In this document: positions 1 to 64,000 of the stretch, one piece after another
How the letters are laid out: each line of letters opens with the position of its first letter
Numbering within the stretch: the stretch's first letter is position 1
NCBI GenBank assembly: GCA_024684515.1
Contig: JAIKWS010000085.1
Location: 7,375 to 71,374 of the forward strand
Length of the DNA: 64,000 nt
Source of the DNA: Prevotella sp.
GTDB lineage: Bacteria > Bacteroidota > Bacteroidia > Bacteroidales > Bacteroidaceae
Direction of reading: 5' to 3'
Notes under the pieces: generated by a model
Database searches by the model: none
What the model saw: the letters and a program-made list of their open reading frames with translations, nothing else
What the model was told of the DNA's origin: nothing
Program-made: the position numbers and the translations under genes

Positions 1-5
1 TGTTT

Positions 6-1088
6 TTAATCTGCCGTCAGCTCGATGGTGGGGTTATCGAGGTCATAGCTGCCTAACTGATAGAGATAGGTGGGCTGGATGAGGGCATTGATGGTAATCT
101 TCTGTCCCGACTCCAATGAGACATCGAGCGTCCAGCTGTTCTTGGCCTGACAGTTCTCTCTGATGAGATGACCATACCGGTCGTAAACGTCATATACCGT
201 GGTGAGTATGACGGTACGTGGCTCACCCGATTTTAGCGGAGTGAAGAAGACTGGTATCTCCGTCACCTCAGGAGATACGGCTATCTGCACTTCAGCATTG
301 TCTTCCAGCAGGTCAATGTCTGCCTCAGAAGTGGAGAAGGGCTCGAAACTGATGGTGGAATAGGGAGACTCATTCTTGATAATGGCCTGGGTGGTACCTT
401 TCTCAGTGGTCATCACCACCCTCTTCACCTTGATCGTGCGCAGCTTGGCATAGTCGGTGTGAACAGAGAAGTTCAGGGCCACCTCGGCATAGATATGTTC
501 CATTAGCACGTACATGTAATTATCGCCCTCGGTGACCTCGTAGCTGAAACTGCCAGGAGTGACAACTACCGATGTATTAGTAATGTCGAAGCCATCAGGA
601 GTAGCTTCCTTTGCCACCCCTACGACCACACAGACATCCTGTGCACTGACCGTGTTCAGTCCGCTGAGTGTCAGTGTGGCTCCAGCTGGGTAGTCAGCAG
701 AGGTGATGGTTGCCGTGGCAGCTTCCTGCGGCATATAGCCATACACATAATATGTCTGAGCCGATACGATGGCTGTTCCCATCCAATCGCAGTCATGCTG
801 CCAGTTGAAGAATGGGGTGACGATTTTACTGCTTCCGCTGTTGCCATCGGCAGGCGAGAAGAAGAGCTTGATGATACCTGGGCTGCTGATACCTTTTACA
901 TACGCACTGTATCCCTCTGCCATGCCACGTGTGTCATGCTGCACCGATGTCCTGACCGAAGTACCCAGATAGATGGTAGCCATGGCCTTGTCATCGCCCT
1001 CCTCTCCGCTGTCGTTCTGACAGCCCGAGAGCAGTACGGTGGCGAAAAGCCATAGTGCGAACATCTTATATATCGTATGCTTCATCAT
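6..1088 (-). CDS. Fimbrillin-family surface lipoprotein (type V pilus accessory/tip candidate); last gene of pilus locus 1
   Basis: 360 aa. Lipoprotein signal ends in LLSGC and is followed by an acidic stretch (QNDSGEEGDD). A Thr-Arg (HDTRG) lies about 30 aa after the Cys, as at the Arg-processing site of type V pilins. There is a central EHIYAEVAL motif. It starts 13 bp downstream of the preceding pilin gene on the same strand. Confidence 0.55.
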   Translation of the reverse strand: MMKHTIYKMFALWLFATVLLSGCQNDSGEEGDDKAMATIYLGTSVRTSVQHDTRGMAEGYSAYVKGISSPGIIKLFFSPADGNSGSSKIVTPFFNWQHDCDWMGTAIVSAQTYYVYGYMPQEAATATITSADYPAGATLTLSGLNTVSAQDVCVVVGVAKEATPDGFDITNTSVVVTPGSFSYEVTEGDNYMYVLMEHIYAEVALNFSVHTDYAKLRTIKVKRVVMTTEKGTTQAIIKNESPYSTISFEPFSTSEADIDLLEDNAEVQIAVSPEVTEIPVFFTPLKSGEPRTVILTTVYDVYDRYGHLIRENCQAKNSWTLDVSLESGQKITINALIQPTYLYQLGSYDLDNPTIELTAD

Positions 1089-1101
1089 ATCGTTTCTTTC
1101 A

Positions 1102-2967
1102 TTACCAGTTATACACTGGGTGATCTGTCGTTCCCTTGCTGACCCAGTCTTTCACACCCACCTGGAGTTTTATAGATATACCCGTTTCACGTGGCGGCAC
1201 CACGTTGTAGGCATTCTCCAGTGTGCTGACTGTGCCTTTGATAACGGTGGCGGCATCGCTGGCAAACACCTGCTTGGGATTGTTGATTGTTTCCGCACCT
1301 TCAATCTTTCCACATAGATAGAGCTTGCAGCCAGGAGGTACCAGTCCACCCTTGACACTGATATCTTTCGTTGAGTTGTTCTGGAACTCGAAGAAGAGGT
1401 ACACATCCTCCCCCTCTGCCGTCGGCAACACCAGGGTATGGTTGATGGAATATGGTTTTTCTGACGACCCGTCCTTCCCTCTGTTGGTGGTCAGATTGAT
1501 TGTTGCGTTCATCGTATTGTCATAGAGTGTATAGGTATCGGTGCCAGCAGGTGAGAAGCTGAAGTCAACAGCTTTCTGTCCGCTGACGAGGATGCCCGTC
1601 AGCTGCAGGTCGCTCATCTGCACGGTCTCGCCCACATCGTCAGTAAGTGTTTCTGCATCAGCATCCAAGGCGTTGACCCCCCAGAGAATGACATCAAGGC
1701 GGCTGACAGCATACTGCACAGGTTTTATGAGTGCTATGGAATGGACATTCTCACTGACCGGATTGGTTGTGTATTGAGCCAGGACAGCAGACCAGTCGCT
1801 GGTGTTATCATTGTAGTATTCAGACTGTGTGCTTTCGCTCACCATAACCTTGGAATTAACATAGTAGTAGAGGGGTACGGGATAGGCGTAGCGATTGAGG
1901 GGCACCTGTGTGAGGTTGTCTTTATTACCAACGATACCGATATTATCTATGGAGCCATCGAGGACAGGATTATATTTTTTATTAGTGCCATCCCACTTCA
2001 GCGTGGCAGCGCCGTCGGGCAGGCCAAGAGAGGCTGGATAGTCAATGAACTTGGTACTGGAATAATCTGGATTCCATGATAGCGCATGGTTAGTTCCTTC
2101 TGTGAGCACATCGGTAGCTGCCGAGCCTATCTTCATGTTGGCTATGATCTTTTCTTTGATTGTCACGAGATCGCCTGTCAGTTCCGTCAGCGTCAGCAGC
2201 TTACTATAGAGATTCTGCAGGACTGCCAGCACATTGGGACTGGAGCCTACAGTCAGGGAGGTCATCTTTGCATAGAGAATACCCAAAGTAGTATTTTCAC
2301 CTTGTGCTGACCAATTTTCCGTATTACAAATACCGGTCACATAGTCTGCCATCGCCGTGGCAGCAGCGGGGGCAACAGCATCAGAACCATAGAACGTTTC
2401 TGGTGAGAAGCCAATGCCACTGGGAGCGCCTGCGTCAAGCCCTGTGATGGTGAAGCTGCCATTCAACTGTTTTTTCTTCATCGCCTTCTCGTCATCCGAG
2501 AGAGACTCAATGCCGGTTGGCGTTGCATCTGTTGCCTTGCCATAGAAGAGGAAGGCATTGGTTGTATTGGGTACTGTCAGCCCCTGGTAGAGCTGGGAGT
2601 TGCTTGCACTATTGAGCGTTGAGATGGTATTGGCAGTGGTCACTGTGGGAATGCCCATGGCAGGCAGTTCCACTTTGGCAGCGAGGGGGCTATGGCTACT
2701 TCCTACAGCATCAGCATCACTTATATTAAACGGTATCATCACGATATCCTGGATGCCACGGAAGACGGGTGATGTCTGTCCCTGTACGATAGCCTCCGTC
2801 ATACGTGTGGTCGTGCCGCCATCACCGGTGCTGGTACCGACGGCCAGGGCCAGCTCGACAAGCTGACTGCCCGTTGCAGGGCTGTCAGTTGTCTGCTGTT
2901 CCTCACTGCAGCCTGCCATGAGCAGGACTGCTGTCAGCAGCGTCATGATACCATTACCATATCTCAT
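1102..2967 (-). CDS. Mfa1/FimA-like type V pilin paralog (large, 621 aa)
   Basis: Lipobox MAGC plus acidic SEEQQ. Shares with the four upstream paralogs TTTRM...FRGIQDIVMIPF, VQYAVSRLDV and PPGCKLYLCGKI. The C-terminal strand-like motif GISIKLQVGVKDW is more divergent than in the others. Confidence 0.6.
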   Translation of the reverse strand: MRYGNGIMTLLTAVLLMAGCSEEQQTTDSPATGSQLVELALAVGTSTGDGGTTTRMTEAIVQGQTSPVFRGIQDIVMIPFNISDADAVGSSHSPLAAKVELPAMGIPTVTTANTISTLNSASNSQLYQGLTVPNTTNAFLFYGKATDATPTGIESLSDDEKAMKKKQLNGSFTITGLDAGAPSGIGFSPETFYGSDAVAPAAATAMADYVTGICNTENWSAQGENTTLGILYAKMTSLTVGSSPNVLAVLQNLYSKLLTLTELTGDLVTIKEKIIANMKIGSAATDVLTEGTNHALSWNPDYSSTKFIDYPASLGLPDGAATLKWDGTNKKYNPVLDGSIDNIGIVGNKDNLTQVPLNRYAYPVPLYYYVNSKVMVSESTQSEYYNDNTSDWSAVLAQYTTNPVSENVHSIALIKPVQYAVSRLDVILWGVNALDADAETLTDDVGETVQMSDLQLTGILVSGQKAVDFSFSPAGTDTYTLYDNTMNATINLTTNRGKDGSSEKPYSINHTLVLPTAEGEDVYLFFEFQNNSTKDISVKGGLVPPGCKLYLCGKIEGAETINNPKQVFASDAATVIKGTVSTLENAYNVVPPRETGISIKLQVGVKDWVSKGTTDHPVYNW

Positions 2968-3043
2968 GCTTTTCGCTCTTTTTTTTCATCTATTCCTTAC
3001 GCGCGTACATTATATTATATATGGCGCAGGAGATACTGTGTTG

Positions 3044-5095
3044 TCAGATCTGTGGATTCAGGTGCAGTCCGTTCTCCCAGTGCAGGTTCACACTCGTTCC
3101 GAACTCCAGTCCTGGTGAGTCGAGGTCGGGCACGCCATTGGTACCTGTTCCAGGTCCATCGGGGATGGGGTCTACGGTATCATCATCTGGGTCGATGGGG
3201 TAGTCAATCACTCCGTCGCCATCGGTATCCCATCCTGGCGTGTCGGGATTGTCAGGATCGACGATGATCACGTCTGGATTGCCGTCACCATCATAGTCGT
3301 ATGGATCAGGGTCACCATCGCCATCAGTATCCACAGCATCGGGAATACCATCGCCATCGGTATCGATATACTTGTCGGGTGTGCCGTCACCATCGCGGTC
3401 CAGATCAGGCTCACCATCGCCATCGAGGTCTGCATTACCACATAGCAGGGTGATGTTCACCTTGGTGGCATAGTCCTGGATGAAGATACGGTCGATGGTT
3501 CCTGCCTGATAGTTGGTCGTCGTCGTGGCGAGGGGGTCGAGTTTTGCGGTGAGGTAGAAGGTGCCACCGGCAGGAATCATGCCATCGGCACCCTGGAAGG
3601 CGGGACCATTGTTGACGAATTCAAGTGCCACATTGACAGGCACATCAGTCTTGGTCTCCAGGCCAAGTGTATAGTTCTCGCCATCAGAGGTCTTGCCAGG
3701 AAGGGCAGTAACATCACCGTTTATCTCGCGGTCGTAGATGGTATGCTGTACACTGGTCATCACTGGCTTCCAGTTGTAAGCCACCTCTTTCTGTCCGCCA
3801 ATGAGCATTCCCATAAGAGTGAAGCCCTTGGTGACATCCATCTTCGCACCCTTGGAATCATAGTAGTCATTAGCCTTCATCGTGATTCTGGTGTCGAGGC
3901 GTCCTACGGCATACTGCACCTGGTTGGCCAGTGCCACGCTCTGTGTCGATGCCGATACCGACAGCTCAGAACCCTCATACACACTGTTGATGACCTCGCT
4001 CCATTTCTCCTTGGCCTCATATTCGCCCGACTTCACCTCGTTAGAGGCCCTGAGGGGACTGTTCACCTGATAGTAGAGGCTGGCAGGATAGACATACTCG
4101 CTGAGCTGCTTGACCTCCATGTGCTTGCCATATTCGCTGGCAGCAGCCACGAACTGGGTGCCGTCCCATGTCACCTTGCCGGCACCTACGGGCAGGTTAA
4201 GACCAGCGGGATAGCCCTGATACTTGTCGCTGAGTGTGATGGACGAAGAATATCCCACGGGACCTGCTGCGCAGGCATCCTTGATGACGTTGCAGATAGC
4301 CTGTGCCACGTCAGCATCCACCTGAATGGAGGCTGCCAGTGGCGACAATGCTGAATAGAGCTCCCCCAGTGCTGCCTGTACGGCTGTTGACGATCCTGCC
4401 GTGAGTGTGATGAAGAGGTCGAAGTTCTTCTTCAGCATCTCGTTGGTGCTGGTCGACCATCCTGGTACCGAGGCCACGCTGTTGAGCAGGTCGATGAGTG
4501 CCAGTCCGACGGTGCTACCGCCACATGGCGTATCATCAGTGCAGATCGACTCGAGACTGAAACGGATGTCATTCACGGTCTTGAACTGGTTGATGTCGAG
4601 ACCCGTGTGTGTGATATAGCCATATCTGAACTTATCTGCGGGAGTGGTAATCACCTCATCTGCGCTGTTGTCGACAGCCTTGGCATATAAGAGGAAGTTC
4701 GTCGTGCCAATGGGTATGAACTGATCGTTGTAGACATAGAAATTGGTCTGCTCAGGATCTGCCAGGCCAGCACGTGAGATGGCAGACAGCCGGATGATAG
4801 AGCCCAGTGCTGTCGATGTGGTTGTGACATCATCATCGAAGGAATAGAGATGGATATTATCCATGCCTCTGAAGGAAGCCACGGTCTCATCATACTGCAC
4901 ATTGTCTGCGCTCATACGTGTTTTCTTTGCACCCACGATGTCTTTTGGCAGCGAGATGGCAAACTGTGTCTTGGCCACCTTGGCGCCAGTCACAGGATCA
5001 ACGTTTATGATGTCCTCGTTTTCAGAACATCCGCTAAACGTTACAAGAGCTGTCGCCACAGTGGCAAGCAAGCTGATTCTAGTCATTGTTTTCAT
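3044..5095 (-). CDS. Mfa1/FimA-like type V pilin paralog with thrombospondin type-3-like Ca-binding repeats (683 aa)
   Basis: Lipobox FSGC plus acidic SENED. Motifs KKTRM...FRGMDNIHLYSF, VQYAVGRLDTRITM and IPAGGTFYLTAKLDP, then about 84 aa of DxDxDGxPD repeats. C-terminal motif LEFGTSVNLHWENG. Closest paralog is 5132-7210. Confidence 0.7.
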   Translation of the reverse strand: MKTMTRISLLATVATALVTFSGCSENEDIINVDPVTGAKVAKTQFAISLPKDIVGAKKTRMSADNVQYDETVASFRGMDNIHLYSFDDDVTTTSTALGSIIRLSAISRAGLADPEQTNFYVYNDQFIPIGTTNFLLYAKAVDNSADEVITTPADKFRYGYITHTGLDINQFKTVNDIRFSLESICTDDTPCGGSTVGLALIDLLNSVASVPGWSTSTNEMLKKNFDLFITLTAGSSTAVQAALGELYSALSPLAASIQVDADVAQAICNVIKDACAAGPVGYSSSITLSDKYQGYPAGLNLPVGAGKVTWDGTQFVAAASEYGKHMEVKQLSEYVYPASLYYQVNSPLRASNEVKSGEYEAKEKWSEVINSVYEGSELSVSASTQSVALANQVQYAVGRLDTRITMKANDYYDSKGAKMDVTKGFTLMGMLIGGQKEVAYNWKPVMTSVQHTIYDREINGDVTALPGKTSDGENYTLGLETKTDVPVNVALEFVNNGPAFQGADGMIPAGGTFYLTAKLDPLATTTTNYQAGTIDRIFIQDYATKVNITLLCGNADLDGDGEPDLDRDGDGTPDKYIDTDGDGIPDAVDTDGDGDPDPYDYDGDGNPDVIIVDPDNPDTPGWDTDGDGVIDYPIDPDDDTVDPIPDGPGTGTNGVPDLDSPGLEFGTSVNLHWENGLHLNPQI
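3179..3430 (-). repeat. Coding segment for about six thrombospondin type-3-like (DxDxDGxxDxxD) repeats
   Basis: Translation is DLDGDGEPDLDRDGDGTPDKYIDTDGDGIPDAVDTDGDGDPDPYDYDGDGNPDVIIVDPDNPDTPGWDTDGDGVIDYPIDPDDD. It lies 44 aa before the C-terminus. Confidence 0.75.
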
Positions 5096-5131
5096 ATCTC
5101 GGAACTATTTTTATTATATTCGTTTACGTTT

Positions 5132-7210
5132 TCAGAATACTGGGTTGAAGACGATGCCTCTCTTCCAGCTGAGATCCACGCTAAGCCCTAGCTCGCGGTA
5201 TTTCACATCGCTGATGGCCGGCAGGCCATAGGTGGCCGTGGCCAGTCCCTCGTTGCGGCTAGGTGTGTCAGGATAGCTGCCATCGCCATTGGTGGCTATT
5301 GGCAGGTCGCCCACGCCATCACCATCGGTATCCCATGCCGGCACGCCACTGCCATCGGTCACAATCCTGTCCATCAGACCGTCGCCATCGATGTCATAGT
5401 CATCAGGCTGCCCGTCGCCATTCGTATCGACACCTGTGGGCAGACCATTGCTGTCCTTGAGGTACACATCGGGTATGCCATCGTCATTGTCATCACGGTC
5501 AGGCTTACCGTCGCCATCCAGATCGCTATAGCCATTGAGGATGGTCACGGTGAGCTTCGTGGCATAGTCCTGCTTGAAGATACAGTCTAGCGACCCACCC
5601 TTGTAGTTGGTGGCTGCCCGCGGGTCCAGCTCTGCCACGAGGTAGAAGGTGCCGCCAGCGGGTATGGTGCCATCAGCACCCAGGAAGTCATTACCGTTGT
5701 TGACCAGTTCCAGTGCCATATAGGTAGTGGCATCCGATGGTGTCTCCAGACCCAGGGTATAGTTGACGCCTGTGGTGACGCCAGGCCTGAGGGTATAGCT
5801 GCCTGTCAGTGCGGTATCGTAGAGGGTATAGGTGTCTGCACTGGCCACAGGACGGAAGCGATAGTCAGCCTGGCACTGGCCTCCGAAGAGCATGCCCTTC
5901 AGTGTGAAGCCATTGGTGACGTCGACCTTCTTGCCGGCAGCATCGTAGAACGTACCCTTTCTCATTGTCACCTTCGTATCGATCCTGCCCACGGCATACT
6001 GCAGCTGGTTGACCATGGCCACCGAGCGGGTGGTCTTGGACACCTTCGAGGCCGCACCCTCATAGATCTTGGTGATGACACGGCTCCATGATGTCTCGTC
6101 GGCATACTGTCCCGACTCGATAGAATCGGAAGCCACGACGGGTGTATTGGCATAGTACCACAGGGCAGCGGGATAGACATATTCATCAGTATGCTCCACG
6201 CCAAGTCCCTTGCCATAGGCCTGTCTGGCATCGATGAAGGCCGTGCCGTCCCACACACAACGTGCGGCACCCTCTGGTAGGTGTACGTCAGCAGGATAGC
6301 CCTGGTAGTCATCAGCCAGCGTCAGCCTCTTGCTGTCAGCAGCAGGTGCTGAGGCACAGGCATTGGCGATGAGTGTACGCAGGTGCTGTGCCAGGGCATA
6401 GCCATTGCTCTGCGGACTGACATCCTCCAGGTTGACATAGAGTTGCGAGAGCATCGCCTGTACGGCAAACGATGATGACGTGCGCAGGGATACGAACTGG
6501 TTATAAAGCGTGCTGATCAATCCCTCTGCCGTCGACCAACGGTCGTTGGGAGCCGGTGCGCTACACGTGGCATTGGCCAGTGTGGTGAGCAGCTGCAGCA
6601 GCCGCTGTCCCACGGCACTGCCGGCACACGACTCGTCGCTGCTGTTGATGCTCCGCAGACTGAAGCGGATATCATCAAGCACCCTACCCTGCTCTGCCGT
6701 GAGGCCACGTGCCACCAGCGAGCCATAGCGGTGCCAGTCGTCAAGGGTGGTGAGAGCCTCACCAGCATTGCGGTCGATGGCCTTCGCATAGCCAAGCAGC
6801 TGTCTGGTGCCCTCAGGCACCATCACCTCGTTATACACGTAGTAGTTCGTCTCCGGCACGTCGTTGAGTTCACTAGGCACGATAGGACCGAGATTGGAGA
6901 TGAAGGCCAGGGGAGTCGTAGCAGCATCGGGCACGGCACCAAAGGCCAGGAATGTCACATTGTCCAGTCCACGGAAAGCATCCAGGTCCTCGGTGAGCTG
7001 CACCACATCAGCCCCCTGACGGGTGGTCATGCTGTCGGAGGCTCCCACGATGGCATCGGGCATGGACAGTGCGAGCTGCACGCAGACCGTCGATGGATTG
7101 TCTGTCGTGCCGCTGCTGGTCTCATCCCCGCTGTCGGAACATGCGACGATGATGAGCATCATCGCCATCATGCTCGTCAGCCACCAATTATGATCTCTCC
7201 AGTGCTTCAC
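5132..7210 (-). CDS. Mfa1/FimA-like type V pilin paralog with thrombospondin type-3-like Ca-binding repeats (692 aa)
   Basis: Lipobox IVAC plus SDSGDE. Motifs MTTRQ...FRGLDNVTFLAF, LQYAVGRIDTKVTM and IPAGGTFYLVAELDP, then about 86 aa of DxDxDG repeats. C-terminal motif ELGLSVDLSWKRG. The true start may be an internal Met of the MKHWRDHNWWLTSMMAMM leader. Confidence 0.7.
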   Translation of the reverse strand: MKHWRDHNWWLTSMMAMMLIIVACSDSGDETSSGTTDNPSTVCVQLALSMPDAIVGASDSMTTRQGADVVQLTEDLDAFRGLDNVTFLAFGAVPDAATTPLAFISNLGPIVPSELNDVPETNYYVYNEVMVPEGTRQLLGYAKAIDRNAGEALTTLDDWHRYGSLVARGLTAEQGRVLDDIRFSLRSINSSDESCAGSAVGQRLLQLLTTLANATCSAPAPNDRWSTAEGLISTLYNQFVSLRTSSSFAVQAMLSQLYVNLEDVSPQSNGYALAQHLRTLIANACASAPAADSKRLTLADDYQGYPADVHLPEGAARCVWDGTAFIDARQAYGKGLGVEHTDEYVYPAALWYYANTPVVASDSIESGQYADETSWSRVITKIYEGAASKVSKTTRSVAMVNQLQYAVGRIDTKVTMRKGTFYDAAGKKVDVTNGFTLKGMLFGGQCQADYRFRPVASADTYTLYDTALTGSYTLRPGVTTGVNYTLGLETPSDATTYMALELVNNGNDFLGADGTIPAGGTFYLVAELDPRAATNYKGGSLDCIFKQDYATKLTVTILNGYSDLDGDGKPDRDDNDDGIPDVYLKDSNGLPTGVDTNGDGQPDDYDIDGDGLMDRIVTDGSGVPAWDTDGDGVGDLPIATNGDGSYPDTPSRNEGLATATYGLPAISDVKYRELGLSVDLSWKRGIVFNPVF
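5267..5524 (-). repeat. Coding segment for about six thrombospondin type-3-like repeats
   Basis: Translation is DLDGDGKPDRDDNDDGIPDVYLKDSNGLPTGVDTNGDGQPDDYDIDGDGLMDRIVTDGSGVPAWDTDGDGVGDLPIATNGDGSYPD. It also ends 44 aa before the C-terminus. Confidence 0.75.
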
Positions 7211-7310
7211 TTATTCTTTCTTTATTTGGTTGCCCTCATCGTCATCAGGCGAGCGGGCAGTTATTGTCTATCTTTGGTTGCGCTATATTTATTAATGAAC
7301 GCGCGAGGCA

Positions 7311-8345
7311 TCAGATGCCAGGATTAGGGCCTAGGCCCTCTCTCCAGTTGAATTCCACCGAGGTGCCTATCTCCACGTTGGGAGAGTAGACAGAGCCATC
7401 GTCTTTCAGCAGGGCATATACCACCTTGATCTGTCCTGCCGACAACGGCTCGTCGATATAGAGGGTGGTACGTGTGATAGTATTGTCGGGCATGGTCACA
7501 TTGACATACATCTGCCAGATGCTGCGCAGACGTGCCGTCTCACTATCGTCGCGGGTGTCTGTCTGTGCCTCCTCGGCAGTGTCGTAGCTTGGGAACGAGA
7601 CGGCATAGAACACCTCACGCTCCACGGGAGGTTTCGTCACCCGGTAGTCGCGCAGCACAGGGTGCTCATTATGCGTATAGACGGAGTCAGCGACATAGAA
7701 TCCGTCGGCAAAGCCACGGCAAGCCACCTGCATATCCTTATATTCCACGCCATTGGTCTTCACCACCAGGATATTGGCACAGTTCACCATGCTCAGCAGC
7801 ACTTCAAAGGTCTGGCTCTTTCCGAACTCGACATTGAGACGCTTGCGTGCCGAGAAGAGTCCGGTGCTGTGTCCATAGATGGTATCGCCTTTTTCCTGCC
7901 TAAGGTAGTAAACAGAAGGTATGTCGCCACGCGACATGTCCACCTCTTTCTCCTTGTCGATATTGGCGAGGGCCAGGTGGTTGTATTCACTCACGGGCAG
8001 CTCCAGGGTGTAGACAGCCTGCTCGGCTTCCATCTGGCGGTGCACGTAGTACGTGAGTTTATGCACATTGGTATTAAAGAACGACAGGTCGATGTCATGT
8101 GCAAACTCACTGAAGATATTCTTCAGCGAGTCCTGGAGCAGGTTGGCCACATTGTCTTCGAACCGGTTTCTCAGCTCTGTCTGCAGTTCCGTCTGCAGGT
8201 TGGTCTTCAGCCGCACCTCATATTCGATGTGGAAGTCCGACTCACAGTCTGCCGCATTGTCATCAATGGTCGAGCAGGCCGTGAATAGTGAGCCCCACAG
8301 TGTGATACAGCCCCATGCCAACAGCTTTTTCAGTAGAGAAGTCAT
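7311..8345 (-). CDS. FimB/Mfa2-like type V pilus anchor candidate (344 aa)
   Basis: Lipobox FTAC followed by STIDDNAADCE (a second Cys after an acidic run, as recalled for Mfa2/FimB-family proteins; compare 25301-26350). It has no Thr-Arg processing motif after the signal. It keeps the locus-wide C-terminal motif VEIGTSVEFNWREG. Confidence 0.5.
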   Translation of the reverse strand: MTSLLKKLLAWGCITLWGSLFTACSTIDDNAADCESDFHIEYEVRLKTNLQTELQTELRNRFEDNVANLLQDSLKNIFSEFAHDIDLSFFNTNVHKLTYYVHRQMEAEQAVYTLELPVSEYNHLALANIDKEKEVDMSRGDIPSVYYLRQEKGDTIYGHSTGLFSARKRLNVEFGKSQTFEVLLSMVNCANILVVKTNGVEYKDMQVACRGFADGFYVADSVYTHNEHPVLRDYRVTKPPVEREVFYAVSFPSYDTAEEAQTDTRDDSETARLRSIWQMYVNVTMPDNTITRTTLYIDEPLSAGQIKVVYALLKDDGSVYSPNVEIGTSVEFNWREGLGPNPGI

Positions 8346-8369
8346 AACCGATTCTTTTTTTTAAAATCC

Positions 8370-8392
8370 CCCGCACCCGCAAGGAGTGCGGG
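8370..8392 (-). terminator. Intra-operon hairpin (possible attenuator) between the second stalk-like pilin gene and the anchor gene
   Basis: 7-bp GC-rich stem CCCGCAC/GTGCGGG with a 9-nt loop. On the transcribed (minus) strand it is followed by GGAUUUUAAAAAAAAG. The U tract is short. Confidence 0.35.
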
Positions 8393-8428
8393 AGAATATG
8401 CTTATTGATGAGTGATACGATACACGGA

Positions 8429-10315
8429 TTAGAAGGTATGATTGAAGGTGATACCCTCCTTCCAGGAAAGGTCAACCGAGAAGCCAAGTTCTATTTCTGG
8501 TGTACGCAGGTCTGGAATGGTGTTGTAGGCAGTACCCAGCCCCTTAGGAGCATCTATGAAGCCATCACCATCATTATCATTGGCTGAAGAAAGGTAGTCT
8601 CCTGCACCAATAGTAAAGTTGGCAATAGTCATGAAATCCTGCATGAAGACACGATTTCCAGTATTGGCAGATCCTGATACGGAGCCAGACACGTCATTTT
8701 TGGGATCAAGCTGTGCTACCATATAGAACTTACAACCAGCGGGAACGACTCCTGTTGCACCTTCAAAATCAGCACCAGTATTAATAAATTCCAGTACGAC
8801 ATAAACCGGCTTTTCTGCTACGGTCTCCAATGCCAAAGTATAGGTGGGACCAGCAGCGGTAGTCTTATTCAGAGCCTTTGAACCATCAATCACATTGTCA
8901 TAGATGATATAGGAACCCTCGGTAGCCGGCTCAAATTTGTAATCCACCTTGTTTTGTCCGCCAATCAGGACACCCGTCAAAGTATATCCTGCAGCAGGAA
9001 TGGCCACTTCCTCACCCCTACGGTCGTAATACTTCTCGGCATCCATCTTGGCTACGGTAACATCCAGACGACCTACTGCATACTGTATCTGGTCTTTGAT
9101 AGCCACAGAACGTGTCACACTCGATACAGATGTCTTATCATAACCTGCCAGGATTGTAGCCCAAGCATTGTCATTATTATAAAGAGCAGCCTTTGAGACA
9201 TCTGCTGTCATGATTTCGCTATTGCCATAATACCACAGATTGGCAGGATAGACATAATTGGCAGCTTTTGTATTATTGCGGCCAGTATCTCCATCATAAT
9301 CGACAGTAGCAACAGCAGGAGTAGCATTAGACCAAGTCAGATAGGCAGCTCCGTCAGGCAGATTAACCTTACCGGGCCAATAAGTCTCAGAACTGTTACC
9401 GATGGCAGCAGTGAAAGTCAATGTCCCATCTGGTGTTGCCGGTGCACTTGCATAAGTACTATTGGTAATAGCTGCTGCGATAGCTTGTGAGACAGCATCT
9501 GTATTCTTGTAAACAGACTTATACAAATCCACGACGGCAGCCTGTACATCCAAGGATGAGCCTGTCGTCAGCCTGATGAAATTGGTGTATAGCTCACCTA
9601 AGCCGGCATTATACCATGCCTTATTGGCTTCCGTATTGTTAGCGGAGTTAGCGCAGTCTGCCCAATGTGTGGCAGCAGCAATGGATGTTACATAGGCTGC
9701 CAAAGCATCAGCCACATCATCCTGATAGGTTGATGGATTCCAGATCTTCACTGGTGAGAATGCGATCGTGCCTATTTCTGCATCATCCGTAATGCCAGGA
9801 CTCGTAACAGATGTTGTTACGTTCAGCCCACCCTCGGCAAACGTCGCAGTAGTCGCGGTTTGTTTTGCACGTCCGTAGAACAGGAAGCCTGAGGTTCCTA
9901 CAGGAATAGTCACATCATTATACAGCACAGCATTACTGGTAGTCAGAAGTGATGCTTTGGGAATGCTATTAGAAACTTCCGTGACTGAAGGCATGGTCAT
10001 GTTTTTAAATATAATGTTGCTACCCAGACGAGCTGTCCTGTCAGTAGGACTGGCATAGGGAATTAGCGTGATGCTGTCGATGCCACGGAAAGAAGCGATA
10101 GTCTGAGCATACTGTACTGTAGCAGCAGACTGGCGGGTAGTATTATTATTTACCACACCGTCCGTAAGAGCTATGGTGAGTTGCGTTTTCACGTTCTCTC
10201 CATCATAAGTGGGGTTTACATCCGCCACCTCATCTTCCGAGGAGCAAGCGGAGAAACCTACTGCACCAACGAGTGCTATTGCACTCAGAAAGGCATACTT
10301 GAACTTCTTTTTCAT
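8429..10315 (-). CDS. Mfa1/FimA-like type V pilin paralog (628 aa), stalk candidate
   Basis: Lipobox FSAC plus SSEDE. Motifs NTTRQ...FRGIDSITLIPY, IQYAVGRLDVTVA and VPAGCKFYMVAQLDP. C-terminal motif IELGFSVDLSWKEG. Visibly more AT-rich than the downstream paralogs. Confidence 0.7.
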   Translation of the reverse strand: MKKKFKYAFLSAIALVGAVGFSACSSEDEVADVNPTYDGENVKTQLTIALTDGVVNNNTTRQSAATVQYAQTIASFRGIDSITLIPYASPTDRTARLGSNIIFKNMTMPSVTEVSNSIPKASLLTTSNAVLYNDVTIPVGTSGFLFYGRAKQTATTATFAEGGLNVTTSVTSPGITDDAEIGTIAFSPVKIWNPSTYQDDVADALAAYVTSIAAATHWADCANSANNTEANKAWYNAGLGELYTNFIRLTTGSSLDVQAAVVDLYKSVYKNTDAVSQAIAAAITNSTYASAPATPDGTLTFTAAIGNSSETYWPGKVNLPDGAAYLTWSNATPAVATVDYDGDTGRNNTKAANYVYPANLWYYGNSEIMTADVSKAALYNNDNAWATILAGYDKTSVSSVTRSVAIKDQIQYAVGRLDVTVAKMDAEKYYDRRGEEVAIPAAGYTLTGVLIGGQNKVDYKFEPATEGSYIIYDNVIDGSKALNKTTAAGPTYTLALETVAEKPVYVVLEFINTGADFEGATGVVPAGCKFYMVAQLDPKNDVSGSVSGSANTGNRVFMQDFMTIANFTIGAGDYLSSANDNDGDGFIDAPKGLGTAYNTIPDLRTPEIELGFSVDLSWKEGITFNHTF

Positions 10316-10384
10316 AAGTTTCTCAATTTTTATTTGTTATTACTTTTTTATTACTTAACTATAGTGCTTTTTTTCTTCATTACA

Positions 10385-12292
10385 TCATTCTATGGCAATG
10401 GTTTGTGTTATCCCCTGTTGCCATGACAGATCCACAGAGAGTCCCAGCTCCAGCTGCGGCATGCGCAGGTCTGGCAGGGTGTTATAGGCATTCTTCAGAC
10501 TGCCAACACTGAGGGTGACAGTTGTCACATAGTCGCGTACAAAAGCCTTCTTGATAAGCGTTTCTGTACCCGTGTACTTTGCTGTCGTGTTCGCCCAGGG
10601 GTCGAGTTTACCAATCAGATAGAACTTGCAGCCAGGAGGAATCAGGTGATAGACCTTGCCTGTTAGTTCCGCTGCGGTACTGTAGCCACTGATGGTCTCT
10701 GTTGAATTATTCTGAAACTCCACTGCGATATATACATCGCCATCGGTATTGCCTGTACCTTCAACATCATCGATGGTCTCAAAGCAAAGCGTGTGGTTAG
10801 TCACAGTATTTCCTTTCTGCAGATACATACCCGATGGGATGTCGCAGTCGTAGATGGTCTTACCACCTGCCGCTGCCGGTATGAACTGCCAGTCTACCGT
10901 CTGATTCTGGTTGCCGACGAGGACTCCCGTCACGGGGAACAGATGGCTGGTGTTTGTCGAACTGACATTGAAGGAGACACTTTCGTTGTCAAGAAGAGCA
11001 TCTGTACTTGGCAGGACTTTTACGTCTAGTCGTCCTACGGCATAGTTGATGGGATTGACGAGGACCACGGACTTCGTTGCCGTGGTAATGATATTGCCAT
11101 TCGTGTAGAGGTCAAGGACGTCAGACCACTTTGACTTTGAACCATAGTTGCTCGCCTGCTTGGCATTCGACGTGCTGATGGTCGTATTACCGAAATAGTA
11201 GAGCGGGGCAGGATAGACATAGTCCGTGGCATCGCTGACCGTGAACTTACTTCCCATGTTGGTAGTATTCCACTGCGTTTCGAAGGCAGAAGAGGTTGCA
11301 TTCCACTCGATGCTTGCCGCACCATCAGGCAATCCGATGTTGGCAGGATAGCCGCTGATGGCATCCGTAAAGGTCAGCGTTCCTGTGGGATTATTTTCCG
11401 AATCTTTTCCTGCAGAGGCATAAGTTACATCGGTGATCGCTGTGACAATAGCCTGAGAAACAGCATCCGTCAGCCTATACACATTGACATACAACTGCTG
11501 CACAGCAGCCTGGATGTTTGCCGAGGAGCCAGAGGTGATGAGCAGGAATTTATCGTAAAGCAATTTCAGATTGCCAGTAGAACTGCTCCAGCCACTGGCC
11601 TTTGCGATATTCGTGAGATAAGTATTGATGGCTGCAGCCTTGGTATCACCAGACTGAGTAGTCTTTCCACCTGTTTCATCGGTGGCAATAGGAACGTGAG
11701 AGAAACTGATTCCGCTCAGACTTTCACCGGTAAGACCGCTTTCTGCGAGAGCTCCGTTGATATGGTTTATGTAAATGTTGTCTGTTGCTGTGCCATCAGC
11801 CTGTGGGGTTGCCGCACCATAGAACAGGAAGGCATTGGTACCCATCTGGATATCGACGTCAGCATAGGTCTGTGCATGGTCTGCCGTGGAATTAAGGGCT
11901 GTTGACGCTGCTGCTACAGTATTTGCAATAGAAATAGTAGGTTTTGCACTAGCCACTGGCAGCACGAGGTTCGCGCCATTGCGGGTGGCATTCTCCGTGC
12001 CTACCACATTGCCATCAGTGGTAAGGAATGGTATCAGCTTCACACCGCTGATGCCACGAAACGATTCCACCGTCTGTGCTGACTGCACAGTGGCGTCCGA
12101 CTGACGGGTAACGGATTTGCCGGCATTCGAATTACTGAACGACAGGCTGATCTGTGCCTTGATCACCCCTGTCCGTCCTGACACGACCAGATCGTTATCG
12201 TAATCACTGCAGGCAACGACAAAAAGTGTCAGCACCGGGATAAGAAGGCAGGCCAAAGAACCTTTGAGCATTATTTTGTTCATTCTATTCAT
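10385..12292 (-). CDS. Mfa1/FimA-like type V pilin paralog (635 aa), first gene of the pilin block
   Basis: Lipobox VVAC plus SDYDND. Motifs SVTRQ...FRGISGVKLIPF, INYAVGRLDVKV and IPPGCKFYLIGKLDP. C-terminal motif LELGLSVDLSWQQG. Confidence 0.7.
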   Translation of the reverse strand: MNRMNKIMLKGSLACLLIPVLTLFVVACSDYDNDLVVSGRTGVIKAQISLSFSNSNAGKSVTRQSDATVQSAQTVESFRGISGVKLIPFLTTDGNVVGTENATRNGANLVLPVASAKPTISIANTVAAASTALNSTADHAQTYADVDIQMGTNAFLFYGAATPQADGTATDNIYINHINGALAESGLTGESLSGISFSHVPIATDETGGKTTQSGDTKAAAINTYLTNIAKASGWSSSTGNLKLLYDKFLLITSGSSANIQAAVQQLYVNVYRLTDAVSQAIVTAITDVTYASAGKDSENNPTGTLTFTDAISGYPANIGLPDGAASIEWNATSSAFETQWNTTNMGSKFTVSDATDYVYPAPLYYFGNTTISTSNAKQASNYGSKSKWSDVLDLYTNGNIITTATKSVVLVNPINYAVGRLDVKVLPSTDALLDNESVSFNVSSTNTSHLFPVTGVLVGNQNQTVDWQFIPAAAGGKTIYDCDIPSGMYLQKGNTVTNHTLCFETIDDVEGTGNTDGDVYIAVEFQNNSTETISGYSTAAELTGKVYHLIPPGCKFYLIGKLDPWANTTAKYTGTETLIKKAFVRDYVTTVTLSVGSLKNAYNTLPDLRMPQLELGLSVDLSWQQGITQTIAIE

Positions 12293-12346
12293 GAATAGTT
12301 ATTCTTTACGACTTGATTCTTTCAAAAAATGGCGAGAGAGTGAGAG

Positions 12347-12361
12347 TAGTTATGCAACGCT
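12347..12361 (-). promoter_or_regulatory. Leader motif AGCGTTGCATAACTA shared with the pilus locus 2 leader
   Basis: 13/15 identical to AACGTCGCATAACTA at 22325-22339. It lies 54 nt upstream of the start codon, versus 58 nt in locus 2. Confidence 0.3.
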
Positions 12362-12455
12362 CAGTACACTTGTCACATCTTGTTTTGCCTTGCGGCACCT
12401 CATCGAGTTCTAGTTCGCGACCTAATATTTATGTACGCGATTCATTTTTATAATG

Positions 12456-12463
12456 CAAAGTTA
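12456..12463 (-). promoter_or_regulatory. Candidate Bacteroidetes -7 promoter box (TAACTTTG) for the pilin block
   Basis: Exact match to TAnnTTTG on the minus strand, about 165 nt upstream of the ATG at 12292. No clear -33 TTTG was seen. Confidence 0.45.
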
Positions 12464-12810
12464 GTCATTTTTATTTAATTAGCAACTATTCAGGGGAATT
12501 TTTTTTTATGTTTTTGTAAATTCTGCTACTTTTTTTGTATATTTCAACATTCTGAGACGGTTTTCACCTTATTTTTTTTACCTTTAAACATAACAATTGT
12601 GCGAACCGAACTTTTGGAAATGACCCCAAAAACCATTTGTGTGCATGAAAACCAAGTACAAAAGATTGGCTAGACACACAAATCAGAGAGAGAAAACCAG
12701 CTGCTTGAACTCTGGAAGTTGACGAAAACCAGAGCATGAGAAAGTTGAGATTTTTCTTCTGCTATCAACTCACAATCGTGGAGTTCAAAAAAAATTCTTG
12801 TAGTTGTTTT

Positions 12811-12915
12811 GCACAACACCTCATACAATCGCCGGAAATGCCCTGACACAGGATGTTTCAGACCTGGTGGGTGTTGGCCAAACACCCCATAAACACCTCA
12901 TAAACACCTCATACA
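12811..12915. repeat. Left arm of a ~105-bp imperfect inverted repeat
   Basis: Hand alignment to the reverse complement of 13333-13437 gives roughly 85% identity. The core is GAAATGCCCTG..CAGG..TTTCAG.CCTGGTGGGTGTTG.CCAAACACC followed by ACACCTCATAA-type units. Confidence 0.7.
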
Positions 12916-13028
12916 ACACCTCATAAACACCCCATAAACACCTCATACAACACCTCATAAACACCTCATACAACACCTCATAAACACCTCGTTGGCACCT
13001 CGTTGGCACTTCACAAAACACCTCGTAA
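12882..13028. repeat. Tandem array of ~13 units of 11-12 nt (ACACCTCATAA / ACACCTCATACA and variants)
   Basis: Read directly from the sequence. The units are ACACCCCATAA, ACACCTCATAA and ACACCTCATACA in alternating 11/12-nt steps, degenerating to CACCTCGTTGG at the right end. Three further units occur in inverted orientation at 13333-13372. Confidence 0.9.
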
Positions 13029-13332
13029 ACATATTACCAAAGTCACAAAAGTTACCAATTGAAACAATAAAAGATATTTACATAAGAAAAACTGTCTCCC
13101 ATCCTGTTTTTTCTCCCTAGTTAGGAAAAAATATTTCTCTCGCCTAGAAAATAGTTTTTCGTAACGAAAGAAGAAAAAACGCATCATATGAAGCAACGAA
13201 AATATTTTACAAATGAAACAAATCAAGAGATCTTTAGAATTAAATTACTTTACAAAACGAAAATAACGCAAGAACCTGTCTTTTAACGTCAATAGTTAAT
13301 GAATCATAAAATAACGGCCATAAAGGCCTTTT

Positions 13333-13437
13333 TCATGAGGTGTTATATGAGGTGTTTACGAGGTGTTTGGGCAACACCCACCAGGCCTGAAACGCCCTGT
13401 AGCAGGGCATTTCGAGGCAATTCGTATGAGATGTTGC
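13333..13437. repeat. Right arm of the ~105-bp imperfect inverted repeat
   Basis: Its reverse complement aligns with 12811-12915. It contains an internal hairpin GCCCTG-tag-CAGGGC. Confidence 0.7.
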
Positions 13438-13671
13438 TAAAAAAGAGTAGTATTTTATTTGAAAAATCATCGTTTGTTGGTAATAAAATCGGACAAAAGG
13501 TGTCGTTGTAAGAACACCCTCCCTACCCTTCCACTGAGATGAGCGAGACCACACACGGAGGGCCAAAGCACACAGCAAGATGGCACTCGGATGGTGCTCT
13601 GTAGGATGGTGCCCAGTCATAGCATCCATCCGGTGGTACACCTAAAAAAAAGAGGTAGAAGAACGTCTGAG

Positions 13672-14784
13672 CTACCACGGGTTCCTCACCCATGTATTGA
13701 CCGCCTGTCCCATGAAGCGTTTGAAGGCATTGCTGAAGGTGCGATAGCTTCGGAAGCCACTGTCGTAGGCCAGCTGCTGGGCAGAGACAGAACCGAGCTG
13801 TGGCTGTGAGATGGCCTCGCGATAGAGACGTACGAAGTGCTCGACTCGCAAACGGTTGATATAGGCATTGTAGGTGGTGCCCTGGTCGGCTAAATACTGG
13901 CTGAGATACGTGCGATTGGTTCCTATGGCACGACAGAGCTGGTCGAGGGTGAGGTCGCTATGCAGATACAACTGACGCGATTCGCAACATTCTTCTAGCA
14001 GGCTGCCTATGCCGGTAAGGGTAGAGGGTGACATAGCGGTCCTGGCCGTGGCCAACTGTCCGTCGACATCGTCTGCGGCAAGGGTGCCGTCAGCTACCAG
14101 GCTCTGCAACGATTCCACACGCCAGAGCACGATGATGACAAGGATGACAGAAATGAGCATCGAGAGATACTCTATCCACAGGGCTCCCATATTGAACAGA
14201 TAGACGATATAGAAGAGCTGGACACCTACTATCAGCACGAGATTCTTGCCCAGCTCCTTGTTCCTGAGATCCGAGAAGTTGGCTCGCAGCCAGTGCCCAT
14301 ACTGTCGCAAGGCATAGGCCATGTAGCTAAAGAAGAATAGGAACAGCAACGTGACATAGATGCTGATCAGCCACGTGAAACTGGCATCACGCATCACAAT
14401 GCCCACGACAACGGCTATCAGCACTCCTGGAGCAACCATCAGGGCTACTGGCCATAATGGACGACGACGGTCCTGCAGCATGCGGATGAGCAACGGCAGC
14501 AAGGTGAATCCCATGAAGAGGATGTCGAGTGCCTGACCAAGGGCATTGCCCAGCACCAGGTCGTCGAACGTACATCCCAGCACCACCCACCACAGATTGC
14601 TCAGTGCGAATGTCCCCACGACACCAGCTGCCCAGTAGCGTAACTCCCTGGGAGGCTGTACCGTCATCGAAAAGGCATTGCCACGTCTGAACAGCAGGTA
14701 AAGACATACCAGCACATAGAAGACGGTAACACCCCCATAGGATGCTACGAACAAGGCATCATGAAATGCTTGCAGTTCATACAT
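13672..14784 (-). CDS. Membrane-embedded AraC-family transcriptional regulator (about 7 TM segments plus a C-terminal HTH)
   Basis: 370 aa. About seven hydrophobic segments in residues 1-235. The C-terminal tail is AraC-like: LTLDQLCRAIGTNRTYLSQYL...YINRLRVEHFVRL...AYDSGFRSYRTFSNAFKRFMG. Confidence 0.75.
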   Translation of the reverse strand: MYELQAFHDALFVASYGGVTVFYVLVCLYLLFRRGNAFSMTVQPPRELRYWAAGVVGTFALSNLWWVVLGCTFDDLVLGNALGQALDILFMGFTLLPLLIRMLQDRRRPLWPVALMVAPGVLIAVVVGIVMRDASFTWLISIYVTLLFLFFFSYMAYALRQYGHWLRANFSDLRNKELGKNLVLIVGVQLFYIVYLFNMGALWIEYLSMLISVILVIIVLWRVESLQSLVADGTLAADDVDGQLATARTAMSPSTLTGIGSLLEECCESRQLYLHSDLTLDQLCRAIGTNRTYLSQYLADQGTTYNAYINRLRVEHFVRLYREAISQPQLGSVSAQQLAYDSGFRSYRTFSNAFKRFMGQAVNTWVRNPW

Positions 14785-14827
14785 ATTACGACTATTTTTC
14801 GGACTTATGCCTCGTAAGTGACTCAGT

Positions 14828-14835
14828 CAAAGCTA
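14828..14835 (-). promoter_or_regulatory. Candidate -7 box (TAGCTTTG) for the AraC-like gene
   Basis: TAnnTTTG on the minus strand, 44 nt upstream of the ATG at 14784. A second match (TACTTTTG) lies at 14887-14894. Confidence 0.4.
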
Positions 14836-15214
14836 CTTGAACCGCAAATATCTCTTTCCGCAGGCCCTTCGCATCCAATCAGCGGTCAAAAGTACGAAAA
14901 ACACACAGATAATTATCTATTACGAGAAAGAAAATAACATTAATTAACAGACAGCAAGGAGGGTCCTTCCTTTTTTTGAAAACATCGAAAGACACGAAAT
15001 ATCCGAAAACATCTCTATCTCCCAAACGATGGGATGCTGGCTTATCCCTCAACGATGTGTGATCCTGAAAAGGGGTATGAACGGGGAAAAGGGGGTGGAA
15101 TCCGTATCTGGATACAGACCTCGGGCAGCCACACGAATGGCTGCGTCATGAAACAACACTTAGTGACTTTTCAACAGTCTGCCGTCTTGCTACCCAGTGC
15201 AAGAGGCCAGACTG

Positions 15215-16843
15215 CTAACGGGTTATCTGTCTCAGGTTCTCACGGGCATCGTGATTGCCATTGTCAGCAGCCCTGCGGAAATAGGTGATGGCCTCGTCGT
15301 GGCGATCACAATACCAGAGTGCCACAGCTAGCGCATTCCAGCCACGAGGGTCGTCACGCACCTCGCTGAGCTTGGCAAGGGCTTCCTGATAGCGGCCTTC
15401 TGCCAGCAGCTGCGTGCCACTGTTGATGCTGGCGGCACGGGTGTCGGGCACATAGTCGTAGTAGATGCGCAGGTAGCCCGAGTTGCGCTGGTCGGGCAAC
15501 AGCTGTTCGCGGATATAGCGATAGGTGCTGCCGCCATCGATGGTGCGCAGCCGCTGTTCGCGACGGCTCAGGTCTGCCTCGCTGTCGATGATGGCGATGG
15601 CCTGTCGCAGGGCCTGCACCTCGCTGTCGGAGTGTGTGCCAGGAGCGATGACCACATCGTTGATCTGGTCGCGAAGCTCTGTCCAAGCCTCACCGCCATT
15701 GCAGAGCTCGTAGAGGGTGTCGGGGGTAGCCACCTGCTGCTGGATATAGGCTTTCAGGGCCTCGGCTCGCTGGGCTGCCAGCTCCTCGTTGTGGGTCACG
15801 GCACCTTCTACTGAGGCCAGTCCTATAATCTGTATGCGACACACGTTGCTGGTGCTGTCAGCCAGAATCTGACGGGTGATATCTACGATACGGTCCAGCA
15901 CGCCGGCATTGTCACGATAGTCGCTGCTCAGCTCGCTCTTGTCGAGGGGGAAATGGACATAGAGGGCTCCCTTCTCCTTGCGTAGTATGCGTGTGCGGTC
16001 GTAGGGACGGTATTGTGAGATGTGTTCCAGCACGGGGTTGTCCCGCTGCAGGATGCCTGCCTGACCAGAGAAGTCGGCCACGGGATGGATGACGAAATGG
16101 GGCTTGACAGGCTCTACAGGCTCTGCAGGCTGGATGGGCACCACGGCATACTGTGGCTGTGTAGGCTGCGGGTGCAGCACCAGGTTGAGTGCCAGCTTGG
16201 GCATGAGGAAGGGTCCTGAGAAGTCGCCAACCTTCATCCCACAGCGTCCACACCGATAGCTGTCGCCCAAGGCATAGCCCACGTCGAGGCCTGCCTCAGC
16301 CTCGATGCGCAGCCAGCGGCATAGTCGCCACGAACGGCCCACGCTGGCTCCCACAGCCACCAGGTCTCCCTGTCGCCGCTCGTCCTTGACGGCACTGTAG
16401 AGGGTGCCAATGGGGAAGTCCACATCGGCCACGTTGAAATGGCTGTACACGGCATTCACACCCCAGAACCAGGAACGGTCGGCAAAGGTGGAGTCACTCC
16501 AGTGGCGCAGCTCGGGCATGATGAGCACATGCCGCCACTTGCGGCTGGTATCGTCGCTGGTGGGCCAGGGACGATAGCCTGCCGTGAGACCGATGCTCCA
16601 CCGACGGGACAGTCGCCAGTCTACTCCAAGATTGGGGGTGAGGAAGGCATCGTAGAGCAGGTTGTTGCGCACGGCAAGGGGGAAGGTATGTCCAGGCTTG
16701 ACGATGTGCGTGGAGTCGATGCGATAGCCTGGAGGTGGCAACTGCTGCTGGGCATGCGAGGCAAGACTCATGACGATGACCAGGCAGAGCGATAGGGCTA
16801 TCCTCCTGCCGGTATGGGACTTAGTAGTGGTATTTATGCTCAT
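15215..16843 (-). CDS. DUF3575-like beta-barrel / OmpA-like outer-membrane protein with a TPR-like tail; head of pilus locus 1
   Basis: Start trimmed to MSINTTT... because a -7 box falls inside the longer ORF. Signal peptide ends ...SLASHAQ. The N-terminal region is NLLYDAFLTPNLGVDWRLSRRWSIGLTAGYRPW, followed by a Pro-rich linker. The OmpA-like motif is IIGLASVEGAVTHNEELAAQRAEALKAYI. Paralog of 22398-23651. Confidence 0.65.
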   Translation of the reverse strand: MSINTTTKSHTGRRIALSLCLVIVMSLASHAQQQLPPPGYRIDSTHIVKPGHTFPLAVRNNLLYDAFLTPNLGVDWRLSRRWSIGLTAGYRPWPTSDDTSRKWRHVLIMPELRHWSDSTFADRSWFWGVNAVYSHFNVADVDFPIGTLYSAVKDERRQGDLVAVGASVGRSWRLCRWLRIEAEAGLDVGYALGDSYRCGRCGMKVGDFSGPFLMPKLALNLVLHPQPTQPQYAVVPIQPAEPVEPVKPHFVIHPVADFSGQAGILQRDNPVLEHISQYRPYDRTRILRKEKGALYVHFPLDKSELSSDYRDNAGVLDRIVDITRQILADSTSNVCRIQIIGLASVEGAVTHNEELAAQRAEALKAYIQQQVATPDTLYELCNGGEAWTELRDQINDVVIAPGTHSDSEVQALRQAIAIIDSEADLSRREQRLRTIDGGSTYRYIREQLLPDQRNSGYLRIYYDYVPDTRAASINSGTQLLAEGRYQEALAKLSEVRDDPRGWNALAVALWYCDRHDEAITYFRRAADNGNHDARENLRQITR

Positions 16844-16863
16844 GGCGGAATGATTTGAATGGA

Positions 16864-16871
16864 CAAATATA
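16864..16871 (-). promoter_or_regulatory. Candidate -7 box (TATATTTG)
   Basis: TAnnTTTG on the minus strand, 21 nt upstream of the ATG at 16843. Confidence 0.45.
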
Positions 16872-17160
16872 CTAATAATCGCAGAACAATTGACAATTCG
16901 GAAAGGAAATATAACACAAATTAACAACTCGGGGCGGAAATGGCATGGGAAGGTAGCGGACCAACGGAAGCATCACACATTATTATATATAGGAGTCGCA
17001 CCTACTTATATGCAAGAGTCACCATGCCTGTCGCAGGCATCCACGAGCAACTAACGACAAAAACGGGGATGATGCCGCTGACTTGACGCAAATTCTGCCT
17101 TCTGTCGCAACATAATGAAAAATAAAAAGGCAAAATCGGTTCTGTGTCGCAAAAAATATG

Positions 17161-17168
17161 TAATTTTG
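17161..17168 (+). promoter_or_regulatory. Candidate -7 box (TAATTTTG)
   Basis: Lies 40 nt upstream of the ATG at 17208 and inside the longer ORF-track call (17115), which argues for the downstream start. Confidence 0.5.
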
Positions 17169-17207
17169 CAGCCGGAAAACATATTACCAATCTTAAAGAG
17201 ACAGAAG

Positions 17208-18674
17208 ATGATACAAAAGCTGACAAGTATGCTGATGGCCACAATGATGGTGTGCCTCTGCATGGGTGTCGTATCGTGCAAGGACGATGACGACGATGAG
17301 AACAACGAAAGGGAAGTAGGTGGCGAGACACAGATGAGTGACAATGCCAACGACGATGCTGCCGCATTGTTGACACTGCTGAAGTATGTATGCGAATACG
17401 AGGGTGAGAGCGTAGACCCCACCATTCTGAACCAGACCTTCGAGCCTACTATCGGCACTATTGACGACGAGTCGCAGCCCACGGTGCGCACCGTGGTGGC
17501 AGGCACACTGGCCGATGCTGATGCCATTGCCGCACGGATGCTGGGCTCGCTGGGCATCAGCAACAGCCAGCCCAACGGCTTCCAGTACAGCAACGATGCC
17601 ATCGGCACCGTGAGCTACCAGCACGCCTCGGGCAGCGAGCTCGCTACCATCACCTTCGGGGTGAAGCAGATACCGCACCTGACGAAAATTGCCTTCACGG
17701 CAACGGCCAAGGACAATGCCAGCGTCACCCCCTACTATCATGTAGGCGACGTGGTAAAGTACAAGAAGAAGCTATATATCTGCGTGTCAAGCATCGGCAC
17801 AGGAAAGCCCATCGTCACTTGGGTGCACTTCGACACCACGAATGATCTGGAAAAGAAAAAGGTAAGCACCAACACCTGCAAGTGGCTGAATACGGGTAAC
17901 GACATCTACTACGATGGCAAGATGGCTGACAGAATGGCATTGTCTGACTGGATGAAGAATATCCTGTTCAAGGACGATGTCTACACCAAGCTGAGGAACA
18001 ACCTCGAAAACAGCTTGTTCGTGTCGGAAGAAGAAATAGGGGAAGTGATGCCTTCCAGCGATAAACAGTATAAGGACCTGGTGGAGGGCTGCCTGATCAA
18101 GTCGGCCGACTCACTGGTGTGGGAAGCCTGGAAACCCGTAAAAGGGGAGACAGCCCCACGATACCTGCTCGACAGGATGAATATCGAGAAGGGTGAGACT
18201 TCGTCAAGCTGGGAGATCAAGAAGTATAATGTACGAGGACTGATGCTCTGTGACCTCATGCGCTGGAGCGGGGTCTTCTCGCACGACTACTGGGTGCCCT
18301 ACATCTGTCTGATAAAGAAGAACCAGGCTACCGCCCTGACTGATGCCCTCGATCAAACACCGGCAATGACGACACTGAGCCCTAGCCACTTCAGATGGGA
18401 AACCGACGGATACATCACCTATAAGGGCGAACAGTACAACATCTTTATCGTGGCCATCCACTGGACACACGAGGCATATACACTGCCCGACAACGCTAAT
18501 TTCAAATACTACGGACTGATTGACTTCACCAACCACATACCATACCAGAGCGAAGACTATAGCGTGCGTAACATCACCTCCAGCTGGATGTCGTTTACCG
18601 ATCCGGGCAAGGCCAAGTCGGGGGTGGAAATGGTGACCTCGCTGAACGCTAAAGAATGGGTATCAAACAAGTAG
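17208..18674 (+). CDS. Surface lipoprotein of unknown function (488 aa)
   Basis: Signal MIQKLTSMLMATMMVCLCMGVVSC followed by KDDDDDENNE, a strong acidic lipoprotein export signal. No recognisable catalytic or binding motif. Confidence 0.6.
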   Translation: MIQKLTSMLMATMMVCLCMGVVSCKDDDDDENNEREVGGETQMSDNANDDAAALLTLLKYVCEYEGESVDPTILNQTFEPTIGTIDDESQPTVRTVVAGTLADADAIAARMLGSLGISNSQPNGFQYSNDAIGTVSYQHASGSELATITFGVKQIPHLTKIAFTATAKDNASVTPYYHVGDVVKYKKKLYICVSSIGTGKPIVTWVHFDTTNDLEKKKVSTNTCKWLNTGNDIYYDGKMADRMALSDWMKNILFKDDVYTKLRNNLENSLFVSEEEIGEVMPSSDKQYKDLVEGCLIKSADSLVWEAWKPVKGETAPRYLLDRMNIEKGETSSSWEIKKYNVRGLMLCDLMRWSGVFSHDYWVPYICLIKKNQATALTDALDQTPAMTTLSPSHFRWETDGYITYKGEQYNIFIVAIHWTHEAYTLPDNANFKYYGLIDFTNHIPYQSEDYSVRNITSSWMSFTDPGKAKSGVEMVTSLNAKEWVSNK

Positions 18675-18779
18675 GAAGAGCATCATGACGATACGATGAA
18701 CGGCTGCCAGCTGCTGACAACAACGATGCTGACAGGGCATTTGCAGACCGACAGCCGCTAGCATCCCAGACAAACCGAC

Positions 18780-18813
18780 TCCCCCGGCATGCCAGAAGGC
18801 ATCTGCCGGGGGA
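18780..18813 (+). terminator. Hairpin downstream of the lipoprotein gene
   Basis: Perfect 10-bp stem TCCCCCGGCA/TGCCGGGGGA plus 4 further inner pairs, about 105 nt after the stop. The trailing T tract is weak. Confidence 0.5.
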
Positions 18814-18918
18814 TGTTGGTTATGGGGGGAACGAGCGAATCGGCACAGCACAGGCACATCATTTTTTAACGATTGCTAAATATGCAGCTGTAATTGTCGG
18901 AAAATGCCGGAAAATGAC

Positions 18919-18926
18919 TAATTTTG
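18919..18926 (+). promoter_or_regulatory. Candidate -7 box (TAATTTTG)
   Basis: Falls inside the longer ORF-track call (18914). The next in-frame ATG is at 18953. Confidence 0.5.
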
Positions 18927-18952
18927 CAACCCAGACAGAGATATCACCATAC

Positions 18953-20464
18953 ATGCCAGGACAGCAGCGGACTTTTATTGCCATCGACCTGAAGTCGTTC
19001 TATGCGTCGGTAGAGTGCGTGGACAGGGGACTGGACCCGCTGACCACCCATCTCGTCGTGGCTGACGTATCGAGGACCGAAAAGACAATATGCCTGGCGG
19101 TGACACCATCGCTGAAAGCCTATGGCATCGGTGGTCGTGCCAGACTGTTCGAAGTGGTACAGAGAGTACGCGAAGTCAACGACCAGCGGAAGAGAGCTGC
19201 CGGGTGGAGGATGGCCGGGAAATCACACAACGAACAGGAGCTCAGGGCACATCCCGAACTGGAACTCGACTATATTGCCGCACCACCACGCATGGCACAC
19301 TATATCGAGGTGAGCACCAGCATTTACAAGACCTACCTGAAATACATCGCACCGGAAGACATCCATGTGTACAGCATCGACGAGGTGTTCATGGACGTCA
19401 CCGCCTATCTGCGTTACTACAGGATGACGGCCCATGAGCTGGCGATGACGATGATACGCGACGTGCTGGCCCACACAGGCATCACGGCCACGGCAGGCAT
19501 AGGCACCAACCTCTATCTGTGCAAGGTGGCCATGGATATCATGGCCAAGAAGATGCCTCCTGACAAGGATGGCGTGCGCATAGCAGAACTCGACGAGATG
19601 TCCTACCGCCACGAGCTGTGGGACTACCGCCCACTGACAAAGTTCTGGAGAGTAGGACGGGGCACAGCAGAGAAGCTGGCCGTTTATGGCATCGACACGA
19701 TGGGCAAGCTGGCACGCATGTCGGTACAGAACGAAGGACTGCTGTACAGGCTCTTCGGAGTGAACGCAGAACTGCTCATCGACCATGCCTGGGGGTGGGA
19801 GCCCTGTACGATGGAGGCTGTGAAGGCCTACCGTCCAGAGACGAACTCCTTCAGCAGCGGACAGGTGCTGCAGGAGCCCTACGACGCACACAAGGCAAGG
19901 GTGGTAGTCAGGGAGATGGCAGAGGCCATGGCCCTCGACCTGGTGTCGAAACGACTGGTGACCGACCAGCTGGTGCTGACCGTCGGCTATGATGCGGAGA
20001 GTCTGACAAGACCAGGCATACGCGACAAGTATCATGGCGAGATCACGACCAACTACTACGGGAAGGCAGTTCCGAAACATGCCCATGCCACACACAATTT
20101 CGAAAAGCCCACATCGTCGTCACGCATCATCATGGATGCTGCTGCCGCACTCTTCGACAGCTGTGTGAACGCAGACCTGCTCATCAGACGACTGAACCTG
20201 ACCACAAACCATGTGGTGGCAGAGGCATCTGCCGGGGCACAGGAGCACGTGCCACGCCAGCTAGACCTCTTCACCGACTATGAAGCCCTGGAAAAAGAAC
20301 AGCAGGAAGAGCAGGCACGTCTCGACAAGGAACGGAGGATGCAGGAGGTACAGCTGAGAATCAAGCAACGCTTCGGGAAGAATGCCATCCTCAGGGGACT
20401 GAACTTCGAGGATGGTGCCACAGCCAGGGACCGCAACGAGCAGATAGGAGGACACAAGGCATGA
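18953..20464 (+). CDS. Y-family (translesion) DNA polymerase
   Basis: Motifs FIAIDLKSFYASVEC and YSIDEVFMDVT match the catalytic Asp/Glu motifs of DinB/UmuC-type polymerases. 503 aa from the trimmed start. Confidence 0.8.
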   Translation: MPGQQRTFIAIDLKSFYASVECVDRGLDPLTTHLVVADVSRTEKTICLAVTPSLKAYGIGGRARLFEVVQRVREVNDQRKRAAGWRMAGKSHNEQELRAHPELELDYIAAPPRMAHYIEVSTSIYKTYLKYIAPEDIHVYSIDEVFMDVTAYLRYYRMTAHELAMTMIRDVLAHTGITATAGIGTNLYLCKVAMDIMAKKMPPDKDGVRIAELDEMSYRHELWDYRPLTKFWRVGRGTAEKLAVYGIDTMGKLARMSVQNEGLLYRLFGVNAELLIDHAWGWEPCTMEAVKAYRPETNSFSSGQVLQEPYDAHKARVVVREMAEAMALDLVSKRLVTDQLVLTVGYDAESLTRPGIRDKYHGEITTNYYGKAVPKHAHATHNFEKPTSSSRIIMDAAAALFDSCVNADLLIRRLNLTTNHVVAEASAGAQEHVPRQLDLFTDYEALEKEQQEEQARLDKERRMQEVQLRIKQRFGKNAILRGLNFEDGATARDRNEQIGGHKA

Positions 20465-20658
20465 CAGACCTGTACGACGATATCATCAACCTGCCTCATC
20501 ACGAGCCTACACACCATCCGAGGATGACGATGTGGAGCCGTGCGGCACAGTTTGCACCCTTTGCAGCACTCACCGGCTACGATGACGCCATCCGCAATAC
20601 AGCCCGCCAGAACGATGAAGGAACGGACAGGGGGGATGACGAAGACGGGGATGACTGA
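20461..20658 (+). CDS. YolD-like small protein (putative accessory factor of the Y-family polymerase)
   Basis: 65 aa. ATGA stop/start overlap with the polymerase gene. The motif RAAQFAPFAALTGYDD resembles the recalled YolD-family core. The C-terminal tail is acidic. Confidence 0.5.
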   Translation: MTDLYDDIINLPHHEPTHHPRMTMWSRAAQFAPFAALTGYDDAIRNTARQNDEGTDRGDDEDGDD

Positions 20659-20827
20659 ACCATCCTGACATTCCCCCATGGTTTCACATTCCGCATGAGG
20701 TTTTACAGGGTTTTTGTCAATTCACCCGTGATGGTACATATATCCGTATGATCCGGTTCCCTTTTCCTCTCTTTTCCATGCTTTTCACCAACGGTTCTGA
20801 TGCCCTGCAGTGCATCAGGATCTCATG

Positions 20828-21562
20828 TTAGTAGGGCAATGGGAAAGGCGGCTCGGTGAGACCACCATAGCTCTTTACTGAGAATTGCAGGGCCTCATCC
20901 GTAGTATACTGCTGGTAAAATGTGCAGCGAGTGACGATACCTTGCGCTGAACAGCGGTCATGGATGACGCGTACCACAGCCCATCCCTTCATCGGGTCAG
21001 CAAACTCGTCGCCCAGCAGAGCCAGACAGCCGTCCACAGTTGTCATCTCGCGGAATGGCAGTTCACGCATTTTGAACATGACACGCGGAACGCCATTATC
21101 TTGCTGCTCTGCGGTATAGAGCCACAGCTTCTGGGCATACTTCCATTCCTCGACCTTGAGATCGGTCAGCAGGGCAGCAGTACCGTTCACCTCACCCAAC
21201 TGCAGAGAAACCGAAGGCAGCGTGCCATTGCTGACGGGAATGCCAGGCATCAGAAACGAAGCATCACTCATACGTGTCTTTTCCACATATACCACTGGCA
21301 GCTTGTTGGCCAGCGATGCGAAATTCTGGTATGTGTTCCCAGGCCCCATGAACATCGTCTCGCAGAATCGCAGCATCTTCCACAATGCCGTACTGTGACG
21401 CATCTTCTGTCGCTGAATAAACTGTGGCAGCGTATTGCTACGCTTTTCTCTCGATTCCGACACACGGCCGACCATTTTGCCATTTCGTTTATAAAACGTT
21501 ACTCCTCCAATGCGAGAATTGCCGGGGACGATCAACCCCACGTCAGCTCTTTTCTTCTTCAT
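20828..21562 (-). CDS. Hypothetical protein (244 aa), no confident family assignment
   Basis: Clean ORF with no signal peptide. The basic N-terminus GLIVPGNSRIGGVTFYKRNGKMVGRVSESREKRSNTLPQFIQRQK loosely recalls DUF6266-type N-termini; this is unverified. Confidence 0.5.
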   Translation of the reverse strand: MKKKRADVGLIVPGNSRIGGVTFYKRNGKMVGRVSESREKRSNTLPQFIQRQKMRHSTALWKMLRFCETMFMGPGNTYQNFASLANKLPVVYVEKTRMSDASFLMPGIPVSNGTLPSVSLQLGEVNGTAALLTDLKVEEWKYAQKLWLYTAEQQDNGVPRVMFKMRELPFREMTTVDGCLALLGDEFADPMKGWAVVRVIHDRCSAQGIVTRCTFYQQYTTDEALQFSVKSYGGLTEPPFPLPY

Positions 21563-21643
21563 CGTTAATGTCTCCTATTTTGTTTTGTTTACTATGTTTG
21601 ATATTTGCTTCGTTCTTAGTAACCCTTTGGCAAGTCTCAGTAA

Positions 21644-21759
21644 GCTACTTATCTCGTTCGTTGTCCGCTACTTGTCCGCTACTTGTCCGCTATTTGTCCG
21701 CTACTTGTCCGCTCCATACCGAACAAATAGCGGACAAATAGCGGACAAGTAGCGCACAC
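21644..21759. repeat. Palindromic array of 11-bp-phased repeats (TTGTCCGCTAC x5 direct, TAGCGGACAA x3 inverted)
   Basis: Direct units start at 21661, 21672, 21683, 21694 and 21705. Inverted units start at 21728, 21739 and 21750. All are on an exact 11-bp register. CATACCGAACA also recurs 44 bp apart. The array lies 82-197 bp upstream of the ATG at 21562. Confidence 0.9.
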
Positions 21760-21875
21760 ATACCGAACATCGAGCGATATTGGTCGCTCTTTAGGCGCTG
21801 GGAGTAGCCTGCCAGATGCCTGCTTATAAATTGTCTTAGTGTCATGTCCATTGTCCGAAAGCATATTATTGGGTA

Positions 21876-21883
21876 CAAAGATA
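21876..21883 (-). promoter_or_regulatory. Candidate -7 box (TATCTTTG) facing the 244-aa gene
   Basis: TAnnTTTG on the minus strand. The 11-bp array would then lie in the transcribed leader or operator region. Confidence 0.35.
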
Positions 21884-22094
21884 CGCATTTTTCTCCAGAT
21901 TCGTGCAAACAGGGCAATAGTTTTTCAATCTTGATTCAGTCTTGTATGGTCGTTGCAGGTTGTGAAGGCATGTTTCTTTCTCAGAAATGAGTTCTTTTCC
22001 CATGCATCTGATGATATGCTCACAAACGGTTTTCCAGGTTTTCCAAATGTGCGGTTGGCAAAAAAGTGCTATCTAGGAATATCAAATCGACAAA

Positions 22095-22144
22095 AATTGA
22101 CACGTAGAAATACAAAATTGACAAAAAAAACATCGGAATTGACA
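22095..22144 (+). promoter_or_regulatory. Three AATTGACA boxes at exact 21-bp spacing upstream of pilus locus 2
   Basis: Boxes at 22095, 22116 and 22137 in the context (A)AAATTGACA(A). They lie 52-100 bp upstream of the -7 box at 22196. Confidence 0.5.
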
Positions 22145-22195
22145 AAAAGTAGAACAATAAGCACCCTAAAAGGATTATAATTAAAAAAAAATAAC

Positions 22196-22203
22196 TAACT
22201 TTG
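22196..22203 (+). promoter_or_regulatory. Candidate -7 box (TAACTTTG) for pilus locus 2
   Basis: Exact TAnnTTTG about 195 nt upstream of the ATG at 22398. Confidence 0.45.
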
Positions 22204-22253
22204 TATCGTGAAAATTAAACTTCGGACAGTAAATTAGAATACGAATCTCTCCT

Positions 22254-22261
22254 TATATTTG
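22254..22261 (+). promoter_or_regulatory. Alternative -7 box (TATATTTG) for pilus locus 2
   Basis: Exact TAnnTTTG about 137 nt upstream of the ATG at 22398. Confidence 0.35.
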
Positions 22262-22324
22262 TACGTGAACAGACAATCTAAGAAGTCTCACGTAACGGAC
22301 TCGATAGATGTGGCCTTGTTGCCC

Positions 22325-22339
22325 AACGTCGCATAACTA
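22325..22339 (+). promoter_or_regulatory. Leader motif AACGTCGCATAACTA shared with the pilus locus 1 leader
   Basis: 13/15 match to the minus-strand sequence at 12347-12361, at a similar distance from the start codon. Confidence 0.3.
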
Positions 22340-22397
22340 TTTTCCGCTAAAGTATATTGGAATTTCATCATCATAAAAAACAACCATTCATGAACAA

Positions 22398-23651
22398 ATG
22401 AATATCATTATGAAGTATAAGCTCGTCTTACCTTTCATATTCTTCATGGCAGGGAGCATCAGCCCTCTCTATGCTCAACAAAGAGACAGCCTTCGCTGGA
22501 CGCTGAAAACGAATGTGCTGATGTGGGCAACTACCTCCCCCACCCTAGGTGTGGAGGCACCCCTCGGCAGTCAGTGGTCGCTCGACGTGTCTGGATCTGT
22601 GAACCCCTTCACTTTTTCCGACAACCTCAAATGGAAGCACTGGCAGGTGACCGTGGAGCCCCGCTATTGGTTCAGCAACCGCTTCGAGGGTCATTTTGTC
22701 GGTATCCATGCTGGTGGAGGCGAGTTCAACATCAGTAACATGACACTGCCCTTCGGAGGTTTCAAGAAAGACTACAGATACGAGGGATGGCATGTGCGGG
22801 GAGGCATGAGCTATGGCCACCGCTGGTCGCTAGGAGGACACTGGGGACTGGAGGCTGAGCTGGGACTGGGAATAGTCTATGCCGACTATAAGCAGTTTGA
22901 CTGTGCTATTTGTGGCGACAAGAAAGATGACAAGACAAAGCTCTTCTTCGCCCCCACGCGACTAGGCATCACAGTAGCCTACACACTGGGCAGGAGAAGC
23001 AGCAAGCCTGCAGCAGTCATGCAACTCAGAGACACTATCGTGCAGTATCGTGACCGCATCATAGAGGTTGACAAGCCCCGAAATGCTGTCGCTGCCATCG
23101 TCGTGCTGCAACAGGCATATCCTTTCCTGCGGCAGGAAGGTGACAACACGGGGCAGCAGGAGGGTGTCTCTGTGCGGTTCAGACTGGACGATGGCGAGAT
23201 AGACGCCAGCTATCAGAACAACCATCACGAGCTGGAGCGGCTGTTGCAATGCATCCGCGAGGTACAGAAAGAACAGACCGTCGAACTGTCGCGAGTCACA
23301 GTGGTTGGCTATGCCTCGCCCGAGGGTGAGCAACAGCGCAACGAACAGCTGGCAGCCAGTCGTGCGGAATCGCTCAGACAGTATATTGCCACCCATGCAC
23401 CCCTGGATAGTAGCCAGATTACAGCCACCAACGGAGGTGAGGACTGGCAGGGGCTGCGACAGCTGGTGGAGGAGAGCGACATGCGGATGAAAGACCAGGT
23501 GATTGACATTATCGACCATGCCCCAGCCGCTGAACGTAAGCAGCGTCTGCAGCAACTGGATGGTGGCCGTCCCTGGCAGAGCATCAAGGATGTGCTGTTC
23601 CCACAGTTGCGCAATGCCTGCTATATTAATGTATGGTATAAAGCAAAATAG
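22398..23651 (+). CDS. DUF3575-like beta-barrel / OmpA-like outer-membrane protein; head of pilus locus 2
   Basis: Signal ends ...SISPLYAQQ. N-terminal region WTLKTNVLMWATTSPTLGVEAPLGSQWSLDVSGSVNPF. OmpA-like motif VVGYASPEGEQQRNEQLAASRAESLRQYI. The tail LQQLDGGRPWQSIKDVLFPQLRNACYINVWY parallels 15215-16843. Confidence 0.65.
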   Translation: MNIIMKYKLVLPFIFFMAGSISPLYAQQRDSLRWTLKTNVLMWATTSPTLGVEAPLGSQWSLDVSGSVNPFTFSDNLKWKHWQVTVEPRYWFSNRFEGHFVGIHAGGGEFNISNMTLPFGGFKKDYRYEGWHVRGGMSYGHRWSLGGHWGLEAELGLGIVYADYKQFDCAICGDKKDDKTKLFFAPTRLGITVAYTLGRRSSKPAAVMQLRDTIVQYRDRIIEVDKPRNAVAAIVVLQQAYPFLRQEGDNTGQQEGVSVRFRLDDGEIDASYQNNHHELERLLQCIREVQKEQTVELSRVTVVGYASPEGEQQRNEQLAASRAESLRQYIATHAPLDSSQITATNGGEDWQGLRQLVEESDMRMKDQVIDIIDHAPAAERKQRLQQLDGGRPWQSIKDVLFPQLRNACYINVWYKAK

Positions 23652-23692
23652 ACAACAAACAATATTTTTATTTATTTAATTTTCAAACGTTT

Positions 23693-25279
23693 ATGAAAAA
23701 GTATTATTATCTGAGTATGTTGGCAGCAGCGCTGCTGGCTACTGGTCTGACGAGCTGCTCGTCGGACGACGAGAACATGCCCAACGAGGTGAAGACCTCA
23801 CGTACCTGGACACAGGTGACCATCAGCGTGCCTAACGATGTGTCGACCACGCGTGCTGCTGACGCAGAGACATCAGAGGTGTATGATACTGGTACAGAAG
23901 CCGAGTACACCGTGAAGACGGCTCACCTCTACTTCTTTATGACAAACGATGGTACCAGTGACATTACCTCACCCACCCTCACCAAGGTCATAGACCTAAG
24001 CACCTTCTCTAAGATTCAGGATTATCAGACGGGCTATGAGACCAGCACAGTGGCCAATATGGCCCAGTATCGTAGTCCTTCGACGGAGACAGAGCTGGCG
24101 GATGGTACCTATAGTGTATATGCCATCGTGAACAACACACTGGCAACGGCACTGACCGAAGGTACTTCTACGGAGGCAGACTTGAAGGCCTCACTGCTCA
24201 CTGCTCCGACATTGACAAATGGAGTCATTGGTGCTACCGTTCCCAATGGCGGTATTCCTATGACCAGTCGTACGGATAACGGTGTGCTCTGCCAGACCGG
24301 TGTTGTGGTGGCTCGTGCCAATAGCGTAGAGAGTAACCCTGTTGATATCAATCTCACCATCGAGCGTGCCTGGGCCAAGGTAGCATTGGAGGCTGCAAAA
24401 ACAGCAACAAACACCAATGAGTACAACGTGTATTATAACAACGATGCCTCGGCCTATCCTACTCCTATCGGAACAGTGAAGCTGACCAGCTATCGCTTGT
24501 ACAACCTTACTCCTACTTACAATGCCTTCCGTCAGGTGGGAACTCTTACAGCAAGCAGCGGAAGCATTACGGCAGGCACAGCTGCGTATGGTAAGATAGC
24601 AACTGCTGCTCCCTATCTGCTCACGCCTTATACAGCCAGTATGACCTATGTCAGCAATGCCGTCAATACGGCCGTAACGGGAGCTTTAGGCAAGCAGACC
24701 AGCGCTGCCGCCATGCCTACAGACGAGAGTGCTTACACCACGCTGTCCTACCTGCTGGAGAACTCGATGTATGCTGACTATCAGAAGCAGGGCTATGTGA
24801 CAGGTATCGTCTTCACGGCTCAGATTACGCCTGCTACAGTCATTGTTGCCACCTCTTCTACAACTAACGACACCTACACTCAGGGTACCAGCGATCTATA
24901 CTATCTTGACTATAAGTATTACTCTTCACTTGAAGCCATCAAATATGCCAATCCCAGCCTTGCAGCAGTCACTGCTACCGACTACGGCACTTATGGCATC
25001 AAGAAGTACGAAAAAGGAATCAGCTATTACAAGTACTGGATCAAGCATTTCGACAACAATGTTCAGGGCACCATGGGCGCTATGGAGTATGCCATCGTGC
25101 GTAACAATGTGTACAACCTGAAGGTGACGGATGTCATGCTGCCTGGTGATGAGACCGAGCTTCCCACTACCGACGAGCTGACTGAGGACGTTGAGAAGAA
25201 CACCGTCTATCTGCGTGTCGCCCTCAATATCAAGCCCTGGATTGTCCGCGACCAGAGCAGTATCGTCCTTGGTAAGTAA
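23693..25279 (+). CDS. Mfa1-family type V pilin (stalk candidate of locus 2, 528 aa)
   Basis: Lipobox LTSC plus SSDDEN and a Thr-Arg site (VSTTRA). LTIERAWAKVAL, YAIVRNNVYNLKVTDV and the C-terminal VYLRVALNIKPWIVRD resemble recalled P. gingivalis Mfa1 motifs (ERSVARAMV, VVRNNIYHIHIKSI, FMSVEVTVLPWKV). Confidence 0.7.
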   Translation: MKKYYYLSMLAAALLATGLTSCSSDDENMPNEVKTSRTWTQVTISVPNDVSTTRAADAETSEVYDTGTEAEYTVKTAHLYFFMTNDGTSDITSPTLTKVIDLSTFSKIQDYQTGYETSTVANMAQYRSPSTETELADGTYSVYAIVNNTLATALTEGTSTEADLKASLLTAPTLTNGVIGATVPNGGIPMTSRTDNGVLCQTGVVVARANSVESNPVDINLTIERAWAKVALEAAKTATNTNEYNVYYNNDASAYPTPIGTVKLTSYRLYNLTPTYNAFRQVGTLTASSGSITAGTAAYGKIATAAPYLLTPYTASMTYVSNAVNTAVTGALGKQTSAAAMPTDESAYTTLSYLLENSMYADYQKQGYVTGIVFTAQITPATVIVATSSTTNDTYTQGTSDLYYLDYKYYSSLEAIKYANPSLAAVTATDYGTYGIKKYEKGISYYKYWIKHFDNNVQGTMGAMEYAIVRNNVYNLKVTDVMLPGDETELPTTDELTEDVEKNTVYLRVALNIKPWIVRDQSSIVLGK

Positions 25280-25300
25280 CATCTGAAACAGACTCAGATA

Positions 25301-26350
25301 ATGTCAATCAAGCAATTCATAAACGGCATGGCGCTTTTACTCGCTGCAGGAACAATGGCTTCCTGCAGCTGGGTAAAAGACGACCTTGACGACTGTCCCT
25401 CCGGTGTGCGCGTACAGGTGCTGAAGGTAGAGACGGCCACTGCTGTGCAAGGTGATTTTGCCGATGAGGTGGATGGTGCTCGTATCAGCACGTTCGACGC
25501 ACAGGGGCATTATCTCGACACCTACCATATCTCGGGTAGTACCTTGAAGGAGAATGACTTCGTAGTAGAGTTGCCTATAGCGCCAGGACAATACCGGCTC
25601 ATCGTATGGACAGGGCTGGAGAGCGACGACTATGAGCTGCTGGGAACAGATGGCACGCGTGCCGACCTGAGCCCCGAGGACTTAACCATACGTCTGAAGC
25701 GTACTGCCGAGAGTAGGCAGGATGGCTATCTGCATCCGCTGTGGTATGGAGAGACCGATGTCGTCACGGTGGCCAGTACGGGGCTTACCATTATCCCTGT
25801 GGAACTGACGCGACTGAACAACACCGTGGTGGCTGTGCTCCAGGATATGAGTGGCGACCCCATCGATGCCGGTACCTATCAGTTTGAGATACAGGCTGAC
25901 AATGGTTGGATGGACTATCACAACCGTATGCTACAAGATGATATCATCCACTATGGCGCCTACCTCACGCAGACTGCCACACTTGATGCCAGTGATGTCA
26001 CTACCATTGGCGGGGAGAGTGCTGCCAGCTCACTCACCGTTGCCCGTGCCGAGCTGAACACCCTGCGACTGATGGCCGACAGAGAAGCCCGCTTCGTGGT
26101 GACGGAACGTGCCACAGGACAATGCATCCTGAACCTCAACCTGACAAAATACCTGCTGATGGTACGCGAACAGTTCGAGGGACGTGTGGGAAAGAAACTC
26201 TCCAATCAGGAATACCTAGACAGCGAGAGCCATTACAACATCATCTTCTTCCTCACCCCGAAGGGTGCCGTGGCAGAGGGGACCTATCTCCTCACAGCCC
26301 TGAGTATCAACGGGTGGATTGTCCGTCTGCAAGACAATATCGTGCTATAA
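25301..26350 (+). CDS. FimB/Mfa2-like pilus anchor candidate (349 aa)
   Basis: Lipobox MASC followed by SWVKDDLDDCP (acidic run plus a second Cys). No Thr-Arg processing motif. The C-terminal ALSINGWIVRLQD parallels the stalk C-terminus. It occupies the second position, as in the fimA-fimB and mfa1-mfa2 operons. Confidence 0.6.
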   Translation: MSIKQFINGMALLLAAGTMASCSWVKDDLDDCPSGVRVQVLKVETATAVQGDFADEVDGARISTFDAQGHYLDTYHISGSTLKENDFVVELPIAPGQYRLIVWTGLESDDYELLGTDGTRADLSPEDLTIRLKRTAESRQDGYLHPLWYGETDVVTVASTGLTIIPVELTRLNNTVVAVLQDMSGDPIDAGTYQFEIQADNGWMDYHNRMLQDDIIHYGAYLTQTATLDASDVTTIGGESAASSLTVARAELNTLRLMADREARFVVTERATGQCILNLNLTKYLLMVREQFEGRVGKKLSNQEYLDSESHYNIIFFLTPKGAVAEGTYLLTALSINGWIVRLQDNIVL

Positions 26351-28166
26351 GACCGTTGCGTTTACGTTGAACATTGACCTCAAATATATAATAAGGTTCG
26401 CGCGAAGAATCTTCTTCCTCGCCGTCCTGCTGCCGCTACTCTTGTCGTGTGCCGATACCGACGAGGGTGGTCAGGATGACGTTCGCACTGCCAATAGCAA
26501 GGTCAATGTCAAGGTATCGCTTTCTGTCAATGCACCAGGCAGCCAGAATGGCAATGCCTCCACGAGGACAGCAGATGCAGGTCCCTACCAGCTGACGGGT
26601 ATCGATGGTGAGAACCGGATTGTCACCCTCACCGTGTTCCTGGTACCCTACGACGGCACGAAGGAGGTGCGCACGGCTACGGAATACAAGACGATACCCA
26701 TCGTGAGCGGTGAGGTGGTGGATAATGGCAACGGTTCCTATACCATCAGTGCCGAGATGTCGACCACCATGGGTCAGAAGCATATCTATGTGGGGGCCAA
26801 TCTGCGCCAGGCACAGATGACGGCCTTTGTCAGCAACGAAGCCTTTAAGTCTACAGCCACCACACAGGCAGACGTGCTTGCAGAGATAATGGACCTCGAC
26901 AGCGATGGCAATGGCAGCAACATCGTGATGTTCGGTGCCTATAACGCGACAGCCAGTTCGGCGGGGGCAACGGAGGTGGAGATTGTAACTGGCACCACAG
27001 ACTATGACCTGACGAGCCACTCGGCTGTCAGTCTGGAACGTCTGGTGAGCAAGACACTCCTGACATTCTCCCTGCGTAGTGATTTCACGGGTGTTGGTGA
27101 TACAGATAGTCGGACGAATGAAGTAGCATTCAACGATATGTTTGAAAGTCGTGATGGCTACGGCACTGCCAACTATCACGGATGGTGTCAGTTGAGTGAT
27201 ATCAGCTATATACTAAACACCACCAACAAGCAGGTGTATCTGGAGCGGAAGCCATCAACAGTAGTGCATAGTGACGATAATACAGCACTTGACAATATGA
27301 ACAAGTACTGGAACCAGGACCCCAACCAGGCCATCACCAGTTACATCAGCTACGACGCTACGAATATGGCCATTACTAAAGATGATGGCTATAGCGATCA
27401 TTTCATCAACCTGACCCGCGACCAGTTTGTGTATAGCAGCTCCCCCTTCGATGCCAGTCTGATGGCTGCCTATCCCATTGCCTATGATGAATCATTACTG
27501 AACACTTCAGGCACCAACGCTGCCATAACAACCTCCAGTGCCCACCAGCAAACGGGTCTTTACTGTCTGGAGAATACTGTCAACAACGACTATGTGGCTA
27601 CAGATTGGGGCGGCGCCTCCGATGGCTTTACGGTCGACGATGTGGCAGAATATGTCACCACCCATATGGTGGTAGCTGTCCGCTATATCCCCAAGACCTT
27701 CTACGTGAAAAATGGCGACGTTCTCACAGAGACCACCTTTGCCACGCGGACTGCAGCAGAGACGGCACTCGCAGCATATAGCGACGCCATCGATGCCGTC
27801 ACTTATCCTGCCAATACCTATTGGGTGAATATCAAGGAGTATAAATACTACAACAGTGAGGCTCGCCGCCAGGCTATCACGAATGGCACCTACAATGCCG
27901 ACCAGTTTGTGAAGTATGTAGGTGGCTATAACTACTTCTACACTTTCATCGACCCATTACAGGCCACAGCCAATGGTGTGCTGACCTATGAAGGGAATGC
28001 CAGCAGTATCTGGGGCATGGACCGCAACAGCTATCATCTGCTGAACGTACCTGCCATCACGCTGCCCAGCACCCCGAACCTGACGGACTACATCCGCGTG
28101 AACAGCATCTCCACTCTCGACTGGAACAATCGCGGCAGCACCACCGTCAAAGTGACGCCACAATAA
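26319..28166 (+). CDS. Type V pilus accessory pilin-like lipoprotein (about 600-615 aa)
   Basis: Lipobox LLSC plus ADTDEG, Thr-Arg site (NASTRT) and a VSLERLVSKTLL motif. The ATG at 26319 overlaps the anchor gene by 32 nt; an in-frame TTG at 26367 is an alternative start. Confidence 0.55.
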   Translation: MSVCKTISCYKTVAFTLNIDLKYIIRFARRIFFLAVLLPLLLSCADTDEGGQDDVRTANSKVNVKVSLSVNAPGSQNGNASTRTADAGPYQLTGIDGENRIVTLTVFLVPYDGTKEVRTATEYKTIPIVSGEVVDNGNGSYTISAEMSTTMGQKHIYVGANLRQAQMTAFVSNEAFKSTATTQADVLAEIMDLDSDGNGSNIVMFGAYNATASSAGATEVEIVTGTTDYDLTSHSAVSLERLVSKTLLTFSLRSDFTGVGDTDSRTNEVAFNDMFESRDGYGTANYHGWCQLSDISYILNTTNKQVYLERKPSTVVHSDDNTALDNMNKYWNQDPNQAITSYISYDATNMAITKDDGYSDHFINLTRDQFVYSSSPFDASLMAAYPIAYDESLLNTSGTNAAITTSSAHQQTGLYCLENTVNNDYVATDWGGASDGFTVDDVAEYVTTHMVVAVRYIPKTFYVKNGDVLTETTFATRTAAETALAAYSDAIDAVTYPANTYWVNIKEYKYYNSEARRQAITNGTYNADQFVKYVGGYNYFYTFIDPLQATANGVLTYEGNASSIWGMDRNSYHLLNVPAITLPSTPNLTDYIRVNSISTLDWNNRGSTTVKVTPQ

Positions 28167-28180
28167 AAACAAAGAATGCA

Positions 28181-29215
28181 ATGAAGTGCCGACTGACATA
28201 CCTCCTCTTTCTGCTGATGCTGCTCAGTGCCTGCTCAGCCGAGGATACAGACTCCACACCTGACAGGGAGTCTCAAGACGTTGCGGTGAATGCCGCCCTC
28301 ACACGTGCCACGGCAGAGTCTGTCTCTGACGCGACAACCTTGACGGGGCCGCAGTTTATCTTCTGGACAGCCACCCATTTTGATGCTGACCCTCAGTCAC
28401 TGGCCACTCCCTTCATTGCACAAGTGCCATCGGGCACCATCGACGATTATAATTCCACCCGCTACAACACTTTCGAGCGCTATCCTGACAACAACGAACT
28501 GGTCTATGCCACCGGCTTCTGGCCGGCACCCGTCACTTCGGGTACAGGCCTCACCTTTACCTCGGCAAATGACTATACCTCTTTTGACATCCCGGAAGAG
28601 TGGGTTGGAAAAAAAGATATCCTGGTGGCCAATGGAGTTATTACAGGCAACGAGGCCCATCCCTTCACCACCTCCACACCCTTGGAGTTTATCCACGCCC
28701 AGGCACAGCTCATCATTTACGCCAAACTGGCCGATGACATGAGTAAGTTCGTGAAACATATCACGCTTGAGTTTACCAATGCATCTCGTCCCGAGCTGTT
28801 GGTATGGAACAAGCTGGCAGGCCGCTACGTCGTACAGGGTGGAAAGACCACCAGCCGTCTGGTTACCGACTATGGACAGACATTGGCCAACCAGCTCTCG
28901 AAGGACAGGACGCAGTTTGTAGACAATATTTTTATCGTGCCGACCACCTCCACTTCAGTTACTGCCAATATCAAGTTCTGGATGGCTGATACGGCAGAAG
29001 GCCTCAACGTGGAGTCTGACCTCATCAAGAAGGAGAGCGGCGACATCACGATTTCTTTTGTCGATGCAGATAGCAATCCCATCAACCTGAATGCCGGTGA
29101 CAGCTATACACTGACGCTTGAGTTTGGCGTTAACACCATCAATCTCTATGGACGGCTGAAGGCATGGGAAGATGGTGGCTATGTGGCAGTACCTATTAAG
29201 ATAGCTACCAGCTGA
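28181..29215 (+). CDS. Fimbrillin-family accessory lipoprotein (344 aa)
   Basis: Lipobox LSAC plus SAEDTD and a Thr-Arg site (ALTRAT). Same strand with tight spacing inside locus 2. Confidence 0.55.
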   Translation: MKCRLTYLLFLLMLLSACSAEDTDSTPDRESQDVAVNAALTRATAESVSDATTLTGPQFIFWTATHFDADPQSLATPFIAQVPSGTIDDYNSTRYNTFERYPDNNELVYATGFWPAPVTSGTGLTFTSANDYTSFDIPEEWVGKKDILVANGVITGNEAHPFTTSTPLEFIHAQAQLIIYAKLADDMSKFVKHITLEFTNASRPELLVWNKLAGRYVVQGGKTTSRLVTDYGQTLANQLSKDRTQFVDNIFIVPTTSTSVTANIKFWMADTAEGLNVESDLIKKESGDITISFVDADSNPINLNAGDSYTLTLEFGVNTINLYGRLKAWEDGGYVAVPIKIATS

Positions 29216-29246
29216 ACAGTTTATCCCTAGAAACATCAAACAAGGA

Positions 29247-31697
29247 ATGAAAAGTAGGTCATCATACATCAGCAGATTTGTCAGTGCAGTGTTCGCATTG
29301 CTGATACTGACGGCTTGTAGTAATGAGGAGGATACGGCTGACTATCAAGTCGGACATAGCTCTACTATCGCCCTGTCGTCCTATCGTCAGCAACTGCTCA
29401 CACGTAGCGATGCCGACCTGGCTACCTTCGAAGAAGATACCAAATATGCTCTCTTTGGACTGCCCACACAAACTACAGAAACAAACTATAACTGGAATAC
29501 TGGTAATGTATTCTCTAACTTTCCTCAGGAAGGAACGGAAAGCAGCAGCCATACCATCAGCTATACCCCTACAGCCAATTTCAGCTCCGATGCCCTCGAC
29601 TTCTATGCCCTGACCTATGGCACCACGACGATGCCCACTGTCGATGCCACTGCCACGGATGGCACCACTCCTACGATTACCGTCAGTGAGACCAGTGACC
29701 GCCTGCCCGACCTGATGCACTCCAATACCGTGAAGTCGAAGACGGCAGCTGATGGCGACCTGCTGTTGCCCTTCGAGCATGCCTGTGCTGCGGTGAACTT
29801 TGTCATTGCCAAGCAGAATGAGGACAACGACGAGGTATCGCATAAGATGCTGATGGATGTTAAGGTAACCAATATCACGCTGACAGGCGTGGCAGAGAGT
29901 GCCACGATGAACCTCGTCACGGGAGAGTGGACATGGACTGCAAGTGGTAGCCGCACTTCCTATAGCGATGCGACAGGCTATGCCATTACCAACGACGAAG
30001 AACCCATTGGAACTACTGACCTGCTCGTCATTCCTAACGATGATAGCGATGATGAGGCTGTGTCTACTGGCGAGCAAATTAAAGTCTCCATTTCATTGGA
30101 GAACCTCAAGGAATATGATTCAGCGAATTCAACAACAGATAATCCCGTATATACATTAATAACCAACAAAACCTTACCAGACGGAACAGAAATTACAGAT
30201 GGTAAGTGTACTGTAGAAATTGACCTTAAGGAATATAATAACGACGGCACGGAAAAGGGTCCCTTCCACTTCAAGCGTAACCACAAATACACCTTGGCAC
30301 TGATGGTGCTGCGTGGCAATGTGCGTATCGTCACCGTCTCGCCACAGGTGTACGAATGGGCGGATGTCACCATCGACGCCACCACCGATGCCGTATTGGG
30401 GCAGCCCGTCACTATCGGCGGGCTGATGTGGATGGACCGCAATGTGGGAGCTACCAGTGCTGACTGCGAAAACGACTGGTGGCATACCTGCGGACACGTC
30501 TATCAATACGGACGAAATATACCCTACATCATTAATCTCGATGCTATCATTGATGCAGATGGTAATGAAAAAGTAAATCTTGCAGGTAATACTACCTATC
30601 ATTATTTTGCTGCATCCAATGCCAGTACGAATCCTGGAACCTCGTGGTACAGCAGTGCTGGTATTTATCTCTTTTATACCTATAATGATGCTGGTGAAAA
30701 ATACTACAAGTGGATGAGTTCCAAAGCCTATAGATATGCCAGGCCAGAAGAAATGGCAGCCTACAAGACAGCTGGAACTGAATATCTGGCGATGAATCCG
30801 GGCGATGGTGGTGAATATGCATTCATTGCAGGTTCTGGTAACGGATGCACTGCCCGTTGGGCCTGGAATAGCAGTAAGACTGCAGACAGTCGCGATGCCA
30901 CCTATTGGATTGATGCCAGTGGAAACAACCATCCAGAAAACCAGCCTGTGCCAAAAGGATGGCGACTGCCTCGACGGGCTGACGGTTATAAGATTATGCC
31001 GGAGCCCGTTCAAAGTCAAAGGCCATGGTCAGATGTTGCAGCCTATCTCTTCCAGGGGACAACGGCCAACTTAAGTATTAATTCGGTGACTGGCGTAGGC
31101 AACTACCGCTTCCAATACGTTCGTGGACGTTGTAAGATAGATAAAAATGCTACTCCAGATGCTGACGGCCTTACCACCATTCTGAAAAATAGTAGCTATC
31201 CCCCTTGTGTCTACGGTATCAAGCATCAGGGTGAGGCGAATGCCTATCGCGTTCGGTTAACGATGATGGATAGTAAAACAAAGAGTAAGTCAGGCACCTA
31301 TACCCGACATTTCCTACGTATCGAGCAGTTTGCCTCTAATGCCTGTGAGATTTTCAAAACAGATATTGACAAGACAGGAGCTGTAAATAGTACGTACGCT
31401 AAGACAGGTACTAATTGTACAAAATGGAACCTGCAGGATTTTGATTGGGATCATCCAACGGGCTATATCGATTTCCCATTGCAAGGATATATTGACGCCG
31501 GAGGCGGAACACCCTTTTGGTCATATTTAGGGGATGCTACTATCATGCGTATACCCGAGTGGGACGGAAGTACAGGCGGTGATAGAAACTGGACCCTCTA
31601 TATGGCTCCACACACCTCTGGCGTGGCTGTAGGCAATGGTAGTCGTCGCTCCCTCGGCGACCCCATCCGACTGGTGCGTGATATCACGGCAGAATAA
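29247..31697 (+). CDS. Fimbrillin-like N-terminal region fused to a FISUMP-like (Fibrobacter succinogenes major paralogous) C-terminal domain (816 aa)
   Basis: Lipobox LTAC plus SNEEDT, Thr-Arg site (LLTRSD) and a FEHACAAVNFVI motif. The C-terminal half carries GGLMWMDRNVGATS...GHVYQYGRN...PVPKGWRLPRRADGYKI, resembling the recalled TIGR02145 pattern (WMxxNL...YGxLYxW...CPxGWRLP). Confidence 0.55.
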   Translation: MKSRSSYISRFVSAVFALLILTACSNEEDTADYQVGHSSTIALSSYRQQLLTRSDADLATFEEDTKYALFGLPTQTTETNYNWNTGNVFSNFPQEGTESSSHTISYTPTANFSSDALDFYALTYGTTTMPTVDATATDGTTPTITVSETSDRLPDLMHSNTVKSKTAADGDLLLPFEHACAAVNFVIAKQNEDNDEVSHKMLMDVKVTNITLTGVAESATMNLVTGEWTWTASGSRTSYSDATGYAITNDEEPIGTTDLLVIPNDDSDDEAVSTGEQIKVSISLENLKEYDSANSTTDNPVYTLITNKTLPDGTEITDGKCTVEIDLKEYNNDGTEKGPFHFKRNHKYTLALMVLRGNVRIVTVSPQVYEWADVTIDATTDAVLGQPVTIGGLMWMDRNVGATSADCENDWWHTCGHVYQYGRNIPYIINLDAIIDADGNEKVNLAGNTTYHYFAASNASTNPGTSWYSSAGIYLFYTYNDAGEKYYKWMSSKAYRYARPEEMAAYKTAGTEYLAMNPGDGGEYAFIAGSGNGCTARWAWNSSKTADSRDATYWIDASGNNHPENQPVPKGWRLPRRADGYKIMPEPVQSQRPWSDVAAYLFQGTTANLSINSVTGVGNYRFQYVRGRCKIDKNATPDADGLTTILKNSSYPPCVYGIKHQGEANAYRVRLTMMDSKTKSKSGTYTRHFLRIEQFASNACEIFKTDIDKTGAVNSTYAKTGTNCTKWNLQDFDWDHPTGYIDFPLQGYIDAGGGTPFWSYLGDATIMRIPEWDGSTGGDRNWTLYMAPHTSGVAVGNGSRRSLGDPIRLVRDITAE

Positions 31698-31710
31698 AAA
31701 AGACAGGATT

Positions 31711-32781
31711 ATGAGAAGATTACTGACGATATACAGCTTGGCATTCGTGCTTTTCCTCGTTGCCTGCAGTAATGAGGAGGAAGTGCTGAGCCCACAGCCC
31801 AAGGGGACGAAGATTCGTATCCTCGACCCGATGGTGTATGCAGGAGGGACGAACAGCTCAGCAGCAACACGGGCTGACCATACTCTGGGCGATGGGTGGA
31901 GCGGCTTTACAAGTGTACCACCACTTACCACTTTGCCCGTGGGCACTACGGTATGGTTGACCTATCGACTGAAGAATGCCGATGATAGTTGGAACACCCC
32001 CAATCTGCAGGCTTATGTCGTGCAGAACTCTGCTGGCTATAACGCCCTCTACCCTTGCAAGTCCACAGAGGATGGTGAGGGCTATCTCACTGTTACGACA
32101 CCCATAGAAACCACCACTCCTCTCTACCTGGAAGATGGTACCTACCAGTTCCGGATGGTCGCACCGGCTAATAAAATCAACAGGTCATCGCTGAGCATGC
32201 AGGTGGAGAATGGCATGTATCTCTATAGTAACGACGAACGATATACTCAGACAGCCAGCGCAGAAATTACGGTAACAAGTACAGAATCGGGTGTTCAGAA
32301 CATCCAACTGAATCCCATGATCCACCAGATGGCGCGCATCAAGGTGAAACTGAACAAGGGCAGCAATGTCTACAAGATGGAGATGATGCCACAGGGTATC
32401 GAGGTGTCGGGATTGCAGGACCCAGAGGAAGATGATAATGGACTGACTTTCGACTGGAGCTCACTCAACGTCGAAGACACACTGGAGATGAAGAAAGCCG
32501 ACAAGTATACCCGTACTTACATCAAGGAGTTTACCTACAATGACGACGGCTCCATAGAGGGCGACATCGGCATCCTGCCTACCGACTGTATGAGTACGCA
32601 GATGGTGCTGCTCTTCAATATCGCCGTGAATGGTATCCCCACGCAGTATGTGCTCACGCTGAAAGAGCGGAAGTTCTATCACGGACATTCGTATAACATG
32701 AACCTCTCTGTGGGACTCGACGGGAATATCACTGTCTTGAGCTGGGCCAACCAGAGCTGGACAGGAGAATTGGATATATAA
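31711..32781 (+). CDS. Fimbrillin-family accessory lipoprotein (356 aa)
   Basis: Start trimmed to MRRLLTIYSLAFVLFLVAC plus SNEEEV. Thr-Arg site (AATRAD) and a HQMARIKVKL motif. Confidence 0.55.
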   Translation: MRRLLTIYSLAFVLFLVACSNEEEVLSPQPKGTKIRILDPMVYAGGTNSSAATRADHTLGDGWSGFTSVPPLTTLPVGTTVWLTYRLKNADDSWNTPNLQAYVVQNSAGYNALYPCKSTEDGEGYLTVTTPIETTTPLYLEDGTYQFRMVAPANKINRSSLSMQVENGMYLYSNDERYTQTASAEITVTSTESGVQNIQLNPMIHQMARIKVKLNKGSNVYKMEMMPQGIEVSGLQDPEEDDNGLTFDWSSLNVEDTLEMKKADKYTRTYIKEFTYNDDGSIEGDIGILPTDCMSTQMVLLFNIAVNGIPTQYVLTLKERKFYHGHSYNMNLSVGLDGNITVLSWANQSWTGELDI

Positions 32782-32794
32782 AAAGAGGTAGTGA

Positions 32795-33712
32795 ATGATG
32801 ACGAAAACATACATAGGACTGCTGGCATCGGTGCTGTTGCTCAGTGCATGCAGCGAGGATGAGAACACATTAGCCGAGGAGAAAGAGGCCCGACTGGTGC
32901 CCGTGACACTGACACTGAGGGCAGCAGATGTGGCGGGGAACACCACACGGTCTGCATCGGCACTGCTCCCGGAGTGCGAGAACTGGATCTACGACTATTA
33001 CTTCGTGCAGTATAACAGCTCGGGCATCTCACTGACCTCTGGCCATCGACGTACTGACGTGACAACGGGCGACCTTGAAGTGACCGACAATATATGGCTC
33101 TACAATGCCAGTGGCTGCACCATCTGTCTGGTGGCCAATATCCGGCCTTCGGGCTTTACTATCACACCTCCTTCGTGGGCAGGAGACAGCTACCCCTCGT
33201 TCCCCGACAACCTGCCAACGTTTAAGACCTGGAAACTCGATATGGCAGACCATATTGCGGCAGCAGAGGCCGGCACCCTGAAGTTCATGCCGATGTGCGG
33301 CTACTGGGAGGGCGATGTCTCGGGGAGTACGGAGTCTGCACCGACAGCCATCACCTGCACCCTGGGACGTATGATTGCCCGCATCAATCTGGCACTCACC
33401 AACTCGTCGGGCAGCAGCATCTCTGGCATCACCATGAACAATATTGCCACCAAGGCATACCTCTATCCTCAGGTGAACAATACAGCCCTGGAGAGCACCG
33501 ACTATACCAACATCTCCAACACCTTTACCCTGGCCAACAACGCCTCTACCACCCGCTTCTTCTATTCTGCCCCCAACTATCCGGCCAGCAGCAGCTATGC
33601 CACGACACTGGTCGTAGGCAGCAATTCACTGCCCCTGGGTAATGATGTAGACAACAGCGATTACAATCTCTACATGAACACCATCTATTCCTTTAATATA
33701 ACGCTGAAATAA
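32795..33712 (+). CDS. Fimbrillin-family accessory lipoprotein (305 aa); last gene of locus 2
   Basis: Lipobox LSAC plus SEDENT, Thr-Arg site (GNTTRS) and a LGRMIARINLAL motif. Confidence 0.55.
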   Translation: MMTKTYIGLLASVLLLSACSEDENTLAEEKEARLVPVTLTLRAADVAGNTTRSASALLPECENWIYDYYFVQYNSSGISLTSGHRRTDVTTGDLEVTDNIWLYNASGCTICLVANIRPSGFTITPPSWAGDSYPSFPDNLPTFKTWKLDMADHIAAAEAGTLKFMPMCGYWEGDVSGSTESAPTAITCTLGRMIARINLALTNSSGSSISGITMNNIATKAYLYPQVNNTALESTDYTNISNTFTLANNASTTRFFYSAPNYPASSSYATTLVVGSNSLPLGNDVDNSDYNLYMNTIYSFNITLK

Positions 33713-33910
33713 GCGAGACCGGTATCTTCCGATAGCTGTTACGGGGCATCCTGGAGTGTAGCACAGAGACCGCTCAGAGGATGAGGGGATGTGTAGGAAG
33801 GACATGAAAAGGCTTGACTCTCGTCCTTGTTGGCTGCCACAATGCATGGCTACTGCAAGAAGTCTTGTGTCTTCCTTGCACTGGTGGTATCATCCTCTCT
33901 TTCTGCTGCC

Positions 33911-36538
33911 TTATTGCTTCCTCTGGACGACATTCTTCAGCGATGAACCGAAGATGACGTACTGGGTGTTGCCAGCAATAGTACCCTCGTTCTGTCCCCA
34001 CAGGAACGGCCAGTCGTCGTAGTTCTCGAAATGGTCGGGCTTGCGGAAGAGCAGCCCTGGTGCCACATTGCCGGGTATGAAAGAGAAATCGGCACGGTTG
34101 TTGCCATAGAAGACCTGCTTTGGCCGTGTTGCTCCCACGACAGCGACGAAGGAATAGTTGTGGTAGGGATGACAGCCATAGAGCCAGTTGGCCACCCGGT
34201 AGACCTCATCCTTGCTGACGATGTCGGGATAGTAGAGATGGGCATAGTTGACAGCGATGCCAAAGTTGAGCACCATATTGACTCCTGCCCAGTTGCCCAG
34301 CCCGATGGGCACGCCATAGGGGTTCTGACGGTCGAAGCTGTGGATATAGTCGTTGTACTTCTCGACATAAGGTCGCAGCTGCCGGCGGTAGTTGTCGTCC
34401 ATATAGGGTATGGCATCTAGGGCTGTCTGCATGTTGCCGGCAAGCCCCAGTTCGAGTGCATCCCAGATCTGCCTGGAGAAGTTGTCGAGGTAGTGCTGCT
34501 CGCCAGTAGCCCCGTAGAGCTGCAGGTTGGTGGTCATATCGCCTAGCTGCTGCCGGTTGGTGCGGCTGCGTGCCATGAGCTGCCGTCGTCTGCTGTCGGG
34601 ACTGCCGGCATCGCCACTCTCCCCTACCCCGTCGAGCCAGCTGAAGTCGGCATCTGCCTGTCTGCCCCGTGCCTGTCGGTGGCTGAGGAGCTCGGTGGCC
34701 TCCTGCATCAGTCGTTTGGACTGTACGAGGGCCCGCTGTGCCAGTGAGTCGTTATAGCCTTTCAGAGCATGGCTGGCGGCAGCAAACATGGTGGCGGCAC
34801 GGAGGTCGAGCTGCGGGTTGCGGTTGGTGAAGGCCCACATATCGTCGGGGGTGCCACTCCGCTTGCCATCGGCAGATATCTCATAGGGTCTGAGTGTGGG
34901 GTCGTAGTGCAGTCCGTCGGTGATGGAGGCGGCATCGCCCAGGTGGTGGTAGTTGTCGAGGACGGAGTTGGACAGTGTCTGTGACATGTGTCCTATCTGC
35001 TCTGCCTGTGCCACAAGGTTGAGGGTGCCATGCTCGATGAACTGAAGGATGTCGGGCACGCCATCGGGACGGTGCAGGTCAACATATCGCTGCTGCTGGC
35101 TGACGAAGGTCTCGTCACGCTGGGGATGGAAGAGTTCCCAGGTGCGTATGAAATTCTGCACTACACTGATATTGGAGCCTGTCTCGATGTCGAAGTCACC
35201 GGCATCGAAAAATCCTCCCACGTTGAGCCCCGGTATGAGCTCGAGGGGCTTGTACCTGGTGTCGGTGGTCTGTCCCTGGTGGTGGAGGTCGAAATGATCG
35301 CTAGGTGGTGCCTGCAGGTATCCCTCCCTGAAGGGCTCCCCGTGCCAGGTGCGATAGCCCTCGTTGACGTACATGTGGTTCATGTGGATAGGCACCCACA
35401 CATCGGTGGTGGCATCGGTAATCTTGTCGTAGACATGATCGTCGATGAGGAAGTTGTTGGTCCTGGTATTCCCGTACTGGATGTAATAGATGCCGGGCTG
35501 GCTGACGCTGGAGAAGTCGAACTTCACATAATTATATTTATAGTAGGGTCCCCACGAGGTGACGGTTCCCTGGTATGCCTGCTGGGTGGTGCCATCGGCA
35601 TTGATGCGCATTAGTGTGGCCGTAGGCAGCGGCTGGTCGTGCCTGTCGAGCTCGATGACAGCCACCTTGGGCTGGCGGGGTATGTATCCTACCTGTGAGA
35701 ATCCGATGTTGGGTTCGCGTATCCATCCCGGTATGGCATGGGGCTCGATGGTCCAGGTGACCACCTTTCCGGTCTTGCCTGCGGGCAGTATACTACGCAG
35801 CACGAACCATCCGTTCTGTGCCAGCATGCGTCCGTCGTAGAGTCTGAGCTCGGCATCGCTGCTGCTGACACGTATCATGCGTTCGGGTGTCTCGGGAGCG
35901 AGCAGCAGGCTGTGTCCCGTCTCAATGGGCAGTGGGTCTACAAAACGGTCGGTGCCACGGTCGTCGTAGGTCCTGAAGCCCTTGAACTGCCTTGGCTTCT
36001 CGCTATTGGGTCGTGTGACGGTCTGGCTGGTGGCATAGCGTGGCAGTCGTCCCAGCCTGCCATCCATGGAGAAGGTCTTGAGCCAGTACTGCGAGGGCAG
36101 GAACTCGATGTTGAGACCGGCCTCTCCCGCCAGTGGCTCCGGCACGGGTTTGTCAAGCCATACGGCAATCTCCACTCCCTGTCCCCTGGCAGCCACGGTG
36201 ATGCGGCTGTCGAAATCGTAGTCATCGTAGCGCAGTCCTATCTCGATGGTCTGCTGCTCGCGGTTCACCTTTCTACTGGTCATGGTGGGCACAAGGTCCC
36301 ACTGCTCGGGGGTGTTGTTGAGACGTATTGCACCTCCCTGCACAGTACGTACACCATGGTGGATGATCTCGATGCCGGAGTTCTTCTCGTCGTTGAAGCC
36401 CCCGTTGAAGGAGTTGCTGAACACCAGGACGTTCACTCCCTGTTGCTCGAAATACTCCAGGTCGTTGAGCTGTAGGGTCTGTGCCCCTGCTGTCGCTGCC
36501 ATGAGGCATGCTGCGGATAATAGGATGTTGGTTCTCAT
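33911..36538 (-). CDS. Secreted glycoside hydrolase family 9-like protein (875 aa)
   Basis: Signal peptide ends ...ATAGAQT. GGFFDAGDFDIETG matches the GH9 DAGD catalytic-Asp motif. The C-terminal WGQNEGTIAGNTQY resembles the GH9 NE(x)AxxxN catalytic-Glu region. The N-terminal extension is long. Confidence 0.55.
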   Translation of the reverse strand: MRTNILLSAACLMAATAGAQTLQLNDLEYFEQQGVNVLVFSNSFNGGFNDEKNSGIEIIHHGVRTVQGGAIRLNNTPEQWDLVPTMTSRKVNREQQTIEIGLRYDDYDFDSRITVAARGQGVEIAVWLDKPVPEPLAGEAGLNIEFLPSQYWLKTFSMDGRLGRLPRYATSQTVTRPNSEKPRQFKGFRTYDDRGTDRFVDPLPIETGHSLLLAPETPERMIRVSSSDAELRLYDGRMLAQNGWFVLRSILPAGKTGKVVTWTIEPHAIPGWIREPNIGFSQVGYIPRQPKVAVIELDRHDQPLPTATLMRINADGTTQQAYQGTVTSWGPYYKYNYVKFDFSSVSQPGIYYIQYGNTRTNNFLIDDHVYDKITDATTDVWVPIHMNHMYVNEGYRTWHGEPFREGYLQAPPSDHFDLHHQGQTTDTRYKPLELIPGLNVGGFFDAGDFDIETGSNISVVQNFIRTWELFHPQRDETFVSQQQRYVDLHRPDGVPDILQFIEHGTLNLVAQAEQIGHMSQTLSNSVLDNYHHLGDAASITDGLHYDPTLRPYEISADGKRSGTPDDMWAFTNRNPQLDLRAATMFAAASHALKGYNDSLAQRALVQSKRLMQEATELLSHRQARGRQADADFSWLDGVGESGDAGSPDSRRRQLMARSRTNRQQLGDMTTNLQLYGATGEQHYLDNFSRQIWDALELGLAGNMQTALDAIPYMDDNYRRQLRPYVEKYNDYIHSFDRQNPYGVPIGLGNWAGVNMVLNFGIAVNYAHLYYPDIVSKDEVYRVANWLYGCHPYHNYSFVAVVGATRPKQVFYGNNRADFSFIPGNVAPGLLFRKPDHFENYDDWPFLWGQNEGTIAGNTQYVIFGSSLKNVVQRKQ

Positions 36539-36591
36539 TGCGTGTGGATGTTGGTTCTTATAGGGTGCGGATTTTCCGGAGATTCCGGACT

Positions 36592-37464
36592 TTATGGCTT
36601 GAGGATGCTTTGCACTGTCTGCAGGAGCTGTGACGGCTGTGCTGTCTCACCGACGGGCACTAGGTACCATCGTACCGTCCAGGTGAGCTCTGCCGCTGGC
36701 TGCAGCAGTGTGTATGCCCCCTGGCTCTCCAGCTCGATATAGGTCTTGCCCCTGTTGACGTACACCTGCACCTCCGCCTCGCCAGGTGCTGGCTCAGAGG
36801 CCTCGAGGTCCTGGAAGCGCTTCAGCATGAGCATGCCGTCGGCATGATAGGCCAGCCATCCACGTCCATCGGCATTCACCTTGCGGTTGGCGGGTGTCTC
36901 GTCGGTACTGTACCATAGAGTTCCCTGCCGGGCCTCGAAACTCATCAGTCCGGCAGGCCATATACTGTCGGCTACAGCCTGGAAGAATATCTGCCCCTGG
37001 CCATTGGTGACACGGGTGATCTCCCAGGGAGCGACCTTCCGCTGGCTCTGGCTCTCGTTCTTAATAGAATAAGTGACGACGAAGGCCCCATCGCTGGCAT
37101 CGACGGAGAAGTGCTTGCCGATGCTGAAGCCCAGACGATCAGAGACCTGACTGCGGATGTAGAGATGGTGCTGGTCTTGCTCCACCACCTGATAGGCATT
37201 CTTGTCGTACTCGGGCACCGGTGGCCAGTTCCATTCCTTCTGCGGACTCGTCCAGAAGGTGCTGCCAAAGGACTCCGGCCATCGTGACTGCGAGAGCATC
37301 TCGTGGTCCTGGTATCTGAACGACAGAATCTTGCCACCCCGTGTGGCATCGATGGTCATCGTGACATCACCATGGTTCAGGACGAACGGCTGTCCGTCGT
37401 CGGCAGTGACGGAAAGGAATGCAGAGAGCAGGAGTGTGGTAAGGAGATAACGTTTATTCTTCAT
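36592..37464 (-). CDS. Secreted protein of unknown function (possibly DUF4380/mutarotase-like), co-transcribed with the GH9-like gene
   Basis: Start trimmed to MKNKRYLLTTLLLSAFLSVTA (signal peptide). The longer ORF-track call would run through a -7 box. The family assignment is from memory only. Confidence 0.45.
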   Translation of the reverse strand: MKNKRYLLTTLLLSAFLSVTADDGQPFVLNHGDVTMTIDATRGGKILSFRYQDHEMLSQSRWPESFGSTFWTSPQKEWNWPPVPEYDKNAYQVVEQDQHHLYIRSQVSDRLGFSIGKHFSVDASDGAFVVTYSIKNESQSQRKVAPWEITRVTNGQGQIFFQAVADSIWPAGLMSFEARQGTLWYSTDETPANRKVNADGRGWLAYHADGMLMLKRFQDLEASEPAPGEAEVQVYVNRGKTYIELESQGAYTLLQPAAELTWTVRWYLVPVGETAQPSQLLQTVQSILKP

Positions 37465-37524
37465 TTTGCATGTCTTGGTGTGAAGGATTATACTGCTGTC
37501 AGGCCTGCAAGGAGGTTGACACTG

Positions 37525-37532
37525 CAAAGATA
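37525..37532 (-). promoter_or_regulatory. Candidate -7 box (TATCTTTG)
   Basis: TAnnTTTG on the minus strand, 60 nt upstream of the ATG at 37464. Confidence 0.45.
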
Positions 37533-37789
37533 GAAAAAAATATCCATTCCCACAAGCAGACATTTTCAAAATAGGGATAAAGAAACAATTGAGAAAACAT
37601 CTGAACCACAGACTAAAGGGAGATGAGACATCAGAGGAGCCCGGGGATACAAACGAGACGTGACAGAGACGGCAGAGGCAGGCATGCGTCAAGGCAGCGA
37701 ACACCAGGACGAGGGAGAGGCAGGCACGGAGAAAAGCCACAGGACACATAAAAAGAATCGTTCCTATTGGCGGTTTGGAAAAAAATGCG

Positions 37790-37797
37790 TAACTTTG
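37790..37797 (+). promoter_or_regulatory. Candidate -7 box (TAACTTTG) for dnaG
   Basis: Lies 23 nt upstream of the ATG at 37821 and inside the longer ORF-track call. Confidence 0.5.
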
Positions 37798-37820
37798 CAA
37801 CCAAAAGTAGCAAACGACAG

Positions 37821-39815
37821 ATGATAGACAGGGCAACAGTAGACAAAATCCTGGACGCAGCACGTATCGTGGATGTGGTTGGCGAGTTCGTGACACTTCG
37901 CAAGAGTGGTGTGAACTACAAGGGCCTGTGCCCGTTTCATGACGACCGCAACCCCTCGTTCATGGTGTCGCCATCGAAGAACATCTGCCACTGCTTCGTA
38001 TGCGGCAAGGGTGGCACCCCGGCCGGTTTCCTGATGGAGCACGAGCAGATGACCTATCCCGAGGCCCTGCGGTGGCTGGCAAAGAAATACAACATCGAGA
38101 TAGTAGAAAAGGAGATCACCGACGAGGAGCGACAGCAGCAGAGCGAGCGCGAGTCGATGTTCATCGTCAACGAATGGGCCAAGGACTGGTATCACGACAT
38201 CCTGAAGAACGATGCCGACGGCATAGCTATCGGCAAGCAGTATTTCCGCAGCCGTGGCATCAGGGACGACATCATCGAGAAGTTCCAGCTCGGCTATGCC
38301 CCCCATCGTCGTGATGCCCTCTGCAAGGCCGCTACTGCCAGGGGCTATCAGCAGCAGTATCTGGTGAAGACCGGTCTGTGCATCGAGAACGACCGTGGTC
38401 TCTACGACCGTTTCTCGGGCCGTGCCATCTTCCCCTGGCTGAACGTCAGCGGCAAGGTGGTGGCCTTCGGAGGACGTGTGCTCGACAGCCGCACGAAGGG
38501 TGTGGCACAGAAATATGTCAACTCTCCCGACTCGGACATCTATCATAAGGAGCGGGAGCTGTATGGCATCTACCAGGCCAAGAAGGCCATCGTGAAGGAA
38601 GACCGCGTGTTCATGGTCGAAGGCTATACCGACGTCATCGCCATGCACCAGGCAGGCATCGAGAATGTGGTGGCCAACAGCGGCACTGCCCTCTCCATGC
38701 CCCAGATCCACATGCTGCATCGCTTCACCTCGAATATCACCCTGCTCTATGACGGTGACGAGGCAGGCATCCATGCCGCCATGCGAGGCACGGACATGCT
38801 GCTCTCGGCAGGCATGAACATCAAGGTGCTCCTGCTGCCCGATGGCGACGACCCAGACTCCTTCGCACGCAAGCACTCTACAGAGCAGCTGCGCAGATAT
38901 ATCGATGACAATCAGACCGACTTCATCACGTTCATGACCAGACTGACCATCCAGAACGTCGACGACCCCGTGAAACGCAGTGAAGGCATCGGCAACATCG
39001 TACAGAGCATCAGTGTCATCCCCGACCAGATACTGCGGTCGACCTATATCACAGACCTCTCACAACGCATTGGCATCAAGGAACAGACACTGATTGCCGA
39101 ACTCAACAAACGTGTGAGGAAGAACCTGGAGGACAAGGCCAAGGAGAGGCCCTCACAGACAGCACAACAGGCACCTGCCGCAACCGCCATCGCACCACCC
39201 ATCGCACCACCCGCTGCCGCCATCAGCCAGCCAGTACAGCCGGCAACTGCCAATGCCTGGACAGAGGCAGAGAGCGAGTCGCGCATGAAGGTCGAACTGC
39301 TGCTGCTGCGAGAGATTGTCAGACATGGTGAGGAAGTCATTTTCGATGATGTGGAGACTGATGACGGCCAGCAGGTCTCCATCAACGTGGCACAGTACAT
39401 AGACCTCGACCTCTCGCAAGACGGCCTGCAGTTCGTGGCACCCCTGCACCAGCGGATACTAGAGGAGGCCGTCGCCCATAGTGGAGAGGCAGGCTTCAAG
39501 GCCGAGACCTACTTCTGCAGCAATGCCGACATGGAGGTGAGTCAGCTGGCCACCAGACTGGCCATGGACCGCCACCAGCTAGGAGGCCGCTTCGCGATGC
39601 AGGCACGGGAGGGTAGCCTGCGGCAACGTATCCAGCACCTGGTGATGGACTACCGTCTGGACATCGTCGAGCAACGGCTGAAGCACATACAGAGACAGCT
39701 ACGACAAGCCAGCAGCGATATGGAGCAGACCATGGAACTGCTACGAGAACATAAGGAAACCAAAGAGCTTCGCGACATGCTGGCCAAACGGCTGGGGAGC
39801 GATCTCGTTGTCTAA
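37821..39815 (+). CDS. dnaG: DNA primase
   Basis: CHC2 zinc finger GLCPFHDDRNPSFMVSPSKNICHCFVCGKGG, a TOPRIM region MVEGYTDVIAMHQAG...LLYDGDEAG, and 664 aa. Confidence 0.9.
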   Translation: MIDRATVDKILDAARIVDVVGEFVTLRKSGVNYKGLCPFHDDRNPSFMVSPSKNICHCFVCGKGGTPAGFLMEHEQMTYPEALRWLAKKYNIEIVEKEITDEERQQQSERESMFIVNEWAKDWYHDILKNDADGIAIGKQYFRSRGIRDDIIEKFQLGYAPHRRDALCKAATARGYQQQYLVKTGLCIENDRGLYDRFSGRAIFPWLNVSGKVVAFGGRVLDSRTKGVAQKYVNSPDSDIYHKERELYGIYQAKKAIVKEDRVFMVEGYTDVIAMHQAGIENVVANSGTALSMPQIHMLHRFTSNITLLYDGDEAGIHAAMRGTDMLLSAGMNIKVLLLPDGDDPDSFARKHSTEQLRRYIDDNQTDFITFMTRLTIQNVDDPVKRSEGIGNIVQSISVIPDQILRSTYITDLSQRIGIKEQTLIAELNKRVRKNLEDKAKERPSQTAQQAPAATAIAPPIAPPAAAISQPVQPATANAWTEAESESRMKVELLLLREIVRHGEEVIFDDVETDDGQQVSINVAQYIDLDLSQDGLQFVAPLHQRILEEAVAHSGEAGFKAETYFCSNADMEVSQLATRLAMDRHQLGGRFAMQAREGSLRQRIQHLVMDYRLDIVEQRLKHIQRQLRQASSDMEQTMELLREHKETKELRDMLAKRLGSDLVV

Positions 39816-39824
39816 AACGGAAAT

Positions 39825-40160
39825 ATGTACTACATACAGAAAAGAATCGAAATCTCTGCCAGCCACCGGCTGACCATCGACTACGAGAGCAAGTGCACAC
39901 AGCTGCACGGCCACAACTGGATTATCACCATCTATTGCAAAGCCAGGGAGCTGAACCACAATGGGATGGTGGTGGACTTCACTGAGATAAAGCGAAAGAT
40001 CAAAGGACGGCTGGACCATCAGAACCTGAACGATGTGCTGCCCTTCAACCCTACGGCAGAAAACATAGCACGCTGGTGTGTGGAGCAGATCCCGCACTGC
40101 TACAAATGTACCGTTCAGGAGAGTGAGGGCAACATGGCCGCCTATGAGCAGGACGAGTGA
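39825..40160 (+). CDS. queD: 6-carboxy-5,6,7,8-tetrahydropterin synthase
   Basis: 111 aa with SASHRL...CTQLHGHNW, typical of QueD/PTPS. Adjacent to queE. Confidence 0.8.
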   Translation: MYYIQKRIEISASHRLTIDYESKCTQLHGHNWIITIYCKARELNHNGMVVDFTEIKRKIKGRLDHQNLNDVLPFNPTAENIARWCVEQIPHCYKCTVQESEGNMAAYEQDE

Positions 40161-40188
40161 CAACAGCAGCACCTTATCGCCACAGACC

Positions 40189-40812
40189 ATGTACCGCATC
40201 AACGACATCTTCTATTCCCTGCAAGGCGAGGGCCACAACACCGGTCGTGCTGCCGCCTTCATCCGTTTTGCTGGCTGCAACCTCCACTGTGCATACTGTG
40301 ACACCGACTTCGGCAGCTATCAGGAGATGGATGCCATCGAGATCCTGACAACCCTCAGGCTGCTGACCGTCCACGTGGCAAGCGACCTACGGCCACTCGT
40401 CGTGCTCACTGGTGGCGAACCCACCCTGCAGGCTGACGAGCGACTGGTGGACCTGCTGCATGACGAAGGCTACGAGGTGGCCATGGAGAGCAATGGCACC
40501 CGTCCTGCCCCCCGCAACATTGACTGGCTGACCATCTCGCCCAAGACACCACTGGCATGGAAGGAGCGGGAAGACTGGCGACAACCCGACGAGCTGAAGA
40601 TCGTGTTCGGGGAGCACACCTGTCCAGACAGCATACTGTCGTCGCTGCCATCACCGGCAGAGCACCCGCTGCCGCTGCTCTACCTGCAGCCCTGCGACAC
40701 TGGCGATGCCACACGCAATGCCCTCATCGTACGCCACTGTGTGGACTACATCAGGCAGCATCCCCAATGGCGGCTGTCACTACAAACGCACAAACTGATC
40801 GGCATCAAGTAA
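40189..40812 (+). CDS. queE: 7-carboxy-7-deazaguanine synthase (radical SAM)
   Basis: Starts MYRINDIFYSLQGEGHNTGRAAAFIRFAGCNLHCAYCDT (CxxxCxxC cluster motif). 207 aa from the trimmed start. Confidence 0.8.
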   Translation: MYRINDIFYSLQGEGHNTGRAAAFIRFAGCNLHCAYCDTDFGSYQEMDAIEILTTLRLLTVHVASDLRPLVVLTGGEPTLQADERLVDLLHDEGYEVAMESNGTRPAPRNIDWLTISPKTPLAWKEREDWRQPDELKIVFGEHTCPDSILSSLPSPAEHPLPLLYLQPCDTGDATRNALIVRHCVDYIRQHPQWRLSLQTHKLIGIK

Positions 40813-40815
40813 GAT

Positions 40816-42228
40816 ATGAGTGTATTAGGCATCCTGTACTGGCTCTCGCGGCTGATAGCCATCGCAGCCATCATCCATGTCGTGCTGGACAATCGCCAGC
40901 CGGCAAAGACGATGGCCTGGGCACTCGTCATCTACATCCTGCCCATCTTTGGCGTGGTGGCCTATATCTTCTTCGGCATCAACCGCAGGAAGGAGAAATT
41001 CATCAGCCGCCGTAGCATGGACATGCTCACCAAACGATCGATGCTGGAGTTTGTGGAACAGCGACCCAAAGAGCTCCCTCCCGCCTATGAGCCCACCATC
41101 GGTCTGTTTGCCCGGCAGAGCTTCTCACTGCCTTTCATCAACAAGCGACAGGACATTCTGACCAGTGGCTATGACTTCTTCCCGCTGTTGCTCCGTGACA
41201 TCGCCCAGGCCAGGAACCATATCCATATCGACATGTACATCTTCGAGGACGATGCCCTGGGACGACTGGTCAGCGATGCCCTCATCGCCAAGTCCCGTCA
41301 GGGTGTCGAGGTTCGTCTCATCTATGATGATGTTGGATGCTGGCAGGTGAAGAACCGTTTCTTCGAACACATGCGGAAGGAAGGCATCGATGTGGAGCCC
41401 TTCATGCCCGTACATTTTCCACAGTTCACCAGCAAGGCCAACTACCGCAACCACCGTAAGATCATCGTCATCGATGGTCATATCGGGTATATCGGTGGCA
41501 TGAACATTGCCATGCGCTATGTGAAAGGCCGTGGTGGACAGCCCTGGCGCGACACCATGATACGTCTGGAGGGTGGTGCCGTGAATGGTCTGCAGCGAGC
41601 CTTCCTCATCGACTGGTATTTCGTGGACCGCACACTGCTCTCCGACCGCAAGTATTACACCAAGCCCGAGGCTGAGGGTGCCCTGGTGCAGACCGTCACC
41701 AGTGGTCCTGCAGCCACCTATCCGGAGATCATGCAGGGCTATCTGCATATCATCATGGCTGCCCGCAAGTATATCTACTTCCAGACCCCCTATTTCCTCC
41801 CTACGGGTCCTGTCTTCCTGGCCATGAAGACGGCTGCTGCCGGTGGTGTGGACGTCCGTGTGATGGTGCCCCGCCATAGCGATGCCTACTTCGTGGAATG
41901 GGCCAGCCGCAGCTATCTCCGCGAGGCTGCAGAAGCCGGCATACGTGTCAGTCTGTACGAAGGGGGCTTCCTGCATGCGAAGACGATGGTCAGCGACGAT
42001 GCCGTATGCACCTGCGGATCCACCAACCTGGACTTCCGGTCGTTTGAGAACAATTTCGAGGGTAATGCTTTCTTCTACGATACCAGGATGGCCATGACCA
42101 TGCGTGGCACCTATCTGAGAGACGAGAAGCAGTCGGTAGCACTGACTGAGCTGCCAGAACGGATGTCGCCCAATATCATGCAACGTCTATGGGACTCCCT
42201 CACCCGGCTGTTGTCGCCATTGCTCTGA
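40816..42228 (+). CDS. cls: Cardiolipin synthase (PLD superfamily)
   Basis: Two N-terminal TM segments. Two HKD motifs: HRKIIVIDGHIGYIGGMN and LHAKTMVSDDAVCTCGSTNLD. Confidence 0.85.
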   Translation: MSVLGILYWLSRLIAIAAIIHVVLDNRQPAKTMAWALVIYILPIFGVVAYIFFGINRRKEKFISRRSMDMLTKRSMLEFVEQRPKELPPAYEPTIGLFARQSFSLPFINKRQDILTSGYDFFPLLLRDIAQARNHIHIDMYIFEDDALGRLVSDALIAKSRQGVEVRLIYDDVGCWQVKNRFFEHMRKEGIDVEPFMPVHFPQFTSKANYRNHRKIIVIDGHIGYIGGMNIAMRYVKGRGGQPWRDTMIRLEGGAVNGLQRAFLIDWYFVDRTLLSDRKYYTKPEAEGALVQTVTSGPAATYPEIMQGYLHIIMAARKYIYFQTPYFLPTGPVFLAMKTAAAGGVDVRVMVPRHSDAYFVEWASRSYLREAAEAGIRVSLYEGGFLHAKTMVSDDAVCTCGSTNLDFRSFENNFEGNAFFYDTRMAMTMRGTYLRDEKQSVALTELPERMSPNIMQRLWDSLTRLLSPLL

Positions 42229-42751
42229 ACAGTGAGAAGTTGACACTGCCATAGGCACGATGCTCCACAAAGCAGGGATGGGTTGAGAAGTCATGGTCCT
42301 TGCCATGCTCGAAGACAAAGATGCCATCATCCTTGAGCAACTGCCTGTCAATCACCATATCAGGAATCAGAGGCAGCTCCTTCAGGGCATAGGGTGGGTC
42401 GGCAAAGACCAGGTCGTACTGCTGGTGACAGCTTCTGATGAAACGGAAGACATCTGTCTTCAGGGGGATGCAGGCTTTCGTATCCAGTTTCCGCAGACAC
42501 TCGGTGATGAAGCGATGATGGTCACGGTCCATCTCCACACTGACCACCTGACTGCAGCCCCTCGAGAGCAGTTCGAGGGTGATACTCCCCGTCCCCGAGA
42601 AGAGGTCGAGTGCCGTAGCACCATCGAAGTCGAGATAGCCCGTCAGCACATTGAAGATATTCTCCTTGGCAAAGTCGGTCGTCGGCCGGGCCTTGAAGGT
42701 ACGGGGAATATCAAAATGACGACCTTTGTACTTTCCGGTAATAATCCTCAT
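42200..42751 (-). CDS. rsmD: 16S rRNA (guanine966-N2)-methyltransferase
   Basis: MRIITGKYKGRHF...RPTTDFAKENIFNVL...DLFSGTGSITLE...VFADPPY. Its 3' end overlaps the convergent cls 3' end by 29 nt. Confidence 0.8.
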   Translation of the reverse strand: MRIITGKYKGRHFDIPRTFKARPTTDFAKENIFNVLTGYLDFDGATALDLFSGTGSITLELLSRGCSQVVSVEMDRDHHRFITECLRKLDTKACIPLKTDVFRFIRSCHQQYDLVFADPPYALKELPLIPDMVIDRQLLKDDGIFVFEHGKDHDFSTHPCFVEHRAYGSVNFSLFRAMATTAG

Positions 42752-43551
42752 CGTCCTTTCACCACCAAAGTCTGTAAGTCATAGGGAATGCCTGTGATAT
42801 CCAGCACAGGATGCTGTCCATAGTCGGCAGCAGGATTGATGACATACACCTTCTGCAGGAATTTTCTCAGGTCCTGCAGCATGGCCTCCTCACCGGGGAT
42901 GTCCCCCACCAGGTAAAGCTCATCATAGACGGCATCCATCTGCAGCTGTTTCCATACATAGAAGATGAAGAACTGTGCATCCTTGATACGGCTGGCATCG
43001 AACGAGTTGCAGAAGCGGAACCTGTTTTTCTGGAAGGCAAACAGCTCCAGCCGCTTCTCATGGAAATAGGCATATAGCTTCGGACGTATGCCTGTGAAGC
43101 TCCGCTGATGGAGATATCGCCACACGGGCTGTATGGCCGCTATCAGACGTACATCCTGGAAATGGTCGTCGAGCACCAGCCGCAGGTCCTTGTTCATCGA
43201 GAATACGGCCACCGCATTCAGGTCGGGCAACACATTATAATATACTGCCTCCTGCTCACGACGGGGAAAGGCATGGCTGTGCATCTCTTCCATGTGATTC
43301 TCTTCGAACAGCTCCACAGGCACCATCAGCACATCGCTGTCCAGGAGCACCCTCACACGTGGTGGTGCCTGCAGCAGTAAGTCACTGTTCTTGAAGGCCT
43401 CCCTGAGATTTGCCGCCATCGACACGCCACTCTTCACCACATAGGGCTCGTAGATGATATCACTGCCACTGCTAGGCTGTTCGAGCATGGCGAGGCTGCT
43501 GCGGCCGATGCGGATGGTAAGCCGCCTCACAAGGTTATTGTTCTCTCCCAT
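42748..43551 (-). CDS. Conserved hypothetical protein (DUF3822-like), upstream of rsmD
   Basis: 267 aa with a 4-nt ATGA overlap with rsmD. The family name is from memory of Bacteroidetes synteny and is not verified. Confidence 0.45.
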   Translation of the reverse strand: MGENNNLVRRLTIRIGRSSLAMLEQPSSGSDIIYEPYVVKSGVSMAANLREAFKNSDLLLQAPPRVRVLLDSDVLMVPVELFEENHMEEMHSHAFPRREQEAVYYNVLPDLNAVAVFSMNKDLRLVLDDHFQDVRLIAAIQPVWRYLHQRSFTGIRPKLYAYFHEKRLELFAFQKNRFRFCNSFDASRIKDAQFFIFYVWKQLQMDAVYDELYLVGDIPGEEAMLQDLRKFLQKVYVINPAADYGQHPVLDITGIPYDLQTLVVKGR

Positions 43552-43675
43552 CGTTGGTCTGTTCTATTGTTGCTTCCTTTTGCTGCTCGTGAACGACACT
43601 CCTCACGCAGATGGCCAGCAATGCCACTGCCAGCACCACCAAAACGGCATTCATCCATCGTTCACTTCGCTTCAT
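43535..43675 (-). CDS. Small single-pass membrane protein candidate (46 aa), absent from the ORF track
   Basis: Hand translation: MKRSERWMNAVLVVLAVALLAICVRSVVHEQQKEATIEQTNDGREQ. There is a hydrophobic helix at residues 9-24. Its 3' end overlaps the ATG of the downstream gene. A -7 box lies only 9 nt upstream, so the mRNA would be near-leaderless or the start is Met8. Confidence 0.35.
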   Translation of the reverse strand: MKRSERWMNAVLVVLAVALLAICVRSVVHEQQKEATIEQTNDGREQ

Positions 43676-43683
43676 ACTGTGTG

Positions 43684-43691
43684 CAAAGTTA
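43684..43691 (-). promoter_or_regulatory. Candidate -7 box (TAACTTTG)
   Basis: TAnnTTTG on the minus strand. It forms a divergent pair with the box at 43778. Confidence 0.45.
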
Positions 43692-43777
43692 ATAAGAAAA
43701 AACGTGAGACGGCCAAAGAATTACATTATTTAACATATTACCCCCCTTTCATCCCTTCTTATTCCAATAAAAAGTAG

Positions 43778-43785
43778 TAACTTTG
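43778..43785 (+). promoter_or_regulatory. Candidate -7 box (TAACTTTG) for the helicase gene
   Basis: Overlaps the TTG start used by the ORF track, so the ATG at 43843 is preferred. Confidence 0.45.
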
Positions 43786-43842
43786 CATCATGATTTCATC
43801 CATACCGATGGGCAGCAGACTGCCACAACGATTGTAAGAGCC

Positions 43843-45282
43843 ATGATCAGCGACGAACTATCCTGGCGCATCAGCCAGCATTTCGGACATGTGCCCACCG
43901 AGGAACAGCAACGGGCCATCGACACCTTCGTCCGGTTTCTCACCGACCGCGAGTCTCATGCCTGCATGGTGCTGCGAGGATCTGCCGGCACTGGCAAGAC
44001 CACACTGGCAGCTGCCATCGTACGCACACTGGTGAGCCTGAAGCAGAAGCTCGTGCTGCTGTCACCGACAGGACGGGCGGCAAAGGTGTTCTCGCTCTAT
44101 GCCGGACTGCCGGCCTACACCATCCATCGTCGCATCTACCGTCAGCGGTCGGCAGGAGACCTGTCTGCATTCAACCTGAATGACAACCTCTACCACGACA
44201 CACTGTTCATCATCGACGAGGCATCGATGATTGCCAATGCCAGCAACGAGACCACCTTCGGGTCGGGCAACCTGCTCGACGACCTCATATATTACGTCTA
44301 TCATGGACAGAACTGCAGGATGATGATGATTGGCGACCGCGCACAGCTGCCACCCGTGGGTGAGGCGAGCAGTCCCGCTTTGTCTACCGAGGTGCTGCAG
44401 GGCTATGGACTGACCGTCTATGAATGCAACCTCACCAAGGTGCTGCGACAGAGTCAGGACTCGGGCATCCTCTTCAATGCCACACGCATCAGAGAGCACA
44501 ATCTGGACGGCGACACCATCACCCTGCCACAGATACGCTTCCAGGGCTTCACCGACATCGTGTGCGTCAGAGGCGATGAGCTGATAGAATCACTGGCATC
44601 GAGCTACAGCCACGTGGGACAGGACGAGACCATTGTGGTGACACGCAGCAACAAGCGGGCCAATATCTACAACCACGGCATACGCACACAGGTGCTGGAC
44701 CGTGAGGAAGAGCTGTGCCGTGGCGACCAGCTGATGATTGTAAAGAACAATTACTACTGGAACAATGTAGAGCCACGCAAGGACAACCCCCTACCCTTCC
44801 TGGCCAATGGCGACCACTGTGTGGTGGAACGCATCCGGCATATCCACGAGCTGTATGGCTTCCGTTTCGCCGACATCACCATGGTGCTGCCCGACTATGA
44901 CGACTACGAGCTCACGGCAACCGTGCTCCTCGACACCCTCACTACCGAGGCACCGGCACTGACACGCGAGCAGCAGAACCAGCTCTACAACCAGGTGATG
45001 GACGACTATGCCGACCTGCCACTGAAGCAAGACCGGATGAAGGCTCTACGCAACGATGCTCACTACAATGCCCTGCAGATCAAGCATGGCTATGCCGTCA
45101 CCTGCCATAAGGCACAGGGAGGACAGTGGGCACACGTCTATATCGACCAGGGATATATGACCGACGACATGCTCAATGACGACTACTATCACTGGCTATA
45201 CACCGCACTCACACGGGCCACGGAGAAGGTGTTCCTTGTGAACTGGCCTGCCACACAGACAGTAGGCGACAGCAACCAGTAA
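43843..45282 (+). CDS. RecD-like ATP-dependent DNA helicase (SF1)
   Basis: Walker A GSAGTGKTT, Walker B FIIDEASM and the late motif YAVTCHKAQGGQW. Confidence 0.75.
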   Translation: MISDELSWRISQHFGHVPTEEQQRAIDTFVRFLTDRESHACMVLRGSAGTGKTTLAAAIVRTLVSLKQKLVLLSPTGRAAKVFSLYAGLPAYTIHRRIYRQRSAGDLSAFNLNDNLYHDTLFIIDEASMIANASNETTFGSGNLLDDLIYYVYHGQNCRMMMIGDRAQLPPVGEASSPALSTEVLQGYGLTVYECNLTKVLRQSQDSGILFNATRIREHNLDGDTITLPQIRFQGFTDIVCVRGDELIESLASSYSHVGQDETIVVTRSNKRANIYNHGIRTQVLDREEELCRGDQLMIVKNNYYWNNVEPRKDNPLPFLANGDHCVVERIRHIHELYGFRFADITMVLPDYDDYELTATVLLDTLTTEAPALTREQQNQLYNQVMDDYADLPLKQDRMKALRNDAHYNALQIKHGYAVTCHKAQGGQWAHVYIDQGYMTDDMLNDDYYHWLYTALTRATEKVFLVNWPATQTVGDSNQ

Positions 45283-45845
45283 TGACTTTATCACCGACGA
45301 CAAACATGATGAACTACGAAGCTATCATCGACAAGTACTATCCTGAGGACGATGCCCTGCGTCGCCTTCTGATCACACACTCGCAGCAAGTGGCACTACG
45401 GTGCCTGGCCATTGCCGACAGACATCCTGAGCTCTCTCTTGACACGAGCTTTCTTCAGGAGGCTGCCATGCTGCACGACATCGGCATCAGATGGTGCCAT
45501 GCACCCACCATCTTCTGTGAGGGAACGGAGCCATACATCCGACATGGACTCATCGGGGGAGAAGTGCTGCGGCAGGAAGGACTGCTACGCCATGCCCGTG
45601 TCTGCGAACGGCACACGGGAACGGGCATCACACGCGAGCAGATAGTACGACAGCAGCTGCCATTACCACTCCACGACTACATACCCGAGACAATGGAAGA
45701 GCAGGTGGTATGCTATGCCGACAAGTTCTACTCCAAATCACGGCCTGAACGTATACTCAATGTGCAACAGGCAGCACGCAGCCTGTCCAAATTCGGACCC
45801 GAAGGGGTGGAAAAATTCCTAAACTGGTCAAAAAAATTTGAATAG
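45282..45845 (+). CDS. HD-domain phosphohydrolase
   Basis: 187 aa with a LHDIG motif. TAATG overlap with the helicase stop. Confidence 0.6.
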   Translation: MTLSPTTNMMNYEAIIDKYYPEDDALRRLLITHSQQVALRCLAIADRHPELSLDTSFLQEAAMLHDIGIRWCHAPTIFCEGTEPYIRHGLIGGEVLRQEGLLRHARVCERHTGTGITREQIVRQQLPLPLHDYIPETMEEQVVCYADKFYSKSRPERILNVQQAARSLSKFGPEGVEKFLNWSKKFE

Positions 45846-45891
45846 CTGCGTTAAACTATCGTAAACGGCACATTATTCGGGATTTTTGATG

Positions 45892-45899
45892 TAATTTTG
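45892..45899 (+). promoter_or_regulatory. Candidate -7 box (TAATTTTG)
   Basis: Lies only 5 nt before the GTG start at 45905, so either the box or the start assignment is uncertain. Confidence 0.3.
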
Positions 45900-45904
45900 C
45901 AGCC

Positions 45905-48900
45905 GTGAAACAGAAGACGGTCTCTTTGCTTTTCGTTCTAGCCTTCATCCTGATGTGGGCCTGCACACCGTCGTCACTGTTCAAGACCAGCAAGCAAACA
46001 GACCTGACCGCTATCACAGAGGCCATTCCCGCACCACCGGACAGCCATCCCGTCATCGCGGTGCAGACGCCCATGGACACCTCACCACTACTGGCTGTGG
46101 CACAAAACGACACCACACTCGACACCCTACAGGCCGTTGCAACAATGGACAGCATACTGGCCATCGCTGCACAAAACAGCATCGACGACTCCACACTACT
46201 GGCAAGCAGCCGGCACCAAGACAGCACCAGGGCTGCCGCCAGCGAAGCGGCCGCAGAGACCGTGAACGGCCAGGACAGCATCATCGAAGACACACTCTTG
46301 CCGGCAGGACAGCAGGCCAAGGCAGCACTGAAGCGAGACACCACACTGATGGACTCGCTCGAGCTCGCCATCTACAAATACAACAAAGTCATCGACGACT
46401 CCCTGCGCAAGGACTCACTGAACCGCAGGAAGAAGAACGGCATCGATGCACCTGTGGTCTTCTCGGCCAACGACTCCCTCATCTACGAGGCATCAACAGG
46501 CATGGCACACCTCTTTGGCAGCAGCCATGTGGAATATCAGAACATGGACCTGAAGAGCGACAAGATCTATATGTGCCTCGACTCGTCGCTCGTACATGCC
46601 ACCGGCTCTCGCGACTCACTGGACAAGATGTTCGGCACGCCGGTCTTCAAGATGGGAAGCGACGAATACCAGAGCGACACCATGGCCTTCAACTTCAAGT
46701 CCAAGAAAGGTCTCATCCAGCAGGTGTATACCGAGCAGGAGGATGGCTTCCTGACCGCAGAACAAGCTAAGCGGGGTGCCAATGGCGAACTCTTCCTGGG
46801 CAAGGGACGCTATACCACCTGCGACGACCCGCATCCCGACTTCTACATCGCCATGTCGAGGGCCAAGGTACGTCCCGGCAAGGATGTGGTGTTCGGACCT
46901 GCCTACCTCGTGGTGTGCGATGTGCCCATCCCACTGGCCGTGCCCTATGGCTTCTTCCCGTTCACCAAGAGCTATTCCTCTGGATTCATCATGCCCACCT
47001 ATGGCGATGAGACCGAACGGGGATTCTACCTGCGCGATGGGGGCTACTATTTCGCCATCAACGACAAGATGGACCTCAAGCTACTGGGCGAGATCTACAC
47101 AAAGGGCTCATGGGGCTTCAGTGCTGCCAGCAACTACCGCAAGCGATATCGCTTCAGCGGATCCGTCTTCGCCAGCTATCAGAACTCCATCACCGGCGAG
47201 AAAAACATGCCCGACTATGCCAGACAGACCAGTTTCAAGATACAGTGGAGCCACAGACAGGATGCCAAGGCCAACCCCTTCTCTAACCTCTCAGCATCCG
47301 TCAACTTCGCCACGAGCAGCTATGAGAAGAACAACCTGACATCGATGTACAACCCACAGACGATGACACAGTCCACACGCACATCATCCGTCAGCTACAG
47401 CACCAACTTCTCCAGCATAGGCATGAGCATCAGCACCACCATGAACCTGAGTCAGAACATGCGCGACTCTACCATCGCCATGACACTGCCCGACCTCAAC
47501 GTCAGCATCTCACGATTCTACCCCTTCAAGCGAAAGAAAATGGTGGGCAAGGAACGATGGTACGAGAAAATATCCATGAGCTATACCGGACATTTCTCCA
47601 ACAGCATCAACACCAAAGAAGACAAGCTCATGCACTCCAACCTCGTCAAGGACTGGAAGAACAACATGACACATAGCATACCCATCAGCGGCAACTTCTC
47701 CATACTGGGATACATCAACGTGAACCCATCGTTCAACTTCAGCGACAAGACACTCACCAACCGTGTCATGCGATCGTGGGACGAGCAGACACAGACAGAG
47801 GTCGCCGACACCACCTATGGCTTCTACAACGTCTACAACTGGAACCTCTCACTGTCGGCATCGACAAAGCTATACGGCTTCTATATCCCCTCACGCAAGC
47901 TCTTTGGCGACAAGATAGACCGCATACGACACGTCTTCACACCTACCGTCAGCCTCAGCTATGCACCCGACTTCGGAACCAGCCGATATGGCTACTACCG
48001 CACCTATCAGAAGACAGATGCCGAGGGCAACGTGTCGATGGTCGAATACACACCCTACCAGGGATACGCACCTGGCAAGGGAAAGACAGGAAGCATCAAC
48101 TTCGACATGTCCAACAACATAGAGATGCGGGTCAGGACAGAGGAAGACACCACTGGCGTGGATAGCAAGATCATCAGCATCATCGACGAGCTGGGAGCAA
48201 CGATGTCGTACAATATGGCAGCAAAGGTCAGACCACTGAGCGACCTCAGCACACGCATACGACTGAAACTCACCAAGAGCTACACCTTCAACCTCAATGC
48301 CGTCTTCGCCAGCTATGTCTACGAAGCCGACTCCGTGGGAGCGACACCAAGGCTCAGCGAGCATCAGACTTACTGGGGACTGGGCAAGATAGGACGATTC
48401 CAGGGCATGTCGCAAAACCTCTCCTACACCCTGAGCAACGACAAGATTGCCGACATCATCAAATGGCTCAAGGGTGAGAAGCGGAAGAAGAAAGACGACG
48501 ACAGGAAACCGGACAACGAAGACGACGAGAACGAGGTAGACACCAATGTAGACCGCGAACTCGAACAGGGCAAGCATGGGGCAGAACGTAAGAATGCCGG
48601 AAAGGCAGGCACCGACGAGGACGGATACATGGACTTCTCACTGCCATGGTCACTCAGCTTCGGATATGGCATCACCATGACCGAGGACAACAATGTGAAA
48701 AGGTTCAACTACAACACCATGCGCTATCCCTATAAGTTCACGCAGAACCTCAATATCAGTGGAAACATACGCATCTCCGACGGATGGAACATCTCCTTCT
48801 CCTCAGGCTATGACTTCGAGAACAAGAAGATATCCATGACCACAGCCTCCCTCTCTCGCGACCTGCACTGCTTCAACATGTCGTGCTCCGTGGTCCTCGC

Positions 48901-49009
48901 CCCCTACACCAGCTACAACTTCTCCTTCCGTTGCAACGCCTCCACACTCACCGATGCCCTGAAATACGACAAGCGGTCCAGCTACTCCAACTCCGTGCAG
49001 TGGTATTGA
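45905..49009 (+). CDS. lptD: LptD/OstA-like outer-membrane LPS-assembly protein (1034 aa)
   Basis: Signal MKQKTVSLLFVLAFILMWAC. OstA-like N-terminal region VFSANDSLIYEASTGMAHLFGSSHVEYQNMDLKSDKIYM. Long beta-rich C-terminus ending in an aromatic residue (...SVQWY). Carries a ~150-aa low-complexity N-terminal insert and a charged loop KRKKKDDDRKPDNEDDENE. Confidence 0.55.
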   Translation: MKQKTVSLLFVLAFILMWACTPSSLFKTSKQTDLTAITEAIPAPPDSHPVIAVQTPMDTSPLLAVAQNDTTLDTLQAVATMDSILAIAAQNSIDDSTLLASSRHQDSTRAAASEAAAETVNGQDSIIEDTLLPAGQQAKAALKRDTTLMDSLELAIYKYNKVIDDSLRKDSLNRRKKNGIDAPVVFSANDSLIYEASTGMAHLFGSSHVEYQNMDLKSDKIYMCLDSSLVHATGSRDSLDKMFGTPVFKMGSDEYQSDTMAFNFKSKKGLIQQVYTEQEDGFLTAEQAKRGANGELFLGKGRYTTCDDPHPDFYIAMSRAKVRPGKDVVFGPAYLVVCDVPIPLAVPYGFFPFTKSYSSGFIMPTYGDETERGFYLRDGGYYFAINDKMDLKLLGEIYTKGSWGFSAASNYRKRYRFSGSVFASYQNSITGEKNMPDYARQTSFKIQWSHRQDAKANPFSNLSASVNFATSSYEKNNLTSMYNPQTMTQSTRTSSVSYSTNFSSIGMSISTTMNLSQNMRDSTIAMTLPDLNVSISRFYPFKRKKMVGKERWYEKISMSYTGHFSNSINTKEDKLMHSNLVKDWKNNMTHSIPISGNFSILGYINVNPSFNFSDKTLTNRVMRSWDEQTQTEVADTTYGFYNVYNWNLSLSASTKLYGFYIPSRKLFGDKIDRIRHVFTPTVSLSYAPDFGTSRYGYYRTYQKTDAEGNVSMVEYTPYQGYAPGKGKTGSINFDMSNNIEMRVRTEEDTTGVDSKIISIIDELGATMSYNMAAKVRPLSDLSTRIRLKLTKSYTFNLNAVFASYVYEADSVGATPRLSEHQTYWGLGKIGRFQGMSQNLSYTLSNDKIADIIKWLKGEKRKKKDDDRKPDNEDDENEVDTNVDRELEQGKHGAERKNAGKAGTDEDGYMDFSLPWSLSFGYGITMTEDNNVKRFNYNTMRYPYKFTQNLNISGNIRISDGWNISFSSGYDFENKKISMTTASLSRDLHCFNMSCSVVLAPYTSYNFSFRCNASTLTDALKYDKRSSYSNSVQWY

Positions 49010-49080
49010 CCATACCACAAAACCGTCATGTCATCCCATCCCAACACCGACGGCAATATCGAAACAGCCCTTCCCATTTC

Positions 49081-49159
49081 CCTTTGACCTTTGACCTTTG
49101 ACCTCAGCCCTCAGCCCTTTGACCTCAGACCTCAGCCCTTTGACCTCAGCCCTTTGACC
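49081..49159. repeat. Interleaved tandem octamers (CCTTTGAC / CTCAGCC(C))
   Basis: Read directly: cctttgacctttgacctttgacctcagccctcagccctttgacctcagacctcagccctttgacctcagccctttgacc. Confidence 0.9.
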
Positions 49160-49308
49160 TTCCAATTTGTCTGGAATCGCAAATTTCTCTTTTTCCCTTT
49201 TTCCCTTTTTCTCTTTAACATTTTAACATTTCAAAGCTTCTTCTTTAGATTCCGAAAAAATCCGGAAAACCGAAAAGCCCGAAAATTTTCGTTTTTTCCA
49301 ATACATTA

Positions 49309-49414
49309 AACGTCGCGGGGAAATCTGAGAACATCGAAAAGCCCGAAAGTCACGAAAATCTCTTTACTATCCTTGGAACGTCGCGGGGAAATCAGAGAAC
49401 ATCAAAAAGCCCGA
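49309..49414. repeat. Two 38-bp direct repeats 68 bp apart, plus a degenerate third partial copy upstream
   Basis: AACGTCGCGGGGAAATC(T/A)GAGAACATC(G/A)AAAAGCCCGA occurs at 49309-49346 and 49377-49414. CGAAAAGCCCGAAA also occurs near 49272. Confidence 0.85.
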
Positions 49415-49463
49415 GCGAAATGGAAAAATGGAAAATGGAAATTTGATGTTTTTGCAAAATGTT

Positions 49464-49539
49464 CTTTTAGTCGAGCTTAGTTCTTTGTAAAAGCGGCAAG
49501 CCGATTACTTTTAGTCGAGCCTAGCTCTTGGTAAAAGCG
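49464..49539. repeat. Two 32-bp direct repeats 44 bp apart
   Basis: CTTTTAGTCGAGC(T/C)TAG(T/C)TCTT(T/G)GTAAAAGCG occurs at 49464-49495 and 49508-49539. Confidence 0.85.
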
Positions 49540-49632
49540 AAACAAGCTCGAGCGAAAAAGCGAAAAAGGGAAGCGAAAAAGAGGAAAGAGAAATCTGGGA
49601 AAGGAGCCCTTGGTTCTTTTTGGCAAACAAGA

Positions 49633-49664
49633 AGATGGTGTGCCAAATGATCGACACACCATCT
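49633..49664 (-). terminator. Hairpin downstream of the MFS transporter gene
   Basis: 10-bp stem AGATGGTGTG/CACACCATCT with a 12-nt loop, about 22 nt after the stop at 49687-49689. The flank is moderately U-rich on the minus strand. Confidence 0.5.
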
Positions 49665-49686
49665 CTTATCATATATGAATAAAGGT

Positions 49687-51099
49687 CTAGTCAACCACGA
49701 TGGGCTTGTACTTGGGCACTAGTGACTTCATGATGACCCAGCCAATGAGATAGGCCACGGCACAGATGCAGAATACAATCATGTAGGCAGCTGGCTTGCC
49801 GTCGAAGCCGAAGAACGAGAAAGCATCTCCCTGCCCCTCTGCCCATGCGAAGAACGAGCCGGAGCCCTTGTTGATGGCAAACGAGCCAAGACCACCGGCC
49901 ATAGAGCCAATGCCCGTGATGGTGCCAATGGTGCTCTTGGGGAACATGTCGCCAATGGTCGAGAAGAGGTTGGCCGACCATGCCTGGTGACCGGCACCCA
50001 GCAGACCAATCAGAATGGCTGGCCACCAGGCACTATAGGCACCCAGAGGCTGTGCCAGCAGGCCCAGCAGGGGGAAGCAGGCAAAGATGAGCATGGCACG
50101 CATCCTGCCCAGATAGGGATTCATGCCTTTCTTCTCAACGAAATAGGTTGGCAGATAGCCACCACCGATGCTCAGTACCGTCACGATGAGATAAAGGGTG
50201 AGGATGAGCAGGATGCCCATGGCAGAGTCGCTGGTATAGCCATACTGATCGCTGAAATAGGCTGGTGCCCAGAACAGGAAGAACCACCACACACCATCGG
50301 TCATGAACTTGCCGACGATGAACGACCAGGTCTGCTTGTACTTGAAGCACTGCCAGAACGGAATGGTCTTCTCCTCCTTGACATTCTCACGATCCTGTAC
50401 GCCGGCGATGTCATTGTCCTGTTCAATGTAGTTCAGCTCAGCCTGATTGACACGCTTGTTGCGGGCAGGCTTGTCATAGAGCCATATCCACAGGCCCATC
50501 CACACGAAGCCCAGGGCACCGATGACGATGAATGCCATCTCCCATCCCCAGGCACGTGCCAACAGGGGAATGGTGGCAGGAGCAGCGAGGGCACCCACGG
50601 AGGCACCGCTATTGAAGATGGAAGTGGAGAAGGCACGGTCTTTCTTGGGGAAGTACTCGGCCGTCACCTTGATGGCAGCGGGGAAGTTGCCTGCCTCACC
50701 AACAGCAAGAATGAGACGACAAGCCAGGAACAGCCATACCGACACTGTGGTCAATGCGACGATGCTGCCTCCGGCGATGCCTATGGCCGCCCATCCACAG
50801 AAGGCATGCAGGCAGGCACCTACCGACCATACGAAGATGGCGATAAGATAGCCCTTCTTGGTGCCCATCCAGTCGATGAACTTTCCTGCAAAGAGGTTGG
50901 CCACGGCATAGAAGATGGAGAACAGACCGGTGATGGTGCCATAATGGTCGTCGGTCCAGTGGAAGTCGGGTGCAATAAAGTCTTTCCACGTCAGCGACAA
51001 TACCTGACGGTCCATATAGTTGATCGTGGTTGCCAGGAACAGCAGGCCACAGATGACCCAACGGAAGTTGGACATTTTAACGGTTTGAACGGGTGTCAT
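49687..51099 (-). CDS. MFS transporter, hexuronate (ExuT/ACS-family)-like
   Basis: 470 aa with about 12 hydrophobic segments. The N-terminus FRWVICGLLFLATTINYMDRQVLSL is typical of ACS-family MFS transporters. It follows kduI in the same operon. The start may be Met9 (MSNFRW). Confidence 0.7.
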   Translation of the reverse strand: MTPVQTVKMSNFRWVICGLLFLATTINYMDRQVLSLTWKDFIAPDFHWTDDHYGTITGLFSIFYAVANLFAGKFIDWMGTKKGYLIAIFVWSVGACLHAFCGWAAIGIAGGSIVALTTVSVWLFLACRLILAVGEAGNFPAAIKVTAEYFPKKDRAFSTSIFNSGASVGALAAPATIPLLARAWGWEMAFIVIGALGFVWMGLWIWLYDKPARNKRVNQAELNYIEQDNDIAGVQDRENVKEEKTIPFWQCFKYKQTWSFIVGKFMTDGVWWFFLFWAPAYFSDQYGYTSDSAMGILLILTLYLIVTVLSIGGGYLPTYFVEKKGMNPYLGRMRAMLIFACFPLLGLLAQPLGAYSAWWPAILIGLLGAGHQAWSANLFSTIGDMFPKSTIGTITGIGSMAGGLGSFAINKGSGSFFAWAEGQGDAFSFFGFDGKPAAYMIVFCICAVAYLIGWVIMKSLVPKYKPIVVD

Positions 51100-51101
51100 G
51101 G

Positions 51102-52076
51102 TTACTTGATGTCTATTACGGGAATATTGTCTTTATCGTTATAGTAGAGGTTCTCACCTGCCATACCCCAGATGAAGGTATAGTAGTAGGTGCCTGCAGC
51201 AGCATGCATGGACCACTCTGGCGACATGATGGCCTGCTCATTGTGCAGCCATACGACCCGGCTCTCCTGGGGCTCACCCATGATATGTGCGATGGTCTGC
51301 TCCTGAGGGAGGTTGAAATAATAGTAGGCCTCGATGCGACGTCCGTGCACGTGAGGAGGCATCGTGTTCCAGGCAGCACCGGGATTCAGCTGTGTGAGAC
51401 CGAGCTGCAGCTGACAGGGTCCTTCCTCGAGCACATCGTTGACGATGAGCTTGTACACCGTGCGGTTGTTGCACTCCTCCAACGATCCCACAGGTCCCCA
51501 TACGGCAGCCTTCAGCGAGCCCTTGCGACCATCGAGTGTTATCCACTGTGTCTTGTAGTGCTGGTGGGCAGTGGCTGAGTTGAGGTAGAACTTGGCTGGG
51601 TTGGCGGCATCCTTCGACCGGAAGAGGACCTCCTTGTTGACATCCTTGTCCTTGCCAATATGTCCACGACCGATATAGAGGGCCTCCTTGGGAGCCAGTG
51701 CATACTCCTTGCCATCGACGATGACCACACCATCGCCCTGTCCGCAGTTCACGACACCCAACTCGCGATTGTAGAGGAAATACTTCTCCTTGATGCCGGG
51801 ATCGACATCCAGTCCGAGCTCGAGGAAGTTCTCCAGCTTCAGGGTCTTGTTGACCGGCATGGCACCGCCAAAGATGAAGCGGTCGTAATGCGAATAGGTG
51901 AGATTGATCTCGTCAGCCACCATCACCTTCTCCATGACGAAGCGTTCGCGCAACATCTTGGTGTCGTAGTGTTTCACATCCTCTGGATGGCAGGCTGTCT
52001 GAAAGTTCACATGCTGCTGAGCCGAGGCCGTGAGTGCCACGACCAGCATAGCAGCTGAAAGAAGTGCTTTTTTCAT
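51102..52076 (-). CDS. kduI: 5-dehydro-4-deoxy-D-glucuronate isomerase with an N-terminal signal peptide
   Basis: Collinear with recalled E. coli KduI motifs: [79 protein letters not shown] and [11 protein letters not shown]. It is preceded by [21 protein letters not shown]. Confidence 0.85.
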
Positions 52077-52115
52077 ATCGTTTTGATGATTATAAATGAT
52101 TAGTTCTGAAAGATG

Positions 52116-53549
52116 CTATTTTGACTGTTTCTCCTCTGCCACGATGCGACGACGGTTGAGATAGACCATCACCACGGTGATGCCGCTGAGCAGTCCCATG
52201 CCCACCCACTGCAGGTTGTTGACGCACTTGTAGATGCACCATCCGATGAGTGACGAGGCAAAGTCGAGGGCACCGGCATAGTTGCCTTCCGGCACCCTGG
52301 CAGCGGCATCCTGTGTGGCTAGGAACACCTCGTGGGCTGCCTCGGTGAAGGCAGGTGCCATGTCGGTGACAAAGTAGAGACCGATGGTGAGTGCCACCAG
52401 GCCAACGATGAATGTCTTCACCACATTACCCTTGGTATAGGGGAGCACAATGGGGAAGAGATAGAACATACCCGCCAGCGATGCCAGTGGCAGGAACTGG
52501 TTGCCAGGCAGGAACACGGCCAGCACGATGCTGACAGGGATGAGCAACAGGCTGACAACGAGTGTGGTGGGATGGCCGATGACAAGAGCCGGCGACATGC
52601 CAATGTACACCTTCTTACCCTTGAACTTCCTAGCCACCACATCCTTCGTCTTCTCCGAGATAGGCATGAGGCCATCGATGAACAGCTTGGTGATACGGGG
52701 GATGAGCTCCATGACAGCACCCATGGTAACCCCCAGGAAGAGGACACTCTTGACGATGCTCATCACGGCATCGGTACTGGATTCGAAGCCTGCAGCATAG
52801 GCAGGGAAATCGAGGAAGTGATCCCAGTGGGCCAGAGCACCAATGAGAGCCCCCACGATGACACCCAGGACGATAGGCTCTCCGAGCACACCGAACTTCT
52901 TCTTCAGTCCCTCGGCATCGATGTCCAGCTTTGAGAATCCCGGAATCTTGTCCAGGAGCCAGTTGATGGCAATGGCAAAGGGTGTGAAGCTCTGGCAGAA
53001 CGGCTGCGGGATGCTGATGCCGTCGAGGTCCTTGTAATATCCCTGGAACTTGTCGGCAGTCATATCGGCCATGACCAGTGTGATGATATAGCAGACGATG
53101 GCGGCAAAATAGCCCCACATCATGCTGTGGTCCATGACGAAATAGGCTACTGCCCCAATAAATGCGAAGTGCCAATAGTTCCACAGGTCGATGTTCACCG
53201 TCCGTGTACACTTAGTAATCAGCAACAGGAAATTGATGCCCAGGCAGATCGGGATGATCAGAGCCCCCACGGCCGTGTTGTAAGCCACGGATGCCGCTGC
53301 CGGCCATCCCATGTCGAAGACCTTCAGATCGAGGTCGAAGATCTTTGACACCGCCTTCAGCGGTGCATCGAAATTGTTTGTCAGCAAAGCAGTGACAATG
53401 CCCAGACCCACGAAGCCGACACCCACATAGAGACCACTCTTGAGTGACTTGCCGAACTTCATACCAATGCACACACCAATAATCGTGAAGAGGATCGGCA
53501 TCATGACCGAGGCTCCAAAACTGATGATGTAACTAAAAACTTGCTCCAT
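52116..53549 (-). CDS. PTS EIIC-type permease (GatC/SgcC family), orphan
   Basis: 477 aa polytopic protein. The N-terminus ISFGASVMMPILFTIIGVCIGMKFGKSLKSGLYVGVGFVGLG resembles the recalled GatC N-terminus. No EIIA, EIIB, HPr or EI genes are present in the window. Confidence 0.65.
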   Translation of the reverse strand: MEQVFSYIISFGASVMMPILFTIIGVCIGMKFGKSLKSGLYVGVGFVGLGIVTALLTNNFDAPLKAVSKIFDLDLKVFDMGWPAAASVAYNTAVGALIIPICLGINFLLLITKCTRTVNIDLWNYWHFAFIGAVAYFVMDHSMMWGYFAAIVCYIITLVMADMTADKFQGYYKDLDGISIPQPFCQSFTPFAIAINWLLDKIPGFSKLDIDAEGLKKKFGVLGEPIVLGVIVGALIGALAHWDHFLDFPAYAAGFESSTDAVMSIVKSVLFLGVTMGAVMELIPRITKLFIDGLMPISEKTKDVVARKFKGKKVYIGMSPALVIGHPTTLVVSLLLIPVSIVLAVFLPGNQFLPLASLAGMFYLFPIVLPYTKGNVVKTFIVGLVALTIGLYFVTDMAPAFTEAAHEVFLATQDAAARVPEGNYAGALDFASSLIGWCIYKCVNNLQWVGMGLLSGITVVMVYLNRRRIVAEEKQSK

Positions 53550-53583
53550 TGTATTTATATGTTTGTTTCAGCGTAGTTTGGTG

Positions 53584-53591
53584 CAAAGGTA
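53584..53591 (-). promoter_or_regulatory. Candidate -7 box (TACCTTTG) for the EIIC-kduI-MFS operon
   Basis: TAnnTTTG on the minus strand, 35 nt upstream of the ATG at 53549. Confidence 0.45.
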
Positions 53592-53593
53592 CG

Positions 53594-53632
53594 AAAAAAG
53601 TAGCGAAGAGCCAACTTTTCGCTACTTTTTTT
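53594..53632 (-). terminator. Bidirectional intrinsic-terminator-like hairpin after murF-alr
   Basis: 8-bp stem GTAGCGAA/TTCGCTAC with a 10-nt loop, flanked by an A run on the left and a T run on the right, so a U tract follows the hairpin on either strand. Confidence 0.6.
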
Positions 53633-53659
53633 CACCTTTATATCAAAAGATGTAGCATT

Positions 53660-56137
53660 TTAGTCCTGAAAGTACACCCGTTTGACACGATTGGAAACGC
53701 TGGTAAGCACCTCGTAGGGTATGGTCTGCAGGATATCGCTGAGCACGGTGACAGGCAGCTCACGTCCGAAGATCTCCACCTGATCACCTTCCTGACAGTC
53801 GATATCGGTCACATCGATCAGTGCAACATCCATGCAGATGTTTCCCACATACTCAGCCTTCTGGCCGTTCACCAGGCAATAGCCATGGCGATTGCCCAGG
53901 TGGCGGTCCAGGCCATCGGCATAGCCAATGGGGATGGCAGCGATACGGCTGTCGCGAGTCAGCCTACCCTTGCGGCTATATCCTACGGTGTCGTCCTTGT
54001 CCACCTGGCGGATCTGCAGGATGGTAGTCTTCAACGTGGAGACCGTAGACAGGATCTGATTGGTACGTGGGTCCACGCCATAGAGGCCAATGCCCAGACG
54101 ACACATATCCAGCTGGCGGTCGGGGAAATGCTCGATGCCTGCCGAGTTGTCGATATGCCGTAGGATCTTATGTGAAAAAGCTGCCTGCAGCTGTCGGCTG
54201 GCCTCGTCGAACAACAGGAACTGCCGGGCAGAGAAGGCATCGAAGTCATCGCTGTCGCTACCAACGAAATGGGAGAATACAGACCGGGGAATGATGGCCA
54301 ACTGGTGTCTGAGAACATCTATCAGCCGTGGAATGTCGCTGTGATCACCTTCTGTCGCGACATTGAATCCCAGCCGGTGCATGCCCGTATCGAGCTTGAT
54401 ATGTACGGGCCATCCCGTAATGCCCTGCTGCCGTGCAGCATGTATAAGAGCATCCAACAGCCGGAAAGAGTACACCTCAGGCTCGAGGTCATAGTCGAAG
54501 AGTGTCTTGAATGAAGACATCTCCGGATTCATCACAATGATATTCTGCGTGATGCCGGCCTTTCGCAGTTCCACACCCTCATCGGCCACCGCCACAGCCA
54601 GATAGTCGACACGATGCTCCTGGAGCGTCTTTGCAATCTCCACGGCACCGGCACCATAGGCATCGGCTTTGATCATACACACCATCTTCGTCTGGGCATT
54701 CATCAGCGACCGGAAATGATTGAGGTTGTCCACCACGGCATTGAGGTCCACCTCGAGGATGGTCTCATGAACCTTCTGCTCGAGCATGTCACTGATTCGC
54801 TCGAAGCCAAATCGTCGTGCCCCTTTCAGCAGCACCACCTCGTCGTGTAGCTGACGGAAGACAGCACTCTGCAGGAAATGGTCGACATCGGGAAAGAACC
54901 ATTTCTGTGCCACTTCAATCCTTTCCGACTGAGCCGTCAGTTCCTGTCCTATGCCGATGAAGCGGTCGATGCCACGCTTGAGTGCCAATGCCGACACCTG
55001 GGCATAGAGCTCTGCCGGACGTTCACCACTCTGGTAGATGTCGCTGAGGATCAAGGTACGATGACGTCCCTCGCTGTCAGGGCGACGGTTCATGAAGTCA
55101 AGTGCAATGTCCAGCGACTGCAGGTCACTGTTATAGGAGTCGTTAATCAGTGTCAACCCCCGCTGTCCCACTTTCACCTCCAGTCGCATGGCAATGGGTT
55201 CGAGCATGGCCATCCGTTCGGCCAGCACCTGGGGTGTCAGTCCCAGATAGAGTGCTGTGGCGGCACAGGTGATGGAATTCTCGATGGAGGCCTCGTCGAA
55301 GAAGGGAATCTGATATTCACCTTGCTGTCCCTTGTACAGATAGATGACCTTAGAGCCCTGCACATCCTTAATAAACATAGGAGCTTTGTCATTGAAGCGG
55401 CTCCATCCGATGCGCTCACCCTGAAAGTCACTACGTCTGATGCAGCGGCTCACCACATCGTCGTCGCTGGGATAGACCACCACCCTGGCATCGCGGAAGA
55501 GCTGTAGCTTCTCCATGCATTTCTCATCCATGGTACGGAAATTCTCCTGATGGGCAGCCCCCATCGATGTCAGCACCCCTATTGTGGGCTGTATGATATC
55601 GTGCAATGCCAGCATCTCACCGGGTTCGCTGATGCCAGCCTCGAAGAGTGCCACTTTCGTCTGCTCGTTGAGCAGCCATACCGAAAGGGGAACGCCAATC
55701 TGAGAGTTATAGCTGCGAGGAGAACGTGTAGTCTTCATCGAAGGCATCAGCAGCTGGTAAAGCCACTCCTTCACCCATGTCTTACCATTGGAGCCAGTGA
55801 TGCCCACGACGGGGATATCAAACTCGTCACGATGCCGCTCAGCCAGTCGCTGGAGGGCTGCCAGGGGTGAGGGTACCTTCAGGAAATTGGCATCGCTCAT
55901 ATCCGAGACGTAATGATCGGGCAACTGCTCGACGACAAAATTGCGCACACCACGACGATAGAGTTCCGGGATATAGTGATGACCGTCATTACGCGAGGTG
56001 CGAATGGCAAAGAACAGCGTCTGTTCCGGGAAGCATAGCGAACGGCTGTCGGTGAGCAGCCACCCTATGACAGCGTCGGCATCGCCAAAGCGACGGGCAC
56101 CAATCAGGGTAGCTATTTTTACGATGTTATAGGTCAT
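53660..56137 (-). CDS. murF/alr: Bifunctional UDP-MurNAc-tripeptide--D-Ala-D-Ala ligase (MurF) / alanine racemase (Alr)
   Basis: The N-terminal half has the Mur ligase P-loop VVGITGSNGKT. The C-terminal half has the racemase PLP-Lys motif MIKADAYGAGA and a typical Alr tail. This fusion is known in Bacteroidetes. Confidence 0.85.
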   Translation of the reverse strand: MTYNIVKIATLIGARRFGDADAVIGWLLTDSRSLCFPEQTLFFAIRTSRNDGHHYIPELYRRGVRNFVVEQLPDHYVSDMSDANFLKVPSPLAALQRLAERHRDEFDIPVVGITGSNGKTWVKEWLYQLLMPSMKTTRSPRSYNSQIGVPLSVWLLNEQTKVALFEAGISEPGEMLALHDIIQPTIGVLTSMGAAHQENFRTMDEKCMEKLQLFRDARVVVYPSDDDVVSRCIRRSDFQGERIGWSRFNDKAPMFIKDVQGSKVIYLYKGQQGEYQIPFFDEASIENSITCAATALYLGLTPQVLAERMAMLEPIAMRLEVKVGQRGLTLINDSYNSDLQSLDIALDFMNRRPDSEGRHRTLILSDIYQSGERPAELYAQVSALALKRGIDRFIGIGQELTAQSERIEVAQKWFFPDVDHFLQSAVFRQLHDEVVLLKGARRFGFERISDMLEQKVHETILEVDLNAVVDNLNHFRSLMNAQTKMVCMIKADAYGAGAVEIAKTLQEHRVDYLAVAVADEGVELRKAGITQNIIVMNPEMSSFKTLFDYDLEPEVYSFRLLDALIHAARQQGITGWPVHIKLDTGMHRLGFNVATEGDHSDIPRLIDVLRHQLAIIPRSVFSHFVGSDSDDFDAFSARQFLLFDEASRQLQAAFSHKILRHIDNSAGIEHFPDRQLDMCRLGIGLYGVDPRTNQILSTVSTLKTTILQIRQVDKDDTVGYSRKGRLTRDSRIAAIPIGYADGLDRHLGNRHGYCLVNGQKAEYVGNICMDVALIDVTDIDCQEGDQVEIFGRELPVTVLSDILQTIPYEVLTSVSNRVKRVYFQD

Positions 56138-56158
56138 AGGAAAAAATGGGATGAAAGG

Positions 56159-56896
56159 TTATAGGAATCCCTGTCTGCGCAGTGTCTCCATAAAGGTGGC
56201 TGACAAGGCTTCGTTGTCTTTTTTAGTATAACGGATATCGGTAAAGACCTGAGCCAGTGTTTCCTTCTTGTTCAGTTCCACAAAATGCTGGTTCTCAGGC
56301 AACTGCTCCTTGTAGGTATAGAGGTCGTCGATATCCGCAGGAGTATAGTCGTGGTAGACGTCATCGTGGACGATGGCTCGCAGTGGCAGTCGATCGGAAA
56401 GGGGTGGCTGCTCGTCGGGCCATCCCACCGTAAGGGTAGCCACGGGCATCACTAGCCGTGGCAACTGCAGCACATCGATAATCAGCTTTGGCTGATAAAT
56501 GGTGGTACCCAGATAACAATATCCCAGTCCCTCCTCATCCATCAGACAGCAGAGAGTCTGGGTATAGAGCAAGGCATCGGTGGCTGCATTCATGAACGAG
56601 AGCAAGTTGTCGTAGCCAGGTGTGGCCTGACGACAGCGTGCCCACTGGCTGGTACGATTGAAATCTGCACACACCGTAAGCACGACGGGAGCCTGTGTCA
56701 CCATAGGCTGGTTGAAGTGTGCTGGTGCCAGCTGCTGTCTGATGGTTTCCGAGCGAGTGACCACCACGCTATAAAGCTGCAGATTGCCCATGGTCTGTGT
56801 ACGGCTAGCCTCATCGAGCAAGCGGTTCAACAATATATCGTCTACAGGTCGCTGACTATATCGGCGAATACTGCGGCGGGTCAACAAGTTCTTCAT
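56159..56896 (-). CDS. Nitroreductase-family NAD(P)H oxidoreductase
   Basis: N-terminal LLTRRSIRRYSQRPV motif. 245 aa. ATGA overlap with the upstream protease gene. Confidence 0.65.
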   Translation of the reverse strand: MKNLLTRRSIRRYSQRPVDDILLNRLLDEASRTQTMGNLQLYSVVVTRSETIRQQLAPAHFNQPMVTQAPVVLTVCADFNRTSQWARCRQATPGYDNLLSFMNAATDALLYTQTLCCLMDEEGLGYCYLGTTIYQPKLIIDVLQLPRLVMPVATLTVGWPDEQPPLSDRLPLRAIVHDDVYHDYTPADIDDLYTYKEQLPENQHFVELNKKETLAQVFTDIRYTKKDNEALSATFMETLRRQGFL

Positions 56897-59037
56897 CTGA
56901 TAACTTTCCGTCCTTTACGGTTTTCACTATTAAACAAAAGATAAATGCCCCTTGGCAACGACTCTGCCTTGCTTCCTGCAAAACGTCCATCAAGGGTATA
57001 ATAGCCCACCGGCTGGATGACAGCAGCGGGCAAAGGATGGGTGACGATAGCATTAGTGGAATCGGCTTGCAAGGCCACCATCAACACCTCGTCGAGCAGG
57101 AATCGCTTCTCGGGTGAGAAAGTCACACGCAGGGAGCCACTGCCATGAACCTTCACCTTATAGTCATTCCACACGAAATTCTCCATCTCGACGGTGGCAG
57201 GCTCAACATAGCCATCACCGTCAACGGCAAGCGAGAGTGTCGTCCCATCCTTGTTCCATCCAGCGGCACGGAACGACAGATAGGCATCGTTGGTCTGCAT
57301 CTCGATGATAGGTGTCGTAGCCTGTCCAGCGGTGCTGCCATTGCCGAAGCGTGCACACTTGAAGCCACCATAGGCTTTCTGCACATCCCACCCCTCATGA
57401 TCGGCCACGAAATTACTACTGGCGACAGTAGCATTCCACAACGAGTCGTTGCCACCAGTACCCACACAGTTGTTGAACGACTCATAGAACAGGGTGCCCT
57501 CAGGGACATAGACCTCTTCAGGAGAATTGCGGAAGCGGAATGCCATGGTGCCATCATCATTGCGGGTAATCTCAAGGATGCCCACATCCATCGTCTTGTT
57601 GCCACTGACATTTGCGTGGTAGAGCTGGGCAGCAGGATTGGAGGTGTTGGTAAGCGAGTCGTTCTCACGATAAGGATAAGGATCTTTCGATCCGTCGTGC
57701 CACCAGGAGCTACCGGCACTGCCGCTAGCATGGAAGATGGTACACCGCTGATGGTTGTTGGAAGGATAGCCTCCCCCACCGGAGTAGTCTGTATTCACAA
57801 GGTTGTATTCCCAGATAGCCCTGTCGAAGTCCACATGCAGGATCAGCATGCCATTGCCCGGCAGCTGCTTGTCCCATCCACGCTGCTGTCTGTTCTCCAG
57901 TAGGAAATACTCATTGTCATAGGCAAGGTTGCGGACCATGTAGACCTCAGGTTTGTCAGATAGCGGTTGCATGCTCTCTATGCGTGTGCTCGCATTGAGC
58001 TCGACGGGCTTCACCCATCCACACGTAAACTTATCAAAGCTGCTGTAGCCAGCGGGACAGAAGCCATCGCCATTATAGCTGCCATCATCCATCAACGACC
58101 ACTCGCCCATTCCGAAGTTGCCTCCGTAGTTTACATCATACATGTCGGGTAGTCCCAGACAGTGGGAGAATTCGTGACAGATGGTGCCGATTCCCATGAT
58201 ACCACTGTTTGAACGCTCGTTGGCACAGGCATAGGTATTGAGTTTCACGCTATCCAGTTCCAGCACTTCACCCCAGTCGCTGGATTCCAGTTCCCACTCA
58301 TGAGGCCAGATAGTATCAGCACCCCCCGACGTTGCCTGTCCCAGTCCAGCATAGATGCACATCACCTGGTCCACCAATCCATCGCCGTCCCAGTCATAGT
58401 CATGAAAGTCTACCAGGCTATCCACAGCCATGCAGGCCTTTGCCACCATCTCGCCAGGATGGGCATCGCTGCCATTCTCAGAAGGATTCACATCGTGACC
58501 ATAATACTGATAGGTGGTATCCATCTGAACCGGCCCTACGACATCGAAGGTCAGTTCGAACTCACCATACGACTGTGCTTTGAAATAGTCATAGACCGAC
58601 CCCTGGAATTTCCCCTCGCTAAAGCCTTCCTCATTGCAGATACGGGTATAAAGCAGCGAGTCGTTGCTTTCCTTGAAATGCATATTGGTAAATTCCACCA
58701 GGACGATCAGTCCTTTCTTTTTTCCTGTATAGTGCATGAAATCGCCAATGCCCTTGAGTGGCACTTGCCCAGACCGCCTGTTGGCAGACGATGCCTTGCG
58801 GTGCTGGGCATGAGCCATCAGCTTTGACATATCAGCCATGACAAAGGCTCCGTTGGTCTCAGTCAGCTTCTGTCCGTCTCTGGTTAACCAATAGTGCATA
58901 TGCTCATCACCCACGAGCTGAGCCTCCACATTGATGCCGTTCAAAGGCAGTGTTCTCCAGACACCCTTCTTGGCAGGTATTGCCACTGCACCTATAACAG
59001 CCATTGCCAACATCAACATCGAAAAAAATCTCTTCAT
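56893..59037 (-). CDS. Secreted M6-like (immune inhibitor A-type) zinc metalloprotease with a T9SS C-terminal sorting domain
   Basis: Signal peptide plus the HExxH site ICHEFSHCLGLPDMYD. The C-terminal YYTLDGRFAGSKAESLPRGIYLLFNSENRKGRKVIR resembles Por-secretion CTD tails. Confidence 0.65.
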   Translation of the reverse strand: MKRFFSMLMLAMAVIGAVAIPAKKGVWRTLPLNGINVEAQLVGDEHMHYWLTRDGQKLTETNGAFVMADMSKLMAHAQHRKASSANRRSGQVPLKGIGDFMHYTGKKKGLIVLVEFTNMHFKESNDSLLYTRICNEEGFSEGKFQGSVYDYFKAQSYGEFELTFDVVGPVQMDTTYQYYGHDVNPSENGSDAHPGEMVAKACMAVDSLVDFHDYDWDGDGLVDQVMCIYAGLGQATSGGADTIWPHEWELESSDWGEVLELDSVKLNTYACANERSNSGIMGIGTICHEFSHCLGLPDMYDVNYGGNFGMGEWSLMDDGSYNGDGFCPAGYSSFDKFTCGWVKPVELNASTRIESMQPLSDKPEVYMVRNLAYDNEYFLLENRQQRGWDKQLPGNGMLILHVDFDRAIWEYNLVNTDYSGGGGYPSNNHQRCTIFHASGSAGSSWWHDGSKDPYPYRENDSLTNTSNPAAQLYHANVSGNKTMDVGILEITRNDDGTMAFRFRNSPEEVYVPEGTLFYESFNNCVGTGGNDSLWNATVASSNFVADHEGWDVQKAYGGFKCARFGNGSTAGQATTPIIEMQTNDAYLSFRAAGWNKDGTTLSLAVDGDGYVEPATVEMENFVWNDYKVKVHGSGSLRVTFSPEKRFLLDEVLMVALQADSTNAIVTHPLPAAVIQPVGYYTLDGRFAGSKAESLPRGIYLLFNSENRKGRKVIR

Positions 59038-59063
59038 AAGTATCCCTTTATTTAAATTGTGTG

Positions 59064-59071
59064 CAAAATTA
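59064..59071 (-). promoter_or_regulatory. Candidate -7 box (TAATTTTG) for the protease operon
   Basis: TAnnTTTG on the minus strand, 27 nt upstream of the ATG at 59037. Confidence 0.45.
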
Positions 59072-59115
59072 CTATTTTTTTTCCATTCGTCTGCGCAGAA
59101 ATGCTACTTTTTTAT

Positions 59116-59123
59116 TAATTTTG
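59116..59123 (+). promoter_or_regulatory. Candidate -7 box (TAATTTTG)
   Basis: Lies 29 nt upstream of the ATG at 59152. Confidence 0.45.
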
Positions 59124-59151
59124 CAACGAAATTGCCAAAGAAACAAAGCAA

Positions 59152-59742
59152 ATGGAGAAACAGACGACCAACAAGAGTGAAGGAAATCCTCACAACAACG
59201 AATCTACAAGTGCTGCGACACAGGCTCCCATGCCACGTCCCCAGGTAGTAGAAATCAGGCCTCAGGTGCTGGAGTGTGATGTTGTACGCTTTCAGAACAA
59301 CAAAGAGAAATGGGTGGCACTGGTGGGTTTGCTCGAAGGCTACCCCTATGAAATCTTCACTGGCCTGCAAGACGAGGAGGAAGGCATCATGCTCCCCAAA
59401 TCGGTGAGCAAGGGAAAGATTATCAAGCAGGTCAATCCCGACGGCACCAAGCGCTATGACTTCCAGTTTGAGAACACACGTGGCTATAAGATCACGGTAG
59501 AGGGCATCAGTGAGAAATTCAATCCCGAATACTGGAACTACGCCAAGCTTATCTCTGGCGTGCTGCGCTATGGCATGCCCATTGAACATGTCATCAAACT
59601 TGTCAGCTCACTACAACTGAAAGACGAGAGCATCAACACCTGGAAAAACGGTGTGGAAAGGGCCCTGAAGAAATATCTGCCCGGACAAACCGACCAGCAG
59701 GACACCACAGAAGCAACGAATGCAAATGACGCTGCAGAATAG
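59152..59742 (+). CDS. Stand-alone protein resembling the C-terminal (TSCPD-type) region of class II ribonucleotide reductases, lacking the Cys residues
   Basis: 196 aa. The order RPQVLECDVV...YPYEIFTG...YAKLISGVLRYGMPIEHVIKLVSSL...SINTWKNGVERAL parallels recalled NrdJ C-termini (RPxxLxGxT...FEVF...ISLALRxGV...IVxQLxGI...TSCPDAI). There is only one Cys in the whole protein. Confidence 0.4.
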   Translation: MEKQTTNKSEGNPHNNESTSAATQAPMPRPQVVEIRPQVLECDVVRFQNNKEKWVALVGLLEGYPYEIFTGLQDEEEGIMLPKSVSKGKIIKQVNPDGTKRYDFQFENTRGYKITVEGISEKFNPEYWNYAKLISGVLRYGMPIEHVIKLVSSLQLKDESINTWKNGVERALKKYLPGQTDQQDTTEATNANDAAE

Positions 59743-60097
59743 TATTATCTGTATTGAACAGCTACGCATTCACGCATATCATGGCGTATTGCCTCAAGAG
59801 CGACTCGTGGGAGCAGACTTCATGCTTTCCTTACGCGTACATTATAATATAGAAGAGGCCATGAAGAGTGACGAACTGGATGACACGCTCAACTATGCCA
59901 GACTGCTGCAAGCCATTCAGGAGGAGATGGCCATACCCTCGCAACTGCTGGAGCATGCCGCAGCACGAGTCTGCCAGACCATCTTCTGCCGTTTTCCGTT
60001 GACCACAGCCATAGAACTGAAGCTTATCAAGCTGAACCCGCCAATGGGAGCCGACTGCGATGGTGCTGGCGTAGAACTATATGTAACTAACGACTAA
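59720..60097 (+). CDS. folB: Dihydroneopterin aldolase
   Basis: IEQLRIHAYHGVLPQERLVGADFMLSL...LDDTLNYARL is typical of FolB. About 120 aa. The start is ambiguous (59720 or 59726) and overlaps the upstream ORF. Confidence 0.75.
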   Translation: MQMTLQNSIICIEQLRIHAYHGVLPQERLVGADFMLSLRVHYNIEEAMKSDELDDTLNYARLLQAIQEEMAIPSQLLEHAAARVCQTIFCRFPLTTAIELKLIKLNPPMGADCDGAGVELYVTND

Positions 60098-60103
60098 GAG
60101 ACG

Positions 60104-61279
60104 ATGCTGAGAAAACTCATTATATCTATCGTTTGCATCCTGGGACTTGCAGGTACGGTAAGTGCTGCCGACCATCAGTTCACACTTGTCATTGATGCCG
60201 GCCATGGAGGCAAAGACGGAGGAGCCTGTGCCAATGGTGCAAAGGAAAAGAACATCAACCTGAGTGTGGCACTGGCCTTTGGAAAGTATGTAGAGCGAAA
60301 CTGTCCAGACGTAAAGGTCATCTATACACGCAAGACGGATGTATTCATACCATTGCACAAACGTGCCGACATCGCCAACAAGAACAAGGCAGACGTCTTC
60401 ATCTCAATACACACCAATGCCGTAGCCAGCAAGAGAGCCGTCTATGGTATGGAAACCTACACGATGGGCATGCGTAGAAGCGACGAAAAGCTGAGTGCTG
60501 CCATGCGCGAGAATGAGGTGGTGCTCATCGAGAGTGACTTCAAGCAGCACTATGCCGGCTTCGACCCTCGTCTGCCCGAGAGCTATATCATCTTCGACAT
60601 TGTCAATGAGACCAACATGGCTCAGAGTGTAGAACTGGCACAGCTTATCCAACGTCATGTCTGTGCTACTGCCGGACGTCCCAACAAGGGAGTGAAGCAA
60701 GATGCCTTCCTCGTTCTCCGTGAGACATCCATGCCTGCCTGTCTCATCGAACTGGGCTATATCACTACCGCTTCGGAAGCCAAGTACCTGACCGATCCCA
60801 CCAATGTAGATGCCATGGGACGAGGTATCTATCAGGCTTTCCTGGCCTATAAGAACAACCACACCCAAGGGATGACGACACCACCAGCGCAGACAGACAC
60901 CCAGCAAGACGAGCAAAGGGAGACTCTGCCTGAGACACCTGCCCAGGAGACACCCTCGCAAGCCACAGAACCCGTCGAGACCACACAGCCCGGCCAGACA
61001 ACTGACGATGCTCCCATTTTCAAGGTGCAGATCCTGGCCAGCCCCACACGATTGTCTACCAATAGCCGTCAGCTAAAAGGACTGACAGGCGTTGAATACT
61101 ATAAGGAGGGACAACTATATAAATATACCGTCGGTGCATCAGCAAACTACAATGAGATCTCCCGCCTGCGACGTGAGGTGCTCGACAAATTCCCACAGGC
61201 ATTCATCATCGCCTTCAAGAACGGACAACGGGTAGATGCTGCCGCTGCATTGCGGGAGTTCAGGAACAGAAACAAATAA
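60104..61279 (+). CDS. N-acetylmuramoyl-L-alanine amidase (Amidase_3) with a C-terminal SPOR domain
   Basis: Signal peptide. Motifs VIDAGHGGKDGGA and FISIHTNA. A Pro/Thr/Gln-rich linker precedes a SPOR-like tail FKVQILAS...YKYTVGASANYNEISRLRREV...AFIIAFKNGQRV. Confidence 0.8.
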   Translation: MLRKLIISIVCILGLAGTVSAADHQFTLVIDAGHGGKDGGACANGAKEKNINLSVALAFGKYVERNCPDVKVIYTRKTDVFIPLHKRADIANKNKADVFISIHTNAVASKRAVYGMETYTMGMRRSDEKLSAAMRENEVVLIESDFKQHYAGFDPRLPESYIIFDIVNETNMAQSVELAQLIQRHVCATAGRPNKGVKQDAFLVLRETSMPACLIELGYITTASEAKYLTDPTNVDAMGRGIYQAFLAYKNNHTQGMTTPPAQTDTQQDEQRETLPETPAQETPSQATEPVETTQPGQTTDDAPIFKVQILASPTRLSTNSRQLKGLTGVEYYKEGQLYKYTVGASANYNEISRLRREVLDKFPQAFIIAFKNGQRVDAAAALREFRNRNK

Positions 61280-61309
61280 GTACAACCTACCAATCATAAC
61301 AATACTATC

Positions 61310-62212
61310 ATGAAGTTTTTCACCAAAGAAGTTAAAATCGCACTAGTCGCTATCGCTGCCATTGTAGTGCTATTCATAGGCATGCAGTTTCTCAAGGGCA
61401 TGTCAATCTTCTCATCCAACGACCTCTACTATGCCAGTTTCAACGATGTCAGCGGACTGTCGGCATCCAGTCCTGTCTACGCCAATGGCTATCGAGTAGG
61501 TGTGGTGAAGAGCATCACCTATGACTACAACCAACCAGACCATATCATTGCAGCCCTGGACCTAGACCCACAGCTGCAACTGACCAAGGGTACCAGAGCC
61601 GAGATTGCCAGCGACCTACTGGGCAACGTCAAGCTCGAACTTCATTTCGGACAGTCGTCAGACGGAATCGTGGCAAAGGGAGACACCATCGAGGGAGCCC
61701 TGCAACAAGGACTGATGAGCAAGGCGGCAGAGATGATTCCGCAAGTGGAACAGCTATTGCCTAAGCTCGACTCTATCCTCAGCAGCATCAGCACCCTGGT
61801 GGCCGATCCCGCACTGAAGGGGACTATCCACAATGCCGAACAACTCACTGCCAGCCTCAACACCACTGCAACACAGCTCAACCGGCTGACATCACATCTG
61901 AATGGACAAGTTCCTACCATGCTGAGCAAAGCCGACACCATACTCGCCAACACAGAGACACTGACAGGCAACCTCAGCCAGCTCGATTTCGATGCCACCA
62001 TGAAAAAGGTCGATGCCACACTGGCGGGACTGCAGCAACTCAGTGCCGCACTGAACAGTCCTACCGGCTCCATGGGACTGCTGCTGAACGACTCACAATT
62101 GTACGAAAATCTGAATGCTGCCATGAGAAGCGTCGACTCGCTGCTCGTAGATTTCAAGCAGTACCCCCGACGATACATAAATGTTTCCGTTTTTGGCAGA
62201 AAAAATAATTAA
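61310..62212 (+). CDS. MlaD/MCE-family protein
   Basis: N-terminal TM anchor KEVKIALVAIAAIVVLFIGMQFL, an MCE-like core (SFNDVSGLSASSPVYANGYRVGVV) and a long helical C-terminus. Confidence 0.7.
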   Translation: MKFFTKEVKIALVAIAAIVVLFIGMQFLKGMSIFSSNDLYYASFNDVSGLSASSPVYANGYRVGVVKSITYDYNQPDHIIAALDLDPQLQLTKGTRAEIASDLLGNVKLELHFGQSSDGIVAKGDTIEGALQQGLMSKAAEMIPQVEQLLPKLDSILSSISTLVADPALKGTIHNAEQLTASLNTTATQLNRLTSHLNGQVPTMLSKADTILANTETLTGNLSQLDFDATMKKVDATLAGLQQLSAALNSPTGSMGLLLNDSQLYENLNAAMRSVDSLLVDFKQYPRRYINVSVFGRKNN

Positions 62213-62449
62213 TTTGAATTTTATCTAAATAAAAACCAAAGTGTAACTCCGATTCACGAAAAAGCAAACGCACTAATAATCAGGAACATGAATATTTGCA
62301 ACCCATTTTCTTGACGAAAATCCGTGAAACACTATAAACTGCGAACAGATAGAAAGTTACGAGCTTTGTAAACACACTGTGAAATTTTAGACAATTTGCA
62401 GGGTTCGATTTTTTTTGCGAACTTTGCACTCAGAAATAATCTAAAACTG

Positions 62450-63856
62450 ATGCAAAAAAGTCATAAGGTGCTTTGGGACAAATGCCTCACCCTCATCAGG
62501 CAGAATGTCACGGAGCAGATATACAAAACGTGGTTCAAGCCCATTGTCTTCGAAAGCTATGACGAACAGCAGAAGACTGTGTTGGTGCAAGTTCCAAGTC
62601 CGTACATCTACGAGTACTTGGAGCAGTACTACGTGCGTCTTATGGCCTGGGCACTCAACAACAGCTTTACAGAGAATGTACGTCTCCAGTATCGTCTTGT
62701 CGTCGATCGTGAAAACGGAAAGACGCAGACGGTAGAAGGCAACCGTCCTAATACAGTAGAGGATCCACAACCCGCCACGCGTGCAAACCTCTCTCCCACC
62801 GTACTCGATGCTGCACCTCAGCAACTCAATCCCCAGCTCGACCCGAAGAAGACCTTTGAGAGCTTCATCGAGGGCGACTCCAACAAGCTGCCACGTACTG
62901 TGGGTATCACTATCGCACAGCATCCGGGAAAGTCTACTTTCAATCCTTTTTTTGTGTTCGGACCATCGGGATGCGGAAAGACCCATCTCATCAATGCCAT
63001 CGGTGTTGAATGCAAGCGTCTCTATCCCAGGCTGCGTGTACTATACGTCTCAGCACGTCTCTTCCAAGTACAGTATACAGATGCCGTGCGGCAGAATACG
63101 ACCAACGACTTCATCAATTTCTATCAGACTATCGATGTGCTCATTGTTGACGATATACAGGAGTGGGCCAACTCACCCAAGACGCTTGACACCTTCTTCC
63201 ATATCTTCGACCACCTCTTCCGTCTGGGCAAGCAGATTATCCTGGCCAGCGATCGTCCGCCTGTAGACCTTGATGGTGTGAAAGACCGTTTGCTGACCCG
63301 TTTCTCCTGTGGACTTATTGCCGAACTGGAAAAGCCCAACGTTCAGCTCTGCGTGGACATTCTCAACGCCAAATGCCGTCGCGACGGTCTGATGCTCTCT
63401 GCCGAGGTGATTATGTTCATTGCCCAGACAGCCAATGGCTCTGTACGCGATCTGGAGGGCGTTGTCAATTCACTCATTGCCTACTCTATCGTCTACAACT
63501 CGCCTATCGACCTCCATCTGGCCGAGCGTATCATCAAACGTGCCGTCAAGGTCGACAATCATCCGCTCACCATCGATGACATTGTTGAAAAGGTGTGCAA
63601 CCATTATGGCGTGAGCCAGCAGAACGTATTCAGCAAGAGCCGTAAGCACGACTATGTACAGGCACGGCAAATCAGCATGTATCTGGCCCAGAAGCACACC
63701 AAGATGCCTGCATCACGCATTGGACAGCTCATTGGGGGTCGCGATCATAGCACGGTGCTACACAGCTGTTCTACTGTCGAGCAGCGGCTGAAAATCGACA
63801 AGGCCTTTGCCGAAGAACTAAACAGCATCGAACAGTCGTTCAAGCTGAAGCAGTAG
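62450..63856 (+). CDS. dnaA: Chromosomal replication initiator protein DnaA
   Basis: Start trimmed to MQKSHKVLWDKCL. Walker A GPSGCGKTHL, Walker B LIVDDIQEW, and a C-terminal DNA-binding helix region RQISMYLAQKHTKMPASRIGQLIGGRDHSTVLHS. Confidence 0.9.
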   Translation: MQKSHKVLWDKCLTLIRQNVTEQIYKTWFKPIVFESYDEQQKTVLVQVPSPYIYEYLEQYYVRLMAWALNNSFTENVRLQYRLVVDRENGKTQTVEGNRPNTVEDPQPATRANLSPTVLDAAPQQLNPQLDPKKTFESFIEGDSNKLPRTVGITIAQHPGKSTFNPFFVFGPSGCGKTHLINAIGVECKRLYPRLRVLYVSARLFQVQYTDAVRQNTTNDFINFYQTIDVLIVDDIQEWANSPKTLDTFFHIFDHLFRLGKQIILASDRPPVDLDGVKDRLLTRFSCGLIAELEKPNVQLCVDILNAKCRRDGLMLSAEVIMFIAQTANGSVRDLEGVVNSLIAYSIVYNSPIDLHLAERIIKRAVKVDNHPLTIDDIVEKVCNHYGVSQQNVFSKSRKHDYVQARQISMYLAQKHTKMPASRIGQLIGGRDHSTVLHSCSTVEQRLKIDKAFAEELNSIEQSFKLKQ

Positions 63857-64000
63857 TAACCCTGCCCACATGCCCCCTCGTCAGTAGCAAAGACGATAGG
63901 GCAGCTGTAGGGCTTCTATCTACAGATTCCTTTCCTATTCGTTTGGTGACAACATTCTGTTGCCCCAAGGGCAACAAAACATGTTATATCCCTTGCGGTG

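Follow-up and report, generated by a model that had tools for sequence, protein, structure and literature searches.

A divergent type V pilus operon in Prevotella whose large pilins fall into position-specific classes

Among Bacteroidales, type V pili are the chief adhesive fibres, and to our knowledge their assembly order and subunit specificity have been worked out only for the two Porphyromonas gingivalis systems. The stretch of Prevotella sp. DNA analysed here (assembly GCA_024684515.1, contig JAIKWS010000085.1, positions 7,375 to 71,374; 64,000 nucleotides, hereafter the window) begins with a run of lipoprotein genes that encode five large paralogs around a putative pilus anchor. An initial annotation had proposed that these paralogs are Mfa1-like and build a heteropolymeric or switchable stalk. 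Are they interchangeable stalk subunits, or does each have a place of its own in the pilus?

Seven intact ORFs, denoted A to G and all encoding lipoproteins, run on the minus strand from 12292 to 6, with gaps of 69, 83, 100, 36, 76 and 13 nt between them, as the initial annotation had described (gaps of 13-100). Genes A (10385-12292, 635 aa) and B (8429-10315, 628 aa) encode large type V pilins of an upstream pre-anchor class and an anchor-adjacent class, respectively, and gene C (7311-8345, 344 aa) encodes a predicted Mfa2/FimB-like anchor and terminator pilin. These are followed by two post-anchor large pilins with Asp-rich linkers, D (5132-7210, 692 aa) and E (3044-5095, 683 aa), by the last large pilin, F (1102-2967, 621 aa), of a class with a YNW tail, and by a small type V pilin, G (6-1088, 360 aa). 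Gene D starts with GTG, and an ATG at 7171 is an alternative start. The large paralogs A, B, D, E and F (621-692 aa) share 31-45% identity, with 31-38% to A or B and 45% between D and E. The only minus-strand TAnnTTTG between 1 and 13700 is TAACTTTG at 12456..12463, a candidate Bacteroidota -7 box about 165 nt upstream of A that is a consensus match only; none lies within the operon from A to G. Scans for sigma-70 promoters and terminators gave results no better than shuffles. We conclude that the region is one intact operon for a Bacteroidales type V (FimA/Mfa-type) pilus with a divergent large-pilin family.

Type V pilins (FimA superfamily) were recognised by a lipobox Cys, an anchor strand with an Arg/Lys loop, two beta-sandwich (transthyretin-like) domains and donor strands. 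All seven proteins have a lipobox Cys at residues 20-28, with acidic residues next to it in the pilins. In the five large pilins a Thr-Arg lies 35-40 residues past this Cys (31-40 when G is included), FRG follows 14-15 residues beyond, and (Q/N)YAV(G/S)R(L/I)D and (I/V)P(A/P)G(G/C)..Y(L/M) are present. The shared export signal, Arg site, FRG and central motif of the initial annotation were thus recovered, except that the Thr-Arg context in A is VTR. The Cys and Arg residues are C28 and R63 in A, C24 and R61 in B, C24 and R64 in D, C23 and R60 in E, C20 and R55 in F, and C23 and R54 in G. Across 42 homologs of the large family, T60 and R61 are at least 90% conserved, with no variation at F76, R77, G78, E609, G611, S613 or W618. 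The exact tail ELG(L/F)SVDLSW..G, previously assigned to four of the five, occurs in three, at residues 615-635 of A, 609-628 of B and 673-692 of D. Gene E has the variant EFGTSVNLHWENG, and F a more divergent tail, ETGISIKLQVGVKDWVSKG...YNW, that is conserved within the F orthologous class. The claim that every paralog keeps both the Arg site and the donor tail consequently holds at the sequence level for A, B, D and E, with a variant tail in F.

By no sequence model (Pfam, NCBIfam or profile-profile) are the large paralogs members of the Mfa1 family. None of A, B, D, E and F matched Pfam at E<=1, and the best score against NCBIfam Mfa1 (NF038041) was 27.6 bits for a cutoff of 130, confined to the N-terminal 100 residues (in E, E=1.6e-6, under the model cutoff), so that the protein body is covered by no Pfam or NCBIfam model. 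When the profile of the large family was compared with those of a FimA/Fimbrillin_C alignment, G and the anchor, only the termini matched. Against the Fimbrillin_C/FimA-type stalk of a second, canonical locus in the window, hhalign gave 94% (E about 1e-7) over residues 1-61 only; the region aligning with Mfa1/FimA-type pilins comprises the signal peptide, the propeptide and the Thr-Arg site only. Profile searches with the large pilins, the anchor and G against PDB chain sequences returned nothing useful. The AF2 model of B (pLDDT 81.7) shows an N-terminal strand (41-49), a low-confidence loop bearing R61 and a terminal strand (619-627). Its top 18 Foldseek matches were all Bacteroidales type V pilins, with weak scores (E=5e-4 to 7e-2, TM at most 0.46), partly because of a helical insertion of about 85 residues (~200-283) that is absent from the matched pilin structures. 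The model of G (pLDDT 86.6) matched Bacteroidales pilins, including Mfa3 and Mfa2, with confidence (E=8e-9 to 1e-5, probability 1.00). The large proteins are type V pilins, albeit with weak fold matches, of a divergent and so far unannotated family, which comprises about 1,700 clusters at 50% identity from rumen and gut Prevotellaceae, Paludibacteraceae and other Bacteroidales.

The identification as a type V pilus operon stands on these fold matches of G and B, on the aligned pro-region of the large pilins, on an upstream DUF3575 gene like that of the canonical locus, and on gene C. With the Pfam Mfa2 model (PF08842), C scored 26.4 bits, above the gathering threshold of 21.2, in a match spanning profile positions 21-158 of 277; the large pilins failed all pilin models. 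Mfa2 was also matched by 16 of 45 orthologs of C, at best with E=6e-9. With the canonical Mfa2 of the window, C aligned in the N-terminal CSxxxDDLxxC region alone. The TR/FRG site is absent from C. No anchor-class gene had the TR..FRG pattern, and a looser Thr-Arg/Lys pattern occurred in 3 of the 78 searched for it. The tail of C, EIGTSVEFNWREG, aligns with the donor tail of the large pilins (profile-profile E=1e-4), the alignment of the two profiles being confined to the last 21 residues. Judged from these sequence features, C is an Mfa2/FimB-like anchor that lacks the Arg site and keeps the donor tail, as had been proposed.

The gene order of relatives, a comparison suggested by the initial annotation, sorted the paralogs by position. 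Among 82 loci (81 relatives and the window), sequence clusters of the large paralogs each drew almost all their genes from one operon position; of 130 best cross-locus matches, 119 fell in the same positional class, a number reached by 0 of 10000 permutations. The classes are A, upstream; B, anchor-adjacent and universal; D/E, post-anchor and Asp-rich; and F, with the YNW tail. C-terminal tails are class-specific, and orthologs of each paralog at the same position in other species share 41-62% identity. The anchor gene directly follows a large pilin in 80 of the 82 loci, and 53 loci, some cut by contig ends, have one large pilin plus the anchor. The cluster of B holds 21 anchor-adjacent genes and one upstream gene, and its class is the only large pilin in most loci; B is most likely the main stalk subunit. 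In 17 of the 82 loci the anchor-adjacent gene is preceded by an A-type gene. The best cross-locus relatives of A always come first where two or three genes precede the anchor, and A ends in a class-specific GITQTIxI(E/Q). The five paralogs are, by this sequence comparison, ancient, position-specific subunit classes in the order stalk, anchor, accessory, tip. Such position-tied classes with their own tails point to a fixed, specialised part for each paralog more than to a stalk of interchangeable or switchable subunits.

Gene D clusters with E and with post-anchor genes of ~690 aa in loci L001, L007, L008 and L077, and the best matches of E are the second post-anchor genes of L008, L001 and L007. 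In locus L010 a gene of the D/E class precedes the anchor, and position is not absolute. Both proteins contain an Asp-rich linker, at residues 548-636 of D (5303..5569, minus strand; 6 DxDxDG-like motifs), where it separates the donor tail from the last strand of the body, and at residues 541-665 of E (3101..3475, minus strand; 7 such motifs). The linkers matched no Pfam family at E<=1, thrombospondin type 3-like repeats having been considered, and their motifs suggest that they probably bind Ca2+. D and E are candidate adaptor or distal-segment subunits.

For F and G, the evidence lies in the tails and their neighbours. Gene F is 62% identical to the equivalent gene of locus L083. A tail in (Y/H/F)NW was accompanied by a G-type gene directly downstream in 13 of 13 loci, as opposed to 0 of 9 loci with other tails, all nine of which have an extra gene of ~400 aa in between (Fisher p = 2e-6, counting loci as independent of kinship). 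On this evidence F is a candidate adaptor whose donor strand would go to G. Gene G ends ...YDLDNPTIELTAD, three residues past the EL of a PDLxxPxxEL hinge common to the large pilins (...DLDNPTIEL in G). The SV.L.W..G donor tail is absent from G and was found in 0 of 23 G-class proteins. With a pilin fold and an Arg site and without the donor tail, G is a candidate tip pilin. In all 19 checkable loci the G-type gene is followed by a giant ORF that has a signal peptide and GGNVYGGG repeats. A giant secreted adhesin for this operon is probably encoded just past the window edge and would join G distally.

Upstream of A, a 570-aa protein with a DUF3575 beta-barrel (Pfam, E=2e-36) and OmpA-like and TPR regions, both weak Pfam matches, is encoded at 15215..16927 on the minus strand. 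Of the 73 related loci with room for one, 67 have a same-strand DUF3575 homolog immediately before the first large pilin; this gene is likely the first of the locus type, and its barrel may partner the pilus in the outer membrane. A functional study of DUF3575 was not found in our literature search. Between this gene and A (13672..14784, minus strand) lies a 370-aa, membrane-associated AraC-type protein with a hydrophobic N-terminal half and a C-terminus matching Pfam HTH_18 (E=3e-11) and HTH_AraC (E=6e-8). It is a candidate regulator of the operon; an AraC-like gene occurs in only 9 related loci and is therefore not a core part.

A long inverted repeat around an AT-rich core occupies 12810..13440. 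Its arms (12835-12902 and 13346-13413) are 88% complementary, and it contains about 12 tandem units of 11-12 nt, AACACCTCATA, with 15 occurrences of the unit against 1.0 expected and a DNA fold z of -9.7. The repeat was present in 0 of 83 related loci. It is a candidate MITE-like element or regulatory array. Phase-variable type V pili with an invertible promoter have been described in Phocaeicola vulgatus (PMC12940148). A role of the repeat as a phase-variation switch was rejected as unsupported: it contains no TAnnTTTG, no recombinase was found among the neighbouring genes scanned against Pfam, and relatives have no counterpart.

We propose, with a probability of roughly 0.6, that this divergent type V operon encodes an ordered pilus with G at the tip, F, E and D as adaptors, B and possibly A as the stalk, and C as the anchor. 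The genes and their motifs, the fold and Mfa2-family matches, the positional orthology and the covariation of tail and next gene are observed; what follows on cleavage, assembly order, Ca2+ binding and the parts played by A, D, E and F is inferred. All products would be exported as surface lipoproteins, and an Arg-specific protease would cleave at the conserved Thr-Arg, in the loop that follows the N-terminal anchor strand. Cleavage would free the C-terminal donor strands, which would enter the groove of the previously assembled subunit. G would sit at the distal end, because it has the cleavage site and no donor tail, probably joined by the giant secreted adhesin. F would donate its class-specific YNW tail to G; E and D would serve as adaptor or distal-segment subunits whose donor strands are carried on an Asp-rich linker of 90-125 residues. 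B would form the main stalk, with A as a second stalk-class subunit, and C, which lacks the cleavage site and mimics the stalk donor tail, would cap and anchor the base.

A more specific form of this proposal is tentative. It describes a segmented pilus (tip G, then F, then E/D, a shaft of A and/or B, and anchor C) whose order would be read from the class-specific tails. The long Asp-rich linkers of D and E would bind Ca2+ and act as a flexible or calcium-tuned joint, and the DUF3575 barrel, here taken as the invariable first product of the locus, would supply an outer-membrane partner for assembly or anchoring that is otherwise missing. If true, such a joint would be a feature not known from type V pili.

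It is possible, though less likely, that A and B alone form the shaft, mixed or in successive segments, with D to G as accessory proteins. The recurrence of A-type genes in 17 loci, the conservation of their class with its complete donor tail and a last strand of its own, and the presence in A of every processing motif would fit such a shaft. However, most loci lack an A-type gene, and A can equally be read as an adaptor encoded upstream, given the pre-anchor D/E gene of L010.

The heteropolymeric or switchable stalk, in which the five large paralogs would be equivalent and would co-polymerise or substitute for one another, is unlikely. None of the five lacks the Arg site or a C-terminal tail, and the near-identical donor motif ELG[LF]SVDLSW of A, B and D makes a common groove compatible with sequence alone; the genes are moreover intact, in one apparent transcription unit with no internal minus-strand TAnnTTTG. 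Yet the paralogs are old classes fixed to operon position, the divergent tail of F covaries with the next gene, and 53 of 82 loci show one large pilin and an anchor. A search for internal promoters and invertible switches through which one paralog could be chosen over another found none. Nor does the gene order depart from the canon as the initial annotation had supposed: D, E, F and G occupy the accessory slot of fim and mfa, and the sole real difference in order is the second stalk-class gene, A, ahead of B. The combination of an Arg site and a donor strand is not diagnostic of a stalk subunit, since the adaptor Mfa3 also has donor strands (PMC13655056).

We consider it very improbable that the large proteins do not polymerise and serve instead as other surface lipoproteins, such as ligand binders with a pilin-like scaffold and a helical insertion. 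Their absence from all sequence models, the weak global fold scores and the conserved insertion at ~200-283, unseen in matched pilins, speak for such proteins; against them stand the conserved TR site and FRG, an Mfa2-type anchor that copies the C-terminal tail of the large pilins and immediately follows one of them in 80 of 82 loci, and a donor-less G pilin followed by a giant adhesin. Decay of tandem duplicates around one functional gene, which the initial annotation had named as its own counter-case, has nothing beyond the paralogy itself in its favour and is hardly credible beside intact ORFs, motifs conserved in each class and same-position orthologs at 41-62% identity.

Domain libraries miss this family, and its operons are annotated as strings of hypothetical proteins. 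Profiles for the large pilins, the anchor and the tip partners would improve the annotation of rumen Bacteroidales genomes. The positional classes and the covariation of tail and next gene predict that donor tails encode assembly order.

The gene order of fim and mfa is stalk, anchor, accessory pilins, and donor strands are present in Mfa1, Mfa2 and the adaptor Mfa3 and absent from Mfa4 and Mfa5 (PMC13655056). The locus resembles mfa1-mfa5 of P. gingivalis in this order, and its relatives also end in a giant secreted adhesin. Shared with the Mfa system are lipoprotein precursors, an Arg in the loop behind the N-terminal strand, and donor strands in stalk, anchor and adaptor and not in the tip pilin (PMC13655056, PMC5954841). 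The pro-region of the large pilins aligns with NCBIfam Mfa1, but these proteins fail that model and all Pfam pilin models. They differ further in the helical insertion of about 85 residues and the DxDxDG linkers of D and E, and in gene number, with two pre-anchor and three stalk-like post-anchor genes here and one Mfa1 and one Mfa3 in mfa. A text search of PMC9409006 for locus architecture gave no match.

The canonical type V locus of the window (22398-33712, plus strand) likewise has a DUF3575/OmpA gene at its head. Next come a stalk, an Mfa2 anchor and several additional pilins, and among those past the anchor is a second large gene resembling Fimbrillin_C. The pro-region is homologous (CSS-acidic...TQxxISxP...TTR). 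In contrast to the proteins described here, its products are recognised by Pfam as Fimbrillin_C, Mfa2 (E=2.5e-58), Mfa_like_1 and Mfa_like_2. Its stalk and Mfa2 share a tail of their own, WIVR..IVL, whereas ELGxSVDLSW is the motif here, suggesting that the two systems do not cross-assemble.

In chaperone-usher P (PapG-F-E-K-A-H) and type 1 (FimH-G-F-A) pili, operon paralogs are ordered by donor-strand and groove specificity into tip fibrillum, adaptors, rod and terminator. The likeness to these pili is an analogy only, as fold family and machinery are unrelated: type V pili have no chaperone or usher, and their strand exchange is triggered by a protease acting on lipoprotein precursors.

The seven ORFs of the pilus operon at 6-12292 were all intact and on the minus strand, in the order A (12292-10385, 635 aa), B (10315-8429, 628 aa), C (8345-7311, 344 aa), D (7210-5132, 692 aa), E (5095-3044, 683 aa), F (2967-1102, 621 aa), and G (1088-6, 360 aa), with gaps of 69, 83, 100, 36, 76, and 13 nt in transcription order. 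The five large pilins (A, B, D, E, and F) are paralogs with 31-38% identity (45% between D and E), C is the anchor candidate, and G is a small pilin and tip candidate. In each large pilin, a lipobox Cys at residues 20-28 is followed by acidic residues and, 35-40 residues past the Cys, by the Thr-Arg (TR) of a putative protease site; FRG, (Q/N)YAV(G/S)R(L/I)D, and (I/V)P(A/P)G(G/C)..Y(L/M) are also common to all five. These results bear out the operon and shared motifs described in the initial annotation. The C-terminal donor-strand motif ELG(L/F)SVDLSW..G, which had been assigned to four large proteins, was exact in A, B, and D, and the fourth, E, has a near match (EFGTSVNLHWENG); F has a longer variant with YNW at the end. 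C lacks the TR/FRG site and ends in EIGTSVEFNWREG. The TR of G is at residue 54, and this protein has no tail of this type.

No Pfam family matched A, B, D, E, or F at E<=1. The NCBIfam Mfa1 model matched D weakly and E over the first ~100 residues only (27.6 bits, cutoff 130), and PDB searches with single sequences and profiles gave no match for the large pilins. When the large family was compared by profile-profile alignment with the window's canonical stalk pilin and a small FimA/Fimbrillin_C alignment, only residues 1-61 aligned (94% probability, E about 1e-7), covering the signal peptide, the CSS-acidic motif, the TQxxISxP strand, and the TTR site. On this alignment, the pro-region of the large pilins is homologous to that of classical Mfa1-type pilins, with the body beyond sequence detection. 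C matched Pfam Mfa2 (26.4 bits, above the gathering threshold of 21.2), as did 16 of 45 orthologs. The only region common to the large-pilin and anchor profiles was the last 21 residues (LELGxSVDLxWxxG..., E=1e-4), which fits an anchor that has to donate into the stalk groove.

For B, an AlphaFold2 model was made from 42 homologs (mean pLDDT 81.7); it has a strand at residues 41-49, a low-confidence loop containing R61, and a beta-rich domain on the N-terminal side, and a second beta-rich domain, a disordered segment (605-616), and a confident terminal strand (619-627) on the C-terminal side. Its top 18 Foldseek matches in the PDB were all Bacteroidales type V pilins and Mfa2; the scores were weak (E values from 5e-4 to 7e-2, TM no higher than 0.46), so the predicted fold agrees in direction but not strongly. 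The model of G (pLDDT 86.6) matched BF1858, BVU_2522, BACOVA_04980, BF2867, Mfa3, and Mfa2 (E=8e-9 to 1e-5, probability 1.00), and here the predicted pilin fold is clear. The assignment of these genes to a type V pilus operon stands; the operon is real and well formed, and its mechanism is not new. The two beta-rich domains of B are separated by a helical insertion (residues ~200-283, window ~9470-9715) of five helices, conserved in the large pilins, with invariant residues that include W218, S254, and L264 (B numbering). The insertion was not found in the type V pilin structures matched by the B model.

The large-pilin family is large, yet unannotated. It had 854 matches in a 90%-clustered collection, with no Pfam domain among the 120 matches listed, and the few members with a source name were called hypothetical; at E<=1e-3, it comprised 1,713 clusters at 50% identity. 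Species-representative genomes carrying it were from rumen and gut Prevotellaceae, Paludibacteraceae, and other Bacteroidales, with Hallella mizrahii, Prevotella lacticifex, Xylanibacter rarus, and Segatella bryantii among the cultured carriers. We classed the ORFs of 82 loci, including the window, with large-pilin (BIG), anchor (anc), and G-type (g) profiles; contig ends truncate some of the loci. The layouts were BIG-anc (53 loci), BIG-BIG-anc-BIG-g (9), BIG-anc-BIG-g (6), BIG-anc-BIG-BIG-BIG-g, BIG-BIG-BIG-anc-BIG-g, and BIG-BIG-anc-BIG-BIG-BIG-g (2 each), and others (8). The survey of relatives recovered the window's exact gene order, BIG-BIG-anc-BIG-BIG-BIG-g, in one further locus (L008), and stalk-like genes flanking the anchor on both sides are a recurrent, conserved design.

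The large pilins formed sequence clusters that were nearly pure by operon position. The best cross-locus match fell in the same positional class for 119 of 130 large pilins, a value reached by none of 10,000 label permutations. The B class lies immediately ahead of the anchor and is the sole large pilin in most loci, the A class is upstream and ends in GITQTIxI(E/Q), the D and E class is post-anchor and ~690 aa long, and the F class ends in (Y/H/F)NW. By these sequence classes, the five paralogs do not appear to be interchangeable copies. In F-class loci with the NW tail, a G-type gene came next within about 100 nt (13/13), whereas in those with other tails an extra gene of ~400 aa intervened (9/9). 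This covariation was perfect (Fisher p = 2e-6, with the kinship of loci ignored) and is as expected if the donor tail fits the groove of the next gene's product. The 23 G-class proteins all stop just past a conserved ...PDLDNPTI... hinge, which is also found in the large pilins as PDLRTPxLEL, and lack the rest of the tail. A giant ORF with a signal peptide and GGNVYGGG repeats directly followed the G-type gene in all 19 checkable related loci (from 21084 onward in L001 and from 16063 onward in L012); its length was 3,771 aa in L001 and exceeded 1,100 aa where the locus end interrupts it, and it is likely an Mfa5-like adhesin. The window edge at 1-6 probably cuts the operon short: since the window ends 5 nt past the G stop codon, its giant ORF, if present, is cut off.

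The best reading of these data is an ordered, multi-segment pilus, in which G and the giant adhesin would form the tip and F would come next; E and D would serve as adaptors behind it, B would make up the shaft, and C would anchor the pilus. From the motifs and the model, the subunits would assemble by strand exchange that a protease sets off. A could belong to the shaft as its second component or be one more adaptor, and a two-component shaft of A and B is a possible but doubtful arrangement. The heteropolymeric or switchable stalk proposed in the initial annotation gains no support here, and a stalk mixed from all five large proteins is unlikely because the paralogs are bound to position and the F tail covaries with its neighbour. 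The unannotated family, its positional subunit classes, and the tail-neighbour covariation together make the assembly order of type V pili testable.

In the proposed adaptors D and E, the donor tail is connected to the last body strand by an Asp-rich linker 90-125 residues long, with six (D, window 5303-5569) and seven (E, 3101-3475) DxDxDG-like motifs, which by sequence are of the calcium-binding type. No Pfam model matched these linkers. B has one such motif (DNDGDG at residue 580), and A and F have none.

The operon looks mosaic. B, C, D, and E were closest to L008 and L001, and F and G to L083 (BIG-BIG-anc-BIG-BIG-g), with 62% identity to their counterparts there; B shared 35% identity with the L083 gene and 49% with the L008 gene. 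B had a GC3 of 0.417, far below C (0.693) and D (0.684); the range was 0.55-0.69 in the other six operon genes and 0.70-0.76 in the window's housekeeping genes. The low GC3 of B and the differing nearest loci suggest modular recombination or stalk-gene replacement.

In 67 of 73 related loci, the gene immediately ahead of the first large pilin encodes a DUF3575 barrel. The window has two such genes (15215-16927, minus; 22398-23651, plus), the second being the first gene of another pilus locus. DUF3575 is often fused to an OmpA-like domain, and its product may be a partner of type V pili in the outer membrane; a full-text literature search returned no functional study. Between the first gene and A lie a gene for an AraC-type regulator (13672-14784) and a spacer of 1.4 kb. 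Between the regulator gene and A, the spacer holds a long inverted repeat (12810-13440) with an AT-rich core; its 68-nt arms (12835-12902 and 13346-13413) are 88% complementary and reach about 100 nt in the DNA fold. Within the repeat, an 11-12 nt unit, AACACCTCATA, is present in about 12 tandem copies (15 occurrences vs 1 expected). No promoter consensus was found inside the repeat and no recombinase among the neighbouring genes, and none of the 83 related loci has it; it may have arisen as a MITE-like insertion or serve as an array of regulator-binding sites. On the correct strand, the sole Bacteroidota-type -7 box (12456-12463) lies outside the repeat.

The second pilus locus (22398-33712, plus strand) is canonical type V and served as an internal control for a tail shared by stalk and anchor. 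It encodes DUF3575/OmpA (22398-23651), a Fimbrillin_C stalk (23693-25279), an Mfa2 anchor (25301-26350, E=2.5e-58), a 615-aa weak Fimbrillin_C protein, a 344-aa protein, Mfa_like_1 (816 aa), Mfa_like_2 (381 aa), and a 305-aa lipoprotein. Its stalk and Mfa2 tails are alike (WIVR..IVL) and unlike the tail of the A-G operon, suggesting that the window's two pili do not cross-assemble. Between the two loci, ORFs at 17115-18674 (plus, 519 aa) and 20828-21562 (minus, 244 aa), neither with a Pfam match, adjoin a Y-family DNA polymerase gene (18914-20464).

Type V operons with several paralogs are common; in B. fragilis 638R, 93 pilus-component genes are spread over 22 operons (bioRxiv 10.1101/2024.11.15.621889). 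In P. gingivalis, the operon order is stalk (fimA, mfa1), anchor (fimB, mfa2), and accessory pilins, and assembly starts at the tip and ends on insertion of an anchor without a cleavage site (PMC13655056). The mid-operon anchor, initially taken as a departure from the canon, is therefore in its normal slot, with D, E, F, and G in accessory slots. Donor strands are present in Mfa1, Mfa2, and the adaptor Mfa3 and absent from Mfa4 and Mfa5 (PMC13655056), and Mfa3 joins Mfa1 to the tip proteins (PMC5954841). The Arg site and donor tail together, previously read as the mark of a stalk, thus do not tell a stalk subunit from an adaptor. Compared with P. gingivalis, the window's operon differs in its sequence family, the helical insertion, the second stalk-class gene A, three accessory genes that are still stalk-like, and the Asp-rich linkers of D and E.

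Follow-up and report, generated by a model that had tools for sequence, protein, structure and literature searches.

Tandem DxDxDG calcium-type loops in predicted Mfa1-like type V pilins of an uncultured Prevotella

The closest described feature is the loop of the P. gingivalis pilin Mfa1 that holds one Ca2+ (measured by ICP-AES; PDB 5NF3 and a 2026 cryo-EM filament), with D507, D509, N512 and E514 as ligands in a Pro-rich region (residues 503-539) between strands beta13 and beta14 (PMC13655056). The Mfa1 donor strands flip out at Pro539, the metal-binding region stays on its own C-terminal domain (CTD), and neither polymerisation nor stability requires the Ca2+ (PMC13655056). Adaptor or accessory pilins of the Mfa3 type are encoded downstream of the anchor gene (mfa1-mfa2-mfa3-mfa4-mfa5) and keep a donor strand plus a cleavable N-terminal anchor strand. 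Tandem Asp-rich DxDxDGxxD loops are likewise found in thrombospondin type-3 repeats (TSP3, PF02412) and in bacterial TSP3 (TSP3_bac, PF18884).

We analysed a window of 64,000 nt from an uncultured Prevotella, to which all positions refer, and found a locus, entirely on the minus strand, that encodes five paralogous pilin-like proteins (A to E). Its head is the gene of a DUF3575 outer-membrane protein (15215-16927; PF12099, E 2e-36, and synteny), and a membrane-anchored AraC-type regulator (13672-14784; Pfam HTH_18/HTH_AraC) lies between this gene and the pilin genes. Paralog E (10385-12292, 635 aa), the first pilin gene of the operon, is the candidate stalk pilin, while paralog D (8429-10315, 628 aa), of the stalk-position clade, lies 5′ of the gene for the Mfa2-like anchor pilin (7311-8345, 344 aa), which is identified by conserved synteny and by PF08842 (E 6.5e-6, 26.4 bits vs GA 21.2). 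Downstream are the array-bearing paralogs B (5132-7210; 692 aa from a GTG start, 679 aa in the database form) and A (3044-5095, 683 aa), which share 46% identity, paralog C (1102-2967, 621 aa) at a downstream accessory position, and a 360-aa lipoprotein (P360; 6-1088), a candidate tip protein that ends the conserved operon. A GH9 cellulase is also encoded within the window.

The family of A and B comprises about 1,455 clusters when grouped at 50% identity and is without a Pfam model, and every member is annotated ‘hypothetical’; neither A nor B scores above threshold with any pilin model of Pfam or NCBIfam. Both the lipobox cysteine (Cys23) and the pair T59-R60 are invariant in the five paralogs and in all 24 array-bearing orthologues. 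The family profile matches the canonical Mfa1-like protein of the window (Fimbrillin_C) with an hhalign probability of 95% (E 3.7e-8), across the signal peptide, the anchor strand and the Arg loop. Furthermore, with the full-length AF2 model of A (pLDDT 81, pTM 0.80), type V pilin chains (3sy6 A/B, 4rdb, 3up6) fill four of the first five Foldseek rows and the top 25 include further pilin structures (4gpv, 5dhm Mfa4, 3t2l, 4h40), at modest E-values (1e-4 to 1e-2) and low TM-scores. The model also contains a large helical insert, which is unusual in a pilin.

At the C-terminus, E664, G666, S668, L671 and W673 of the ELGxSVxLxW motif are invariant in the alignment of the five paralogs, and the Mfa2-like anchor ends in the same motif (EIGTSVEFNWREGLGPNPGI), which is absent from P360. 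The last 44 aa of A (3047-3178) comprise a Pro-rich tail, a conserved hinge-like segment (GxGTNGVPDLDSP) and the donor-type strands LEFGTSVNLHW and GLHLNPQI, as assigned from conserved columns, the AF2 model and analogy with beta14-betaC of Mfa1; those of B (5135-5266) end in RELGLSVDLSW and GIVFNPVF. In related loci, the donor strand of the Mfa2-like anchor is immediately preceded by a low-complexity (PDPG)n spacer, about 45-75 aa long. Collectively, the lipobox, the anchor strand with its Thr-Arg loop, the fold matches, the C-terminal strand and the DUF3575/Mfa2-like operon say that A and B are, by prediction, divergent Mfa1-like type V pilins made as lipoprotein precursors, in agreement with the initial sequence-only reading of this DNA.

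That reading had also described about six Asp-rich units in each of the two adjacent pilins, which translation and shuffling bear out. The array of A (3179-3436, residues 554-639; NADLDGDGEPDLDRDGDGTPDKYIDTDGDGIPDAVDTDGDGDPDPYDYDGDGNPDVIIVDPDNPDTPGWDTDGDGVIDYPIDPDDD) contains six DxDGDGxPD-type loops, the clean DxDGDG units starting at residues 556, 566, 578, 589, 600 and 623, and is 37% Asp (32 of 86 aa) with abundant Gly and Pro; that of B (5267-5530, 88 aa) has five clean units, with one or two more that are degenerate. The pattern D.[DN]G[DN]G occurs six times in each insert, against shuffled means of 0.10 for A (maximum 3 in 5000 shuffles) and 0.5 for B (maximum 4), a number of ordered units that is far above expectation and therefore not the result of chance or composition. 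No tandem repeat was detected at the DNA level in the array-coding sequence, and the units are thus old and diverged. Both blocks stop 44 aa short of the C-terminus, as had been noted. The ELGxSVxLxW motif, which had been placed directly after the repeats, is real but starts about 24 aa past the array, from which it is separated by a conserved GLGxAxNGIPDLxSP segment. Likewise, the other three paralogs had been described as free of the segment; this is correct for C and E, which have no DxDxDG-type unit at the array site, whereas D, which does lack the 85-aa block, keeps a single DNDGDGFIDAP unit (8546-8578) that aligns with the unit which comes last in A and B and is the best conserved.

Across 24 array-bearing proteins including A and B, we scored 111 units and found D at position 1 in 90%, [DN] at positions 3 and 5 in 100%, G at position 6 in 99% and D at position 9 in 80%. 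Units are positionally orthologous between species whose protein bodies are about 40% identical, one of them (GWDTDGDGxVDIP) is near-invariant, and hydrophobic positions are conserved too. In a neighbour-joining tree of body columns only, the array-bearing proteins form one contiguous block in leaf order, within which B adjoins A. The array is restricted to one clade of rumen-type Prevotellaceae, and it likely originated when a resident single unit was duplicated at its own site. The relatives come from rumen MAGs.

The explanation that we favour, and hold to be reasonably probable, is that A and B are divergent type V pilins in which a DxDxDG loop has expanded into a Ca2+-stabilised mini-domain with an accessory role. 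By analogy with Mfa1, both proteins would be lipidated at the lipobox cysteine and freed by proteolysis C-terminal to the conserved Arg (at about residue 60), and their last ~22 residues would insert into another subunit as donor strands. The Ca2+-binding-type loop would have grown from one unit to 4-7, in an excursion of the CTD that follows the last body strand and precedes the donor-strand hinge. Each unit would supply acidic ligands at positions 1, 3, 5 and 9 and is followed by hydrophobic residues expected to make up short strands; we therefore predict that the array forms a compact Ca2+-stabilised mini-domain docked on the CTD, beside the subunit junction. Its role is most likely that of a Ca2+-rigidified, surface-exposed appendage, a protease-resistant structure or an adhesive surface, which would be constitutively loaded in the Ca2+-rich gut; a polymerisation switch is less likely.

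Mfa1 is of the same class (Mfa-type type V pilin), and its Asp/Pro-rich region, mentioned in the sequence-only reading, does occupy the same topological slot, just before the hinge. A Ca2+ binder had been said to replace it here, but the Mfa1 region is itself a demonstrated Ca2+ site (PMC13655056); the array would be an enlarged form of this known one-Ca2+ loop and no novel type of system. Mfa1 has one site, DxDxxNxE, whereas the array-bearing pilins have a stretch of 86-100 aa with 4-7 DxDGDGxPD units in tandem, with a different ligand pattern and no detectable homology between the loop sequences. In addition, the array is predicted as a mini-domain of its own, and its carriers are probably accessory pilins, whereas Mfa1 is the stalk pilin.

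As first described, the block comes after the last body strand and before the C-terminal donor-type strands in the primary sequence. This position would suit a true linker, the length and Ca2+ stiffening of which set subunit spacing or flexibility or gate assembly, and the (PDPG)n stretches of related anchors show that the slot does evolve spacers. We nevertheless consider such a linker unlikely. A CTD-only AF2 model built from a clade-enriched alignment gave a mean pLDDT of 85-93 over the array blocks and a pTM of 0.79 for body plus array, and confidence dropped to 74-80 in the Pro-rich tail past the array; the sole low-confidence stretch is the hinge (residues 660-670, ~20 aa past the array), with the terminal strand at 674-679. 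On the basis of these pLDDT and pTM values, the array is predicted to be a compact module that sits on the CTD in a fixed orientation, contrary to the intersubunit linker that had been proposed. Furthermore, in contrast to a low-complexity spacer, the units are individually conserved and carry hydrophobic residues that can form strands, and the equivalent Mfa1 region stays on its own CTD. As the Mfa1 Ca2+ is dispensable, the prior for Ca2+ control of fibre assembly, which had also been suggested, is lowered (PMC13655056).

The thrombospondin type-3 label given to the units does not hold: Pfam TSP_3 (PF02412) has no match in A, B or the 22 further orthologues. It is improbable that the array is a genuine bacterial TSP3 member, related by descent to the TSP3_bac repeats that OmpA-like proteins carry and recruited into a pilin. 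The first ten positions of PF18884 do match one unit of A (10 of 22 positions, E 0.055), but the score of 13.8 bits is below the cut-off of 25, and the model is absent from the other 23 orthologues. DxDxDGxxDxxD describes three or four of the units in A and B and, as in TSP3, position 12 is taken by the following unit's first Asp where the period is 11; the full 12-residue pattern mostly finds no match, however, and the array period is 10-12 against 22 or more in TSP3. The array has no Cys, no Cys-Pro half-repeat and no disulfides, neither PDB sequence search nor Foldseek returned thrombospondin or COMP, and the predicted short beta-strands and likely in-place duplication also argue against this ancestry. 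Given these results, the units are, at the level of sequence, generic DxDxDG calcium-type loops and not TSP3 repeats. Weak Pfam matches among the 24 orthologues are mainly to FG-GAP_3 (14 of 24, best E 1.5e-5), FG-GAP (8) and EF-hand_5 (7), with other weak ones to Dockerin, Excalibur and TSP3_bac, all of them Ca2+-loop families; the canonical EF-hand pattern PS00018 is not matched in A or B. FG-GAP, EF-hand and dockerin loops share with the array the form D-x-[DN]-G-D-G-x-x-D flanked by hydrophobic strand residues, but the array is without the FG-GAP beta-propeller blade and the EF-hand or dockerin helices. Ca2+ binding by the array is plausible at the motif level.

Similarly improbable, in our view, are surface lipoproteins of pilin fold that do not polymerise and whose acidic array attaches them, through Ca2+ bridges, to anionic polysaccharides of plants (e.g. 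pectin) or to other cells. The ‘hypothetical’ annotation, the missing Pfam model, the helical insert and a fibrolytic setting (GH9 cellulase, rumen MAG relatives) would fit such proteins. Against them stand the conserved Arg loop, a donor-type C-terminus that the anchor has as well and the fixed DUF3575/Mfa2-like operon, which are hallmarks of an assembling type V pilus, and adhesion and polymerisation can coexist. A disordered acidic decoration that works independently of metal, for example as a charge brush or an antigenic decoy, would agree with the extreme composition and with an array pLDDT of only 60-70 in the full-length model from the family-wide alignment, but is very improbable given the strict D/G register, the near-invariant unit, the conserved hydrophobic positions and the confident clade-enriched model, which point to a folded, ligand-organised structure.

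For the predicted Ca2+-stabilised mini-domain, gene order bears on where in the pilus it would be found. Dozens of genomes share the order DUF3575 - pilin - Mfa2-like - pilin - array-bearing pilin - pilin - ... - P360. In 22 of 24 cases the array gene lies downstream of the Mfa2-like gene, and in none of the 24 is it the first pilin gene. With array genes at accessory-pilin positions, the earlier suggestion of a Ca-dependent module displayed along the shaft is doubtful, and a pilin that carries the array is probably an accessory one and not the shaft subunit. A and B would thus be accessory or adaptor pilins with groove and donor strand, like Mfa3, to which they are likened in role by gene order, being paralogs of the candidate stalk pilin and not Mfa3 homologues. 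In many loci a P360-type lipoprotein closes the operon, and AraC genes recur beside it in other loci.

Bacteroidota rely on type V pili as their main adhesive fibres, and what is known of the structure and mechanism of these pili comes mostly from P. gingivalis FimA and Mfa1. On the minus strand of the window, within 6-12292, we found seven closely spaced genes separated by gaps of 13-100 bp, in a cluster headed by a gene for a DUF3575 outer-membrane protein. In order of transcription, these are the pilin-like genes E (10385-12292) and D (8429-10315), an Mfa2-like anchor gene (7311-8345) scoring above the gathering score of PF08842, the array-bearing pilin-like genes B (5132-7210) and A (3044-5095), the pilin-like gene C (1102-2967) and, last, the gene of a 360-aa lipoprotein (6-1088). 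The five pilin-like proteins A-E are paralogs, with 29-46% identity to A.

Scanning one genome for each GTDB species yielded 69 related loci; nearly all belong to MAGs of Prevotella and Prevotellaceae from the rumen or gut, and a few to Hallella and Paludibacteraceae. Their common architecture consists of an optional AraC gene, the DUF3575 gene, one or two pilin-family genes, the Mfa2-like gene, a run of three or more further pilin-family genes and the gene of the 360-aa protein, while the smallest form is reduced to DUF3575, one pilin-family gene and the Mfa2-like gene. Synteny with the Mfa2-type anchor gene is conserved in about 60 loci. Some related operons contain, between the C-type pilin gene and the 360-aa gene, an extra gene for a 411-430-aa lipoprotein (11860-13095 in locus L001, and equivalents) whose C-terminus ends in YNW, as does that of paralog C; the window has no such gene. 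Past the 360-aa gene, related operons continue with a giant ORF (16327-22061 in locus L070), which spans at least 1,952 aa and has no Pfam match, and the window ends before any such ORF. A second Mfa-type pilus cluster, of the canonical kind, lies on the plus strand of the window (22398-33712) and comprises DUF3575-OmpA, Fimbrillin_C (Mfa1-like), Mfa2, two unassigned ORFs, Mfa_like_1 (816 aa) and Mfa_like_2.

Pfam assigned no family to A-E, Fimbrillin_C, Mfa_like and P_gingi_FimA included, and no curated pilin model reached its threshold when the whole proteins were searched against Pfam and NCBIfam; the NCBIfam Mfa1 model fim_Mfa1_fam (NF038041) gave 27.6 bits (cut-off 130), over the N-terminus only. 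Sequence searches of the PDB with protein A, with a profile of the five paralogs or with the array alone returned nothing relevant, and all 784 homologues are unnamed or "hypothetical" proteins of Prevotella or Bacteroidaceae MAGs with no precomputed Pfam domain.

Several independent lines of evidence point to A-E being divergent Mfa1-type type V pilins. The lipobox Cys23 is invariant in the five paralogs, and so is a Thr-Arg pair (T59-R60) about 35 residues after it; both the lipobox and the pair are kept in 24/24 array-bearing orthologues, and the T59-R60 loop is a predicted Arg cleavage site of the type V pilin kind. Alignment with hhalign of an 89-member family profile to the canonical Mfa1-like protein of the second cluster (23693-25279, Fimbrillin_C) gave a probability of 95% (E 3.7e-8), in a match that spans the signal peptide, the anchor strand and the Arg loop. 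At the other end, an ELGxSVxLxW-xG motif is conserved across the family and also terminates the Mfa2-like anchor (7311-8345), which makes this C-terminus a candidate for the hydrophobic donor strand or strands. The AlphaFold2 model of A (pLDDT 81, pTM 0.80), when compared with the PDB by Foldseek, retrieved Bacteroidales type V pilin chains in four of the five best rows (two chains of 3sy6, 4rdb and 3up6), and 4gpv, 5dhm (Mfa4), 3t2l and 4h40 were also among the top 25. As a check of the fold with two transthyretin-like beta-sandwich domains, the comparison gave E values of 1e-4 to 1e-2 and TM-scores of 0.12-0.46, which are low in part because of an alpha-helical insert of about 85 residues in the N-terminal half (roughly residues 190-275 of A) that is unusual for type V pilins; the C-terminal domain (CTD) alone gave E values of 0.04 or worse.

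Near their C-termini, A and B carry an Asp-rich array. That of A, NADLDGDGEPDLDRDGDGTPDKYIDTDGDGIPDAVDTDGDGDPDPYDYDGDGNPDVIIVDPDNPDTPGWDTDGDGVIDYPIDPDDD (3179-3436), has about 86 aa, 32 Asp and six DxDGDG units, and its equivalent in B has 88 aa (5267-5530). Translation bears out the sequence-only reading that each block stops 44 aa short of the C-terminus; the ELGxSVxLxW motif, which that reading had placed directly after the array, starts about 24 aa further downstream. The other three paralogs, described there as devoid of the segment, do lack the block of about 86 aa, except that D retains one unit, DNDGDGFIDAP (8546-8578), which aligns to the final unit in A and B. Shuffled inserts contained a mean of 0.10 motif matches (maximum 3) vs 6 observed, and the array is therefore ordered beyond its composition. 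Across the 111 units of the 24 array-bearing orthologues (A, B and 22 others), the consensus is D1 (90%), [DN]3 (100%), G4, [DN]5 (100%), G6 (99%), P8 and D9 (80%), with hydrophobic residues after position 9; the units thus have the acidic positions 1, 3, 5 and 9 and the Gly at 6 of a DxDxDG loop. We take this consensus to be the generic DxDxDG Ca2+-loop pattern, a known motif class. Units are positionally orthologous across species and the last, GWDTDGDGxVDIP, is nearly invariant. The array is real, conserved and non-random.

In the P. gingivalis Mfa pilus, studied by cryo-EM in 2026, Mfa1 holds Ca2+, identified by ICP-AES (PMC13655056). Its ligands D507, D509, N512 and E514 lie in a Pro-rich region (503-539) of the CTD between beta13 and beta14, which is the Pro/Asp-rich region correctly described in the sequence-only reading, and Pro539 is where the donor strands beta14-betaC flip out (PMC13655056). 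Whereas Mfa1 has one Ca2+ site, the array of the A/B clade offers 4-7 putative sites in the same topological slot. The array can be read as the metal-binding loop of Mfa-type pilins amplified into a module of several putative Ca2+ sites. As the Mfa1 region is already known to bind Ca2+, the novelty lies in the expansion from one to 4-7 sites, within a family that appears to be previously undescribed, judging from missing annotation and a limited literature survey. Polymerisation and stability of Mfa1 survive EDTA or the DDNE/A mutant, and the IL-6 response is altered (PMC13655056); these data make it less likely that Ca2+ controls assembly, an idea raised when the repeats were first noticed.

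Next we considered the structure that the array may adopt. In an AlphaFold2 model of the CTD plus array, built with a clade-enriched alignment, the array has a pLDDT of 85-93 (pTM 0.79 for body and array), hydrophobic residues behind each loop form short strands, and the sole stretch of low confidence is residues 660-670, right before the terminal strand. A mini-domain that folds, keeps a fixed pose and leads into a hinge would be expected to model in this way. Some weight must still be given to the array being a spacer, that is, a linker between the pilin body and the donor strand: in Mfa2-like anchors of related loci, 45-75 aa of (PDPG)n spacer immediately precede the donor strand, so this slot does evolve linkers. 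However, the array is predicted to be folded and held in a fixed pose, unlike a free linker, and it is probably not the intersubunit linker of a pilus shaft that the initial interpretation had made of it. The low-complexity (PDPG)n anchors lie at 4998-6224 of L025, 9899-11161 of L026, 2400-3698 of L059 and 6943-8145 of L070 (all related loci); their (PDPG)n occupies the slot of the DxDGDG array in A and B, and the anchor of the window (7311-8345) is without it.

Gene order suggests a place for such a folded array in the pilus. Array genes lie downstream of the Mfa2-like anchor gene in 22/24 cases and are the first pilin gene in 0/24, and in minimal operons the stalk must be encoded by the single pilin-family gene that precedes the anchor. 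The analogous order mfa1-mfa2-mfa3-mfa4-mfa5 makes A and B more likely to be accessory or adaptor pilins than shaft subunits. They retain the Arg loop and a donor-type C-terminus and could therefore sit inside the fibre, as Mfa3 does. The array would then most likely serve as a Ca2+-stabilised, surface-exposed appendage beside the subunit junction, as predicted here. A bolder proposal, which we regard as improbable, is that the array pilins are tip-fibrillum adaptors, in which the six-site Ca2+ module would be either a rigid joint between stalk and tip or a multivalent, Ca2+-bridged adhesin; the latter could bind anionic plant-wall polymers or partner cells. If this were true, rumen Prevotella would possess a metal-tuned type V pilus with no counterpart in the P. 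gingivalis model.

Furthermore, we rejected the label of thrombospondin type 3 (TSP3) repeats under which the array was first reported. Pfam TSP_3 (PF02412) had no match at E<=10 in the isolated segments of A and B and none at E<=1 in the 24 orthologues, and whole-protein searches of Pfam and NCBIfam were likewise free of TSP3. The bacterial model TSP3_bac (PF18884) reached 13.8 bits on A against a cut-off of 25, over positions 1-10 of 22 only, and A is the one orthologue of the 24 with this sub-threshold match. TSP3 combines a 12-residue DxDxDGxxDxxD with a Cys/Pro half-repeat, whereas the array contains no Cys and lacks this xCP extension, and the full 12-mer occurs in 2/6 units of A and 1-2 units of B. 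Neither a PDB sequence search with the array nor Foldseek with the confident CTD-plus-array model retrieved thrombospondin or COMP, the latter being a soft negative since Foldseek is weak on irregular loops; no Ca2+-repeat protein was matched by this model. Against Pfam at E<=10, the isolated segments gave sub-threshold TSP3_bac, EF-hand and FG-GAP only, and weak matches among the 24 orthologues were to FG-GAP_3 (14, best E 1.5e-5), FG-GAP (8), EF-hand_5 (7), Dockerin_1, Excalibur and TSP3_bac. A dockerin, an FG-GAP propeller and a canonical EF-hand were rejected on missing helices or blades, an unmatched PS00018 and sub-threshold scores.

Array-only homologue searches returned only truncated C-termini of the A-E family, together with a few small secreted proteins that are unrelated to it. 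Three of these (P0126, P0131 and P0132, from outside the window; two from Pseudomonadota) are made up mostly of period-11 DTDGDGxPDAW-type arrays and have no Pfam annotation, so the loop unit has been amplified independently elsewhere.

Of the 172 family ORFs in the 70 loci, 131 lack the unit, 17 carry a single one and 24 carry between two and seven. The cultured strains among the hits (Hallella mizrahii, Prevotella lacticifex and AGR2160) possess array-less genes only. When a tree was built from the body columns alone, its leaf order placed the array-bearing proteins in one contiguous block in which A adjoins B, and the single-unit proteins in two further positional groups. A search of a representative library with the full-length 684-position profile, which gauges the size of the family and not the spread of the array, yielded, at 50% identity, 1,455 clusters with E<=1e-3, of which 824 have E<=1e-30. 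By inspection, arrays are present in only 7 of the best 150 of these 1,455 representatives; the array is thus a conserved trait of one small clade, present in at least 22 species. A tandem-repeat search found no DNA-level tandem repeat across the arrays, which indicates that the units are old and led us to reject recent slippage as their origin; in-place duplication of a resident unit is the most likely origin.

Collectively, the locus reveals a large Mfa1-like pilin family, mostly of rumen and gut Prevotellaceae, that current domain models miss, and one conserved clade in which a single Ca2+ site like that of Mfa1 seems to have been amplified to a 4-7-site module. If the module binds Ca2+, the natural series of 0, 1 and 4-7 units would provide a means of probing the role of the metal-binding loop in type V pilins, a question that the Mfa1 work left mostly unanswered, and a domain model would be justified for annotating such pilins in rumen and gut genomes.

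Elsewhere in the window, an 875-aa CelD_N plus GH9 cellulase (33911-36538, minus strand) adjoins DnaG, cardiolipin-synthase-like, LptD and MFS genes, as would suit the chromosome of a fibrolytic Prevotella; the DnaG is 76-82% identical to Prevotella primases, which makes the host an uncultured Prevotella in the broad sense. Upstream of E, the first pilin gene, the intergenic region 12835-13413 contains about ten tandem copies of an 11-nt unit, AAACACCTCAT, at 12880-12990 (TRF score 181) and about three inverted copies at 13335-13368; inverted arms of 68 nt, 88% complementary, lie 443 nt apart within the region. These repeats could serve the adjacent AraC-type regulator as an array of binding sites, or they could flank an invertible promoter.

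Follow-up and report, generated by a model that had tools for sequence, protein, structure and literature searches.

The 11-bp-phased palindromic array at 21661-21771 of the window, the whole 64-kb stretch of Prevotella DNA analysed here, is probably the core of a conserved cis-acting control element, forming a periodic binding platform in the predicted 5′ leader of a 244-aa gene. We assign this reading a probability of roughly 0.55. In all relatives examined, the 11-nt period, its position after the promoter and its link to one gene family are conserved; the sequence of the repeats drifts, and whole units are gained and lost. The unit under conservation, as judged from the sequences, is a promoter, a leader of 11-nt repeats and then the gene.

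The array consists of five direct and five inverted units in strict phase, an arrangement that is far beyond chance and on which the sequence itself, Tandem Repeats Finder and a repeat search agree with the preliminary description. Tandem Repeats Finder reports one block at 21661-21713 (period 11, 4.8 copies, 95% match) and another at 21723-21762 (period 11, 3.6 copies). On the plus strand, the direct unit TTGTCCGCTA is exact at 21661, 21672, 21683 and 21694; the fifth direct copy described earlier is also in place, at 21705, with one mismatch (...GCTC). Three inverted copies had been described as well, and the unit TAGCGGACAA is indeed exact at 21728 and 21739, but the copy at 21750 (TAGCGCACAC) deviates by two mismatches. 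The supposed second motif, CATACCGAACA, does recur 44 bp apart, at 21715 and 21759, but is not a separate element, being a degenerate form of the inverted unit (TACCGAACAA versus TAGCGGACAA). The true layout is therefore five direct plus five inverted units, with degenerate inverted units at 21717, 21750 and 21761 in the same 11-bp phase as the rest of the array. The dyad centres on about 21715-21716 and not near 21721, a leftward shift of 5 bp from the earlier placement; it separates two arms of 69 nt (21643-21711 and 21720-21788) that are 81% complementary in the repeat search, the complementarity reaching past the repeats themselves. The unit 10-mer has six exact copies in the 64-kb window, all inside the array, against about 0.1 expected by arithmetic for a random 10-mer on both strands.

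Read on the minus strand, which is the mRNA sense, the five inverted 11-nt units (21717-21771; two exact and three degenerate, the latter taking in both CATACCGAACA motifs) make up the 5′ arm of a predicted hairpin and the five units at 21661-21715 its 3′ arm (plus-strand TTGTCCGCTAC; sense GTAGCGGACAA five times), with the loop or dyad centre placed at 21712-21719 by both the repeat search and the fold. On the same strand, a promoter-side arm of type a (21772-21839), defined by the fold and by an alignment in which it is common to the genomic copies C36, C67 and C108 discussed below, pairs in the fold with a gene-side arm (21603-21660; sense CGAACGAGATAAGTAGCTTACTGAGACTTGCCAAAGGGTTACTAAGAACGAAGCAAATA) and thereby lengthens the base of the hairpin. 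The gene-side arm could be aligned in seven of the seven array-bearing copies of the genome. The minus strand from 21560 to 21890 folds at -122 kcal/mol, compared to -75.8 +/- 4.6 for shuffled sequences (z = -10.1). A search of positions 10000-26000 against Rfam 15 returned only two sub-threshold matches to microRNA precursors, as any long hairpin would.

The array is preceded by a Bacteroidetes-type -7 box, TATCTTTG, on the minus strand at 21883-21876, which confirms the box assumed in the preliminary description and is the sole TAnnTTTG within 330 nt upstream of the array. The array begins 125 nt downstream of this box, from which a transcription start of the 244-aa gene at about 21866 is predicted. 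On the gene side, a Shine-Dalgarno-like sequence, ATAGGAGAC (AGGAG), is found at 21570-21578 on the minus strand, 7-9 nt before the ATG. Positioned between the -7 box and the AGGAG, the array therefore sits in the predicted 5′ leader of about 300 nt of the 244-aa gene. The open reading frame of this gene (20828-21562, minus strand) lies to the left of the array and is convergent with a Y-family polymerase gene; to the right, a DUF3575/OmpA-Mfa1 pilus locus occupies the plus strand. Domain scans of the ten neighbouring ORFs (10385-25279) found no ParM/ParA, ParR or Rep gene, in agreement with the earlier statement that no partition, replication or recognizable DNA-binding gene is adjacent. The host draft genome measures 3.37 Mb with 51% G+C, and an exact match to three units was found in only one other species of the genome collection, an uncultured rumen Prevotella.

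The Bacteroidetes phylum largely dispenses with Shine-Dalgarno pairing, and the conservation of an AGGAG before the start codon is worth noting for a phylum described in this way. A GGAG is present within -22 to -4 of the start in 50 of the 65 homologous loci introduced below. At the base of the hairpin, the pairing between an anti-Shine-Dalgarno and the Shine-Dalgarno sequence (CUCCUAU with AUAGGAG) is real, but a CTCCY near the 5′ base is seen in 15 of 58 loci, and a switch of this kind was dropped as a general mechanism since it is confined to a subset.

The strongest regularity emerges upstream of homologous genes. A scan of metagenome contigs yielded 80 further loci, and the pooled set contains 65 distinct loci with at least 450 nt of upstream sequence; the proteins of the homologous loci are 58-69% identical to that of the window. 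Repeats with an 11-nt period are present 150-290 nt before the ATG in all 65, bearing out the earlier assignment of the array to the leader or operator region of the 244-aa gene, and no intact gene without upstream repeats occurs among the loci examined. Across the set, lag 11 gives a mean best self-identity over 44 nt of 0.76 (minimum 0.59) and lag 22, the first multiple of 11, gives 0.68, compared to 0.40-0.45 for the remaining lags and 0.40 for shuffled sequences. All contigs with homologues of 64-69% identity have palindromic arrays of TTGTCC-NNTA-type 11-nt units 100-250 nt upstream, and a Prevotella contig found by pattern search and genomes of the same genus likewise have a palindromic 11-nt array upstream of the gene. 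The neighbourhoods of the homologues differ, ranging over restriction-modification genes, glycoside hydrolases and an NRPS cluster. Of 60 loci inspected for the TAnnTTTG box, 50 have one before the periodic region, with a median distance of 75 nt, and none has one between the repeats and the ATG; the arrays of the homologous loci are located 40-170 nt downstream of the -7 box. The pattern extends to a subfamily of 296-aa proteins only 35% identical to the 244-aa protein, whose leader has its own TATATTTG box followed by four to five AU-rich 11-nt units (TTTTACCTATN) that are unrelated in sequence. Furthermore, strains with otherwise identical leaders of about 300 nt differ by exactly one 11-nt unit, and the arrays therefore turn over by slippage.

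Pairing between the two arms is conserved less deeply than the period. In the 244-aa subfamily, Watson-Crick pairing of the arms amounts to 70% in register compared to 24-27% when one arm is slid by 1-5 nt, and where species differ in the variable four nucleotides of the unit, both arms change together (GGTA/TACC, AGTA/TACT, GATT/AATC). However, an arm slid by 11 or 22 nt still pairs at 0.59-0.63, and in-register blocks have 7.62 of 11 positions paired versus 7.25 for out-of-register blocks. Compensatory pairing specific to individual units is thus essentially absent, and the covariation is therefore one of the motif and not of the unit; it could equally stem from a shared binding motif or from homogenization between the arms. 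In most species the pairing is loose, at about 70% Watson-Crick with 15% non-transition mismatches. The two strands are not equivalent: of 65 loci, 47 have a better fold on the sense than on the antisense strand, G.U pairs exceed A.C mismatches by 234 to 149, and the repeats are regular and direct in the 5′ arm but degenerate in the other arm at 39 of 52 loci. These asymmetries modestly favour a role at the level of RNA or of one particular strand, the loci being phylogenetically related, and a transcription-linked C-to-T bias could mimic both the G.U excess and the strand asymmetry. The RNA hairpin considered in the preliminary description is compatible with the strand preference and with the fold of the window leader. 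As a universal feature, the hairpin was rejected: the leaders of the 296-aa subfamily have no significant structure (fold z of -0.3 to -1.1), so that what is conserved most deeply is the 11-nt period behind the promoter and not the hairpin.

The protein encoded downstream belongs to an uncharacterized and patchily distributed family. A large protein collection contains 1270 homologues, none with a Pfam domain, and the 244-aa protein has no sequence-profile match in Pfam, NCBIfam, PHROG, PADLOC or the PDB, and no identical record in an exact-protein look-up. A DUF6266 identity was also rejected, as hmmscan gave no match even at E <= 10. Structural work comprised two AlphaFold models and three Foldseek searches. 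The AlphaFold (AF2) model built from an alignment spanning both subfamilies reached a pLDDT of 82, and Foldseek searches with the models gave no match in the PDB or BFVD, returning generic Ig/FN3-like sandwiches only (query-normalised TM-score, TMq, <= 0.28). Neither a recognizable nucleic-acid-binding fold, in profile and fold searches, nor a known nuclease fold, in the Foldseek searches, was matched. In the model, residues 1-44 form a disordered and very basic arm (residues 1-65 have a pI of 11.9), followed by an invariant helix (QF.QRQKMRH...LW), a predicted Ig/FN3-like beta-sandwich at residues 109-208 and short C-terminal helices that close the chain.

Members of the family occur in 6 of the 151 genomes of the genus, with up to five diverged paralogues in one genome that are alike only across the coding region. 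The paralogues of G152 are 64-72% identical, again in the coding region only, and a mobility of gene and array resembling that of an insertion sequence was rejected on these grounds. No family match was found among 72,556 plasmid records or 50,697 phage records, and no partner gene recurs across 89 loci. The 244-aa gene is an accessory, solitary gene and not an insertion sequence.

A search of the window genome for further arrays, as the preliminary description had advised, revealed copies without the gene, which that description does not mention. The genome contains seven copies of a palindromic, array-bearing element of about 230 bp (C11:36424, C36:92581, C42:29035, which is that of the window, C56:5281, C67:36604, C95:4770 and C108:9895), six of them without the gene. 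On each side, about 60 bp of arm sequence is conserved among them, with two versions of the left arm, and all seven are intergenic and beside unrelated genes, one gene-less copy lying between two convergent genes. Only the window copy has the gene and the -7 box; the six others are promoter-less, and copy C67 retains the leader through the AGGAG, the ATG and three codons. The six are best read, from their sequences, as dispersed or relic copies and not as separate operators of their neighbours. The gene-side arm is also found at three genome sites with no array or one unit: C107 and C8 have one arm running straight into the other (…CATCG followed by TTCGAG…), and C124 has a single unit between the arms. 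Junctions like those at C107 and C8 would be expected if the palindrome had been deleted between the CATCG repeats found at its base. At the ends of the copies, no convincing terminal inverted repeats were seen, and a CTAAGA(A)C motif occurs in direct orientation at the two ends. No empty site was found for the copy beside rpsO, the nearest genomes compared being only about 79% identical in rpsO and different in gene order.

In other genomes, a copy without the gene is a lone relic next to a gene that has been deleted or truncated. In G151, the leader, the Shine-Dalgarno sequence, the ATG and seven codons survive without the rest of the gene; in G163, the leader is fused to the last 29 codons of the gene; and in G079, G081 and G164, the leaders run into unrelated DNA and the gene is absent. 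Leaders thus outlive the gene and never the reverse, which counts for a gene-linked leader. Arrays of this motif class are present in 14 of the 151 genomes of the genus, and the window genome is the only one with many copies. Isolated matches to the 11-mer with at most one mismatch are not enriched in this genome (about 40, compared to about 50 expected by arithmetic). Altogether, arrays with a period of 11, 22 or 33 number 216 in the genome, 19 of them inside long open frames, and a second 11-bp repeat family has about 20 copies. Given these 216 arrays, a general mutational process may create arrays wherever they are tolerated, a consideration against the control-element reading.

In the mechanism that we propose, transcription would start some 10 nt past the -7 box (21883-21876) and run leftwards through an arm of about 70 nt. 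Next in the transcript would come five units of degenerate sequence (UUGUYCGNUAN), then a loop of 8 nt, then five complementary units that are perfect (GUAGCGGACAA) and finally the second arm, with AGGAG-N7-AUG about 100 nt further on. A-form RNA makes one turn in 11 nt, and B-DNA completes a turn in nearly the same length; ParR, PhoP and CarH are established cases of proteins reading 11-bp arrays from a single side of the helix. One protein subunit could be accommodated per helical turn, either at 11 bp per turn on an A-form RNA hairpin or, just past the promoter, along one side of the DNA helix, and we lean only slightly towards RNA as the active form. Binding would set the translation, the mRNA fate or the transcription of the 244-aa gene. 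The binder would most economically be the product of the gene itself, acting through its basic N-terminal arm and invariant helix in an autoregulatory manner, because this protein is the only conserved partner, the repeats differ between paralogues, the basic arm and invariant helix are at hand, and no intact gene is devoid of repeats. The sequences show the anatomy of the element, the conservation of its period and position, its exclusive association with the gene family and its dispersal in this genome; transcription of the array, its binding by a protein, the identity of that protein and the choice between RNA and DNA as the active form are inferred.

Several other explanations deserve consideration. 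A selfish or neutral dispersed intergenic repeat of the BrickBuilt, REP/BIME or MITE kind, implying no function for the 244-aa gene, would account for the seven array copies with conserved arms of about 60 bp beside unrelated genes, the three further sites with arms joined directly or around a single unit, the abundance of arrays of period 11, 22 or 33 with only 19 in long open frames, the second 11-bp family and the whole-unit indels between strains. However, a neutral element is not expected between promoter box and ATG in 65 of 65 loci of differing context and would not recur with another sequence in the 35%-identical subfamily. Elsewhere, moreover, the gene-less copies are lone relics and do not form amplified families, and the motif class is restricted to the minority of genus genomes given above. 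On balance, such an origin seems unlikely. REPIN-RAYT systems (REP/BIME) similarly combine palindromic intergenic repeats dispersed in a genome with one repeat-associated protein gene. RAYT is an HUH/Y1 (IS200/IS605-like) transposase homologue with REPs on both sides, whereas the 244-aa protein is without an HUH/Y1 domain, its repeats occur only 5′ of the gene and only one genome has them dispersed in many copies. The nearest counterpart in print is BrickBuilt, a minisatellite-containing MITE of Porphyromonas gingivalis (Klein et al. 2015, PMC4596501), a member of the same bacterial order. The present element resembles it in having spacer-free tandem units between a conserved 'leader' and 'tail', in being multi-copy and intergenic, and in its few hosts and variable unit number. 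This likeness is one of description: BrickBuilt has 23-nt units in one orientation and no tie to a gene family, whereas the present element has 11-nt units in two inverted blocks with hairpin potential and lies upstream of every examined member of one family. Alternatively, a trans-acting regulator from an unlinked locus, such as a winged-helix protein bound head-to-tail every 11 bp, could use the array as its DNA operator and act as a roadblock past the promoter, the hairpin then being incidental. Tandem 11-bp direct repeats are an established design of this type: CarH operators consist of tandem 11-bp direct repeats on one DNA face (PMC9304148), PhoP/GlnR recognize 11-nt direct repeat units (PMC3561978) and the ParR protein of R1 binds 11-bp repeats cooperatively, ahead of the operon that it regulates (PMC9426499). 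The regular direct repeats of the 5′ arm opposite a degenerate arm in 39 of 52 loci, and the direct repeats without significant fold in the distant 296-aa subfamily, agree with such an operator, and the strict 11-bp phase of the direct-repeat block is shared with PHO box (PhoB/PhoP) and CarH operators. The latter, however, comprise 2-4 units overlapping the -35/-10 region and are bound by known regulators as a head-to-tail protein oligomer, whereas the present element has 4-6 units plus an inverted block located 40-170 nt after the -7 box and not over it. Single 11-mers are not enriched in the genome either, and the repeats differ between species and between the close G152 paralogues, so that a single regulator encoded elsewhere would need to change along with every copy, and a linked binder fits better. 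We regard an unlinked regulator as unlikely too, and if anything slightly more so than a selfish repeat.

A further alternative, to which we give less credence again, is that the repeats are an antidote RNA against a harmful product of the gene, in a type III toxin-antitoxin-like or abortive-infection module. As in type III systems (ToxIN), an accessory gene that stands alone is directly preceded by tandem repeats, which share its strand and its predicted promoter. The gene is never seen without repeats, the repeats persist past its decay (the stubs of G151 and G163, the leaders of G079, G081 and G164, and the six orphans), its distribution is patchy, and some copies are beside restriction-modification or other defence genes. 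In ToxI-type antitoxins, however, the units are of about 34-36 nt, fold into a pseudoknot and are cut by an RNase of the ToxN fold, with a terminator between array and gene. The units here measure 11 nt and make up a hairpin, after which the sequence shows no U-tract resembling a terminator, and the protein has no PADLOC, Pfam or PHROG match to the ToxN/AbiQ, CptN or TenpN families, no similarity to any other PADLOC model and none to a known nuclease fold. In addition, the orphan copies of the window genome are promoter-less and could therefore not supply antidote RNA. Far less probable is a maintenance site of plasmid or phage type, namely a parC-like centromere or an iteron origin, which was the analogy offered in the preliminary description. 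The parC site of R1 has two blocks of five 11-bp units, a count that the present array shares, and it lies upstream of the operon of a type II partition system, as the array lies upstream of its gene. However, parC consists of direct repeats flanking the promoter on a low-copy plasmid, next to parM (an actin-like ATPase) and parR (a ribbon-helix-helix protein), whereas the blocks here are inverted, lie 125 nt past the promoter box on the chromosome and have no partition genes nearby. An iteron-type origin would need an adjacent Rep gene, and none is present among the ten ORFs near the array. The differing chromosomal contexts in every species, the absence of the family from the plasmid and phage records searched and the seven element copies in one genome speak against it as well. 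The centromere or iteron reading is accordingly not upheld, and a gene-linked control element in the leader of the 244-aa gene remains the preferred interpretation.

An extension of this control-element reading, in which we place about as little confidence as in a selfish repeat, is that the 11-nt period may be a self-recognition code: the protein would polymerize on its own leader, with one subunit per A-form turn, as an RNA-protein autoregulatory or antidote module. If true, this would amount to a logic like that of type III toxin-antitoxin systems realized with unrelated parts, and to a new module in Bacteroidota. Each paralogue would then have its own repeat 'address', and the gene-less arrays would be sinks or antidote-only relics.

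The analysis also bears on the origin of the many 11/22-bp arrays in Prevotella genomes, as one family of these is traceable here to a gene leader. For the orphan family itself, with its roughly 1,270 members in rumen and gut Prevotella, it reveals a strictly conserved and highly unusual leader whose repeats follow the pitch of a nucleic-acid helix and are usually folded back on themselves. This repeat leader offers a testable handle on the function of the family and on its control.

In the genome that holds the window (G000), some copies of the hairpin element lack the 244-aa gene and carry the type-a promoter-side arm. Their homology to the window begins at position 21839, about 27 nt 3' of the point where transcription is predicted to start. 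The promoter is absent from them, and the copy on contig C67 reaches past the ATG. Taken together, these boundaries suggest that the type-a gene-less copies correspond roughly to only the transcribed part of the leader, as delimited by the predicted start.

The type-b left arm, found in the copies on contigs C11, C56, C95, C107 and C8 of G000, contains on its opposite strand a conserved short reading frame, recognized by eye, of the form M-A/E-x-EKEIEEKKAEITKMALTWEELAKCRE... This is a 34-codon ORF in C11 and C107, and its ATG is missing in C8. Such a reading frame suggests that the type-b arm originated as the 5'-terminal part of a divergent gene. Immediately upstream of this arm in C107 lies a TACTTTTG box. 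The sites C107:859-1049 and C8:67914-68087 have the two arms of the element without any array, and C124:46321-46440 has them with a single 11-bp unit. The arm junction, at which CATCG adjoins TTCGAG, fits a deletion between CATCG direct repeats located at the base of the palindrome.

The gene itself is preceded by a Shine-Dalgarno-like motif (window 21570-21578, minus strand) that is shared by most of its family: at least 50 of the 65 homologous loci have the canonical form (A)TAGGAG(A/G) 7-9 nt 5' of the ATG. To our knowledge, initiation led by a Shine-Dalgarno sequence is mostly absent from the Bacteroidota, and the motif of this family is thus unusual for the phylum. Within one clade of the family, CUCCUAU, which is complementary to the Shine-Dalgarno-like motif, is located where the hairpin begins on its 5' side, and the 3' base of the hairpin carries a second AUAGGAGG. 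Of 58 loci, 15 have CTCCY close to the 5' base, and nine combine all three components (the Shine-Dalgarno-like motif, CUCCUAU/CTCCY and the second AUAGGAGG).

Many leaders of the family (loci L011, L063, L085, L113 and others) carry, 3' of the hairpin, a second 11-nt array that is purine-rich, for example five copies of CGAAGNNNCAC, N copies of GTATGGGAAGA or five copies of GGAGAACAATT. Arrays of three to four TGTCCTGTACT units with an 11-bp pitch occur at L116, L117 and L118 (in the genomes G163, G013 and G119 of the genus, respectively), with differing flanks and with neither an inverted arm nor an adjoining family gene. These arrays appear not to be related to the leader family, and it is clear from them that the degenerate pattern used to search for leader arrays also catches unrelated ones.

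Across the whole of G000, 216 tandem arrays with a period of 11, 22 or 33 total 20.6 kb and fall into a dozen or more sequence families; periods 11 and 22 predominate in the TRF spectrum. At least two arrays each are grouped in 36 clusters, 26 array islands lie at most 600 bp from a contig end, and only 19 of the 216 arrays are contained in long open frames. The window itself holds a second 11-bp family (about 12811-13437), in which about ten direct and three to four inverted AAACACCTCAT units form arrays (12880-13009 and 13333-13368) on either side of an AT-rich core of ~330 bp that includes TTCCCTAGTTAGGAAAA-type 22-mers. About 20 clusters in G000 resemble this element, roughly half of them showing the complete layout of convergent arrays over a length of 400-600 bp, and the AAACACCTCAT clusters look like a foldback-type dispersed element.
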